Shown: one piece after another, positions 1 through 64,000 of the stretch
Layout: every line of letters begins with the position of its first letter
How positions within the stretch are numbered: the first letter of the stretch is position 1
Source: Phoronis australis
Lineage: Eukaryota > Animalia > Phoronida
NCBI GenBank assembly: GCA_002633005.1
Contig: NMRA01000359.1
Coordinates: 213,438 to 277,437, forward strand
Direction of reading: 5' to 3'
DNA: 64,000 bases
Notes under the pieces: generated by a model
What the model was told of the DNA's origin: nothing
Seen by the model: only the letters and a program-made list of their open reading frames with translations
Database searches by the model: none
Position numbers and translations under genes: made by a program

Positions 1-1299
1 TGTGCGTGTGCGTGTGCGTGCGCACCCGTAGTTGACTGTGCAACGGACTAAAAAAAAAAAACGGGAGCACCACTGTGAAGTGCGCGTTCTCGACAGACAC
101 GGGCTCGATGTCCACACAATGGCAGATTGTCGCAAAGTAGTCACCTCTGCTCCGTACTAGGACGCGACAAACTTGTTCATTTGGTAGACACTAATCAACG
201 GTCAGCCACATGCATATATAGATCAGATCCGACTAACTTCCAGAATTATATTTCATAGCCCATTTAAATTGGTGTTTTATGTTTTCTGTTCAATTTTGAG
301 GACTGAATAAAAAGTGAGGTATTGCCGAGCAGCTACAGCTAATCTCTATAATTAAGAATTATTGAAGTGCCTCCGGCACTAGTCAACGGGCCAAATTTGG
401 TGCTTTGAATGCGGGGGAACTGAACCGGGAAAAACAGCAGGCCTACACCGGTCACTACTGTCATGCCGGAGCGGGAGCAAAGAACCGTCGCATGACCACA
501 CATTAATTCAGTCAGCAGAAGCACGCCCCCTCATTATATTAGTAATTGTCTGAAAATCATTTGTGTTCGAATTCGATAACGTCGTACGTTTTGTCCAGTT
601 GTGCTTATGTAGTCATACCTAATTGGCCAGTTCTCGCCTCTTACAGTCCGATGAAAATATTTTCTAAACTTGTGTCTTCTAGTGGTCTTCGAGTTTGTAG
701 GCCTAATCACCCGGACGAAAATTTTGCCGTCGGCCGGCGGCGGCTGTTACTAAGTATACATTGGCTGACTTCTCGAGTGAATGGACGCTTTTCATTTCAG
801 TGCTTAGAGTCGGCAAAACCCTTGTCTTTAATTGGAGCAGGAACATAAAAATGTGGGGTACTGCCTGTGACTATGTTGAGCCGGCGCCGTTATAAACGGT
901 TACCCGGCCATCGCCATTACAGCGTTCTGTCGTTCAGTAACTTTAGTTTTCCAGACGTGAGGGATGCTGAACGTGCGATAACAATCTGGCCATTTTGTTA
1001 ACTTCCCAGCTCAGTCTTTGGTCCCGTATGATAACAAGCAGGCCAATTATCTCCCAAGCTTCAAAGGAAGCGTATGGTGGTTGCACGCTATTACCGAACG
1101 CGTATTCAGAACACAGTCAAACCCAGCCGAGTGCTTTGGTAATCCGTTTGGTCAGAATAGATTGTCTTAAATTCTGTTGTAGTTGGGCGATTTTGGTGAT
1201 TCAAAAACGGAACGTGATCAGCATTTGGCAAGGAATTCAGAAATGCTATTGGTTTAAGCTCAAATATGTTATAACTAAACTTTCATTTTTATCAGCCCA

Positions 1300-1800
1300 G
1301 TCAATGAGGATAGATACGATCTGATCGGAGATTAGGAGCAATTATTCGGAACAAAAGAGCGAAGGCCCTCCAACCATAAACGCCAGAATGGCGGAGTTAA
1401 TCAGACGTGTAAGATATTGGCTACGGGGGTAAACTTCCCAACTTGTTGGGCTATAGAATCGAACAAGACGGGAGCAACGGGATGTCCCGCCGCGCCGTCA
1501 TGCCTCGGAGGATGACGCGACACTAAATATTTCCAGCCTCTGGCATGCCTTATATAGAAGCGAGGCAAAACTAGCCATGTAAACATGGGTGTCATTTCCC
1601 CCATTTTGGGCCATGTATGAAGGCGCCCCCAGGAAACAGTGCGCCCCTTCGGCTGTAGGCCTACCCGCGAGGCTGGCCGCCGGCCCGGGGGGGCGGCGCC
1701 CACTGCCCGGCTTCACATGACTACGGTGCGTACAAGTGAGCCTGGCGGCCGCCGCAGAGCTACCTCAGCCCTTGGAAAGCGCAGTCCCCTGGGGAAAATG
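1300..1800 (+). promoter_or_regulatory. GC/CpG-rich segment, possible promoter or non-coding first exon of the flippase gene
   Basis: Locally GC-rich with GGGCGG; TATA-like cttatatag at about 1549-1557; possible donor AA|GTGAGC at 1736. Confidence 0.25.
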
Positions 1801-2224
1801 TTTCATTGGAAACAATTTTACATTTATACAGCATCAAAAATCGCATACGATGTAAACAGAGTGTTCTCGGACGTCGAGAAGTTGAAGAAATAAAATAGTG
1901 TCTCATTCAAGCAGCAGATGTCTCTCGGTATTTAATGACGGTTTTTGATAGTGAAGGAGTGATAAGACGCGTACTAAACAAGAGGGACTTTTCTAGGAAG
2001 TGGACGGCCGCCTTTGTTTATGTACGTGGCGAATGCCGCGTACATGAGGATATTTTACAGTGCATTTACTGTTCACAGAGATGTGGTAAGCCTGTTTCGA
2101 TTGTTTTTGCTAATATATATATTCGCATGTCATCCACTGTTGCGTTGAGATGCGTTTATAGACACATCTCGAACATGTCAAAGTCCATTGGATATGATAG
2201 ATTGTCCATTGCGTGTCGCATTTC

Positions 2225-2577
2225 TATTAGTCGCAATGCTATACGTGAACTTGGAATCCTGCTTAATTTTAAGATCGCGTAGGCCTGAACTTGGAATTAA
2301 ATTTTCCTTAAAGTAATCAAGTTTTTCATCATTGCATAAGTGACGTTGTTTAGTTGGCAAAAGCTATAAATTATAAAGGTTGATTTTAATCAATTTTAAA
2401 AGATTTACATTTTATTAATATGACGTGATATGCTTTAGTGACATGCAATTTTTAAGTGTGAATGTGATTATTTGAGTGAAATTGCCAAGTTTCTTAGGGA
2501 ATTCCACGTTCAGGCATGTGTGATCTTGAGATAAAGCAGAATTCCAAGTCCAAGCACAACAGCAATTCGATTATTAA
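2225..2577. mobile_element. Old degenerate MITE
   Basis: tgaacttggaatcctgctta...gcctgaacttggaatt (about 2247-2298) is inverted relative to aattccacgttcaggc...gaattccaagtcca (about 2500-2552). Confidence 0.6.
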
Positions 2578-2647
2578 CAGTGTGTGTGTGTTTGTGTGTG
2601 CATTGATGTCCGTACTAGAGTAGGACAAGATTTTTCTGGTCTCTTAC

Positions 2648-3576
2648 TAGGCAATGACCATCGCCTCTGTTGGCCCGAAGCAGAGGCGATGCAGAGGCTA
2701 TAGGCGCTCTGTACGCCGGAAGCTTTTCGGCGAATTATGCCTCGCACCGACTAAACCATCAAAGTCACGTTGTTATAAATACCTTTTGCGCATAGAGGAA
2801 CACCTTAGGAGGTTGTCGATGTGTTTAATTATTTCCAACTCGAACAAATACTCCCGTTATGAAATTTTTTCTTCGAGCAGTCCCTTTTTCAGTTCCCAAA
2901 ATCGTGAAATCAACTTTTTCATTTTTTTAACCAGGCCGAAGGTCAGAAGTTGCCGACCTACCGGCGAACTTTGAAAGCTGAAGTTCCCGCCCTTCGCGTA
3001 CGTGCTGCCGGAAACCAGCCGTGCATTTGCCGTGTTGTTAAACATTAAAATGTCAAATATGTGCACAAAGACTATTAAATGTCATATCAACAGCATTTAT
3101 TTTTATCAAATACAAACAATGATTCATTGAAATACAATCAGTTTCAAGTAACGCCAATTAAAGACAAGTATAAGTGGTGGCATTTTGGAAATGAACATTT
3201 GACTGACAAGACCGCAATGGCTCACCTTTGGCCTATTTAAAGATTGAGGTCATGAATTCACATCACCTAGCGAGCGCGGTAAAAATTGGAGCGTGCGCAG
3301 TATAAAAATAGTGAGTTCACGATTTTGGGAACTAAAATAGGGACTGCTCAAAGAAAAAGTTTGATAATGGGAGTATTTGTTCCAGTTGGAAGGAATTAAG
3401 CACATCAACAACCTCCTCAGGTGTTCCTCTATGCGCAAAAGGTATTTATAACAACGTGACTTTGATGGTTTAGTCGGTGCGAGGCATAATTCGCCGAAAA
3501 GCTTCCGGCATACAGAGCGCCTATAGCCTCTGCATCGCCTCTGCTTCGGGCCAACAGAGGCGATGGTCATTGCCTA
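2648..3576. mobile_element. Non-autonomous foldback/MITE with about 260-bp TIRs and 9-bp TSD (Mutator/MULE-like)
   Basis: TAGGCAATGACC...GGTCATTGCCTA near-identical inverted arms; perfect TSD gtctcttac at 2639-2647 and 3577-3585. Explains the mirror-image 106-aa ORFs. Confidence 0.9.
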
Positions 3577-4315
3577 GTCTCTTACATGCTGTATTTCTGA
3601 AATGCGCTATATCGCAGAGGTCCTAATCAGGCACAAAAGACTAGAAGATTTCAAAGCAGATTTGTTGATAAACGTTTTGACTCTGGATCACTGAATCACT
3701 GAATAACGGGCCCGTTACTTAGTGGATGAAACTGGTTCTGTAAATCAGGCACCGCTATACCTGACCAGGTGAAACATTACATACTTGCACTATTAGGCTA
3801 GATATCATATAGCTATATGGATATTTTTTTTGCCGTCTTTAGTATTTGAACGATATATATTTTATAGTGTCTTGAGTTTCCTAAAGAGCTGCATGGACAC
3901 ACTTTCAGAAACCTCCATTTTGTACGCAGAAAGCTCCTGACTGCTCTTTTGAAAAAATTTGGGAGGGCTATTTCAGAAACTACTCGTAGTGTTGCTGGGA
4001 GTTAGAGTTCATTTTATCATCAGTTTTCCCGCATTGCCTAATGTTGACAATTAATCAACTCGAAGAGGTGTTTTAATGAAAACTAATGATATCTTACAAC
4101 ATTTTTGGTACATGTGCCTCATGGCAAAATGGACAGAAGGAGCCTCCATAGAGGTTTTTTCGAACCTTATTTCTAACAGCTTATGGTTTACTTGTTCCCA
4201 TTTCAGTTCATAAAATGGTAAAAAAAGAAGAAACTGGAAATGCTGTGTAGAACATAAGAGAGAGTTAATTTTACACCAGTGTATTGTTATCAATCTCATT
4301 GACAAGTACTTCAAA

Positions 4316-4734
4316 ATGGGTAATTGCCTTACAAGAAACCGTATCACTGGTGAAGATTTGATTGAGGCGCCTTCCGACAATGGCCTGCCATTCCGACGTG
4401 TTTGTCCGAACCATCTCATTCCAGAAGATATCAATCCCAAGGAGCACCCAAACCGAGGCTTCTCTCACAATGCGATTGAAACCCAAAAATACTCAGCTTG
4501 GACATTTCTGCCAAAGAATTTGTTTGAGCAGTTCCACCGGGTGGCCAACGTGTACTTTCTCTTCATAGTCATTCTCAATTGGTGCCCTCTTTTGAATGCA
4601 TTTGCAAGAGACGTGGCCATGCTCCCTCTTGTGTTCGTACTGGCGGTAACGGCACTTAAGGACGGGGTTGAGGATTACTCTCGCTATAAGGCAGACAAGA
4701 AGGTCAACGGACGGTCGTGTCGTGTCTACTCCAG
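4316..4734 (+). CDS. ATP10: ATP10-like coding exon 1a (N-terminus, TM1-TM2), alternative first coding exon
   Basis: MGNCLT...[26 protein letters not shown]...KDGVEDY...CRVYS; ends AG|GTAGGT; 419 nt, phase 2, joins exon 2 in frame. Confidence 0.92.
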
Positions 4735-7700
4735 GTAGGTAACGCAGAATGTGAGAAGAGTCAAATTTTAGCGAAATGGATGCAAGATAAATCTCTCTAG
4801 GTTGATTGACGTTAATTCTGTACCATCCTCATACATGTCAACCTTTACGGAAATGTAGTCTATGACATTCCTTTAGAAAAAATTCAGTATTTATTTAGAG
4901 GTATAATCAATTCCCAGAATGATAAAAGAACACGTCACATTTACAAATGTAAGTTGTACACCGCAGATAGCATAAACAGCATGTGAAGAGTCTTATGGAA
5001 TCGTGCAATATCTTTTGGTAGCGAGACTTCGTTACACGTTTGATCATGGGTATATCATATTTTTTAATGCAGCTGTGCTACTCCATAGGTTGCCTGAGCA
5101 TGTCTTTCATTTCAATGAATTGGTAAATTGTCATTGTCACATTACAATCCAGTTTAGAGATCTTATGTATTTTTTCTTTTAATATTGATGTTTACAGAAT
5201 ATGATACAGGTGGGGACCCGAGGGTGTTGTATTTATCCTCTTCATCTTAGCACAATTGTCTGATTCAAAGTATTCTCATTTTTCCTTGCTCACATGTGTG
5301 ATGTTTTGTTAAATCTAACAGTCAAGGATTCAGTTTTGATAGACGCTGCAATGTGCTTTGAATCAAATATACCTGGATGTTAAATTGCTGTGATTGTCAT
5401 GCGTGCACCCAGCCTAAAATATGGGAGGGGCTTGAATTTTTGCCAATGTGGATCTTTCACCAACAAAAAAAATGGGGGACTAAAAAAAACAGGGTACCAC
5501 ATTTCAGAGCTATGAATTGTGCATTTGCGCCTTTTTAGTGGACTTTTGCCTCGTTTTCTCGGACTTTTTGTAACTCTGAGGTGGACCTTTTTGCCCTCTT
5601 CGCCAAATGGGGGGGCTCAAATGAGCCCCCCCTAGGTGCACACATGATTATTGTGGCAGAATTGACAAAACATGCTGGCAAAAAAAGGTAACTGTCTTAA
5701 ATATAGTGAAATACGCACCCCATGTGGCTGCACATCCCATAAGACTGCTCTAGACAGCTCCATTTAGAATTGTTTTTGTAGACTGCCTCTGACCCATAGA
5801 GCAAAATTTGGAATGAACACCCGATGTTCTGTGTATTCTTCAATAAATGTATATCACCTTAAAAAACACAGGAAATCTTGGAGCTAGTGGAAGTGATATA
5901 TTGTTGATAAGCCAAGACAAGGGTCACAGTATGAATGCCTTAGTTATGTAAATGCTTGTTTCTTAAGCTGCATATCCTGTTACTTGAATGAAATTTCTTG
6001 GTCTGGTTGGTTCTAACTTGCGACTTGAGTTTTACTAGTATATCCCACATTGGCAACTATTTTGATGCCCTAGTTGTCGGTAGTAATTGTTATTTTTATT
6101 TGAATTATTTGAAGATACCGGTATTCAGTTTAGGAGTCTTATGGACATAGAACTCCTGGCTTGTGTACAGGTAACTGCCCCTCATAGATATACCGTAAGC
6201 ATTCTGGTTAATGCCCATGTTCAGTTAAGAGCCCACCCTGAATTTCTTGAAATTTCACGTTTAAGCGCCCATGTCTAGTTAACCGCCCACCCCTGATTTT
6301 TTGGGTTGCCAAGTTAACCGCCCAAGGCGTTAACCCAAACATTTACGGTATATACTGCGTTTTTATAGCTGACGCAAGATGCCCAGACTTGTTAAACGAA
6401 TTGCATGTTTGGTGGACGGCAATTTCAGTGTTTTGAATTGAATGTACCATAAAAAATTAAACATTAATTTTGCAATCAGTGCACCTCACACTTATCCCAT
6501 TACCAGTACGCCATTTAGTGGCACCTGTCCTTGTGAAGTTTGCTATGTGTCCGTCCTCGCGTTGTGTATTACGAGGCAGTTCACAGATGCTTTTTCCCCA
6601 ATTATCTTATCCGTGAAAGCAGCAGGGGGTTATGTCTATGTATATTCCTGGAGGCGTTAAGTACTGTGTACACTTCCTGGTTAGTAGTATAGGAGTAGGT
6701 TTTATTGTCGACTTCGTATACAACATGCAAGCTGTGTCGGCCATGTTCCCTCGAGATTGCATGGCTGAAATTTGCGAGTACATTTGCCAATTACCAACTG
6801 TTTATTTTGATGTCACTCATTGTTCATCTTTACTCTTATCGATTGCCATTTTTCTGTTATCTATAGGTGTAGTTATAGCCAGGGGCAGTGTAAACAATGA
6901 TTATAAAGGAATTGAAGTAAACTTGTGTCTGTGTACACTAAAAGACAGGCACCAGCAAGCTTGAGACATAGCTTTTGACCAGTGAAAAAAGCTGGCCTAT
7001 GCAAACATTTGTTGTGAATTTAAAAATCCATCCTTGTCCTAGAACATTGATCATTTTAGAACAACTTCATTTTTTAAAATTTTGACTTGCTTCTTGAAAG
7101 AAATTTGCATATTTAGTGGATTTTAGAAAGCTGTTAGTGACTTTCAAGAAAAAATCTACTCAACTAGTCAAAGTTTAAACTAGATACAGCATTTTTACCC
7201 AATAATTTGAACTTTTAGACTGAACTGCAACTTTTATGTTCGTAGTGATGAAGATGCTATGTTGGTTTGGATGTCAATTGCCATTTTTTTTTTTGGGTTA
7301 ATGTTGTGACAAAACATGTTTTCACCCTTAATGGATTTATTAATGATTATCATTGTAGTAATATTTTGTGTAAGGAGTGCAGTTATGCCCAGCATTTAAA
7401 AAGTAACTTGTTTGCATAAGAAAGCTGCATTGATTTCAATTGATGGTTTTTCATAAAAAACACTGGCTTGTGGCAGCTTTTTAGACATTTTCAAAATTAA
7501 AGCACTGGTTGATTTAAATAAAAATTGTAAACTTCAGTATTCAAAAGATAAAAAGATGCTGTGGCTGTGTTTGAAAGATGAATAATGGAATAAGCTGATT
7601 CAGTTTCTCTAAAATCTTTTAGGCACATTTTGAAAGATTTTCTGAGTGAGACTGAATGCGGTTTCTTTATAGGTAGTGGATTAAAAGTTGTTGTACATTT

Positions 7701-10700
7701 ACTTATCCCACTCAAACACAATATGCCTTAGTTTTGCTAGAGTTTCTCTTCTTTTTTATAATGTTTATTACGAAATCTTCGATACAATGAATATACATAA
7801 CCCAGAAAGCTCCAAGAGGCATTATATCTGGGTTAAAAAAGTACAAAGAAATCTGTATACAATTATTTTACACAAATACATAAAAAAGAAGTCTGTATAC
7901 AATTATTTTACACAAATACATAAATTAAAAAAACTGTTGTTAAGATCACAATGACATATGATTTCCGAAAGTAAATAAATCATTTTCATACACATATATA
8001 CAATTCTATCGACTCACACAAAGAGATTTAATATTATAAAGAAATTTTGATACTATTTCGAATAAAACCTTATTTTCATTTGGGTTGAGTTCTTGACTTC
8101 CATATAGAAAAAAAATAATTTTGTTGTACACTTGTGGAATTTCAGAATATTTTTTATAAATATTGGGGTATTGTTCAAGTGTCTGGAAAAGCTGTACCCT
8201 CTGCTCCTTGCATACCTCGCAAGCAAAGAAAACATGAGCATTTGTCTGTGCATCTCCACAGCAACATAGAGGCGAAATATTATTAAAATTATGTCTAAAT
8301 TTCTCGTTGTTAAGGAATAGACCGCATCTTGATCTGTAAAAGATTATTTCGTGGGCTTCTCTTCTCAACACCTTATAATTCCCAGCAACCTTTGCGCATA
8401 TGAAAATGGCAGCTATCAACAAAGAGTTGAATAGATTTGCCTCTCCAGTAATTTCAGAAAATACATTTTTATGGGTTGACAATTGCTAGTTACTTAGATA
8501 TTTGAAGAAAAAGGCAGCATTTCAATTGGAGGTGACCTTAAACTATCCAACTTTACAAACACAAGATCCTACAAGCAAATCTGTTTACAAGAAGAAAAGT
8601 AGTGTAAAGATAAATTTGTTAGACACAAAGAAGCAAACTGTAGCCTGAGGGCTAGTTACCTACAGAAAAAATAACACTTGAATAGTGTTTATGTACTAAA
8701 GCAAAAAAAGGAAACTGGGATATAAAAAAATTGACACAAATATTCAAGCAGTCAAAAATGTAGTAGTTACCACCTTGGTGAAAAGATATACAACAACAGA
8801 TAACAATTTTGGCACTCACAGTCATTTTTTGCATTTTATTTCATTAGTATAGATATGTCCAAAGATATTACTGCAGAATACAACTGAATATAAATTAACA
8901 TGGTATCTGGGGAAACAGGTGGACATTACAGAATTATACAAACAGTAATAATGACTAATTGTGTACCAGCATATACAATTTATATAGACACATGCTCCAT
9001 GTATTATGTACATGCATATACTAATATGCACATACATGCTACATGTATTTATGAAAAGGGATACACAAGTAATACTTTTACGTACAAATGTGCACTTAGT
9101 CTATGAAGAATAAGTATGCAAAGGGTATTTTATAGGGAAACATACCGTGTGTGTGTGCCTGGGTGTGTTTGTCAATAGGAAATATACCATAGGTATTTAT
9201 GTATGTGTGTGTATGTATGTTTGTATAGTATGTGTGTATGTATGTATATAACCTGATATTATTTATGATAGCAGGAAGGCATTAATAAGTTCCTCTGATT
9301 ACAGTCATATGAACTACAGTTGCAATATCAATATGGTCAATAAAGATAAGCTTCAAGCACACGGGCATTCATAAGGAAAAGTTGTTACAACACACTTGAA
9401 GTTTTTCAGGTCATGAATGCAACATCTTATTGTTATGTTGGCGATAACTTTTTCACGTTGACTACCTTGTGCTTTACACCATGAAATAACCAACAAAGTT
9501 TATGTTGCAGAACTCAGGGTGGCAGACGTTACCGTACACGTATACACCTGTATGCGCGTGCTCTGTGCAACTTGTTATTAGTGGGGAGACGGCAATGAGT
9601 TCCATTTGGGTTCTCAATTTTTTCTAACAAGTTTATTCACACTTCAAAATAAAGAATTCAAAGAAGTACCGTGGCCCTGAAATAAGCATTGCGAAGGTCT
9701 CATGAAATTGTCAATATTAGTCGAAAACAGCCGGCATTCTAAGTTAAATTTGGTCATGGTTTCTGAGGTGACCGGGGTCTATTCTGACGGAATAGTCCAT
9801 TTCAGATGATTCTGCAAACGCGGTGACTACTAAGGAACAGGGCTGCGTTCCGTGACGGAAGACACTTGCTAGAAAAGCTAACGTGGCAGCGTGCTTTGCT
9901 GCTAAAAACCCCGGCTTTCGGCAATATGACGAAGAAACACGTAAAACGAGTTACCCAACTTTTCGTACGTTTAACATTTCCGACGAACGATCTTCCCTGG
10001 AGGTGAGCGTAAGGATCTGAAAACGAATTCAAAACGATGTTACACGACCAGTCACTAACTTTCACTAAAAATTATCAACGGCCATCAAACGAGTGTTGCT
10101 GCGACATAAACATCTGTGGTCACCGAGCTATGCACGTAAGGCTCGATCACAGGATATGTGCGGGCTTTTGTAAAGGCACTGTCTCAGTAACTCGACACTG
10201 TTCGGAAATCCACGTCGTTACCGGGTCAGAAGGGAATGAAGCATTCATTTTCATTGTCCAGCAGGGAATCGAATCCCTTCGTCATTCCCAGCCGTAGGGA
10301 AGGAACTTTCCTGACGTAATCAACTGATAAATCTCTATGATGAAAATAATCATGGGATTAAATAAAACGGGGACGTTATTTTTTGTCACTTCATTATTTT
10401 TCTCTATCTCGAAACCATTATCGCCAGACATAGCGTGTAATCGAAACTGAAACCCGGCGGTGTCGCAGCTAAACCGCTTGTGTTTGACTGACCAAACAGT
10501 ATGGCGCCGTTAGGCTCAGCCATATATCCTATCAGGACAATTAGTGACTACACAACGAAATTTGAATCAACATTTTCAGTCGTTTACTTGCTGGGAAACT
10601 TACCATTGGCGGATTTAGAGGGGCCAAAGGGCCATGCCCCCCCCCCTAAAATCCTCCCAGATTCCATTTGGCAGTTCGGGAGTGCGAATGTGTGACGGGC

Positions 10701-13700
10701 AAAATCCTGGCTAATACGTTGCCCTGCCCCCAAACTCAAAATCCTGGATCCACCCCTGAAATGACTGATATTGCATGTATATCCACGAAGTATGTAACTT
10801 TTCAAGTCAACAAATTACTGCAGGAACTGTCGGGCATTCAGTTTTATTTTCAATTGGTTAGTCCCGAAAACATGGAGTACCAGTATTTTCAAGGAAGCAT
10901 TTCATATAGTCGGCTATGCAGTACTATAAATTTCAATTGACTTGTGGGAACGTGCATCGTTTGAAAAACCTGATGGCTAGTAACGGCCATGAAAGCCGAT
11001 TTTTGTAGCTCTTGCGTCTACAAAGCGCGCTCCAGTTCGGGAGTTGCTTTCTCAGTCCAATGTTGGCCAGTAGTCTGTCCCGGATGCCTGTTATAAGTGA
11101 CGGTCGGCACGTAATTCCACACTTGGCCTACAATGACTGCTGTCCTACTCACTTCCTTGTTTGAGCGAATATAACTGAGGTCAATTTTAGTTAGCTCGTG
11201 AGTTTAGCGCCAGACGAAATAACGAATTTTCTTTTTCCTTTTGGGGAATATGCTCAGCATTAACAACTGGACAATGTTTTCTTTCGTATCAGTAAGGGCT
11301 TCGTAGTCAATGGACTCTGTTGCAGTTAACTGTTACCGTGCTTTTTTTCGAAAATAGCATCGATATTAATCGGTGAGCTGAGTGAAAGGAGTGAGGTTGA
11401 AATTTTCGAAAATAGTTGCTGTCATTTTGTTTAAGACTGTTCACGATTGCTGAACATTTTACTTCTCAGTGTGGACATTTTAGTCGTAATCGTCACTGTC
11501 GTCTGATGCTGAATTCTACAGGCAGAACCGCCACCATTGAAGTCGTCGAAATGCTTGAGCTGGTCCTTACATCCCGTGACCCCGTTTTTGACGCGTCCGG
11601 TGGTGGGGGTGCGACCCCACTCTTTCTATGCTTTTACTGCTAAAACAGGAATATTTAAAGCCTTTCTTGATCGGTAACACCTGTAAATTTAGTTCCTACA
11701 GTATGTTAAGAGTATCGCTCTGAGCCCACTAGTGCCATAAATTGCCAAATGTAACGAACTGTTAGGCATATTGACTTGCTTTTGTTTACGTCACCACGAG
11801 AATCACCTTTTAATTCAAACACTGAGTTGCCAATATACCCGCACACAATGGTGTTCTATTCCGACCCTTTTTCAATACAACTGTTATCGGCCTTTTGTTA
11901 TTTGTGCTGGGATCTCGCGATGACGCAACATAGCACGAAAAGGCAGCTTCACCTAACATTTGGCATGATTGCATTTGCGTGATTGAACTCAGTCCGGTGC
12001 GTTTTCTTATTTTACTAAGGCTTTGTTAGGACTATCTGGTTAGCCACTGCATCTAAAATAACAAAATTACGTTGACGTTAGGCTTTAAAGGACCATTTCG
12101 CCGTTGTTTGGTTATAAATGTTTAATAATTAATCAAAATGCTTTGTGGTTTAAAAAACATTACCACGCTCATCCGACCTTTATTTGTTGCTGAATGAACA
12201 AGAACTTAAGCCATAGTTAACATGTACGTGCTTCAATTTTCGAATTCACAATTTTAGTGTTGGCACTTTGAAGCGTTTTCTTGATGGTTTCTAGTTCTGG
12301 TTGGTAATGGACATCGAGTCTTATCATGGGAATTAGAAATATTTTGGGACCGATTTTTTGAGTTTATTTACCTTATTCAGTTTTTCGTGTGTTTTTTTTA
12401 TCTTTGGAAGGTTAACACTGATGAAATGCCATGTTTAGCGGGCTAAAAACGAGAATCGAATTATGCATTTTACTCTCATAAAATCGGTTTCATGGCATTC
12501 CTTACTGGTGGCGATAGTATTCTATTGTCATTACCGACAAGAACATCGAAACCGTTAGTAACTCAAAAAAACGATTCAAATTTAATTGGGACTGGCTAAT
12601 CATAAACTTGCGAATTCGAAAGTGGCTTATGTAGGCATTGTCTGTGGCCTGAGTTGGTAGGGGAAATAAAATCTCATCACGGTAAGGAATATCTACACTC
12701 TTTCACAGTAGGTAGCGCAGTGTAAGAACTGAGGTACTGAGTATGAGGACGATTTTATGAGAGTAAAAGCTTACTTCGATTTTCGTTTTAACCAGCTAAA
12801 CGAGACGAAATGAGGCTTTAATCTATTCAGTACAGGTCCTGTTTACAGCCAGCAAAGCCTTGCAGGTCTGCACAAGATGGGACGGGCGTTAACCCGAACG
12901 AAGACTATGTTTCTTCTGCGTATTTTGATTTCCCACTTTCACACCAGAGGTCGTGTGGATATTTTCTGTTGTTTTTGAGACATGAGGAGAAAAACGGGCG
13001 TCATGAAAACGCCAACTTTTTTATTTCTGCAAAACTGTGCAAGAAGAAGCAATTCAATTTGAAAAGGTAAGTATTCTAAGCAGAAGTTAACGCATTCATA
13101 GTGACAGCAATTGTATCATGGAAATAAGGACAGGTATTACAACACTCAACTAGGCTTCCTTCATGAATTCGTTGTCGAAATTCGTCTGCTATCAGTATCA
13201 AGATCACTGGAAGACACTGCTGCGGTGCTGGGCAGCACTTGATTGACTTCGCCGGGTAAACCGGCGAAACGGGCAGTCAGTCGAGTGCAGGCAACGATTC
13301 TTTTTCCGCAGCTCAACGGAACCGGCTTTAGTGATTGGTGTATAAACTGGAATTTGTCCCAGATCATGTCTTACCCGACTTACTCGGCAGAACTGGAAGA
13401 GTGAATCGAGTGTTGCGGGCATGTAGTTGCAGTTAACTCCAGTACTTTCTTATGAAATTCTCAATGCCTGCGCCACTTACTTTGTGTACATATCTCAGCT
13501 TCTACAGTTCTGGTATATGTATTCAATGCTTTCACAGTCATCATTTTGGAAATGCACTGTCAAAAACGAGGCAACTTGTTGCCCTTATTAAAGATCCAGG
13601 CATTCATGGTACATTGTTGTGTACCTTTGTGCAGAAACGATTTTAAAGTCACAAGTTTCTTACTACAAAACTTCTGTGCAAAGTAAATGGGTATCTTAAA

Positions 13701-16700
13701 TTCATCAAAACCATGGGAAAATAAGTTGCAAGTGTAAGTCCTTGCTGATTAGAACTAGAAGTTCTTGGTCATCGAAATTCTCGCCAGCTTGCTTTCGCAC
13801 ACACTAACTCGTCGAGCTTACTGTAAACGTACTTATAGAAAAGTATAAGGACATCATAGTTACACACCATGAGCAGATTTAGGAGGGCCGGGAATCTGTC
13901 CCCCTTCAGGCACAAGCAGAAAAGGTGCTAGCAAAACAAAGGCACCACCAGCATAGCGTTTTAAAGCCTATCTTCAACAATAACACCTGAAAATTTGGTT
14001 CCAACAGTATGTTAAGAGCATCGCTCTGAGCCCACTAGTGCCATAAATTGCCAAATGTAACAAACTGTTAAGCGTATTGGCTCGCTTTTGTTTGCATCAC
14101 CGCGAGAATCACCTTTTAATTCAAACAGCTGGGAATAACACCCACACGCAATGGTGTTCTATTCAGACCCCTATTCAATATAACCTTTTGTCGTTTGTGC
14201 TGGGATCTCGCGGTGACGCAACATAGCACAAAACGGCAGCTTCACTTATCATTTGATGGGCTCACACTTGTGTGATTGAACTCGCGTTTTCTTATTTTAC
14301 TAAGGCTTTATTAGGATTATCTGGTTAGCCTAATACATCTAAAGTAACAAAATTCCGTTGAAGTTAGGCTTTAAGGCATTTTAGGCCTGACGATAACATT
14401 TGCTCCTTGCCACTTGTGCTTGTTGCCTCATTCCCTAAAGTCATCCACCGGTACATAATCAATTTTGGTATGCAAATAACAAGGTCAGAATTTTCTGGTG
14501 AACACTGCATTTCCTCGAGAACTAATAAATAAAGACCAATGTAACATTGGTGCAAACCTTCATTGGCATTTTTACTTAAGTCTAACACAGACAACTTAGG
14601 CTGTCATTGCCATATACATGCAAAACTAGTTAAACTGTTATTGCATTTTCCATTATGTGTGACACAAAAAAGTTTACATTTTCTCTTCATGGAATTTTCA
14701 TGCATGATCGTCTCTTCTCTATGCCATTGATATCTTCTTGCTTAATGACCAGTAAATTTGTCAAAACTTTATACCCCATGCTAACTGTGGTAAATCAGCC
14801 ACTGAACACACATAACAAAACGCCTCGTTTTCAAGTTGGGTGACAGCGACATCCAAACACGCATGTAGAGAAGTCAGACTAGAGCTTCTGATACTTTCGT
14901 AAGTACCTTGTCCTAACAATGTGACAGACAATACATCACCATTGAAAGTCCCCTCAACGCCTTCCTTTACCTTGGTTTTGTGAGCATTTTGAGAATAATT
15001 TGAGAAGTGTAGCTTATTAAAGCTCCTGCAACACCAGAAACAAAGCCAGAATCTGTTGGCATACATGCCGGAAGTATAAGTTTCTAGCACTGCAGGTGTC
15101 TAGTGAATAATGACATATTCACTCCCGAGGTTGACATAGCGTAGGTGGCGCTGGTTCGAGATTATGACTTTCCGGCTTGTATGCAATGTTATAGACCTCG
15201 TGCATTGAGAATATGCAGAGATGGCAGTGTGTATACTGATGCTGTGTACAGTGTACATTAAGCACAAGCAACTTGACAAATCGCGGGTCACACAAACAAA
15301 ACTTTGAGTGTCACAAAGTTCTTTGTAGGAATATAAACATTGAAAAACTTGTATTTTTTTTAGAAAATTGTTTGCCAATGTTCGTCCACAGGCTCTCTCT
15401 TCATCCACTCGACACTGTACTTTAATATATTTACCGACTACAGCATTCCAACATGGCCACTGAACAGACAAGCTGCCACTGACTAAAACTAGAGTGTTTG
15501 CTAAAAATCCACTTCACTGATCATGTTTGAGGAGGATTGAACCAAGAGCAGACATGCAGCTTTGGTTCAAAGCAATGCAGTTCAAATTCCACGGCTCAGT
15601 CACCAGAAAGAGATTAGCCAAGTGCCACTGGTTTCTCCATGTTATGCACATGCTCACACGCACTCGCATTTTGAATTAAAAATAACAACATGTATGTTTG
15701 TTTTGTTGAAATGATTGTATAGGAGTGGATGATTGAATGCAAGTCCACCTTTAATAATCTACTGCCAGGACCTATACACGGATGCACCGCCATCTACATT
15801 GGAGAAACTTAGCACTATGCTGTTCAAGTAGTCAAGAAATACCTCTAGTTCATCGAGATGTTTTGTTTATTAGTGGGGACATTATGCTGTTGACGAATCT
15901 AGCTGGTCAGGTTAGGTATTGTTATCTTGCCCCTAGCTAATGTTTCTCTGCGCTTGACGTGCATTGTATCTGTATCGGCTGATGGCCAATACCTTGGCCA
16001 ACAGGAACGAAGAAATATTTCTTCAAACACTACCATAAGATGACAGAATGACGCTGCAAGCTGACAAAGGCAAGGTGGCTAGTATTAGATGAAGGTGACT
16101 ACATCGATGAGATAACGGCCCAGTCCCCAGACGACAGTCACGGAAATCAAAGTAGATAACACTAACGTTGTTGACAGGAAGATTAGAGCTCAGTTGAAAA
16201 CTGCGAAGGCATTACTGCCACGCGAATACTTCAGAAGAGCAACATGAAAGCCCACACATGTACAGAAAATCTAAGATACCCAAACCAGACATGCCAATGC
16301 GACCAATCACAAGCTACACTGTTTCTCATTATCACAAACTAGGTAGTTGGGTCACTGTGACGAGTATGATTCACTTGATAAAGGAAGGCTCCAAAAATGA
16401 CAAAAATCTATTCCTATCCAGGAAAGGAATGGATGGACTGTATTGCGAGTGAAAACTGGTGGCAAATTACACAACAGCTTTTGTTCGGTGAATGCAACCT
16501 GAAAAAACCAACTGGACTGACTTGATGAGCTACAATGCTGAGCTCACTCATTTGCAATGACACACAGTACCACCTGCATTTGTCATCAAGAGCCAGAATT
16601 TGACTTCCTGTTTTACCCCCGCCACTCCGCTTATAGCTGAAGACAAGTACATGTGCACTAATTCTGTACTTATTTTGCACCAAAATAAATATTTTACCAA

Positions 16701-19700
16701 AACTGTCATTTTCCATTTTTCGATGGCTGATTTCTTTGCTATAAATAGCAGAAACTGGAAATTTTACCAAATGCTGTTTTTTGGCAACTGCACACTAGTA
16801 GAAAATATGTTTCACTTAATAATAAGGGTAAATAATGTTCTTACTGGTTGTGAAAAAAGAAATGTTTATAGAATAAAATTTTGTTAATATTTATTTTTGT
16901 CAAGAAGTTTAATTAACAAAATAGAATTTCTCCTGTCAGTCGTATTGTGTGCTAAACAAGTGATGAATTACTGCTGCAGTATAATACATTCAGTTATTAT
17001 TAAGATAAACAATATTTGCTTTTTGATTCGTATTTAGGTTAATGATAGGCGAATGGTAAAAGGTTGAGGGTGTCTGTCAGAAATGTTGGTCTCGACGATC
17101 GTATGAATTTCTTGACTTTTCTCCCTTTGCAGATAAATTTTGAAAGTTGATGACAAGACCTTGTTTTTGGTTATCTTTGAAAAATTCTTTTTGTTCAAGA
17201 AAGTCTGTCATGTTCCACGATTGTCAAGTTGCTTGTACAGCATTTTGTTCTGTCTCGACTCAAACAGAGTTTGTAGGTGTAGATGTGAGGTAACTTTGTT
17301 GGCATTTGAATCTGATCAACAGTTGTTTGTTATGTGGAATTTAGATAATGCTGTATTGCGGCGTTTGTACGTAAAATTATTTAGTCAGGTGGTGTTCATT
17401 ACTGTGATAATCTTTGCTTTTTCAGTTGCCAACAGCGCGCTCATCTGAGATAAAAGACTTTGTTTTGAAAATGGAAATTCTTTGAGGAGGTAAAACCATG
17501 GGTAACTGGTTGAAGAGACACAGATGTACTGGTGAAGATATTGTTGCTGTTCCATCTCGCCATTGTCCACCATATCGACATGTTATTCCAAATCATTTAT
17601 TGCCTGATGACCTCAATCCCCACGAGCATCCAAATAGATACTACGCCAGTAATGTGATAAAAACAACTAAGTATTCCGTGTGGACCTTTCTGCCCAGGAA
17701 CTTATTTCAACAATTTCATCGGGCTGCCAATATATACTTTCTGTTCATTGTATGTTTGAACTGGGTGCCACAGGTGACTACTTTTGCCAATGAACTCGCT
17801 ATGATTCCTTTTTTGTTTGTGCTGGGGGTATCCGCAGTCAAAGATGGTCTTGAAGACTACCAATGCTACAGATCAGATAAAAGAGTTAATGTAAGATGCT
17901 GTCGAGTTTATTCGAGGTAAGGGAGAATCGTGATTTTTATTTTGTGTTTTGTTAATTAGCCGTGTCATTGTCTTCATCGCGTGGCCTGAAATGGATTGCT
18001 TTGCAACTTTAGTGACTTGTGAAATTTGAAATTAACAGTTAATTGGACTAATAAAAAACCTTTTTTAAACTATTAAACGTGTTTTTATTTGATTTTAAAT
18101 CGAGGCTGTGTAGCTCCTATGCTTTACCTTATTTGGTGAGCTCTATTTTAAGTTATCATGACAGCCTTTTTTATTGTCATTTTTTGTCTAAACTAGGGTT
18201 CTTATCAGTTTTGTGTGATTTATACGTAATCTTTTTTAGTGTTGACTCACCAAAATCTGGCTGGCGCCTGTAATCAAAATGTCATGCGAATTTTTTTACC
18301 GTTGAGCCATTATTTTTTACGCTCTCGGCAAGTCTTTGTTGCATTTACGATATTATCAGTTGTGGCAACTTTAAACGATTTTCGTGTGTTAAAACTATTC
18401 AATCTCCATAGCAATGTCATTGCATTCTTATCCTATGTGTGAATTGAAGTTAGTGACAATAAATTGCCAGAAATTCCCATCCTGATGGCGGTGCCATCTA
18501 GGGGATTGAAACTACCTGTAATAATCATCCACAAGAACAGTAGCCTCCTTGTTTTGTTCAAGCCTAGATATGAATTCTGATAACAGTAAGGAACAAAATG
18601 TGACCAATTTTTAGTTGTAAGCAGCCTAAATCAACTGTTGGTTTTTGACGGAAGGCACATGAAGTAGTCTCCTCTCTATTTCACAACAAAGAAGTGGGTT
18701 TGGCCAATTTCAAACGTCCTGAGAGAATGTTGAGAGTGACTCACCGTGAGGACATCTGACGTCATCAACCGAGGACTTGTAGCAAGGGATTGACTGTCAC
18801 AGACGCATGACTCAACCATATCGTAAGCCATGGGATTTGGCACTGGACCAGTTGTAGTACTGTTTTAACAGATAGCTTGGAAATGAGAAAACTGAGTGCA
18901 AAGTGGGTTCCCTGAGTGCTTAAGTGGGGATCTAATGTTGAGCTGATTTCAGATTTTGAGGACACTTTCAACTTCTTTGTAGTCTGATCAAGCCAACGTT
19001 TTTGAAAAGATTGAGCCACTAAATGATATGTGGGTTCACCTTTTTGATTCTGAATTAGTAAACATTAACCTAACAGTGAAAGCGTGACACTTCTCAAAGT
19101 CCCAAAAAGTTCAAGTAATAACCTGTGTTGGCAACTGCCAATGAAGACAACCACTTCTGTGCTTTGGGACTGCCAAGGAATGTTTGTCATTGACTTCCTA
19201 CCAAAGGGACATACTGCTGCTCTACAGGGAACTATTACACGATCACTGAAAGAGTCTGTAAAAGAAAAACGCAGAGAGACGAGTTGGGAGTGCTGATTGT
19301 TTGAGACAGGAGCAACAAGTGCAGCCAAATGCCGCTGAATGTTTCCCTATCGGCCAGATCTGGCTCCATCACTCTTTCCAAAAGTAAAGTGTTACGTGCA
19401 TGGTCACCATTCCACGACGATGGTGAAAGTCATGCATGCTACTGAGAGCTGTAGAGAGGGCCAAGCTGTAGTTACTTCCTAGAGGGGAGACTGGTGGAAA
19501 ATAAAATTATTGAATATTGAATTAATGACTGTCTTTTTCTTGACGTTGTTTTATGAATGAGGCCAATAACTTGTTGAATGACCTCCATATCCTAGAAATG
19601 TTAGTTATACTTTACTGTATATAGTAAAAGTAAAGTTAACATTCAAGCCTTGAGTTTTGCCAAGTAGTGTTTTGTTGCACATTTCTTGTGGAGTTGTGTC

Positions 19701-22700
19701 ATTGTAGAATATCTGCAACAGAATATATTCTATAATTTTGCAAGAATCTCAGTCATTAAATGGAAGCTTCCTCTAAAATGATGCAAAGAAATAAGTGTTA
19801 GAACCCTTGCTTTTTACACCTGTCTATCAATTGATTGTACGAAAAAATGTTGAATGTGTGAATTTTTCAAGTCTTCATTAATAGCTTTTACTTTGACCAG
19901 GACCCTCTCTGCTAAATCCAGAGGTTGCTTACTCAAGATGCCATGTCTAGGTTACCTTTTCACACGACTACTTTAATTTAGTTTTATTTTGCTGAACACA
20001 AATGTCCTTAGGAATTTTTAACTGATGGCATGCTCTCTTTTGATGAGATAGTTGTATCATCCGATATTTTTCATGCATTTTTTTGGTCTCATTCCATAGT
20101 GATCTGTACAAAGGTCATTCATTTCCTCCTCGAGTTACACGACGATAAGCTTTCTCACCCAACTGAAATGAATACAGGTTATAGTGGCCTTTCAAGTATT
20201 TCCTGATAATTTGTAATACGTGATCTACAATATTCAGCTCCAATTAACTTGGGTGGAACAAAGTATTTATCTTTATTAACAAAAGGGTAAGAGCATAGTA
20301 GCAGTAGGTTATCTATCAACTGCCCATCCTTTGTAGCAGCATACGTGCATGCATGTTTTTTAATATTAGTGGCTGTCATTAACCTTATCTGCGATTATTG
20401 CTCCGGGTTACGCTTTGGCAATTCAGTGACGAGAGATCCCATGGGGCCATCTGATTTAAAGGTTGGGAAGGCATATTAACAGCGAAATTCGCTTAATAAT
20501 TCGTATTAAGTGTCAGCTAAGTCTATTGTTCATGTTAGCTGGAGTCCCGCAGGTCTCTGAACTGTTAGTATAAAACTAAATGGTATTCAGTGTCAGCTAA
20601 GTCTATTGTTCATGTTAGCTGGAGTCCCGAAGGTCTCTGAACTGTTAGTATAAAACTAAATCGTATTGGGTGTCAGCTAAGTCTATTGTTCGTGTTAGCT
20701 GGGGTCCAGCTTTTCTGAGGAGCTGAATTTCAAACACAAAATCGACTTACTTGAATAGTGACTAGAACTTGTATTGTCCTAAAAGAATAGTAATTGTGGG
20801 GATTTTGGCATTTGAAGACTGTTCCTTACTGATTTATTATGGTAGTAATGAAATTGGTAGTATCTTACAATGCTTAGGAGTCGTGCTGTTTACCGGCATT
20901 GTTCATAGACAGCCTAGATCTTGTCAATACTGAGGTTTGCAAGACATGTTATGTTTTGCCGTATTGTTCATGAAAGTCGCACTCTGGCATTTTTGCATAG
21001 GTCCTAACCGCTAACGACACCGATTGTGTAGTAGGCCTCTCAGGGGGGTCTGTTGGCGATGAGGGAATAGTAGAACTTAATGGGAGTTAAACTTATAAAT
21101 AATATTTATTTAGAACCTGCTATACTTATACTTGGGTTGCATGTTTTCTGTTATGCAAGAGTTGCTGAAGACACAACACATGTCGTTAGGGACAATCTTT
21201 ATTCCATTTTGTTCATAAGTATGTTTCGAGATACCTTGCGTCTCTTAATCATGTTTCTTGGTCAGTTACTTTACCTAGTATGTTCTGTTGAATGTCGAAC
21301 TTTGTGCCGAGGTTGTGAATGGAATAAAGATTGTCAGTAATGACAAGTGTTGTGTCTTCAAAGATTTGGCAACATGTGAAGCGTCATGTATATCTCTCTT
21401 ACAGGATTCAAATGGAATGTTTAATGTGATGGTTTTAATTGTTCGCCATTCTCTAAAATGCTTTTAAGGTTCAACTTCGCTCGAGGTTCTATAAAAATAG
21501 GATTTAAATGATTATTATAAAAGTGTCAAAAGTAGTGTAAAGCAACCATGAACAGACTATTCATAGAAAGCAACTGTCAGCGTTTTTTCAGATTCCAACT
21601 TGAATATGATTCAAAAGAAATCTTGGTTATGCTGTGTTAGGCTATTGGGTAGAATTAAGGATGTTACACTTTGAAGATTATTCAAAAGATCATCACAGTG
21701 AGCGAAAATTCATGATTGTTTGCAGGAAGGAGGGTAGATATGTTCGAACGGAGTGGAAAAAGATTAAAGTTGGTGATTTTGTGCACTTGTCCTGCAACGA
21801 GACCATTCCCGCCGATATCCTGCTGTTACAGTCGTCTGATGATAACAGGCTTTGTTACATCGAAACAGCTAATTTGGACGGGGAAACCAACCTGAAGCAA
21901 AGAGAAAGCGTGAAAGGAATATCGTACAGTGTAAGTTTTGAAGAGTTGAGCCCTTCTTGTCGTTTATTAGCTCATAGGGCCGGTTAGGCTCATTTGGTTC
22001 TGATCTGTGCTGCGCAGTAAAGACTTGATGTCAGGTGATTTTTGTAAAAATAACTCTGCCTCGTTATCACTAATAAGTTGATATTTGATGAATTTTATAA
22101 AAAGGGAAAAAGACATTGCTGTACCACTTTAGCTGATATGTGATTTTTTTTGTTTCTGAGAAATAAGATAGTGTCAACAAGCTCAGACGTGAACCAAATA
22201 TGTTTTTAGCCTCGTCTCTTTTACTCCATGCTATGCAAATACAGACTAATCATTAGGGCAATCACCAGTTGACCCCAACTTGTTCTATGGAACAGCAAAC
22301 GAACAAATTGACTTGTCGACCAGTTTAGCCAATATGCTTTGAACGTTCGTTTCGTAACTACCAAAGTTCCAGCTTATCGATTTTAAAATCACACTCGCAA
22401 CATAAGCTTTGGAATAGATTTTCTCCAAAAATGATGTTCCTTATAGTAGTGAGATGATGCTTTTAGCTGTTAGTGTTCCTGTCTNGTGTTGTTTAATTTT
22501 CAGGGCTATGCGCCGTATTTCCAAAGTTTCCCAAATCATTCTATGAGCTCAGAACACCTACATCTTGCGGCACATGTAATAATGACTTCGCAATTAATAA
22601 GTTTGCTAGTTAAAGTTGTTGGCTATTAAATGTTTTGTGTGTTTTTGGTTTTGATAATTTTTTGCTTCATTTGTCACGCTTGTTTAAATTCTGCAATGAA

Positions 22701-25700
22701 ATGTTGTTGGTTTGAGTTGTGAATTTGTATTTTTCCACAGGTTTCCTAGCTTCTTTGTCTGCTTTTTCCTTACGTGTTTAATGCACAATTACTGTAAAAG
22801 TCAGTTACAGCATTGTCCTTGAAAAACTATTGCACGGTACCTGATAGAAATCTCCTTTACATGGAGGCAGGAAAACACGTTGTTACATTTTAGAAATGTC
22901 GAGCTGATTGTAAGAATTATATCAGAAAATATCGCGTTATGGACACTCCTCAAGTTTACCCAACTTTCTGTTACCAGGAGTAGTAGTTCTCTGCACAGCA
23001 GTAAAACGTCGCTGGCATTAGATGGCTGAATTCAGTAAATGGAGTCTAGATAAACTTTGAAAAAAGCAAGCCACCAACAATTAACGTGAGAGACTGTAAT
23101 GGCGCAAAAATGAGGCTAGAGAACCACTTGACGGATTTGCAGCATTGTGGGTAAATACCGTGATATTCAAGTGTCGCTGCGTAATCTGGAACCGTCCTAT
23201 TGTTTTGCGTCAGGTTTCTTGTTTGAATCCTCCCTGGTGGTCGTTCTATCACCAAACCATGGGCTGATTGAAACTCCCTGGTTGCTTGAATGGGAAGTTT
23301 GAACTAGGATTTTTTCAGTTTGATATTTGTGATTTCACCATGACCTACACATTAATTAGTTAGCAGTGCATAGGACTTTTTAATATGTTGAAATTTTAGG
23401 GAATACAACTGTAGAAAAATTCGAGGTACCTCTGCACTTCAGTAATTGATCTTCCTCATTAAAACTTGCTTTGCAATTGTCATAACATAATGGTGTTCAT
23501 TCACAGGATGGTTCGTTTCACCCAGTTAAATTCCGCTGCAAGGTTCAGTGTGATCTTCCGAACACACAAATCTACAGAATCAGTGGCGCTGTGTAAGTTA
23601 TACATTAATTCTGTTATGGCATGAAAAGTTTAACAATGAAATCAATTTCAGAAAATGTACATTGAATTCCAGTTTCAAGCTTCTAATATTACTGGTATAG
23701 ATAAATATGGGCTGAGTTCCATTGATGCATGAAACTGGTGAAAAGACAAGGCCACGCATTTCTTGTGAGATGCCACCATGCATAAGCGAAGCATGTGATC
23801 ACAAGTAGTAGTTCCCACAAGTGTCTTGTGATAATAAAAATCTGATCAAAATGTGTTTAGCAAATTTCAACCCAGAACCCGGTGAAAACTTCAAGAAACA
23901 ATTTGCTCCTAGCCACGATTTTAGAAACCAATTTTTAGTTTGATTTCCTGGTTTCAGCCTAAGGTCTATAAAAAATTTGGAAATCAAAATTGTTGACTTG
24001 GAAATTTTCCCCCTTGTCGAAGGCTGCATAGCTGGTAAAAACCCATAGATGGCGCTATTAGGAAATTAAGCACGACTTATTTTAGGTACTGTGCATGAGT
24101 GTTTGATTGGCACTGCTAGATTTGTAATTCAGTCTGTCAGTTTTCAATTTTCAAGGAACGATTCGGCATTTATTTTGCTGCGCTGAAGAGCATATGCTAG
24201 TTTCAGAGAAATTGATGCTGAAACTGACTCTTATTTATATTTTTACAGAATTCAGCCTACGGGAGAGCGTATCAGCCTCTCAAAGAACAACATATTACTA
24301 CGCGAGTGTGTCGTTAGGAACACTGACTTTGTGGAGGGAATTGTACTTTATGCAGGTCTGTGATCATTAATTAAAAGTTGTCAGAATTTGGACTCGGTTT
24401 AATTGCATCATAGAATATTCTGCAACGGTCCGTTCCAAGAAACTGAATTAAGTTCATTTTTTACTAAAGTCTAAGATTTTCGTCTCAACTCCAAACTTTG
24501 AAACTTCCACATCTGGTAAGAGAATTAATATTAAACAAAACTTATTGGTTAAAAACTTGATATCTTTCTTGAAACGGTCTAGAGCCAAATTTAAGTGTGT
24601 TTTATCTTAAAATTGATTGAAATGATTTAGCTTAGTCAGTTTTCTTGGAACGGGCCCCAGGTCTCTTTATATTATATTTCGCTTGAAATCAAAGTTCCAT
24701 TTTCTCTTAGAAATAAGTTTAAATGCATTTTTGGGACAAAAATGTTTACAGTAAAAAGTTGGACTATGTAAGTTAGTCTCTAAAATTTGAATTACCTTAA
24801 TTCATGCCGAAGTTGAGTTTTCTTGGTTCCGAAAATTTGCTGTTTTGGTATTTATCATATTTCTTAAATATTGTCTGAAAATAGACTTGGCAGCTCATGA
24901 AATTGTTGAAAATAGACACTGTCTCAGTGTTTACTTGTGTCTCCATATTGCGTAACATCAAGATGAAGCATTGTTTGTTGTTCATCGTTATTCTTGAATG
25001 TGGGACGGCCAGGATTGTCTAATTCTAGAATTCGATACAAGCTCGTACCTTGAGCGAAACAATTGACATTTCACTGTCCAATACTGTAGACTTGTTACGG
25101 TATGTCATAACTTCCAGGTCATGATACAAAGGCCTTGTTGAACAACCGAGGTTCAAGTTACAAGCGAAGTAAACTTGAGAAGCACATGAACAAAGATGTG
25201 CTGTGGTCAGTTGTCCTGCTCATTCTCATGTGTGGCTGCTGTGCATTAGGTAGGTGTCTGTGTCCACCCTAAAATTCTCCCAGATTACATGTGGCAGTTC
25301 GGGGGTGCAAATGTATGACGGACAAAATCACGGCTAATGTTAATTCTGCCCTGGCCCCCTCTAACTCAAACTCCTGGATCCGCCCCTAAGCATAGTTGCC
25401 AATAGTTTAGATGCAGGCTGACATCATCTGTGTTTGTCTTGGTCAAGAAGAAATAGGGAGAGCTCCCTTTGTCATACTGGGGTGCGTTAAATAAGGCCAG
25501 TCTCTTGAGAGTTTAAGATTAACTGTCAAGGATATAAAATGAAAAATGAAATATTTTATTTGTAAATGTATTCAGACTCAGTGCTAGTAAACTTGACGTA
25601 ATATCTACTAAGGGTAGACGATCTCCAGAATTAAAAGGACCGAAACTGTGTGTTTCACATAATTAATATTTAGTATGTGTTGTCTACTTATCTCTATTCA

Positions 25701-28700
25701 TGATGTCACTGGTTCATCTCATTGCTTGTAAATATTTTGTCCAATTCTGGTGACACACTGATTGTTTAACTGTCCAACTGATTGGTTTGGTGTCACAAGT
25801 ACCTCCTAGGCCTATTGTTTACGCCACCTGAAAAATATTGCAAGACATCTAGTGTAGGATGTAATATAAAATAGGGCTCGTTTTGCTCCACCCTGTAGGC
25901 GCTTATTTACAGATACATGTCTAGGTTGCTCTAGAAAAGAATTTCCATCTCGTCACGCTAGAAATTTGAATTATGGGGTTCATTTTAGAACCTCTGCTTT
26001 TTTGGGTGCAGTGAGCTATGAATAGCCTGGTGGTAGAGCTAAGGTAGTCTATTCACAGTCAGTCTTATTTAAAATTTTGAGCTGGTTGTGTCTACTGGGC
26101 TGTTACAATCATGTCATTACGAGGTTTTATTACACGACCTTTGATAATTCTGTCCTGTTTAATACATGGTGCGATAACTTCCATTATACGGTAATATGAC
26201 TTTTCATTCAGCCCTTATGTCAAATGTCACTATTTGTCATCTAACCTGTCAGGCATTGTTTAACCATAAATCCTGAGTACAAAGGTAGCTGACAATGTCC
26301 GCATATCATAACAGGTATGAACATGCCAGCCTAAGAAGAGAGTGATCGTCTTTACTGTTTTTTTAGTCTGTTTAATGCATCCACCTCTCTGTTGGCCAAA
26401 CAATACCAATGAATTGTGAAAATTGGTATATGTTTGCCTACTGGGAAGAATACAGTCGTTTTTTGAACAGCTCTAACTACTGTGGTGCCTCCTAGTGGCA
26501 TTTTTGTGGTTGCCACCTTATCTCATGAACCCCTTGCAGAAACTGTTGAATTTGACGAGTACGTTTCTATGAAATTGCCAATGGTTGGTGACAACTTTTG
26601 GATGGATCTGACTACCACTGTGCCTCATAGGAGTAATTTAGTTTTTTTGCTTTTTCATATTATGATATTATGTGCTTGTAGTTCGTTGGCGGATTTACAT
26701 GAAATTTGGCAAATAGGAGACAATGGTGTCTGCGCCACTTAATGGCTGTTTTTAGTGTTTTTGAATCTTGTTGTTGACATCTGCCTTCCTATTGGCCAAA
26801 TTATTCAAAGGATCATTCCTAACTACGGTAAAATTGGCATGTTCTCATTTTGGGAAGCACATGGCTGATTGGGATTTTTCAACGGGTTCGATTGCCTTGA
26901 CATTTTTTGCCTGTGGCTCAAAACTGTTTTTTGACATGTCTTCGCTAAAGTTGACATGTGTCTCAATTAAGAGGAGTGCAACTGATGTTGATTTTGGCAC
27001 AAATCTGAGGAATCTCCAAGTGGCAATTTTTTGTGGTTTACCTGATGGGGGTTCATGAAATTTGACAAATTAGTTACTTTCACGTAGACAACATTACCTG
27101 CCGTGTTTTGAATGTATTTGATCAACGTTGCGCACCCTAGTGGTGTTTCTATTGTTTTTAATATGTCCTTTGTCTTCTGCATCTCTAAACTTCTTGAAAA
27201 ATTATGATGAAAGGTAGCAGGTTTGTTCCTATTGAGGAGAGCATTTCTGACTTGCTTTACACCCCATAGGAGCTATTATTAAGTTAACAGTATTGTTCCC
27301 TTTAATGGGAATATTTGTGATGATATTTTGATTGTATTTGCAGTGTATGTGATACAAACAGCTGGAGTATATCTAGTAACTGTGCTACTGTTTCAAGGTT
27401 TACAAGACAACATACCTGAACTATGGGCATTTACCTGGTGCTGAATTTAAACTGGTGCTGAATTTAAACTTTGAATTTGTTATGCAATACTTCAGCGGCA
27501 CTTTCGTTCACCCTTTCAGGTAGCGCCATCTGGCAGTCTAGTTGGACAGGGGACCAGCTATTTATACCCTACTACAATTCGTGTCGAAAAGAGGCGTGGT
27601 GTGAGGGCTTTCTAGTTTTCTGGTCATTTGTAATCATCTTCCAGGTATGGTGGTGGACCGCAAGTCATAGTATGTTTGATTTGTTTGGTATCGTAGACAT
27701 GTGTTATCTCTTTAATTTAACTTTATATTGTATAGTCGCTGTTTTTACTCGGTCTTTTACCTTTTAAGTTGTACGGCCCTGTGCTCGTAAGCAATGGATT
27801 TACAATGATAAACACATTTTAATATTTGATGGTGGCAGAGTTGGTACACTAATAATAATTAATTATAGTAATATTATAACAATAATGCTACAGGTTGAGC
27901 AGTAATTCTATAGTTAATATCCGCATGATTCATTGATTTGGTTACTTGGTGTTATGTGGACAATGGAAGTGCTTGCGAAGGTTGTTATAATAGTCTAGAC
28001 GCATTTCCTGCAAAGAGCCTTGTATAAGGTTCTTGAAGCATTTTTTAGTAAAAGTTGGGAACAAGACTTTTTCACACAATCAAGGTATGGCGAATTCAAC
28101 TAACCCTGTTCCCAAGCCGAATTTTGCATTTTTGACCATCTAATTAGCATAAACAAAATGGCGGCCAAATTGTCAAGTTCAGATGTATTTTTGTATTAGA
28201 AATCACAATATACCATTTAAAATGGTGAAATCTCACCTGTACACTTCTTATAAATACTTCTTGAGCAATAGATCACTTATGAAAACTAAAAAATGCAACT
28301 CTAAAAACTAATTATGCAAATTAGGTGCCACCATTACCATACAATGTAATTTGCGTCTTAAGTTTGTACTCCTGCAGTCTAACTTGAAAAATGAGGTGTT
28401 TATACTTGTATTTTTCATGGTCAACAAACATGCTAAATACATTTTTGGAGCAATTTATTTCATATTTATTGGGTTATAGATGTATACTTATAGAATGTGG
28501 AAAAATAGTCGTTAATCTGAAATGCTCGTTAAGCAAGGTGTCACAATTTTGACGGAATATACAAATTTTCACATTATCCCGTTATCTTCCATTCAAAAAA
28601 GCAATGTAGTTATTGTTATTGAAGACATTAGATTCTCTGTTAATGAATTATTTTCAGGCCTGTTGAACACAGTTTTAGCGTTCACTTTTTGGTACTTTTT

Positions 28701-31700
28701 AACATGCCTGAAGCCAGGCAAATCAAACAGTTTGCATACAAGGAATCTGACCATGAATGTGCTGCTGGCATGTACATAATGATATGTATCGAAATCCAGA
28801 TAGCTTGCATCTGCATTGTCTACTGTTGCGTTGTTTCTGGCATGTACACAATACCATCTCTAGGCAGCTGTCTGGGATTTTACTCTGTGTCATCAACATG
28901 GGCTGCAAGCATAAGTTTGTGTGTGTCCCTCCCATATCAGAGGGTGCTGGGAGCTCAGGTATGGAACAATGATCATTTTGCCATACTTGACCTGATAGTG
29001 CACTATCATCAGATTGAAACGGCGGGCATTATGCGTTGGGGGAAGGACTTCTGTGTTCATGGGCTTGGAGAATAGTACATGGCGTGCTACATCTACAGGT
29101 CTGTTCTGGTCGTGTTGTATATTCTGCAGACAAATACTTCTGAAGCCATGATCGTAATTTTCTCAGTGAGTTCACCAATGCAGAGGTTCTTAAGCAATCT
29201 GTAATGCTCTAGGAACACCTTCCATGATGATTGTTTCATGTGATTGGCAAAGTACGAGTTGGTGCCAAACCCGGTCACGCATGAAAAGCAAACAAGGAAG
29301 TTGCTAAGTCTCGTAGTAGTTTGTTGAAAAGTGCTTCGATAGGTAAATATGACATCAGTCAGATATGCTCACAGTGCATTCGTTGGAAGTGCGATACCAG
29401 AAGCAGTAGAACATCGGGTGTCCCTGGAAAACACGACTGACTGTGGACAGCATGCAGTACCAATCTTGCATCTGGTTCTTCATGTGTGATTTCAGAGTCC
29501 TCAAATCAGTCATATCCTTAGATGATTTAATTGACTTCCAGCTCATCTTTGAACCTTCATGCAACCATAACCTCTTTATCTTCAGGTGTGTACAAACACA
29601 GTTCCTCTGGCAAGAAATGTGCTAGGTCTGCTTTATTCTCAGCCAGTGTCCGAAAATTTGACCAGTTTTGAGGAAGAGGTACATCACGGCCTTCCAAAAA
29701 TCACCTGATTTACCGTGTTCCTTTACTGCGCTGTTTTCTTGTTGTGTCCTTCATTGTTTCTTGTCTGTATCTGTCGAATACAATATCAATTTTATGATAT
29801 CGAAATCCTGTGTTTAGCACTGTTTTCATGAATGAAAACAGGTCACATCACCATCAGGCTTGCCAAGAGTTACCAGCAATGCTTCGCTATCAATAATGAG
29901 GCAAGCGGACGTGTCATGAAGCTGAATTGTTTCAGGACAGTCGACGAGATAGCTATTAGTACTTCGACAAGTGAAGATTTATATCCAGCGCGCAATGTGC
30001 CACTCGTATCTGCAAGACAACATGGACTGAAAGAAGCTAGCGTTTGAGCACAGACGGCAAATCAACTGATCCGCCTCATAAGCCGTAGCTAGACAGCGAA
30101 GTATATCCCTGTCTGCTTTAAGAACTATATGATATCTCAGATGCAATGAGAGTGTCCACCTCCATAGAGCTGACGTGGTTTTGGTATTAACGATGATGCC
30201 ACCTCCGTTTTGCCTGCCCCATTTACCCATTGGTCAGAATCTATCTGACAGAGCATATGAGGAGATTGCTTGACTACAAAATTTTTTCTGCTTGAACCTC
30301 TGACCAAAGAGACTGTGGAAGCTGATGTATCTCGGCTAAAAAGACCGCACCCCACTCGGGCATAATTCGGTGGGCCACCATGAGAGTAAATGAATAGAGA
30401 TGCAGTTCCCAAATGCCATGCCGTTGAGAGCATGTGTACTTTAACAATTTTAGAACCATGTCCATGTAACTCCACCAGAAGCTGAAATTCATATCATCAG
30501 ACCTACTGTTGACAAAGTGCCCAGGAGTTTCTTGAACTTATCCTGACTGAGAAATGTTATCAATTCCGGAATTTTCTGTGGATCATCTGCAGACATACTG
30601 GAAATACAAGCATGACAGTCGCTTCTGCAATGAACGAGAGAAGGCTTGGCACCAGGAGATGCCACAGAGCTTGCAAAGACAGTTTGTGTGCCCTCATACC
30701 GTAGCTTTGCTGTACGACTTTCCAGTGAGGACCAGTTCCATAGGTCTTGACCAAGTACTGCACTCTCTACACACACCTCAGCTATTCCGGAATCACTCAT
30801 GTGATCTTCTATGGCCTTGATGAAGTTCACTGATACGTGAAGTACCACTAAACGAGGTACTGTATTAACATATTTTGGTATTCTGAGATCGCCCGCCCAC
30901 TTAAGCTCCATTAATCTGCAATAGAGTGCTTGGTTGAGTGTGAGGACGGTATGTTCCTGTCCAAAATGGGACGATATGGCCATACGTTTCTTTACAACAG
31001 TATTTAAAAGTCATGTTGTTATGTTTACAATACTTTATGTCTTATCTAAATAGGGAGATGTTCGCAAAAAAGCATTGATAATTATGATTTCTAATTTAAT
31101 TTTCAGGCTTTATTAATGAGCATAAATTGCAACTTAGTGAAGATGAAATAAAAAGCTTCACATGTGTCATAATGATTTTTCTAGACCTTCAAAACATAGG
31201 TATAGACACTTTATTTGTCATGTTTGCCTGCAAATTGATAAAGTTACACCGATATTTGAATTTTTCGGTAATGGCGGAAGCTAATTAGCATACTTGGGGA
31301 ATTTAATGACGTTCATTAAAATGTTCTCAAAATTAAGTGATCTAAACACACTTATACTATGTTTTTGTAGCAAAAATTTCCTAATTATTCGTCACATATT
31401 GTACTCCTGGTCCCACGAATGTTTCTTATCTTGTTGGTTTGGCGGCCATTTTGTTTATGCAAATTAGATGGTCAAAAACTCAAAATCCAGCTTGGGAACA
31501 GGCATAATCGAAATCAGCACACCATAATTATGCTGAAAAGATAGATTCTCCACTTTTACTAAAAAATGCCTCTAACATGCACATTTTCCAGAAATGTGTC
31601 TAGACTATAACATACAATACAGCCACTGAATTTTTAGACTTCATCCGGGCTACTTCATGCCTGGCCAGACCGGAGCACAACCGGAACGCTGGCGTGACAG

Positions 31701-34700
31701 AAATCAGTCACTGTCGCCTCACGCCTACTCTCCGGGTAGTCCTCATGCTTACCTCCGGTTCAGTTAACACCTTCCTCATGCCTTGTTCACGCTTTCCTCA
31801 GACTTTCTTCACGTAGCTGTGGTAACCATGGTAGGGCACCGGGCTAAAGTAAAAATACATGTAACTTCTTCATTGCCTGTTGTTTCGGACAAGTTGCAAA
31901 GACATTATAGTATATTATAGAGTATCTTTGCAAGCGGTCATCTATCACACTTGGGTTCCGACTAACTCTGTAATTCCACGTGTTGTTCATACAAACATCT
32001 TCCTTCAGCTCATCTTGTGTTACGGTTACATGTACATGTTCAATTTACGACTTAAGAGCCAGTTCCATCAACGACATACATGTACAGTAACCACGGTTAG
32101 TAAATACGTATATACGCGACCTTGTGTCCAGAGTCGTCTTTACATGGCTGTGGACTCCTTGAAACTTGTCACAGCTGGATATAGTTAATTCGCCCTAAAA
32201 ATAGCCTACGCATCTTGTGAAGTATTGCGTCACTCCATAACTTTTTGCACCGCACTGGCGTACAGAAAATTTCAATAGGACGCCCTTCTGGCATACCCAT
32301 CCCTTACTGCAAGCAAATGTTTTGACTAAAAAGTCCTCAATCCGTAGTGCAGTTCAATTATTTGTAGCCCCCTCCCCGTAGTACATGCGTTTCGACTGAG
32401 TTCACATTATCCCCGGGGTACTTCTTCACTATAATAGTGGTCATCTGTTTGACTCGTCAAATGCATGGGCGCGATCAGTTTTCTCTGCGTGATGCCGGAA
32501 CTTGGGATCAAAGTGCTCAGAATTGACATGCTATGCTCCTTCATATCGTGAAGGCAATTGAATATTTCCGCCATGTACACGCGTGTTAAGATTCTTTATT
32601 AGTTTATATAAAAAACAAAATAATTATATGTAAGTGAAAAGTAGAGTCCACAGGTCTCTTTCCTGAAGTGACTTAAGATTTGAGAAGGAAATTTTGGTCT
32701 TTTGCTGAACGTGACAATTTCAAAAAAATAAACCTCACATGAGCAAAAGTCTATGAGAATACACACATCACTGTTAGTTACTGATATAATTTTAATAAAT
32801 TACTTTTTCATCTGCGATGCAGGTAAACTCACACCTGGCTCACGGCTGGCTCGCTCTTCGTTCACGCCGAACTCACGGTCAGCTCCGGGTACAGTCGCGC
32901 TTAGGCTCACGCCAGCTGTCACGGTTGATTCACGCTTCACTCTCCGGTCTGTCTCCGGTTACGGTCACGGGTGGCTAGACCGGAGAGAGTCTAATAATTC
33001 AGTGGCTGTACTGTATGTCCACATTGTCACCCTCTGTATGCCTTCCTAACAGCACTGCATTACACAACAAAGTACAAGACTGATTTTTATCCATTCTATT
33101 AGCTCAATTGATAACTAGTGTGGTGGGTCACTCACCTTTGTTTATCACAAAGAATACTAAGCATTTACTACTCACTAGTGGGTATATTCAGGCATTGTCG
33201 GACAAAGATTACAGGTGTGTCGGCTGAGGTCACACACAACGATGAAAATGCTAACTTCAAACTGGAATAGATCAAGCAAGCAGTAATGTGCCACAGACTA
33301 AAGCTATTAATGAACTAGATTCAATCCTTGGTTTTATTGCGTGTAGTTAGGGATGTTTGCCCGCCGTATTAAGAAAACAAAACAAAGAGTTCCACCTCAA
33401 AACATGAATCAAGGCTGTGGTTTTCGCAGGTGGCGCTGTATGGGACATTAATCCTTGGGACGTTTGTGGGAGTGGTTATTGACTCAAAAGTGGTGTTGAT
33501 GGACACTTCAGTCTCTGTAACTATTGGCAACAGCGATCTACAGGCCTTTGTAACTACTGGATTATCATTTTATAGGTGCTCATTCCATTGTCACTCTACG
33601 TCAGCGTTGAACTCCTGAAACTAGGTCAAGTGTTCTTCATCCACAATGATCTTGACCTTTACGACCCTGCTAGTGACCGGCGCATTGAGTGCCGTGCTTG
33701 GAATATCACTGAGGATCTCGGTCAGATCCAGTACGTGTTTTGCGACAAGACGGGTACCCTGACGGAGAACAAGATGGAGTTCAAACGGTGTTCTATTGGA
33801 GGACGAGATTTCTCCCATGAAGAAGCAGGTAGGAGTTTTTTTACTTGTATATTGATGTATAGTTCTTTTTATAACCTCTCAGGGTTAGTCAATTAATTGG
33901 TCTTGACTATGAATGTGGCAGAATTAGATCATCGTGGTTTTCTGCTATTTGTTTCATCAAAGCTCTGTGAATTTCTTTACATTTTTTTTTATCAGTCATC
34001 TTTCAATTAAAAGTTAAGAAACTTAGAGCTTGTTTATTAGTTAAAGGCGAAGGCAACCTTTTTTCATGTCATTTTGAGCTAAAATAAGGTTCGTTGGTTA
34101 TCCTAGACATATTTTCCACTTAATTACAGCTTTTCGTAATTTTATTAATTACTCGTCCGCTACTGCGGAAGTCACGTTTTAGGAGGCAAGCATTTCACGC
34201 CAATTTCTTTTCATATAGTCTGACTGTGAGAGCTGCCGAGTCAGTCATTGTTGTACCTCGTTTGTGTTAAGTTCCGTCGTCGTTTGCTTTCATTTACTAG
34301 TCAGTCAACATGCCACACTGTTGCTGGGTACCGGAATGTACTAATTAGCGGCTCCCGCGCGGTTTGGGAGTACCTTTGCATCGCTTTCCGATGGATGACA
34401 CACTTCGACGTACTTGGCTCGTTCGTGTGAAGAACGCAGCGTTACCCGTCCACGCAACGTACAAAGCAGTGGAGAATTACTGAGTGTGTGGCAAGCACTT
34501 TCTGCCGTGCGATTACGAAAGGGATTTGTACGCTGACCTGATGAAGGTCCCTGCGAAACAACGCCTGAAGAAGGATGCCATTCCGTCTGTGTTGATTCCC
34601 GGCAGTGCCCCGTCGCTCCCCCCGAGAAGTGTGTTTTTGAAGCGAGAAGCCTCGCGAGCTATGGCCAGTACAGTGACTGGAGCCAGTGGAGACACTTCAT

Positions 34701-37700
34701 CTACTGTCACCCGTGCCTCAGAACGTACCCCAGAGCGTGCAANCACTAAACAATCCCTAAATCCAACGTAGTTGAGTTCTCTACTAACCTATCTTGCCAC
34801 AGAATACTCGCCGATGGAAAGTGGTGGCGACAATTGTTGAAAAACAGCACAAAACAAAAGTAGAATAGAACAGATTCGCACGGTAAAGTCAACGTAAAAC
34901 CAAGTGGCCGGAAACGCTTGCCTCCTAAAACGTCACTTCCGGAGTAGCGGACGAGTAATTAATAAAATTACGAAAAGCTTATTAAGTGAAAAATATGTCT
35001 AGGATAACCAACCAACCTTATTTTAGCTCAAAATGACATGGAAAAAGGTTGCCTTCGCCTTTAATGCAGGCAAAATTCGATCAATAATCCAAGCCTGATC
35101 TTTATTTTAACGCAAAGTACTACTAGTCCTATAAAACAGATCTTGTGGAATCTTGAAAGGACAGATCAGCGTTGGGTTCTTCTGGAATCTTGTTTTCCAG
35201 TCATTGGGTAAATATTTATCTTCATGAGATTGGAGGATCTAAAAATCAGGTAGTCCGAATTACTGGACACACTGCTGCTTACCACAATGGGAAACTTTCA
35301 AAAGTATTGGGGGCTGATAAGGTGAGACCCTTGACTGTTATCGCCACCTGGCTGTACCACAGGTTACTTCTTTGCAACGGGTGGCATCGGGGAACGTGTT
35401 TTTATAGTGAAATTGCCTCCTCATGCTCTAGATGTCACTAGTATCCTGTCCCACATGACCAGTTGCCTCCTTGCTATTGGGACGTCTCCCGTTGATATTA
35501 CTTTTTCTGCTTCAGTTGATCTAGTCCGTGATGGTCAAGGATTACCTCATGGTCAGGTGAGTAATATACTCTCACAGTCAGGTGAGTAATATACTCTCAA
35601 AGTCAGGTGAGTAATATACTCTCATAGTCGGTCTGCTTTAGGGTTGTGTAGGACCCTTGAAAAATTCCAATTTTGGCTAACTTTGGAATATCGTATCTCA
35701 GAAACGCCGAAACAAATTCGCAATCATGAAACATTCAGATGCTATGCTTTACATTTCTCGAAAAACGTTGTTGAGAATTTTTTTTTAAATGTTCCACATT
35801 TGCATGAGGGCCTCTCAAAAATAAGACTCATGTGATCTTTATGAAAATAATTAAAGTTGCATAAAATGAAAACGAAATAATAATTTAGAAAACTGTAGTA
35901 GTGTTCTTGAGATTTTATCTGGATTATTTATATCATTGGATATTTGGTCATGTTATTGATCACGTTGTTTTGCTATGAATTTACCTTTCTTGTTTGCTAA
36001 ATTTTCCTTAAAAAGCACGGTCACATGTCTTAACCAAATTAGTGGCAGATTGGCGGTATAAGGCCAAAAATCAAATTTTACAGAATTTGTACTTTCAGAA
36101 ACTAAATGTTCTTTCACTGAGTTAAATTCTGCATTTTGTAGGTATTGGGCTAAGTCTCTACCTTACCTTAAACGAATACCGATAATTTCGCTTTTAGTGT
36201 GTACTTGCAAAGGCAGCACCTCTTTGATTGTTTTGCACATAAATGATAATTTCTAAAGTTGTCATGTTTCTGTTAGGTTGATTATGACAATTTCCCACTT
36301 GCAAACATTTTTTAAAACACTTAAAAGTGTTGTTGGCACACCATCTGTTAGCCACATCACGTGATCTAATATTGACATATTCATAGTACAATTTTCCACT
36401 TGTTTCGCACACGGATAATTGTCATTACTGTCATTTTTCTGTTTTTCAAGGTCTGATTTCCTTGCACCAAATAATGTAGACATGACCAAATGTCATTTTA
36501 TGACATCTCCATGGTACACCCAAAGCTGACAATAGACTAATTTAAAGTCTTTTCATCTCTGTTTTGATCGAGACATTTGATAACATAAAATTTCACGTGT
36601 CCGCCATATTGTGTGGTGAACAGGTGAGGAATTACCATGCCTTGCTGCATATATCTATTTTGCAAAGACTGGCTACTTTGCTGGAAAGATGGAAATTTTG
36701 AAAAAAGTCAGTTTATGACATCTACTCAGAACACATCAAGCCAGTAAGAAATTGTTTTGTGCTAGAGATAAAAAGTTTCGGTACCACGAGTATGTGAACA
36801 TTTCATTCTGAGGTCATGGAAAACAGCTTAGCTAGACCCAGAAATGAAGTCTAAAGTGTGTTTTGGCTATTATAGATTATTACACGGGTTCGTTATATTA
36901 TTTAATAAAGTAGCCTTCATGGTTCTGTACTGTTTTTTTTTTGCAGCATGACAGACATAGGGCAATAAATAGTGTTCTTTGTGATGAAGTGTCCAGGATG
37001 TCCGTCCACGGCATGGCCACCGACAATCAAGTTGTAGATAGTACACAGTCGTCACTCATTCATGATTTCTTCCTAGCAATTTGTCTCTGCAATACTGTTG
37101 TGGTGTCTCGACCACATCTTGACCAAGTGAGTTTTAACTTCAGTGCAGTGTAACGGCAAAATGTAACTGTTGCTGTTGTCGTGGAGATATTTTTAAATAA
37201 TTTTTCCATTGGAAAGCGTTCATCGCAGACATTTCAGAAACATTCCTCACTCGACCTGTGTGCTTCATTTTTGGTTGATCACTTATTCATTGGTGCGAAA
37301 TAGACAATGTCTGTTGAAAATCTTAAAAAATTATCTGAGACAGCCATGTTTTGCTTTGTCTATCTATAAACACTAAACTTCGTGACAGAGTAAAGTACTT
37401 GGGGAAGAAATTTCACCTGGTATCAAAATCTTGCTCTCAAGATTGTTGCGGTAACTGATCAAATGATTCTTACTGGGTTTGGTTATGCATAATTGGCATG
37501 GTGTCACCACGAAATACTAATTGGAACCGGAATTTGACAGTTTTGTTCCTATTTGTAAGTGCTTGTTTTTATTTTGTCCACTAGTTAGATGACTCTATGC
37601 ATTTTCCTTTTCAATAGATGGATGACAGTGGTTATGTGCATCCTGATGGTGGGATATCGGTTCATCAGCTCCAGGTGTTTGACGCTCAAAATGATCAGGC

Positions 37701-40700
37701 AGCCGTCAGTAGGAAACAGACTAGAACAACATCCATGTCCAAGTTATCAGAAGCCAGCCTCCAGACTAGGTACGAGGCTGAGTCTCCTGATGAGTTGACA
37801 CTTGTAAGAGCTGCCTGTGCTTATGGCTGTCGCTTATTGCGTCGGTCCGCCCACAATGTTTGCCTGTGGTTGCCACAAGAGGGCGAAGTGGACTGTCGGG
37901 TCTTGCATACGCTCCACTTCAACTCGGCTCGCCAGTGCATGTCTGTGATCGTGAGGCACCCGTCGACGCAGCAGATCATCCTCTATTGCAAAGGCGCCGA
38001 CTCAAAGATCCTGGATAATCTGGCACCGTGTGTCGATCAGAAATCAGAGCAGATTTTGCGCAAGACCCAGCGTCACATTCAACTGTATGCAGAGAGTGGC
38101 CTTAGGACGTTATGCATGGCTAGGAGAGTTTTGTCTAAGGATGTGTATGACAAGTGGCTGCAGACATGGCTGGCGGCGGAACAGGACGTTGAGAACAGCG
38201 AGGAACTGTTGAATGACTGTGCATTAGAGATAGAGACAAACCTGGAGCTGATTGGTAGGTGCTGGTGTTGGATCTCACTGGAAGGGTGATGCTTGGGAGT
38301 GGCAGCTGGTACTGAAAATCATGAAAAACAGATTTATGGAAATGTCAATTTAACATAATTGAATGCCTTTGTCGGTTATGAAAGGTCACAGTTCTTAATT
38401 TTATATTGAAAGTTGCTTTGTACCTAGCTGTCCCCTTTGAATATACCCTCTCATACAATGGCAAATGTCGTTTGATTTTATTAATTTTTGCAACACTTTT
38501 CATTTTCTGGGGTCCGTTATACTGTGGTTGGATAACAGCTCTCATGCTTCATTCTTATTGTCCATCTTGTCCCGCCAAATTTGTGTTCAATATAGCTTTT
38601 GTCCAAATCGTCACAAAAATTTATGTAGAAACGGTGTCTCAGTACCTGACCATCATTTACAGTTACTCCTTAATAACATTTACTGGTCCTGTTAATTTCA
38701 TTCAAGACATGTATATTTTTCTTGTACTTGTGCGTTACAAATAGCTTAATGAAATGTTTCCCTGTTTGTAAGTAATCGTACCCTGAAATGTTTTGATCAG
38801 ACAAGTTCGTTCAATTTTGGGACGTTGTTAAATGTTTAAACCCAGGTGCTAGCGGTATTGAGGACTGCCTACAAGATGGTGTCTCGCAAACAATCGCCTC
38901 ATTAAGGCAAGCAGGGATGAAGGTGTGGATGATTACAGGAGACAAACAGGTAAGCGTTTTGCAAATGTTTGCGTGATTATTGTAAGGTAATCTAGATGCA
39001 TTGAAGTCGATCTTATTTAAATAGGGAAAATCTCATTTTGTCCCGAACTGGAATGTAACGTGACGCAAATGAAAGATATCCAGATATTTAAAAAAAAAAT
39101 GACTTGGTACGAAAGACTATCACTTCCTAAGCACATTCCTGTCTTTGCTATGAAAAATTTGGTAGGCAGTGGAGGACTTAAGGGGGGGGGGCTAAGGGAG
39201 CCATGCCCCCCCCCTTCCAAACGTTCTCCCACATTCCATTTGGCAGCAAGGGGTGCAAAATCCTGGGTCCACCCCTGGCAGACACTGTGCCTTCAGGCTA
39301 GGGTAAAGAAGAGTGTTGGTGTTAATGCGCCAAAGATGACTGATTCATGATTTGACTACAGGGCTTGCAGCTGTTGCATCTTTCTGCCCAAATCTGGCTA
39401 TAAGACGGTGATATCTATCATCTGCGGTGCAGTGATCAAGATGTTTGCCTGAGTTCGATTCAGCCACATGTCTTGGCCTTTTTAAAACATTCTGGTTTGT
39501 TTCTAGACTGCATTTTTCGTTCCTTGTACGAGTCCATGCGTGCCGTAGCCTTCAGCTTGCTGAAGCTGGCTTCAACTGCAAAGACTGGTGCTGGCTAGCA
39601 GCAGCAATTGCACACAAGTGATAAACCTCGGGCAACCGGCGTGATTCTTTACGATCAATTTCCAGGAGACAGCAGTGAACATAGCTCACTCGTGCAAGCT
39701 AGTCAGTCAGAGCCAGGGCAACATCAGCTTAGTTGCCGACAGTTCTGTCTCGGCCATCAACACCATGGATACTCACCTGACAATGTTGATACAGGCCACC
39801 TTACCGACACGGTCGTCGCCCCCGGAAAGGGCTCTTATCGTCGACGGCAAGACGCTGTCGTTCATCCTCACAGACCAGGTAGCCAGTGATAAGTTCGCCA
39901 TGCTCACAGAGAAGTGTACGTCGGTGGTCTGCTGTAGGACCACTCCGCTACAAAAGGTAACGAAACTCACATTTAGGAGTTAATCAGTAGCATTCATTGT
40001 AACTCGGGTAATTTATTACACAGTAAACTTGTTGCCTTTAATTATATTTTACTATACCTTAAATTTGTACCTTAAAAATACTAGCTTGTTTAAGTAGAGT
40101 GTGATGGTTGTATTATGATTATATAAAGCATGGTTTGTGTTCTAGATTATCATTTTGCGAATTACTTGCTTAAATGCTATGACCTTGAGTACGTAGGCGC
40201 CGTAGCATTTTTTACATAATTCATTGAGATTGGGAAAAGTGGCCAACATTTAACAGAACTTGTGGCATTCATACTAATACCAATTACTGACTTATGGTGT
40301 AATGTTCTCTTGTTTTGACTGTTGAAATACCATGGATTGAAAGTTCCCTAGTGACTAATTACTATAATATCAATTTTCTTGTGGAGCTCAGTTGCAACTT
40401 CAGATTATTGCATCTACACATCTCCTAGTTGAAAAAGTAATTGTTGAGAGAAAATTTTCGTCTCGGGGTAATGCTGGAAATATCAACAAAAATTGAATGT
40501 GTTGAAGGCTTTTTAATAATCTTCACAGTCACAATCATGTTTGTGTACTGCAAGACCCACTGAATGGTTCTGGCATTGACGACTGTGACTGCTTCCTGCA
40601 GACTATGTCACGGTAGATTGTTGATGGTATGAAGGTTCACAGTGGTGGCTAATTCTATGATTTCAGGCCGCTAAAATAAGACAAAGTGCGGTCAGTAATT

Positions 40701-43700
40701 ACAACAATTTGAGGGCTGAAAAGTTGGATTACTGTTAGAGGGGTTAGACTGCATGAAGTTATTACTTTTGACCAGAACTATAAAACGTTTCCATGGTGTT
40801 TCTATGATTTTATTGAAAATTGCTGAAATTTATCAGTTAAATAATTCTTGAAGTGGTTGGGCTTCGCTCCAATAAGAATGGGTTGGACTGTAGCCGCTAA
40901 GGTCATGAGTTGATTTTTATGCGCCCACATATTTATATGTGGATGCATTATGCCGTCATCTGCGTTCTTGCGGTGTCTGGCGTCCGCTGCTGTATATCCA
41001 AAACTGATTTACATAATGCTCATAAAATTTTGCACATGTGTTCCTTTCATGGATGGGACGGTATGAGCGAACTTTCGGACTGATAGGACTACCGGTGTGC
41101 CCCCTAGTGGCAATTTTAGTTTATTTTTACCTCTGTATCTTCAAAGGTCCTCAAGGTATTTTCATGAAATTTGGTATATAGGCATCTATTAGTGAAACGA
41201 CGACATCCTCCCGTTTTCAGATGGATTCGATGCAGTTTGTGCCACCTAGTAGCCATTTTTACTGTTTTCGAGTTTGTTTTTTGACATCCACCCCTCTATC
41301 AACCAAACCGCTCTAAGCATGGTTGTGAAAATTGGCATGTATGTTCTTACTATAAAGAGGACGGTTGACGAGGATTTTCCTACGACTTCAACTACTGTGG
41401 CGCCTCCTAGTGGCGTTTTTTTTTTCGCCTATGGTTTTATCTCCTAAACCGTTTTGCAGCATCTTTACTGAATTTAGTGAGTGCATTTATATGAAGTTGA
41501 CAATGGACGACGACGACTTTCAGACAGATCTGACGACTGGTGTGCCACCTAGTGGCAATTTGTATTTTTTTACGTTTTCCACTGTATATTCAAAGGTCCT
41601 CAACATATTTTCATAAAATTTGTCGTACAGGCTCTGTTAATGAGGTGACGCTATTTTTCCATTTTCAGGTGGATTCAACCTAGTTTGCGCCACCTAGTGG
41701 CCATTTTTACTTTTTTTGATTCTGTTTTTTGGCGTCTACCCCTCTATAAACTAAACCACTTTCAGGATAATTGTGAAAATTGGCATGCATGTGGACAGCT
41801 GACAATGATTTTCGGATGACTGACTACTGTGGCGCCTCCTAGTGACAGTTTCTTTTTTGCGCCCATAGTTGTATCTAATAAACCGTTTGTAGGAACTTTA
41901 CAAAGTTTAGAAGTGTGTTTATATGTTGTTGACAACGAACGACGATGATTTTGGGATGGATCTGATTACTGGTATGCCCCCTGGTGACAATTTTAGTTTT
42001 ATGTTTACCTCTGTATCTTCAAAGGTCCTCAACAGATTTTCATAAAATTTTGAATACGGGCATCTATTGATGAGATGACGATACCCTCCCCTTTTTGGAT
42101 GGAATCAAGGTACTTTGCGCCACCTAGTGGCCAGTTTGGCTGTTTTAGAGTCTGTTTTTTAGCGTCTACCTCTCTATCAACCAAATCATTCTAAGGATGG
42201 TTTTGAGAATTTGCTTATATGTTCTCAGTGTGCAGAGGACGGTTGATGATGACGGCTTTGACTACTCTGGCGCCTCCTAGTGGTAGTTTTATTTTGTGTT
42301 GCGCCCATAGCTGTATCTCCTAAACCCACTGGAGGATCTTTATTAGTGTATTTATATGAAACGAACAACAGACAATGACGACTTTCAGGCGGATCCAATG
42401 AACACTGTGCCCCCTAATGGCAATTTCATTTTGTTCTGTTTTCCTTTGTTTTTCTGAAGTTCTGTGGCAGATTTCTATAAAATTTGGTGTATATCTTTCT
42501 ATTATAGAAGCAATGACATGTTCCCATTTTGGACGGATTGTATGTTTTTGCGCCATCTAGTGCCCATTTTACGACACAAATAAGCAACCCTAAAAGCACA
42601 CCATTTGCGATGCATTCGTGGGCGCATTTCAACGCTCCGCATTGCTCTTGTTGTTTGTACTGATAGTGTCTTATAGAATTCCTATCTTTTTCCACTTGTT
42701 TCTTACATTTTCATACTTTAGACTTGTGAACTGCATGACGTCTTAGTTTTTTCTGATTTTTTGTGGAACGTTGGGAGGCCAGTGTAGTTTTGAATTGCTT
42801 TAGCATGATGTCAATGTAATAGAGTTAATTAGAAGTTAAGATTTCCAATGTCATCTCCTCTTTCTCATTAAAAACGGAGCAGTCATACTTTCCCAACCAC
42901 TTTGTAAATTTCTCTTATAGTTTGACCAAGCGTTAATTAAATTATTCACGTAAAACAGTTAATACAGACACAATCAATTGGCCAGACACACTGCAACTAT
43001 CTGTGAATTGCTATCTGTTGTTGCAGGCTGCAGTTGTTGGTCTTATCAAGGAGAAGCTGGACACCGTTACACTTGCCATTGGAGATGGTGCCAACGACGT
43101 CAACATGATCCAGACGGCCAATGTCGGCATCGGCATCTCTGGTCTAGAAGGCATGCAGGCAGCTATGGCATCCGACTTTGCTATTGCCAGGTTCCGGTTC
43201 CTGGAGAAACTGCTGTTGGTACACGGACATTGGTGCTACGATAGGCTGGCGGCCATGATTGCCTACAATTTCTATAAAAGTTGTGTGAGTAGCTCAAAAT
43301 ATTTGTCAATTTTTTATTATAATGCGTAAATCTCCAAGCTCCGTAAACTCGTTCCTGTCCACTGGATGATGGAAAATTCTGTGACTGACGAGCGTTTACT
43401 GATTAATAATTATAGTTCAGTGTCCTCTGTCTCACCTTGAAAGTACAGGATTATTTTCTAGTGACCAGTCTTTGCACTTTGTTGTTCCTCTCAGAGCACT
43501 GCTGGTAGAAGAAACGTGTTGTCCTGCGATTTTGTTGTTCATCAGATTGAAAACGATGCTGTCGATGATTATATATTTGTTTTATTTTGTCATTTGTCAG
43601 TTTACTGTGTGTGTTCTCTGAATCTCTTAGCTGTTCGCATTGAGTTTTTTCTACGGTGTCCGCTCTTCTCCATTGTTTTCCATTTTTTTTGTCCTCCGGT

Positions 43701-46700
43701 CCTTGCCTCTCATGAATCACAGTACATTCCCTGCTTTCCTTTTTATGAACACTTTTAGCATGCCGTTTTTTGTTTCTTACTCATCACGATTTTCATTCAG
43801 GTGTTCATACATTTTCTCGCATACCTCAGTTCTTTCCTCACGGACTGTATTCTTTATGTGTTCACTGTCTTCTCCAGATGTTCATCTTTCTACTGTTCTT
43901 GTATAAGCTCTACAATTGTAAAATAGTAAAACTAAAACGACAAGCCTCGGTCCTAAAATATAAAAATATTTCCCGCGTTTCAAGCGATGCGCTCTTTGTC
44001 AAGGTTGTGCTACAGACTGTTGAGTACATGTAGCTTACCCTTGACAAAAAGCGCATCGCTGGAAATGGGAATATTTTAATATATTTTAGTACCGGCACTC
44101 GTCGTTTTAGTTTGACTAGTGTTACTATTTTATATTTTTATCCGTCGGTAACTGCACGACATTCCAGCATCTATTTGAGCTCTGCAATGGTTTCATGTGC
44201 TCACTGCCTTCTCTAGGTGTTCATCTTTCTACTGTTCTGGTATCAGCTCTACAATGGTTTCATGTGTTCACTGTCTTCTCGAGATGTTCATCTTTCTACT
44301 GTTCTGGTATCAACTCTACAATGGTTTCATGGTTGTGTTCATTGTCTTCTCCAGATGTTCATCTTTCTGCTGTTCTGGTATCAGCTCTATAACGGTTTCT
44401 CTGGCTCCGTCATGATCGACCAGTATTACCTACTGCTGTACAACGTCTGCTTCACTACACTGGGACCCATCATACAGGGAATCTTTGACCAAGACGTCAA
44501 GGCTAGCACGCTGCTGGCCTTCCCCGTATTGTACAAGCAGGGTCCAGAGTGCAAGGTAAGGGGCTACGCCGTATTTTGCCTACTAAGTGAGGGGAGCTTT
44601 TCAAAATAGTCTGGTGCCATCAAAGATGTGGTGAAAATTTTCATTGAATTCTAAAGAGAAAGAGTGGTTGTTAGGAGATAGTAACTTAATTAACAGCAAG
44701 AGATTTTGACACTGTTGCACGTGTTGTCCTTGGCACATTTTTCTTGCACTTGTTTTAAAGATTAACAATGACTTTAGTCTTACTTATTTTCTGACTATTT
44801 TACATACTAGGGTTCTTTATTTTACTTGTTTGAGAACATAACTGTGTTCATATATCAAAGCCAGAAATTCGATTAATTAGTGGACTTATGAAACAATTAG
44901 TCTTTTGGTGACGTGTTTATGAAAGAATGACCTCACAAATATCATGTGACCAGCTGTCACGGTCAGACAGCCTGGCATCACATCCGGGTCAGTATCAATG
45001 CCAACGCGAACATAAACGAAATCGTTGAAATTTCCGTTGCTGCTCACAGGCTATGTCGTGACAGGTTCGCAGATTTTGTTTGAGAATGTTATGGTGGGAC
45101 CATCCTTGGGGTTCTGGGAAGAAATGGGGAGAACTTTACAACTTTTCCCAAAATTTTTATGACAAGAAATAACAATCTTCTTACTCTTTAAAATTTTTAA
45201 AATTTGCTCAAAAAAACTAAAATTAAGTTTATAGTGACTCTGTATTGTTGATATATTCTCGGAAGTTTTCCTCATGTTTTATATTGTACAGTCTGTATGT
45301 TGTGAAAGGTATGTTTATTCCCAATGTTGTCTCTACCAACAGGTCTACACTCGCTACACCTACTGGGTGAATGTAGCTGATGCGTTGTGGCAAAGTTTAG
45401 CCATCTATTTTATACCACACTTTGTAAGTTGTTCCTTAATATTTTTGTTTCCTCGCGATAAGTTGCTGTAACCAACAAAACCACTTTGTGGGTATCGTTT
45501 TTTATTAAATACGTTGTATCTTTGTATCTGAGTCATTGAAAGGGAAGGTATTGTTTTTTGTGCGATTTTTAGTTGTTTATGAAAAGCGATATTTTTTCAA
45601 ATGAGACAATATTATTTAGTCTCAAAGTTTGCGGAACGGTTCCGCACTTTTTCAATATCCACTTAGGGCCATAAAAAATGGTATGTAACAAATCTGTACC
45701 TTACCCTAAACATGTTTACAATGTTACATTTTTATTTACTCATTTAGCATTTTCTTAATTAGAAGTTCAATTTTTGCCTTGCGGAATATTCCGCACTGAG
45801 TGCGGAATGTTCCGCAAGTGTGCGGAATATAACGCATGTAGATGAAGCTGCCAGGAATGATTTGGGCCGCGAACATCCATTCCTCAGTGACGCATGCACA
45901 ATCAATTAGAACCTGGGGGAATTTGATCAACTTGAAAATTTGACTAGAGAAACCAGAAAATCGTAACTTTTATTAATAACTGAGTTCTAGTTCAGTCTGG
46001 GGTAGTAGTAATTATGTCATTTTTTGGAATTTTTGGAAAATAGCATACAAATAACGTGTGTCCACAATAGTCCGTCGCACAAACGATGCTGGCTTGGAAT
46101 TATTCGTTACTCGCAGAATGGCTCGTGCATAATTGATTAAAGCCTTGGCTAGTTTTATTAATTAACCTGGAAATTTATCCGTGGTAACCGGAAAAGCATT
46201 TATTTAGCAAAGAATAACTCTAAAACCGGTCGCCTTCCCTTTAAAAGACAGTTTAAACGGCCCATGGGAACTGAATTGGTGTGACGCATGCGATCATAAG
46301 TACGATCCTGTTGAGGGGAGGTCTTGGATTAGGGGAACGTGAAATTCACCAGGTGTCACTAGTGAAGCAAGGGACTTTCCCACAGAACTTGCATTCTGGG
46401 AAATCATGTGTTTTTATTATCGCACGAATGCTCTCGTGCTATGCACCGCTTTCTGCTCTTGGTCCATATACGTATGAAAAAGGTGGATTTTTATTCATCA
46501 GTACCACCTAGTGAATATCCAGTCACCTCTGGTGACTTCTTTGCTTGACGTAAGTACTGTCCCACAATGCTCACCAAATCTAGCCTATTGCTTGCTTTAT
46601 CGCGAGTGTTCTGCCGTTGTTTTCTGCAGGTCTATTCCAGCAACGATATTGGCATCTGGCAGTTTGGCTCCACCAGTGTCTCTGCCTGCGTTGTAACAGC

Positions 46701-48995
46701 GTTACTACACAATGGGCTGGAGTTTAGGGCCTGGGTGAGTGGTTATTGTGTCGCTTTTACATGAGAGACAGTTGTCATCATGATAGTTGTCTCGACGCGA
46801 CTTGGCGTTTTGCTAAGCGTCAAGCACTGCTTTAATCAAATCCAACAACTGCTGCGCCTATGTTAACACTGTATGAGATGGCGTGATTGATTTTTATTCA
46901 AATTTCTTCATTAGATCTGTGGCCCAGGGTCAAGGGTCAAAGGTAAATAGTATGTTATTGTACTGGGCATGACCTTAATTATTAATGATCAGCATTTTCC
47001 TCTTCTTGTGATCATACACAAGTTTTGTTTTACCAGAATTGTTTTTAATAATTTCAGACCATCTATCATGTAATCTCCATCTTCGGCAGCTGGGTTGTCT
47101 TCATGGCCTTTGGCATGATCTTCAACGCCATCTGTTACTCATGCAACAAACCGTCGGACCCGTACTGGGTGATGGAAACGGCCGTCACAGACGGCAAGTT
47201 TTGGTTTGGCACTCTCCTTGCCTGTGTAGTTGCATTACTGCCAAGGTCAGTTGTGATGCACTGGGTTTTAAACATTAGGTTTAAATTAATTGTCAGTACT
47301 TAGTGTAATTTGTCATTCCTAGCCTCTTCACTTCACTGAAATTTGCAAGAAATACTAAAATCATGCAAGACATTTATAATCCATGTGCTAGTGTCAAAAC
47401 ACAATTTTCTTATGCTGCATCATGATTACGTTTTTCTCCTTTGTTTGAATGGATAGTTTCAGCAAATGCGGTCAGGCCAATCCCACCATAGTCACTGGCA
47501 CGCCCTACGCCTTGAATAGTACAACGCAAACATTTTTAAATTCAGTTTGAATATAACAAATTTTAGAGAGTTAAAAGAGATGTTTTAGTTAAAGCTGATG
47601 AAGAAGGAGGAGACGAGTTAAAAATATAAATATTAATAATTTTCTTCAACGTGGCGATAAAAATATAATGGATGAGAAAACTACTTACTTCTGATTCAAA
47701 GTGGGTGAAATTATTTTGAACTTGAAGCGGGATTTGTAAAGTCAAATACTGTTAACTTTGAAATTATTACACTCGAACCCAAACTGCAGCCACTGTCCAT
47801 TTTTGGAATGAGGTTCTACGTAACTCGTCCTTCGTAAGTAAACAACTGCTGAAACAGTGGAAGATTTATTCTCAACAAGTTTATGGCATAACAGTGAAAT
47901 ACAAATTACCTAAAATCTGCATTTTTAACAAATATATCAGTGGTGGTGTTTTTGTCAATGACCTATTTGATGAAAATAATAATTTTTAACAATTCACTGA
48001 AAAAAATCCATTATACGTAGACATTTTCTAGATTTGTTCCTTCATTTATTCCACAAAGTCTTTTTTGTACAAGAACACCATTACAAAAACAGGTAATCAT
48101 AAAAGATTTACCCACTAATTGTGTCTTTCGATATTTGTATCATTTTTAAGTGCTCTTCAGTGTGTTAAATGTTCATGAAATTATTTGCCAGAACAAAATG
48201 TTTGCTAATTGCTCAAAAAAGATTCCAGGTGGGTTATACAACGACTGAAGAAAATAAAATTCACTCAATTCATTCAAAACCAATTTTGATTTGAAATTAA
48301 GCACCATGCACTTTAAAATATAACATTGAATGTCTTGTTACTAACTGTTTTCTCAAAAAATTGAATTGATAGATTCTGATATGAGTACTTTCTGTCAGTC
48401 ACGGAGTGAAACGACAAGTCATATTTTTAAATGTTAGATATAAAGACATTGAAGAAGATTTATGCAGTTGGGTGTTTTCTGGAAGAGCAGTCAATTTCAT
48501 TATAGACAAGAAAACAATTATAATTTTTAGTTTACCTAACAATTTTTGATTGGATTCTGTTATAATTGAAATATTTTGTTCATGTCTCAAGTGTAAAAAC
48601 ATATTGTCAAATTTTATTCTATTCCTGATGATATTAGAGAGAGAATTTTACATCCAATGAAGCATTTTATTAAAAAATAATAAATTAGGCATTTAAGAGA
48701 AACTGCCTTTTTTCAGACAACTCCCAACACCATGTAGGTGTGTTGTGGATGTGTGAATTTTTTTCCTTGTGCTTCTCTTATAAATTTGTATTCTGGAATT
48801 CATGATTTGTCATGTTACTCAAGGTACACTATCATAGCCATGATGAACTCGCTGAACCCAACCAACATAGTCAAAGCAAAACTGCATGACAGGGACTCAT
48901 CCAGAGGCGGTGAAATACTTGTGGAGGAAGATTTTGGCGAGCAAAGTATTAACGCTGGCACGTCCTACACCATCAATGGTAGTCCAGCAGTATAA
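4316..48995 (+). CDS. ATP10: ATP10-like (class V) P4-ATPase phospholipid flippase, multi-exon gene; 18 coding exons per isoform, 3585 nt, 1194 aa
   Basis: Spliced exons give a continuous ORF with P4 motifs [59 protein letters not shown] and LLVHGHWCY. The FHR.AN.YFLF..LNW.P and HLSCNE.IPAD segments are ATP10-subfamily-like. All introns are GT-AG with matching phases. Confidence 0.95.
6193..6348. mobile_element. TA-flanked CCGTA...TACGG MITE (Tc1/mariner/pogo-type)
   Basis: TA|CCGTAA...TTACGG|TA with internal (ttaa..gccca) subrepeats; related copy at 49714-49815. Confidence 0.7.
7990..8350 (-). mobile_element. 3' fragment of a CR1/L2-like LINE ORF2 (C-terminal CCHC region)
   Basis: FRHN...SPLCCCG...HVFFAC...[24 protein letters not shown] matches the typical LINE ORF2 C-terminus. 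Confidence 0.65.
10604..10758. repeat. Short interspersed GGCGGAT...ATCCGCCCCTG family (MITE-like); other copies at about 25250-25388, 39167-39277 and 62281-62574
   Basis: Shared core ccatgcccccc...ccagat.ccatttggcagttcggg...ctcaaa.tcctggatccgcccctg with CAG/CTG inverted termini. Confidence 0.75.
11659..12084 (+). mobile_element. TTAA-flanked MITE (Kolobok-like), copy 1
   Basis: TTAA|AGCCT...AGGCT|TTAA; clearly homologous over about 400 bp to 13965-14370. Confidence 0.8.
12420..12820. mobile_element. Degenerate MITE with about 70-bp inverted arms
   Basis: gtttagc...ttttactctcataaaatcg is inverted relative to cgattttatgagagtaaaa...gctaaac; right end AGGCT|TTAA. Confidence 0.55.
13965..14370 (+). 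mobile_element. TTAA-flanked MITE (Kolobok-like), copy 2
   Basis: TTAA|AGCCTATCTTCAAC...GTTGAAGTTAGGCT|TTAA, 14-bp TIR with one mismatch. Confidence 0.82.
15750..16350 (+). mobile_element. Penelope-like retroelement remnant (GIY-YIG fragment followed by RT N-terminal fragment)
   Basis: [10 protein letters not shown] (about 15780-15810); LQADKGK (about 16055) and [21 protein letters not shown] resemble the Penelope PADKG and YGLPKIHK..P.RPIVS motifs. Confidence 0.75.
17498..17916 (+). CDS. ATP10: ATP10-like coding exon 1b (paralogous copy of exon 1a), alternative first coding exon
   Basis: MGNWLK...[26 protein letters not shown]...KDGLEDY...CRVYS; ends AG|GTAAGG; 419 nt, phase 2. Confidence 0.92.
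18600..19588 (+). mobile_element. Decayed mariner transposon
   Basis: [27 protein letters not shown]...VKEKRR and PYRPDLAPS correspond to the mariner WVP and YSPDLAP motifs; multiple stops and frameshifts. Confidence 0.85.
20501..20710 (+). repeat. 80-bp tandem repeat, about 2.6 copies
   Basis: gtgtcagctaagtctattgttcatgttagctggagtccc... recurs at 80-nt spacing. Confidence 0.95.
21726..21930 (+). CDS. ATP10: ATP10-like exon 2 (A domain, DGET)
   Basis: tgcag|[35 protein letters not shown]...[15 protein letters not shown]...|GTAAGT. Confidence 0.95.
23085..23230 (-). repeat. Interspersed repeat; related copy at about 52485-52600 on +
   Basis: Shared core tatttacccaca.tgctg.aaa; translations [18 protein letters not shown] and PDHITALESRCIYPQCCK align. 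Confidence 0.6.
23507..23592 (+). CDS. ATP10: ATP10-like exon 3
   Basis: cacag|[30 protein letters not shown]|GTAAGT; phase 0 to 2; not in the ORF track. Confidence 0.88.
24249..24355 (+). CDS. ATP10: ATP10-like exon 4
   Basis: tacag|[37 protein letters not shown]|GT. Confidence 0.93.
24428..24658. mobile_element. MITE with GG(C/T)CCGTTCCAAGAAA TIRs
   Basis: ggtccgttccaagaaactgaattaag is inverted relative to cttagtcagttttcttggaacgggcc. Confidence 0.65.
25118..25249 (+). CDS. ATP10: ATP10-like exon 5 (to TM3)
   Basis: ccag|[45 protein letters not shown]|GTAGGT. Confidence 0.93.
26370..27270 (+). repeat. Degenerate copy of the Helentron-type tandem-array family seen at 40914-42652
   Basis: catccacctctct..., gtgaaaattgg.atatg, gtgcctcctagtggc and ggatctgactac motifs are shared. 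Confidence 0.7.
27520..27644 (+). CDS. ATP10: ATP10-like exon 6 (loop, start of TM4)
   Basis: ttcag|GSAIWQSSW...[14 protein letters not shown]|GTATG. Confidence 0.92.
27991..31607 (-). mobile_element. Academ (AcademX-type) DNA transposon, decayed and internally deleted
   Basis: TAGTCTAGAC...GTCTAGACTA termini with extended imperfect TIRs and 3-bp TSD TAA. Minus-strand fragments: transposase-like [26 protein letters not shown]3TH-like TG...[15 protein letters not shown], and C-terminal Cys cluster [16 protein letters not shown]...LCTC. Confidence 0.85.
31618..33010. mobile_element. Non-autonomous TIR element (TA-CAG termini, Tc1/mariner-like) abutting the Academ element
   Basis: TACAGCCACTGAATTTTTAGACT is inverted relative to AGTCTAATAATTCAGTGGCTGTA. 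Confidence 0.7.
33576..33828 (+). CDS. ATP10: ATP10-like exon 7 (TM4, phosphorylation site DKTGT)
   Basis: tatag|[12 protein letters not shown]...[24 protein letters not shown]...EEA G|GTAGG. Confidence 0.96.
34045..35060 (+). mobile_element. Kolobok-type DNA transposon deletion derivative with about 150-bp TIRs and TTAA TSD
   Basis: TTAA|AGGCGAAGGCAACC...GGTTGCCTTCGCCT|TTAA; near-perfect long TIRs; internal THAP remnant. Confidence 0.88.
34310..34771 (+). pseudogene. THAP zinc-finger domain (transposase N-terminus) with two in-frame stops
   Basis: [12 protein letters not shown]...[14 protein letters not shown]...NY*VCGKHF...LKKDAIPSV: complete C2CH THAP signature plus AVP-like box in one frame. 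Confidence 0.88.
35516..35556 (+). CDS. ATP10: ATP10-like exon 8 (41-nt micro-exon)
   Basis: Pyrimidine tract ctttttctgcttcag|(V)[13 protein letters not shown]|GTGAGT. Phase 1 to 0 is exactly what is needed to bridge exon 7 (phase 1) and exon 9 (phase 0). Confidence 0.75.
35552..35626 (+). repeat. 25-bp tandem repeat x3, each containing CAG|GTGAGT (exon 8 donor)
   Basis: gtcaggtgagtaatatactctca(c/a/t)a x3. Confidence 0.95.
36947..37126 (+). CDS. ATP10: ATP10-like exon 9 (N domain)
   Basis: tttttgcag|HDRHR...[23 protein letters not shown]|GTGAGT. Confidence 0.9.
37618..38254 (+). CDS. ATP10: ATP10-like exon 10 (N domain)
   Basis: aatag|MDDSG...[12 protein letters not shown]...YCKGADS...GLRTLCMA...ETNLELI G|GTAGGT. 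Confidence 0.95.
38846..38949 (+). CDS. ATP10: ATP10-like exon 11 (P domain)
   Basis: cccag|[35 protein letters not shown]|GTAAGC. Confidence 0.95.
39666..39956 (+). CDS. ATP10: ATP10-like exon 12
   Basis: tccag|[12 protein letters not shown]...ALIVDGKTL...[11 protein letters not shown]|GTAAC. Confidence 0.94.
40914..42652 (+). mobile_element. Helentron-associated non-autonomous element (HINE/DINE-1/pearl-like) with internal higher-order tandem array
   Basis: 5' tttttATGCGCCCAC with nearby inverted gtggatgcat; 3' GTGGGCGCAT then a short hairpin and T-rich end; core of about 145-bp subunits in about 435-bp trimers. Confidence 0.8.
43027..43284 (+). CDS. ATP10: ATP10-like exon 13 (GDGAND hinge to TM5)
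   Basis: ttgcag|AAVV...[15 protein letters not shown]...[13 protein letters not shown]...YNFYKSC|GTGAGT. Confidence 0.96.
43856..44400 (+). repeat. About 67-71-bp tandem duplication spanning the intron 13/exon 14 junction (4 copies; first copy separated by an insertion)
   Basis: tgtgttcactgtcttctccag|ATGTTCATCTTTCTACTGTTCTGGTATCAGCTCTACAATGGTTTC with exon-like starts at 43878, 44217, 44284 and 44355. Confidence 0.93.
43919..44132. mobile_element. Palindromic MITE-like hairpin (about 95-bp arms)
   Basis: aaaatagtaa...actaaaacgac...agcgatgcgctctttgtcaagg is inverted relative to ccttgacaaaaagcgcatcgct...gtcgttttagt...ttactatttt. Confidence 0.8.
44355..44555 (+). CDS. ATP10: ATP10-like exon 14 (TM5-TM6)
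   Basis: ctccag|[40 protein letters not shown]...LYKQGPECK|GTAAGG; the acceptor is tandemly duplicated upstream. Confidence 0.9.
45343..45423 (+). CDS. ATP10: ATP10-like exon 15 (TM7)
   Basis: aacag|[27 protein letters not shown]|GTAAGT. Confidence 0.93.
45541..46240. mobile_element. TTAA-type (Kolobok-like) MITE, 700 bp
   Basis: tgaa|AGGGAAGG...CCTTCCCT|ttaa; termini resemble those of the THAP element. Confidence 0.55.
46630..46734 (+). CDS. ATP10: ATP10-like exon 16 (TM8)
   Basis: ctgcag|[13 protein letters not shown]...[10 protein letters not shown]|GTGAGT. Confidence 0.93.
47058..47245 (+). CDS. ATP10: ATP10-like exon 17 (TM9-TM10)
   Basis: tttcag|[12 protein letters not shown]...PSDPYWVME...VVALLP AG|GTCAGT. 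Confidence 0.93.
48824..48995 (+). CDS. ATP10: ATP10-like terminal exon 18 (C-terminal tail, stop TAA)
   Basis: ctcaag|[19 protein letters not shown]...GSPAV*; phase 2 matches exon 17. Confidence 0.8.
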
Positions 48996-49284
48996 CAGGA
49001 ATGCGTGTTCGCTTACGCCATCTGGTGTGTAAAGTACTAATACACTATACTCATTCACTGTCTCGTCAATCCGGTAATTGTGATTTAAGGGGAAATTGTT
49101 CCAGTGGCTGTTTAATACGCATCGCTGTCAATAGTCTGGTCATCAAGTCTTGCTGAATTTAAAAATCAGATAAGTGTAAAGTGAGTGTTGTTGTCCAACA
49201 GAAATTTTTTCCGTGCCAAAAACCATTTGTATTTGAAAACATCTCTTGGCAAATCCCAATGACTTGATGCCACTGTTTTGTCAT

Positions 49285-49290
49285 AATAAA
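49285..49290 (+). terminator. Candidate polyadenylation signal (AATAAA) of the flippase gene
   Basis: First AATAAA I noticed after the stop codon, about 290 nt downstream. Confidence 0.4.
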
Positions 49291-49326
49291 ATGCAGTTCT
49301 TGAGACATCCAGAAAATGCATGCTTG

Positions 49327-50247
49327 TGTTACTTGAACCCTGTGTGCTGGACTGTATTTACCTAATTTCTAGATCCTCGGAGACGTCTCGTCTCTTTCGA
49401 TGGGATGATGTTGACTATTTTTGCTGGTAGTGGGATTTCCGTTCACGTGGAATCTCATTTGTCTGGTTACATTGTCAACATTCTCATTCCGTGGCAATTA
49501 GAATCTGGCAACACCTATCTTAGAGCTTGTATGTAGACAGATGTCTTCTATACCCCTCTGTCAAATCAATTTTTCTCTGTACATGATCTCCACATTTTCA
49601 TTGCTGAAGGAATGTGCCGTTTCGTGTAAATGGAATGTATAACGCAGATGAAATTCCTTCTCCAGCAGCTTTTCGGTGTTGGTACATACATGGTGGTACG
49701 CGTTAGCGGTGTACCGTAAACTCGCTGGTTAACGCCCATGCCCGGGTAATCACACATCTCCTGTCTCAGGGTTTCCCAATTTAAGCGCCCAGGTCATTAA
49801 CCCGCGAGTTTACCGTAGTTTATGGTATTTACTGTGACGGGAAATAACATGGTCAGGCTGAACAATCTCTTAAGAAAAGTACGTAATACCAACATAGAAA
49901 AGCTGCTTTGTACGGAATTTCATCTGTGTTATACGACAATTTATATGACACAACACATGAATTTAGCAATGAAAATGCGGAGATCCTGTGCAGAGAGAAA
50001 AACGGGTTTGACGGAAGGGTACAGGAGGCTACCTTCGTCCAAGCCCTAAAAGCTCTCATCAGGTGGCACCAAATTCTAGTTGTCGTCAGCATGGAATGAG
50101 GGTGTTGATAAATAAATGTAACCAGACTAGCGAGATCCCACGTGACCGGAGTTCCCGCCAATAGTAGTAGTCAATGTCATCCCTTCGAAGGAGACGAGAT
50201 TAGGAATTTGCTAAATATATTCCAGCAGACCAGGTTCAAGTAACAAT
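49327..50247. mobile_element. Head-to-head inverted pair of Penelope-like 3' ends (GIY-YIG C-terminus) with a CCGTA MITE (49714-49815) in the spacer
   Basis: Arms at about 49327-49690 and 49883-50247 are alignable reverse complements; the + arm translates YQHRK...SSVLYDNLYDTTHEFSNENAEILCREKNGFDGRVQEATFV. Confidence 0.75.
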
Positions 50248-51293
50248 AGTCTTGTCATGTACGAGACGCAGTTTAATGTATGGGTGATTCCAAGGCTCTA
50301 TAGAAAAAGCTGCCCTTGTGTGGTTTGTCAAAATATTCCCATGGTCCATGATTACTGATGTATTGGGACTCTATACACAATGAGTTAATGCCTACGTAAT
50401 GCTTCAAGTTCATAACTTGCTTGATTAATGGGCTGCATGGATAATTAACTAGTTTTCTTTTACTGGTGCATTTTATTGGCGGCACAAGCTCCTGACGTAG
50501 ATGTCAGTAATGCTTATACGTCGAAGTAACTGCTCACTTTGCTCCTCCTATGGGAGTGTGGTCTCGGACGGTTGCTTTGTGCGATGTGTCATACAATAGG
50601 CGAGTTAACACTTTTCTCAGCTAATTCTAATGAATTGGTGGAACTGAGACGACTGGACAGGTCACAGGGTGTGGCTGTCTGGTCATAGCAGTAAATGCTA
50701 TGTACTTCACAACTAAGTGGACCAGGACTTAAAGGAAATGGCCGTGTATGAAAGTAACTGCACTTTTTGCTAGGCATTGTAGTAGCTGCTTGTGGCATGC
50801 GTCAACTCTATATTTGGGAAACTACTCGTTGGTGTTATTCGGTTTTGCTTGGCAGGAATGAGAAATATTCAGTGTTGATTGTTGTGCTTGGGTTGGTGTC
50901 AGCTGAAGCCAAATGTCCTTATTGTTTGCATTCATTTCATGTGCTTTTACTTTTTTGTTAAGAAAACCGGTAATAATGTTATGCTTCAATTTGTTAAAGC
51001 TTAAAATTTTAATTAGACTCCACCTGAATCTAGACTTAGCCTAGATTTCAATTCTGCCATTAGAAGTGGATTTGGTGGCCTCCTAGTGTCTACAATATGT
51101 CAGAATTTATTAAATTATTTTTGAAAACTTGTGGAATTCCAGTTTAATTGCTACTAAACAAGTTTAGTTGTCTTGCTACTGTTTCTTAGTGATTTTTAAT
51201 TCTGAGGAGCAGCATGCTTTAAGTGTGGCATGATTACTCTCTGACCATTTACCTTTACCGCTTACCTTTACCGTTTACCATTAACCTTTACCG

Positions 51294-51690
51294 TTAAGAT
51301 GCATTTGCATGCTCCTAACTATGCTAATGTATAGCAGGAACTAAACAACAATTTTATTTGAAGATCGTCAATTCTATGCTAAACAAAGTGCAGTGTATTC
51401 ATTGACAACTTGTAAAATGTGAAAACAAACAATTCTGCAAATAGGTCACCTTTTCACTAATTACATGTCTTGGGTGCTCACATAGCCCGCATCATGCAGT
51501 GTTATTCCCCAACACCACATCACGACACTTTCTGGACACTGTTCGGTGATTGACGGCAGATCATTTTCCACACAAAAGTAGTTCTTAAAATGGCAAATTT
51601 CAACCTACTATTCACATTGTTGCTATATGTTGTGTTTTCTACCTAATTTGACCAAGCAATCTTAGAGATGAGGAATTGGCATGCAAGTTC
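51294..51690 (+). repeat. Interspersed repeat, homologous to 63225-63625
   Basis: tgctcctaactatgctaatgtat.gcaggaactaaac...gctaaacaaagtgcagt...taatttgaccaagcaat is shared. Confidence 0.85.
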
Positions 51691-53213
51691 CATTGACTTT
51701 ACGTCTAGCCAGTTTGGATAAAACATAATTGTCAGAATTGGAACTTTTCATTTTCTGGACTGTTGTCTGATGGTAGCTATGAAACAAAACTTGAAAATGG
51801 ATGGCACATCCTGAATTTGGTGTTACCTGCTTAAAAAGTGGAAATTCACTTTTTCGTCATATCGAGTACTAAACTGGCGAGATTTTACTGTAGTAGCCCG
51901 CAAGTTCGTTATCTTTAAATTTTGTAACTGAAGTAACTTTTTTTGTCTTTCTAGATACCACAGAGATGACAATATTATAGTTCCAGCAGGTGGCATACTG
52001 CTCAAGGTGATTCTTATGGCATTAGGCTGGTAGTATGCGTCCAACAGGGTCCAAATAGCCTCATTAGGTGCTTTTTGTTTTTGAATAACAGTGTTTCACG
52101 GTGAGGAGTCCTGCATGGTAGCTCTGAGTTTAATCATGACGTGCGCACTCTCTGTGTTGTGTGGACTCAATGCAACAGGTATACAGAGAGCAAAGTGGTA
52201 TCCCGCAATTATTGCTAATTTTAGTTGAATACCAACACAGTCTGTTGATTATAAATTGAAGTGGGTGCCAGTACACAATACATTTTAGCACTCTTTGTCG
52301 CAGCCGTAAATTAAATTTCCCAACAACAAGAAAGGTGAAGATTACCATTTTGACACAAAAAAGTTACTTTGGCTGACAGCTATGGTGGGATTAGAATCTT
52401 TCTTTAATTTGCACATCACAGAGTAAAGGTAAACGCTTGCTGTCTCTGATGCTATGTAATAGTTAGCCAGTGATTGCATTGTGTCACCACAAGACAGTAG
52501 GGCCGCTCCAGATCACATAACGGCACTCGAATCGCGCTGTATTTACCCACAGTGCTGTAAACATCCGTCAGGCACATTTGCCGCCGCGTTTTCATGGCAC
52601 TGGAGTTTCACATGTTATTTGACGTCCGATTCTTTACAAGTTTTTCTCATTTGCATTACTCTATTCGTCCTTCCAATACCAGTATTATGATTGCTGTGCT
52701 GTGGGCTCCAACTCCGACATGAGAAAGTTTGTTAATCTGGATAAATACCTGTGGATACGTGATTTGAAACTCTTTGCCTTCCCGACATCTATGAGAGATA
52801 CGAAAATGCGCCTGATGTCCAAAACGCGCTTTCTTATCTCCAGGACAATGGGTTCTGTCCGGGACAGCCCTATTGATCTTTCATTTTTGACAGAAAAATG
52901 GTAGTTCTCAGGCCCTTTAAATTGAATAATAAATTGGTTATGCTGAAACCTTGAGGGCATTTTCAGCTGTTTTAACCCAACATTATGACAGCTGCTCTAT
53001 ATAAGTGAGGGTTGTCTGTATTAAAACCCTTTTTATGTTTTTGCAAGTGTTCGATAAAGTGTACTGTCTTCAAGCCCATAAAACTTAGTAGAACAACTCA
53101 GATTTTCCAGTCAAACACTTACAGGACTCCTCACTGTTGCTTCTGATGTCGAGTTTTGCAATGTAATCTACAGTGAAACCTCCTCAATTTTCGCACACTG
53201 AAATATTTTTCCT

Positions 53214-53516
53214 AAAAGTGAGGCATTCTTTTTTGGTAAATGGACAGTGTAAATTAGTGTGTAAAATTACGAAGTTGCAGTCACGAGTTGCCTCAAATGA
53301 AATATTATGGAAATTCCACCCGTTTCTGCTGTTTCTGCCGTGTTCAGTGTTACTAATTGAGGAGTCTAGAAAAGTGAGGCATTCTTTTTTGGTAAATGGA
53401 CAGTGTAAATTAGTGTGTAAAATTACGAAGTTGCAGTCATGAGTTGCCTCAAATGAATTATTATGGAAAATCCACCTGTTTCTGCCATGTTCAGTGTTAC
53501 TAATTGAGGAGTCTAG
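53214..53516 (+). repeat. About 156-bp recent tandem duplication (2 copies)
   Basis: aaagtgaggcattcttttttggtaaatggacag...ctaattgaggagtctag occurs twice, nearly identical. Confidence 0.95.
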
Positions 53517-54029
53517 CCTATGTGTAGGCAGTTTTGCTGTAAATGTGTGCCATAAGGTTGTGAGGGGTGTTATCCTTTAAGTGTAAACAGGTGCTTTAGC
53601 CGCCTGATTGCCTGCGACAGACACTTGTCGCTATTCTTGTCAGAGTGAGTTTTAATTTGGTTTATTGCCAAGGAGTAATGGTGCTAAACGTAAAAGATTG
53701 TTATGCAGTTTCCTCTAAGCAAGAGATGTTAGTGTTGTGCAACAATATCTCCGTTTTTACTTAGTCAAAGAAAATTTCCAGCATTTTTTAAACGTTTTGT
53801 CTAACATTAGCGCCTAAAGTATCTTTTTGGATTTCTAGATGTCATTTTTGTGAGAACATTTCACTCGGTCGAATATCAAGTATTCCCAAAACTGGAATTT
53901 GACGTACCAAAAATTCATCGCTATTCTTTAGAGTGTCTGCTTTATTGTTATTTGTTATTGTTGTTTGTCTGGGCAGTTAAACATTAGCTCTGTATCGGTT
54001 CTTGCCTGTTAAAGCGTTGTGGATAATTT

Positions 54030-54715
54030 TGTATTATGCTACCACATACGTATGTGGGTGCGTATTGCCATCATTTCTGCTCGGGCATCCAGCGTCCGCT
54101 GCTCTGTCTGTAAAACCTCTTGCAGTGATCTTAGTGAGATTTGGCAGATGTGAAACTGGCGACAGATGATGAGTTTGAGACCGATCTGTTTAATGCAGTG
54201 TCTTCTAGTTACAATTTTAATTTTTTATATTTGCCTCTGTATCCTCAGAGTTTATTGATGGATTTTCTTGAAATTTGGCAAATACGTTTTATTGAGGAAG
54301 AGTTGAGGCCTTACCATTTTCGGACGCATTTACTATTTTCCAATCCGTTTGTTGCAATCCGCCTCTCCCTCCCTCCTTCCCTCCCTCCTTCCCTCCCTTC
54401 TTCCCCCCCAGGATCTTTGTGCATGTGCATTCCTGTAACCATGGCAACAGTTGACAACTTGTTTTGGAGGGATCTGACTAGCGGTGTGCCTTGTACTGGC
54501 AAGTATTTTTTTATGCTTGCCTCAGTATATTTGGATTTCCTGGATGGATTTTGATAAAATTTGGCTAATAGGTTTCTATTAGGCAAGCGAGGAGTACTTC
54601 CCATTTTCGGACAACTTTTACTCATTGTGCCTCACCTTGTGGTCATCCCTAGAAGTATATCATTTGTGGTGCAGTGGTGGGCATATTTCAGCGCTACTGG
54701 ATCAACTCAGTTTTA
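54030..54715 (+). mobile_element. Degenerate short copy of the Helentron-type family, with a (CCCT)n tract
   Basis: ttatgctaccacatacgtatgtgggtgc...gcgtccgctgct start and gtgggcatatttcagcgct end parallel 40914-42652. Confidence 0.7.
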
Positions 54716-56097
54716 AGTTGTTTTCCAATCGGGGCATTATTTAATCAAAGACTCAGAGGCTGAAAAGCTCTTATGACGTCTCGAATTTTCCATGGGCTGG
54801 AATTGCTCTCCACACTCATTCTACGCAAACACTTTACGCATTTAGGGGGAGCATGGCAACGCTTAATTTTACAAGCCCTGCCCTCTGTAGTGCAGCATTT
54901 TCCCATGGAAAGTGGTGACAGTTTCCCTGTTAAACTGACATTGAACTCCTGGGACCTTATAAACAACAACTGTAGTCAAATATCGAAAAAACTATGCTTT
55001 GTCAACCATCAAAAGTATGTATTTTCTGGAAGGAGATAGATTGAGGATTCTAAAAATATGCTTCTTACTAACTGTGTCTTTATTATTGTTACCTGACCAA
55101 CTTTTTAAATGAAAATTTTCCGTTATGTCTTAAAAACACTATTAGGAATTTTTTATTGTTCACTTAGTGCGTTTTTTATGCCAGATTAACTCGCAAAACA
55201 TAAAAAACATCAGTCAAGGCATTTTAAAGCAAAACCCTTACAGCCTATTTAAAATTTAAGTGAAGTTTTCACCTAAAAAGGTTTTAGTAAAATCGACATG
55301 GAGGATATTTTGCTCCGAATGTAAATAGATAAATTCTTGCACATGAAAATTTGTCTTACTAATAAACTGGTCCTGTGACTGTATTAAAGACACAGTAGTA
55401 AGAAGCATATTTTTAGAATACTCATCGTTCTTCTTTCAAAATTATATACTTTTAATGGTTGACAAAGCATAGTTTTTTCGATATGTGACTTTGAATTGAG
55501 GTTGTTTATTAAGGTCCTACTTAACATTAACAAAAGTCTGTGACACCAAAAGGAAGATTTTATAAAAGGCAGACTCTCTAAAGATGAAGGATGGTTTATT
55601 GTGAGGTCAACCTTTGTAGTATCGACTTGATTTTTTCCAGGAAATATGACCTGCATATCTAATAAATCCTGGTAGGCTCTAACGTTTGCTAAAACATCCA
55701 AAATTCTGGATTTTTTCTTTAAATTTCACTGTGGAGTTTTATTTAGAGATTATTCAATATCAACTTTTACACTGAATTTATTTGTCATTTAGCTCAGATG
55801 TAAGATGTGGGTTGTGCGTTATTTCAAAGGTAAAGATTGTAACTTGTTTTATCAGACATGGTATGATATATTTTGGCTGCAATTGCTTTGCAAAGCGTAA
55901 TATGTGAACCTAAGTGCCATGTGCCCTTCAAGGAATGAAATCAATGTTTTTGATTTCTTTCTCTCTTTTGCTTTGCTTGGAAACCACGCATGAGGAAGCT
56001 ACATTCTCAGTCTTCATAAACTGCCATGAATTTGTGTATTAAGCTTTTTTCTAACTTTTTAATCTTAACAAACTGCTACTTAATATCTTAGTCTTAA

Positions 56098-56978
56098 GGT
56101 TACGTGTACCCCTAGTTCAAATATTGTCTTGTGGGCTAATAGTTGAGGCAAATCTATTCATGTCATTCACAATACTGACATTCTGGTGGTCAGGTAATCA
56201 TGCGTTTCTGGAAAAAAAGTTGTTTTTGAAAGGTACATTGATGGGAAAGAAGTCCTTTCTTCTGTAAGTCATAGACAACGTGGGGTTCATCACAAATGAA
56301 TTGCACGAAACTACAGAGAAATATTGGGCGAGAGGTGTGTAAAATTTGCAGCAATTGTGTGAAGTTTTGTTGAACATTTGGATTTTCTAATCCAGACGAT
56401 CTGGCCTTCTGCAGCCAATTTCAGTGGCAGTTTGGCCTCCTCGGGATCGAGTTTGACTTCGACCGTAGCATGGAGTCGAGTCTCGAGTGCTGTTGGCCTT
56501 CACACAAGCTTCTTACACTTTGACAGTATTTTCCTTCGAAGTGTGATATTTGTGCCACATAACCATGGGCAACAGTCTGATATAACGTGCCGCATTTTGA
56601 GAACCAGTTTGATGCCCGTTATTCAGTGGGGAAAACTGGTTCTCAAAATTCGGGCACGTTATATCAGACCATTACCTAACCATGAATAAAAATTTCAAAA
56701 CTTTGAAACTGTACTGTAGAAATCTCATCAGAGTGTGTGGCTTGAAGATAATAAGTATTTGCATTATAGAAACACTTTTTTGGGGAGATTTGATCTGATG
56801 GACAACCTTAGCAAACGGTGCGTGTTGGTGATGACCTTTTCGAAAGTGGTGTTTTTCACTAGAAAACAACATCATCTATTTGTATTAAAATAACCTTGTT
56901 TGAAACCTTCACATATTTTGCAGTCTTCATGTTCATGTTTTCAAAATTGCATTTTTAGAAATAGGGTTACACGTAACA
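56098..56978. mobile_element. TTAA-associated TIR element containing a nested 36-bp-arm hairpin (56575-56670)
   Basis: gttacgtgtaccccta is inverted relative to tagggttacacgtaac; gtctgatataacgtgcc...gagaaccagttt is inverted relative to aaactggttctc...ggcacgttatatcagac. Confidence 0.65.
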
Positions 56979-58398
56979 TTTTAAGAGATTTTATTAAAGG
57001 TATGTCGTTTTTTATTAGTGGCAATAGACAAACCCTGATGGGGCCTTGTTGCCCATAGTGTAGTTCTGCCTGATCAACACGGATTTTAATAAACTATTAT
57101 CCATTTGATTCTTTTTTTTCAATAATTGCACCCTGCTGGGCTGTTCTGGCCAGTCTGTGTGGTTGTATGCTCCATGAACTTTACGTTTGACTGGCTTGAA
57201 TACTACATGATTTTATCGAAAATCTGTTTATTAATTCCCAACAATAGACACATGATACTCGAGTTCAACTAGATACCTTTCCTTTATGAATTCTCGGTCC
57301 CTGGTTAGTCCACCGTGAGAGAAGATGTCTGCACTTGGCGGCGTAGTTTTCTCGGGTACGTTGGCATTGCTGATGCACCAATTCAAGTTTCACTAGGCGG
57401 GTGTCTATACGGCTACTCGAAGTGTGCATGAATTGTTTTAGTTACCATCATCCCTTCGCGGTAACGGCGTTTTTTTTTTTAGTCCAAACTGCTAAAAAGG
57501 TGCTCTGGTTAAGTGTTTGCGTTGGAAAATAGCTTGAATCACAACATTTTGCTTTGGTAAACAAAATGATGGTGAGAGAAATAATATAATATTCAGGACT
57601 GCCACATGTTTATTTCATGAAAATGACTGAGACAGAAATTTGACCTTACTCTCTCGCTTCACAATTGCTAAAAAAAGGTTTAGCCAAGTTGTGAGTACAT
57701 CGCAGTTTATAAATAGTAGAATTACAATTCAGAAACAAGCAGTCACCACTTTGAACTTTGCACAAGTGAAACTTAAGTATTTTTAACAAATGTAGACCAA
57801 ATTTTTTAGTTTTTATAATTCGGAAAGTCTTGAATCGTTTTTCATGAAACGGACCCGGGTTCTAATCGCCGAACTCGCAATTCTAATTCGTGTCGGTATT
57901 CTGTTAGCTTTTCCACGAACTTTTGGTAATTGTCCATAATCTTGTGCTCGGGTATACTTTGTTTCATGCAGATGAGTTTCTTGTCCAAGCTTGATCTTGC
58001 ATAGCACAATATTATCGAACACACAATTACAGAAAATTTTCGAGTCTCTACCGCAGATGAACAAAAAATGTAAAACAAATGAGGCCTGTTAGAAGGGCAC
58101 TGTTTATTCTCCATTGTGTTTCGTCATTCTCTGGCAGCGTAGCAAGAGACCCCTCTCGGTACGAGGGCGTTTGTACATTAGTCTCGTCGCCTGAGCTTGT
58201 TTCTGGTTTTGATTTTTCTCGACGTTTGCCTTACTGTTCAGCACTAAATGCTCTCTGCCGCCAGTATGGTAAATACCAATGACAATGTAGATTATCGTCT
58301 GTATTTTAATACATTTCATAAGACCCGACGTAAAGTTTAATTGCGTAAGTATTTGTCATTTTTCTCTACGATGCAAACTTGTCATGTTTGAAGTACTG

Positions 58399-59150
58399 TC
58401 ATTCTTTCTCGAGGTGAAGTTTTCCTACCAAGTAACAGATTTTCGTCGTCTTGTCCAGTAAATATGGTAGATAGGATAACAGCCCTTGAAAACCGCCACT
58501 GTCGGGCACGGCTAATCTGTATGTAAACAAGTTATCGCGCTCGTTGTGAATTTTGGAAAAGTTGAAATCCTCTGACAATTCTAAAGTAAGCTGGCTTTGT
58601 AAATCGTCTACTGTGTCCTTAATTTCCGGTTGTCTTAGCCTCGTAATGCTGTCGCAGTAATCAGAAATTCTTTTAAACACCACTCGGTCTCCTTCGACCT
58701 TTAGCGCACCAAACTGTCGCCAGTAGCCCCAAAACTGGTCCAATATTTCCAAGTTCATCCCAGTCCTTACTTTCCCCGATTGTTTAAGTCGTTTGCACAT
58801 ATCGTGAAGAATTCGAAATTGTTTCATGGAGTACACGTTCCCAGGCACCAGTCGTGGTACCGCCAGTTGAATGCTTTTCAAAACGTCGACAAAAGTTTGC
58901 CTTTTTCGAGAAAACCAACTGAGGTACTCGCCTCGCAAGGCGTTCAGCCGTCCCATATGTTTGTGCACCTCGGCCTTTATTGTATTTAACTCCGTTAGAC
59001 GGCTGTCAAACTCGTTTATAACTTTCTTCTCCGGCAAAGCTCGCCATGTGAACATGATCTCGTAATAATCCCGGGTGTTAGGTCGGTCAGTGCGTCCGGG
59101 GGTTGACAAGTTGCTCGCGGCGCTCACCATGGGTACCCTGTGTAAATTAC
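58399..59150 (-). CDS. Uncharacterised, probably alpha-helical protein (main or terminal exon, about 250 aa)
   Basis: Longest ORF in the window (256 codons), protein-like composition, no transposon motifs; minus-strand acceptor gtatttgcag|GT at 59151-59160. Confidence 0.75.
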
Positions 59151-61296
59151 CTGCAAATACAGACAACATTATTTAGACTCGCTCAAGTTCAAGGGCAGCA
59201 TTTTACAAGAGCTTTGAACCCTTTCCGTGATAAAATATTTCCCATGTTGGTTCGCACGCAGCCGGAATTCAGTATAGGCGCGTGACTGTATATTATCTGG
59301 CAGAAATGATATACCGACGGACACAGTCGTAAGTCGCCGTGCACGTTCGCCCCTAGCGAATCGAGAAACATGTGACTAGGTTCTGAAGTGCGAATTTTTT
59401 TAAACGAATTTGGTGCCTGGGGCCTAATCGCTGTACTCGAAAATTGATGATATTGCATGACACGCTTCGAGTAAACTTGTACACTAATTATGTCAGCGTT
59501 TAAAGCGTCTATAAACCTGAATTCCATCACAAAAATGACATGGACTACCTGATGCGCTATACCGTTCAAATTTTTCTTAGTCAAATTGGAAACGACTTGA
59601 GGGTTTCGAAAGATCTGGCAATTCGTTGTCACTTCTTTGAATCCAAAACATCACCTTGCGGAACAATTGAATGCGAGGCCAATTTCAGTTTAGTTATAAG
59701 TGTTCTAGCTGAAGTTCGCTTCTTAGTCGGAAGGCGGGTAGGCCTATTTAAGCCGCCAGTCTGTAGAGTCCTGAGTTTGGAGGTTACTGAGATCATGCAG
59801 TGGGCCTGATAGAAGAGCAAAACCTACTTAAAGAAAATTTTGTTTCTCCGGTACGAAGTATAATTCCACTAGTTTAATTGACTTTTTCAGTCACACGTAA
59901 TCCGGTGATGTAGTCCTCTGTGTTGCCAGGTCGACACCCATATGTCGGCTTACATTTCAACGAGAAGCGCCAACCCCGTGTGTTTAAGAATGCATGGTTA
60001 CGCAAATAATCTGCTCAATTCGTTACGTTATCACTGCATTATTGACAAATTTGTCAGTGTATGTCTCCACAAGACTCCAAACATTGAACCGTATTGTAAA
60101 TCTTGCATTGGCAAACATGCCAATACTTATATTCTATAGAAGCTAAACAAACCTTATTACAACTGTTTTGTTTTCCTACCCAAAGATAACACGTCACGAA
60201 ACACGGTAACTAATGTCTCTCGTCTCACCGATAATCTCGAGAGTACCCAATGGCTGGGAACAAATTTCTCCCTTGCCGCAGAGTTGCTAGGTTTAGCTCC
60301 GCAGTATCAAGTTAATGTTTGTTTCAGTACCGCTACGATCTTGATTAATAATAGTATACACATATCTAAACTTCCATTCGAACGCTTGCAGCTTATTACG
60401 GGACCAGAACTGCATTGCTAAGAATCTGCATCTATGTTGACTAAGACGCCTGACACACACTGGTTCGAGTTGCAAACACACAGCCAGTCCACACGTGCAA
60501 TGTTTGTGTGCTTATTGACACTTTAAGAATAAAAAAAGCTTTGTAACACAAACCATGCATGTTGCACAAAATTGACATATGCCGCAATTGCGGTCTTGAA
60601 TAGCCATTAATGATTTCGCACAAACACAGGAATACCTGATTAAAATTTTCCCTTTCAACTCCATCTCTCTGTGTTATTTGATAAGGTCTTAATGTTCACT
60701 CCTTCCTCATTCCGTGCAGGTAAGGCCGGAACTTTAATTGTGTGAAATTCTCTTCTATTACGTTTCCAATAACTGTACAGTACTCTTCGCGACAACCCTG
60801 TCACCATGACAACAGCATTATGTACAACATTCGATATTTTACATCGATTGTGTCCTGTTCACGAGCTTGAGGGCATTAAAATTATTTAATAAAAACTCTT
60901 TATAAAACCTAAACAGTAGCACTGTTAATCCCCTTTTGAAGTGCTAATTCAATTACGATATTTGATATTATAAAACGCCAATCCTTTTTTCGTTTACCAG
61001 CTCTGATAGGCAATTAAAGTTTAATGTCGTATTTCTAATCCCACCTGTGACGTAAATCGAACAACTATTCTTTTCACAAAAACGGCCGTGTAGATACAGA
61101 CTCGGTAAATTTCTTTCAACGAGCTCGAATTTTCGCGGAATGTATCAATTGATAACAGCCAAAGGAAAATTATTTTTCAGTCATTAACAGTTTTGATCCA
61201 AGAATCATTTAATTCATAACTGGTCCTCATACCTGACAACCGTGACTCCGCAGCAATGCGTAAAACCAAAAGGCAATACTTTTTCAAGATACTCAC

Positions 61297-61339
61297 CCAG
61301 CCAAAAATCTGATTCTTCTTGACAAGTCCCAGACAGCAT
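61297..61339 (-). CDS. Candidate first coding exon of the minus-strand gene (MLSGTCQEESDFWL-G)
   Basis: ATG...CTG G|GTGAGT consensus donor; phase 1 matches the acceptor at 59150. Confidence 0.35.
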
Positions 61340-63224
61340 TTTGGAAGCGAACGCGTATCATTTTAGCAACATTTCCAGTTCAGTTGTACTGAAGTTAGTA
61401 TCAATCGAACACCTTACGTGTCTTGAATTTTCCTCTTGGCACTGGGCCTATCTGAGACTACGGAGACGATAACTTTAATTAAGTTAAAGGTCCTTCCAAA
61501 TATCACCCGTTTAACATTCAACGCAACAGATATCTGAGCGATTTGGTTCGTGCCGCAACTCTCGGCACAGTCCACAATCAAATGTCAGCGTTGGTGTGTT
61601 TACACAAGGTAAACAGCGCGCTGGCGCGTACGGGGAAATAGAATACACTGCATATAACATTGATAATACAATCAAACGATTATCGAAGAAGAGTAAACCT
61701 TTTTATAAATTTGACCCACTGTGTAAATGCAGCTTCTTATACAATACATTGTCAGAGCGCTGTGTTATATTACAGTGCGTCGCATCCCAGGGTAAAATCT
61801 AGGAAGCTTTCGATGGAGTTAAGTTTCATGCGAGAAAAAGAGATCACGTTTGTCAGCGAGATAGCCCGTCGCCATGCTAACCTACGTGATCACACGAGCT
61901 TCATTAGAGAATGTATTGCATCTCCTATTCTCGACCCTGGCAACGGAAACTGAGTCAAGAATTTCTAAATCAAATACAGGCTGCGTGCAGAAAATCGAGA
62001 ACTTGCCTTCGCACCAATGAACCTAAAAAAATTTCGTATACGAAGCAGAACGTAGAGTGATGCTCCGGAGTTGTGCCATGCGGCGGTGTCAAGCAGAACT
62101 AGAATAACGGTTCCAATGGTGACCATAGATCAAAGTAAACCCGAAACAAAGGAAGGCACGAAATGAAAATGTCACGATTCGCATGCGTCTTGTTGTTACA
62201 ACAGTGTTAAAGGTGCTTTTCACGCGTTTTCGTCAAAAATGAACTTTTGATTTATAAATCACCGAATTTAAAGGGGGTATCAGTGGCGGATTTGGGGGGG
62301 GGGGCAAGAGGGCCATGCCCCTCAAAAATTCTACCAGATACCATTTGGCAGTTCGGGTGAGACTTGCTGACTAGCACATGCCAGGGGGGTGAATAAACAA
62401 TGCATAGGCCCTGAACAAACCCCGTTTACCGTTTTTTTTAGCCAAAAGGTCCGCAAACCCAAAAAATTCGAGACCCGTGCATCCCTACATTTTAGGCTGG
62501 GCGCGCGCATCTGCCCAAATTCTGGTTATTCCTGTGCCCTCTCCCCCTAACTCAAAGTCCTGGATCCGCCCCTGGGTACTGCCGTTGAATGTGTTGATCG
62601 AAATCGAACATGGCCAAGTTTGATTAGCTACGTAACTGTAGTGCGCAAGCAACATTGCTTGAAATGATATTGCATGCACTCCACTAAATTCGTGCTTCTC
62701 AGTGTAAACTGGGGATTACAAATCCTACGTGAAAAGCTTAATTTTTGTACACAGTGGAAAAATAAGCCGCGAGAATGTACACACAGCCGTGAATCTTTGG
62801 ATGGATGACCTGGGTCAAACAAATATGGGGTCAACTGAACTGGATTCAAGCCGAACTAAGCTACTAGGCGCTAAACAAGTCTTACGCGAGATGTTACGAG
62901 TTAGTGATTCTACTTAACGAGTCAGTGCTCAGTGCTCAACTTGACAGGAACAGGGATAACACAATAAAGCAAACGGATTCACTCTAACTTTATAAAGGAA
63001 GATCCGCAAATCAATAGACAGACATTCGTCACTCATGTTTTGCTCACGAAGTTGATCATGACAGTGAAATGTAAAAAATGAATTTAATATTGAAAAATAT
63101 GCATGGTTTGAGGAAAACAAGGAAATTCGAGAGCCCACAGAAATCCACTTGTTTCTTGCTCAGATGAGAAATGGTTTATGGACAGAAGTTTTTTTGACTG
63201 GGGGCATGTTTACAGCAGGTTTAA

Positions 63225-63625
63225 AGGTGTATTTGCGTGCTCCTAACTATGCTAATGTATGGCAGGAACTAAACGACAATGCTATTTGAACATCATCTAC
63301 GCTAAACAAAGTGCAGTTGTATTCCTTGACAACTTGTAAATGTGAAAACAAAATATTCTGCTAATAAATTATATGACCTTTGCACTAATGACGTACTTTG
63401 GGGGCTCACATTATTCGCATCATACAGTGTTATCCCCAACACCACGTCACATACTCACAAGAAACATTCGAGTGATTTACCGCATTTCATTTCGACAAAA
63501 AATCGTTCTTAAAAACATTTGGCAACTTTCAACACAATTTATACTAACACCATCCTTATATGTTGTGTTCCTAGCTAATTTGACCAAGCAATAATAAAGA
63601 TAAGGATTTGCGTCTAAGCTCCACT
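63225..63625 (+). mobile_element. TTAA-flanked MITE (Kolobok-like)
   Basis: TTAA|AGGTG...CACT|TTAA; second copy at about 51294-51690. Confidence 0.65.
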
Positions 63626-64000
63626 TTAAATTATATAGCAATGATAAGAAAATGCATCTCAACAGCAACAAAATTTTATTGTACACCATCAAGTAATCTT
63701 TGCAAATATAATAATAATAATAAATGAAAGTGCCGTCAATTTGAACTGCTTTAACTGCTCCAGAATCGCACGGGATTTGTACAGTACAGAACAAAACAAA
63801 ACCAGCGACAGACACGGGACCGTCAAACAAACATGAACATTTGTGCACTACCTTCAGACTCATGTCCGCCTAATTGGGATGGAGTTCTTCAACAACTTAA
63901 TTATATTCTAGCAAAATCAAGTTTTCCAAAATATATACTATACATTCAATATATCACACACACACAGCAAGCATGAAAACCAGTTATTGATTAGAATTCA

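Follow-up and report, generated by a model that had tools for sequence, protein, structure and literature searches.

Tandem duplicated exon substitutions have been catalogued in several animal genomes. In human, 236 events were listed, and the 39 N-terminal events were attributed to alternative promoters (PMC8373072, PMC9741552). According to these analyses, the events are ancient and specific to tissues, are enriched in transmembrane proteins, and in orthologous genes have often arisen by convergence (PMC8373072, PMC9741552), and convergent exon duplication in transporters has already been described (PMC9741552). Variable-first-exon clusters, i.e., UGT1A and the protocadherins, are discussed in PMC8373072. 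For P4-ATPases, a table of PMC8373072 gives an internal duplicated exon in ATP8A1 (event 29). Human ATP10B is given in the supplementary table with an N-terminal substitution (event 24, ENST00000327245 versus ENST00000642502), which was dated to Chordata and carries no proteomics flag (PMC8373072).

The lipid substrates of these flippases have been linked to certain residues. In Dnf1, G230/A231, T254, D258, R264, and the TM4 Pro-4 residue were named (PMC12424579, PMC4937031). T254, D258, and R264 are selectivity or exit-gate residues (PMC4937031, PMC12424579), and the TM4 Pro-4 Gln is a feature of GlcCer transporters (PMC12424579). PC is the preferred lipid of ATP10A, GlcCer is the only one carried by ATP10D, and the entry-gate features that separate PC-preferring, GlcCer-only, and mixed flippases are described as unclear (PMC12424579). 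In ATP11A, exit-site changes by themselves can alter specificity (PMC11536178).

Here, one ATP10-type flippase gene of Phoronis australis was analyzed in a window of 64,000 nt, i.e., the whole stretch of DNA under study. According to the main reading, to which a probability of about 0.62 is given, the gene yields two transcript forms by using either copy of an anciently duplicated first coding exon (1a or 1b) on a common body. Each form likely has its own promoter, and a difference in lipid handling or targeting is predicted for the two proteins. The exon layout itself is already known from human ATP10B, and the lophotrochozoan case is likely an independent repeat of it.

Gene structure

RNA data of the same species were used, i.e., a contig set (X1) and the raw RNA-seq runs X2, X3, and X4 of one study, each read to approximately 18-19%. 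The features of the locus are as follows.

4207..4734, + strand: exon 1a, with acceptor at 4207, a 109-nt leader that holds two short upstream ORFs, ATG at 4316, 139 codons (N-terminus, TM1, exoplasmic loop, and TM2), and a phase-2 donor (read junctions)
9500..13500, no strand: zone without CpG depletion that surrounds the leader exon of 1b, a candidate for a second promoter region (CpG o/e 0.7-1.26 per 500 nt)
13041..13066, + strand: 3' end of the leader exon of 1b, likely non-coding, with donor gtaagt at 13067 (loose-end consensus before 17424 in 8 reads of X2 and 6 reads of X3)
17426..17916, + strand: exon 1b, with acceptor at 17426, a 72-nt leader that holds an upstream ORF of 4 codons, ATG at 17498, 139 codons, and a phase-2 donor (read junctions)
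21726..21930, + strand: shared exon 2, A domain with DGET motif (read junctions)
22504..22575, + strand: in-frame cassette exon of 72 nt, which inserts 24 aa in the A domain (junction reads and frame)
23507..25249, + strand: shared exons 23507-23592, 24249-24355, and 25118-25249 (read junctions or loose ends; frame)
27520..33828, + strand: shared exons 27520-27644 and 33576-33828, TM4 with Pro-4 Gln and DKTGT phosphorylation motif (homology model)
36947..47245, + strand: nine more shared exons, N and P domains and TM5-TM10 (homology model; the 33828->36947 join is out of phase as modelled)

The gene model comprises 1141 aa without stops. Its C-terminal end is open, and one X marks the 33828->36947 join, where none of three candidate exons for the gap was convincing. 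The DGET, DKTGT, TGDK, and GDGAND motifs were found in the model together with the TM4 Pro-4 Gln, which was present in 82 of 83 homologues. The nearest named relatives were ATP10 (VA/VB/VD), and the gene is predicted to encode an ATP10, i.e., class-5, P4-ATPase. In the shared-region tree, the gene was grouped with annelid and mollusc sequences (98), outside the gastropod/bivalve clade.

Transcription and exon choice

Exons 1a and 1b are both spliced onto one pump body, and their usage varies by sample. The 1a junction (4734->21726) was found in 4 of 4 runs: an X1 contig spans it, as do 4 reads of X2, 5 of X3, and 6 of X4. The 1b junction (17916->21726) was found in 2 of 4 runs, with 6 reads from 6 start positions in X2, 2 reads in X3, and 0 in X4, and it was absent from X1. 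By read depth, the 1b share of 1a plus 1b was 0.46 in X2, 0.48 in X3, and 0.08 in X4. For this difference between samples, an approximate fragment-level test gave p=2e-5, and junction counts only gave p=0.058. Read coverage over 1a and 1b was almost all on one strand, which matched the orientation of the shared exons. The first-pass annotation, made from the sequence alone, had proposed one gene with two interchangeable exons, and the reads that join both exons to exon 2 bear this out. It had suggested counting the two junctions named above, and both were seen. It had also considered that 1a might splice to a different gene; the 1a reads join 21726.

When 1a is joined to 1b, the frame meets a stop inside the 1b leader, 4 codons past the last codon block of 1a. 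At the 1b acceptor, no 1a-derived loose ends were listed at a threshold of 3 reads. Therefore, 1a and 1b are not combined in one productive transcript.

The 72-nt cassette exon at 22504-22575 was absent from the first-pass annotation. Its junction with exon 2 (21930->22504) had 4, 9, and 0 reads in X2, X3, and X4, and skipping had 1, 2, and 15 reads. Inclusion was thus 13:3 in X2 plus X3 versus 0:15 in X4 (p=3e-6). The cassette covaries with 1b across samples, yet it is included more often than 1b is used, and a strict link between the two therefore does not hold.

Leader exons and promoters

Exons 1a and 1b are the first coding exons of their transcripts and not the first exons; both begin at splice acceptors. 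The X1 contig aligns from 4208 and carries 84 more upstream bases, which are not on 3700-23620. Six donor-like sites in 1-4200 are candidates for an exon upstream of 1a. The leader exon of 1b ends at 13066, i.e., between 1a and 1b.

CpG o/e was 0.9-1.26 in 1-3500 and 0.0-0.84 in 4001-9500. Outside 1-3500 and 9500-13500, where it was undepleted, CpG was mostly depleted over the first 20 kb. Repeats were also present in 9500-13500. No Rfam families were found in 1-25000. Two CpG-undepleted zones would suit two promoters in a gene-body-methylated animal, and the choice between 1a and 1b may be made by separate promoters.

A single upstream promoter with a common first exon was weighed against this. 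In such a scheme, 1a and the leader with 1b would be picked by mutually exclusive splicing, and double-inclusion transcripts would be lost to a premature stop. The acceptor at the start of both copies would suit it, as would the stop that a 1a-1b join meets within the 1b leader. However, the 1b leader sits downstream of 1a in a CpG-undepleted zone, and every listed loose end at the 1b acceptor derives from the 13066 leader (agreement 1). There is also no outstanding acceptor in 12500-13060, as 11 of the 364 AG sites in the background reached the best score of this interval. The single promoter is regarded as rather unlikely, and separate promoters are the preferred proposal.

Sequence, age, and selection of the two exons

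The coding parts of 1a (4316-4734) and 1b (17498-17916) are each 419 nt long and run from the ATG to the GT donor. Neither holds a stop or an indel, and both are in frame with the exon at 21726. Identical residues were found at 85 of 139 full codons (61%), i.e., 86 of 140 when the common junction Arg is counted, and nucleotide identity was 271/419 (65%). By tblastn, the two copies were aligned with E=1.5e-60. Both matched PF16209 in Pfam, 1b with 90 bits and 1a with 86 bits. No third copy of exon 1 was found by tblastn within the 64,000-nt window, and no copies of downstream exons were found in 4735-17497 by tblastn with 106 full-length homologues as queries. The flanks of 1a and 1b showed no significant similarity.

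In the comparison of synonymous and non-synonymous sites, pS was 0.74, i.e., saturated, and pN was 0.23. The dN/dS was approximately 0.08 with a bootstrap upper limit of 0.23, which is a pairwise figure for 1a and 1b and not a branch-specific one. The duplication of exon 1 is old, and both copies are intact. No relative of either exon above 68% identity was found in the homologue searches. Relative rates of 1a and 1b against six outgroups were alike (e.g., 12:10, 11:11, and 7:10), without asymmetry. All 4 coding differences that the X1 contig shows in 1a were synonymous. The one coding difference listed in the 1b reads was non-synonymous, i.e., H42R, in a variable region.

On re-computation, most of the first-pass annotation of this pair was confirmed. 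It had described two 419-nt paralogous exons without stops or indels that join exon 2 in frame, 86 of 140 identical amino acids, no downstream-exon copy between them, 3 of 11 identical residues in the TM1-TM2 loop, and an old duplication with both copies maintained, and all of these stand. It had also let each exon start with the ATG, which holds for the coding blocks but not for the exons, as these start at the acceptors at 4207 and 17426 and are 528 nt and 491 nt long.

Differences at the lipid gates

The exons were placed in register with Dnf1 as exon residue n to Dnf1 n+142, and the offset was equal at residues 69 and 135. The TM1 gate pair, i.e., the equivalent of Dnf1 G230/A231, is Asn88-Trp89 in both copies, and the D258 equivalent is Asp116 in both copies. 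Because the TM1 pair and the TM4 Pro-4 Gln are common to both, the strongest known specificity determinants are unchanged between the isoforms. The T254 equivalent is Thr in 1a and Ser in 1b, and the homologues have Thr in 112/118 and Ser in 0/118. At the R264 equivalent, where 104/118 homologues have Arg, 1a has Ser and 1b has Gln, and the following Arg is Cys in 1b. The two copies also differ at exon positions 71 and 98-99. These map to Dnf1 F213 and P240/G241, which we take to be residues with a gate role.

In the exoplasmic loop, 3 of 11 residues are identical, and values of 3/11 or lower were found in 4 of 1051 matched family pairs. With correction for the scan, 51 of 1157 control pairs were as low, which is a borderline result from non-independent pairs. 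Within residues 45-139, no 11-residue window is less conserved than the loop. Loop residues that were found in 0/118 homologues are V90C and E99D in 1a and N94T, A95T, and K98N in 1b. Exon 1b alters invariant or nearly invariant residues of the 118 homologues, i.e., E71Q, A95T, T112S, and R123C. At the 39 columns conserved at 90% or more, 1b shows 5 departures, above all 83 homologues, but this is not significantly above the shared region of the gene itself (19/231; p=0.36). Evolution of exon 1 was faster mostly in comparison with Paralvinella and was inconsistent in comparison with molluscs.

The N-termini of the two copies are also different. After Gly2, Cys4 and Thr6 are found in 1a, and Trp4 and Lys6 in 1b. 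By motif rules, these positions presumably affect myristoylation and palmitoylation.

From these residues, two different entry gates are an unproven proposal. A functional difference between the isoforms is plausible, and the exit gate is as good a candidate for its site as the entry gate. In the preferred reading, either 1a or 1b is spliced to the common body, likely from its own promoter. As the TM1 gate pair and the TM4 Pro-4 Gln do not change with the exon, both isoforms would likely stay flippases of the GlcCer/PC class. Lipid preference or rate would be tuned by the swap via the exoplasmic loop and the cytosolic end of TM2, i.e., the T254/R264 equivalents, and the swap may also alter N-terminal lipidation.

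Other explanations should be weighed against a difference in function. The isoforms could be biochemically equivalent, with the copies kept only for their own regulatory regions, i.e., expression subfunctionalisation, and with loop differences that are drift under relaxed constraint. This is a possible reading, although on the unlikely side. The gate pair and TM4 Gln common to both isoforms, the like rates of 1a and 1b against six outgroups, the frequent departures from consensus in the shared region as well (19/231), and the usage that varies by sample would all suit equivalence. It is less easily reconciled with a loop that is the least conserved window and more divergent than most matched family pairs, nor with the different near-invariant columns that are changed in each copy. 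It is quite improbable that 1b is a decaying or weakly active copy that is still transcribed. Its changes E71Q, A95T, T112S, and R123C, its lack in the X1 contigs and among the X4 junction reads, and its one non-synonymous variant point in that direction. However, 1b is free of stops and indels although the synonymous sites are saturated, accounts for approximately half of the X2 and X3 transcripts, has a Pfam score as high as that of 1a (90 versus 86 bits), and shows no rate asymmetry with 1a. An assembly artefact, an allelic copy, or a tandem gene remnant has next to no probability, since the nucleotide identity is 65% with flanks lacking significant similarity, a downstream-exon copy is absent between 1a and 1b, and raw reads hold both junctions, by which this explanation was ruled out. 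The reading preferred here is still one gene with two isoforms that are predicted to differ in function.

Origin of the duplication

The first-pass annotation knew of no such arrangement in ATP10 genes. This did not hold, because human ATP10B has it according to the supplementary table of PMC8373072, and gar proteins show it. The gar proteins P0306 and P0092, from two gar species, were 43% identical over 83 module residues and 98% identical over the next 300. In the exon tree, ATP10B type 1 was placed with ATP10D (100/96), type 2 was placed with ATP10A (98/92), and monophyly of the ATP10B N-termini was rejected (p-AU 0.0067). In the shared-region tree, both gar forms were placed together (100), and ATP10B was beside ATP10D (88). 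The simplest reading of these trees would be an exon duplication in vertebrates before the A/B/D split, then differential loss.

A clade of 1a and 1b was found with 96/93 in one exon tree and 96/89 in another. In the core-only tree, it had 91/80, and the alternatives were not rejected (p-AU 0.22 and 0.27). In constraint tests of the exon tree, which used 117 columns and groups that exclude other invertebrates, placement of 1a or 1b with type 2 and ATP10A was rejected (p-AU 0.024 and 0.012), and placement with type 1 and ATP10D was not rejected (0.125). Because 1a and 1b group together and the grouping with type 2 and ATP10A was rejected, the favoured view is that the duplication here would be specific to its own lineage and independent of the vertebrate ATP10B layout.

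Among invertebrate proteins, pairs with a divergent exon 1 on a common body were found neither in 119 testable of 158 proteins nor in 181 of 326. An Aplysia protein of 146 aa from the same scaffold was considered as a second exon 1 and was rejected, as it is a C-terminal fragment. The ATP10 isoforms of oyster swap a 67-aa TM5-6 block, which has the same length as the exon 44355-44555 of the window. In the main texts of PMC8373072 and PMC9741552, ATP10B has 0 mentions, and one supplementary file of PMC9741552 gave no match for ATP10. A lophotrochozoan ATP10 case was not found in the literature, and further tables of PMC9741552 could list invertebrate ATP10 events.

Meaning for flippase specificity

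A gene that swaps TM1-TM2 alone on an identical body is a natural controlled experiment on flippase specificity. A wider idea, which we hold as doubtful, is that the TM1-loop-TM2 exon serves as a swappable cassette for lipid specificity and was duplicated more than once in ATP10 flippases. Regulated choice would then switch the lipid preference of the pump in this gene, and the vertebrate duplication would predate the ATP10A/B/D split, ATP10A keeping one type, ATP10D the other, and ATP10B both. If this is true, the PC-versus-GlcCer difference is placed in exon 1, and the second human ATP10B isoform is an ATP10A-like pump. The preferences of ATP10A and ATP10D fit the idea, but they are two data points, and the bodies also differ.

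This gene, vertebrate ATP10B, and the TM5-6 pair of oyster suggest that substrate-contacting helices were repeatedly made swappable. The finding directs attention to isoform choice in human ATP10B. The study on ATP10B and Parkinson's disease assayed the 1461-aa isoform (PMC7244618).

Comparison with known systems

In its residues, the gene resembles ATP10A/B/D and the yeast GlcCer/PC flippases Dnf1/Dnf2. These also have DGET, DKTGT, GDGAND, and the TM4 Pro-4 Gln, and they likewise lack Gln at the TM1 gate position. Unlike in Dnf1, the Arg equivalent to R264 is absent from both exon copies, i.e., Ser in 1a and Gln in 1b.

In its layout, the gene shares a variable N-terminal module on a constant body with the variable-first-exon clusters, i.e., UGT1A and the protocadherins. 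However, each variable exon of the UGT1A/Pcdh type is a first exon, whereas 1a and 1b begin at acceptors; there are just two copies here, each of the internal type and preceded by a leader exon. Strict mutually exclusive exons have one promoter and a common upstream exon. Exon 1b is spliced from the leader that ends at 13066, i.e., past 1a, and it may still share an exon further upstream with 1a.

The N-terminal tandem exon duplications are a closer class, as tandem homologous exons were found here in one gene and each is joined alternatively to the same downstream exon. The analyses in PMC8373072 and PMC9741552 cover human, fly, and nematode, and the present gene is lophotrochozoan. ATP8A1 is likewise a P4-ATPase with a homologous exon swap, but that swap covers approximately 25 aa in the A domain, whereas the membrane gate is swapped here. 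Human ATP10B has, as in this gene, two homologous modules of N-terminus, TM1, loop, and TM2 on one body, with the same exon boundary and divergent loops. In ATP10B, one module is made of two exons (92+65 aa) and the other of one exon (129 aa), whereas both modules here are single 419-nt blocks that are 61% identical.

Cassette exon and leaders of the flippase gene

Besides the alternative first coding exons 1a and 1b, an additional exon of the ATP10-type gene was recognized in the A domain by RNA reads.

22504–22575, + strand, in-frame cassette exon of 72 nt, by which the A domain gains 24 aa

The cassette was present in the transcripts of RNA-seq runs X2 and X3 and left out in those of run X4. 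Among the ten homologues displayed, no A-domain insert of this size was found at that place.

In the leader of exon 1a, read alignments showed a frequent 1-nt deletion at 4220, which is consistent with this leader being non-coding. The leader of exon 1b contains an upstream ATG (17471–17473), which is abolished by a read variant at 17473 (9/10 reads in X3 and 2/9 in X2).

Further downstream, the exons on either side of the intron 33828–36947 are out of phase as modelled. The homology-based gene model misses a small exon or another splice site here.

Repeats and putative neighbouring gene

2646–3578, inverted repeat, 267 nt at 95% identity, on either side of approximately 400 nt
11654–12088/13960–14374 and 10600–10760, further repeats
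58402–59172, − strand, putative separate downstream gene, stop-free frame of 257 codons

The inverted repeat is likely a non-autonomous DNA transposon. In the read alignments, the further repeats drew many reads originating elsewhere.

Comparison with other ATP10 genes

At 43853–44399, copies of approximately 67 nt, i.e., the acceptor of the shared TM5-6 exon (44355–44555) with its first ~45 nt, were placed both in tandem and dispersed; the copy at 43878 retains a candidate acceptor with a good score. The ATP10 isoform pairs P0171/P0310 and P0311/P0312 of the oyster Saccostrea have the same length and differ at 28–29 positions, all inside one 67-aa TM5-TM6 block. Judging from the protein sequences, this block is likely a mutually exclusive duplicated exon, the counterpart of 44355–44555.

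The N-terminus-to-TM2 modules of ATP10B were compared between the gar forms (P0306 vs. P0092) and with other vertebrate ATP10 proteins. One module groups with ATP10D and the other with ATP10A, suggesting that the module duplication is older than the A/B/D split and was followed by differential loss. The Naja gene model (P0166) is a fusion of pieces from both ATP10B module types, which indicates that both modules lie in tandem in that snake genome.
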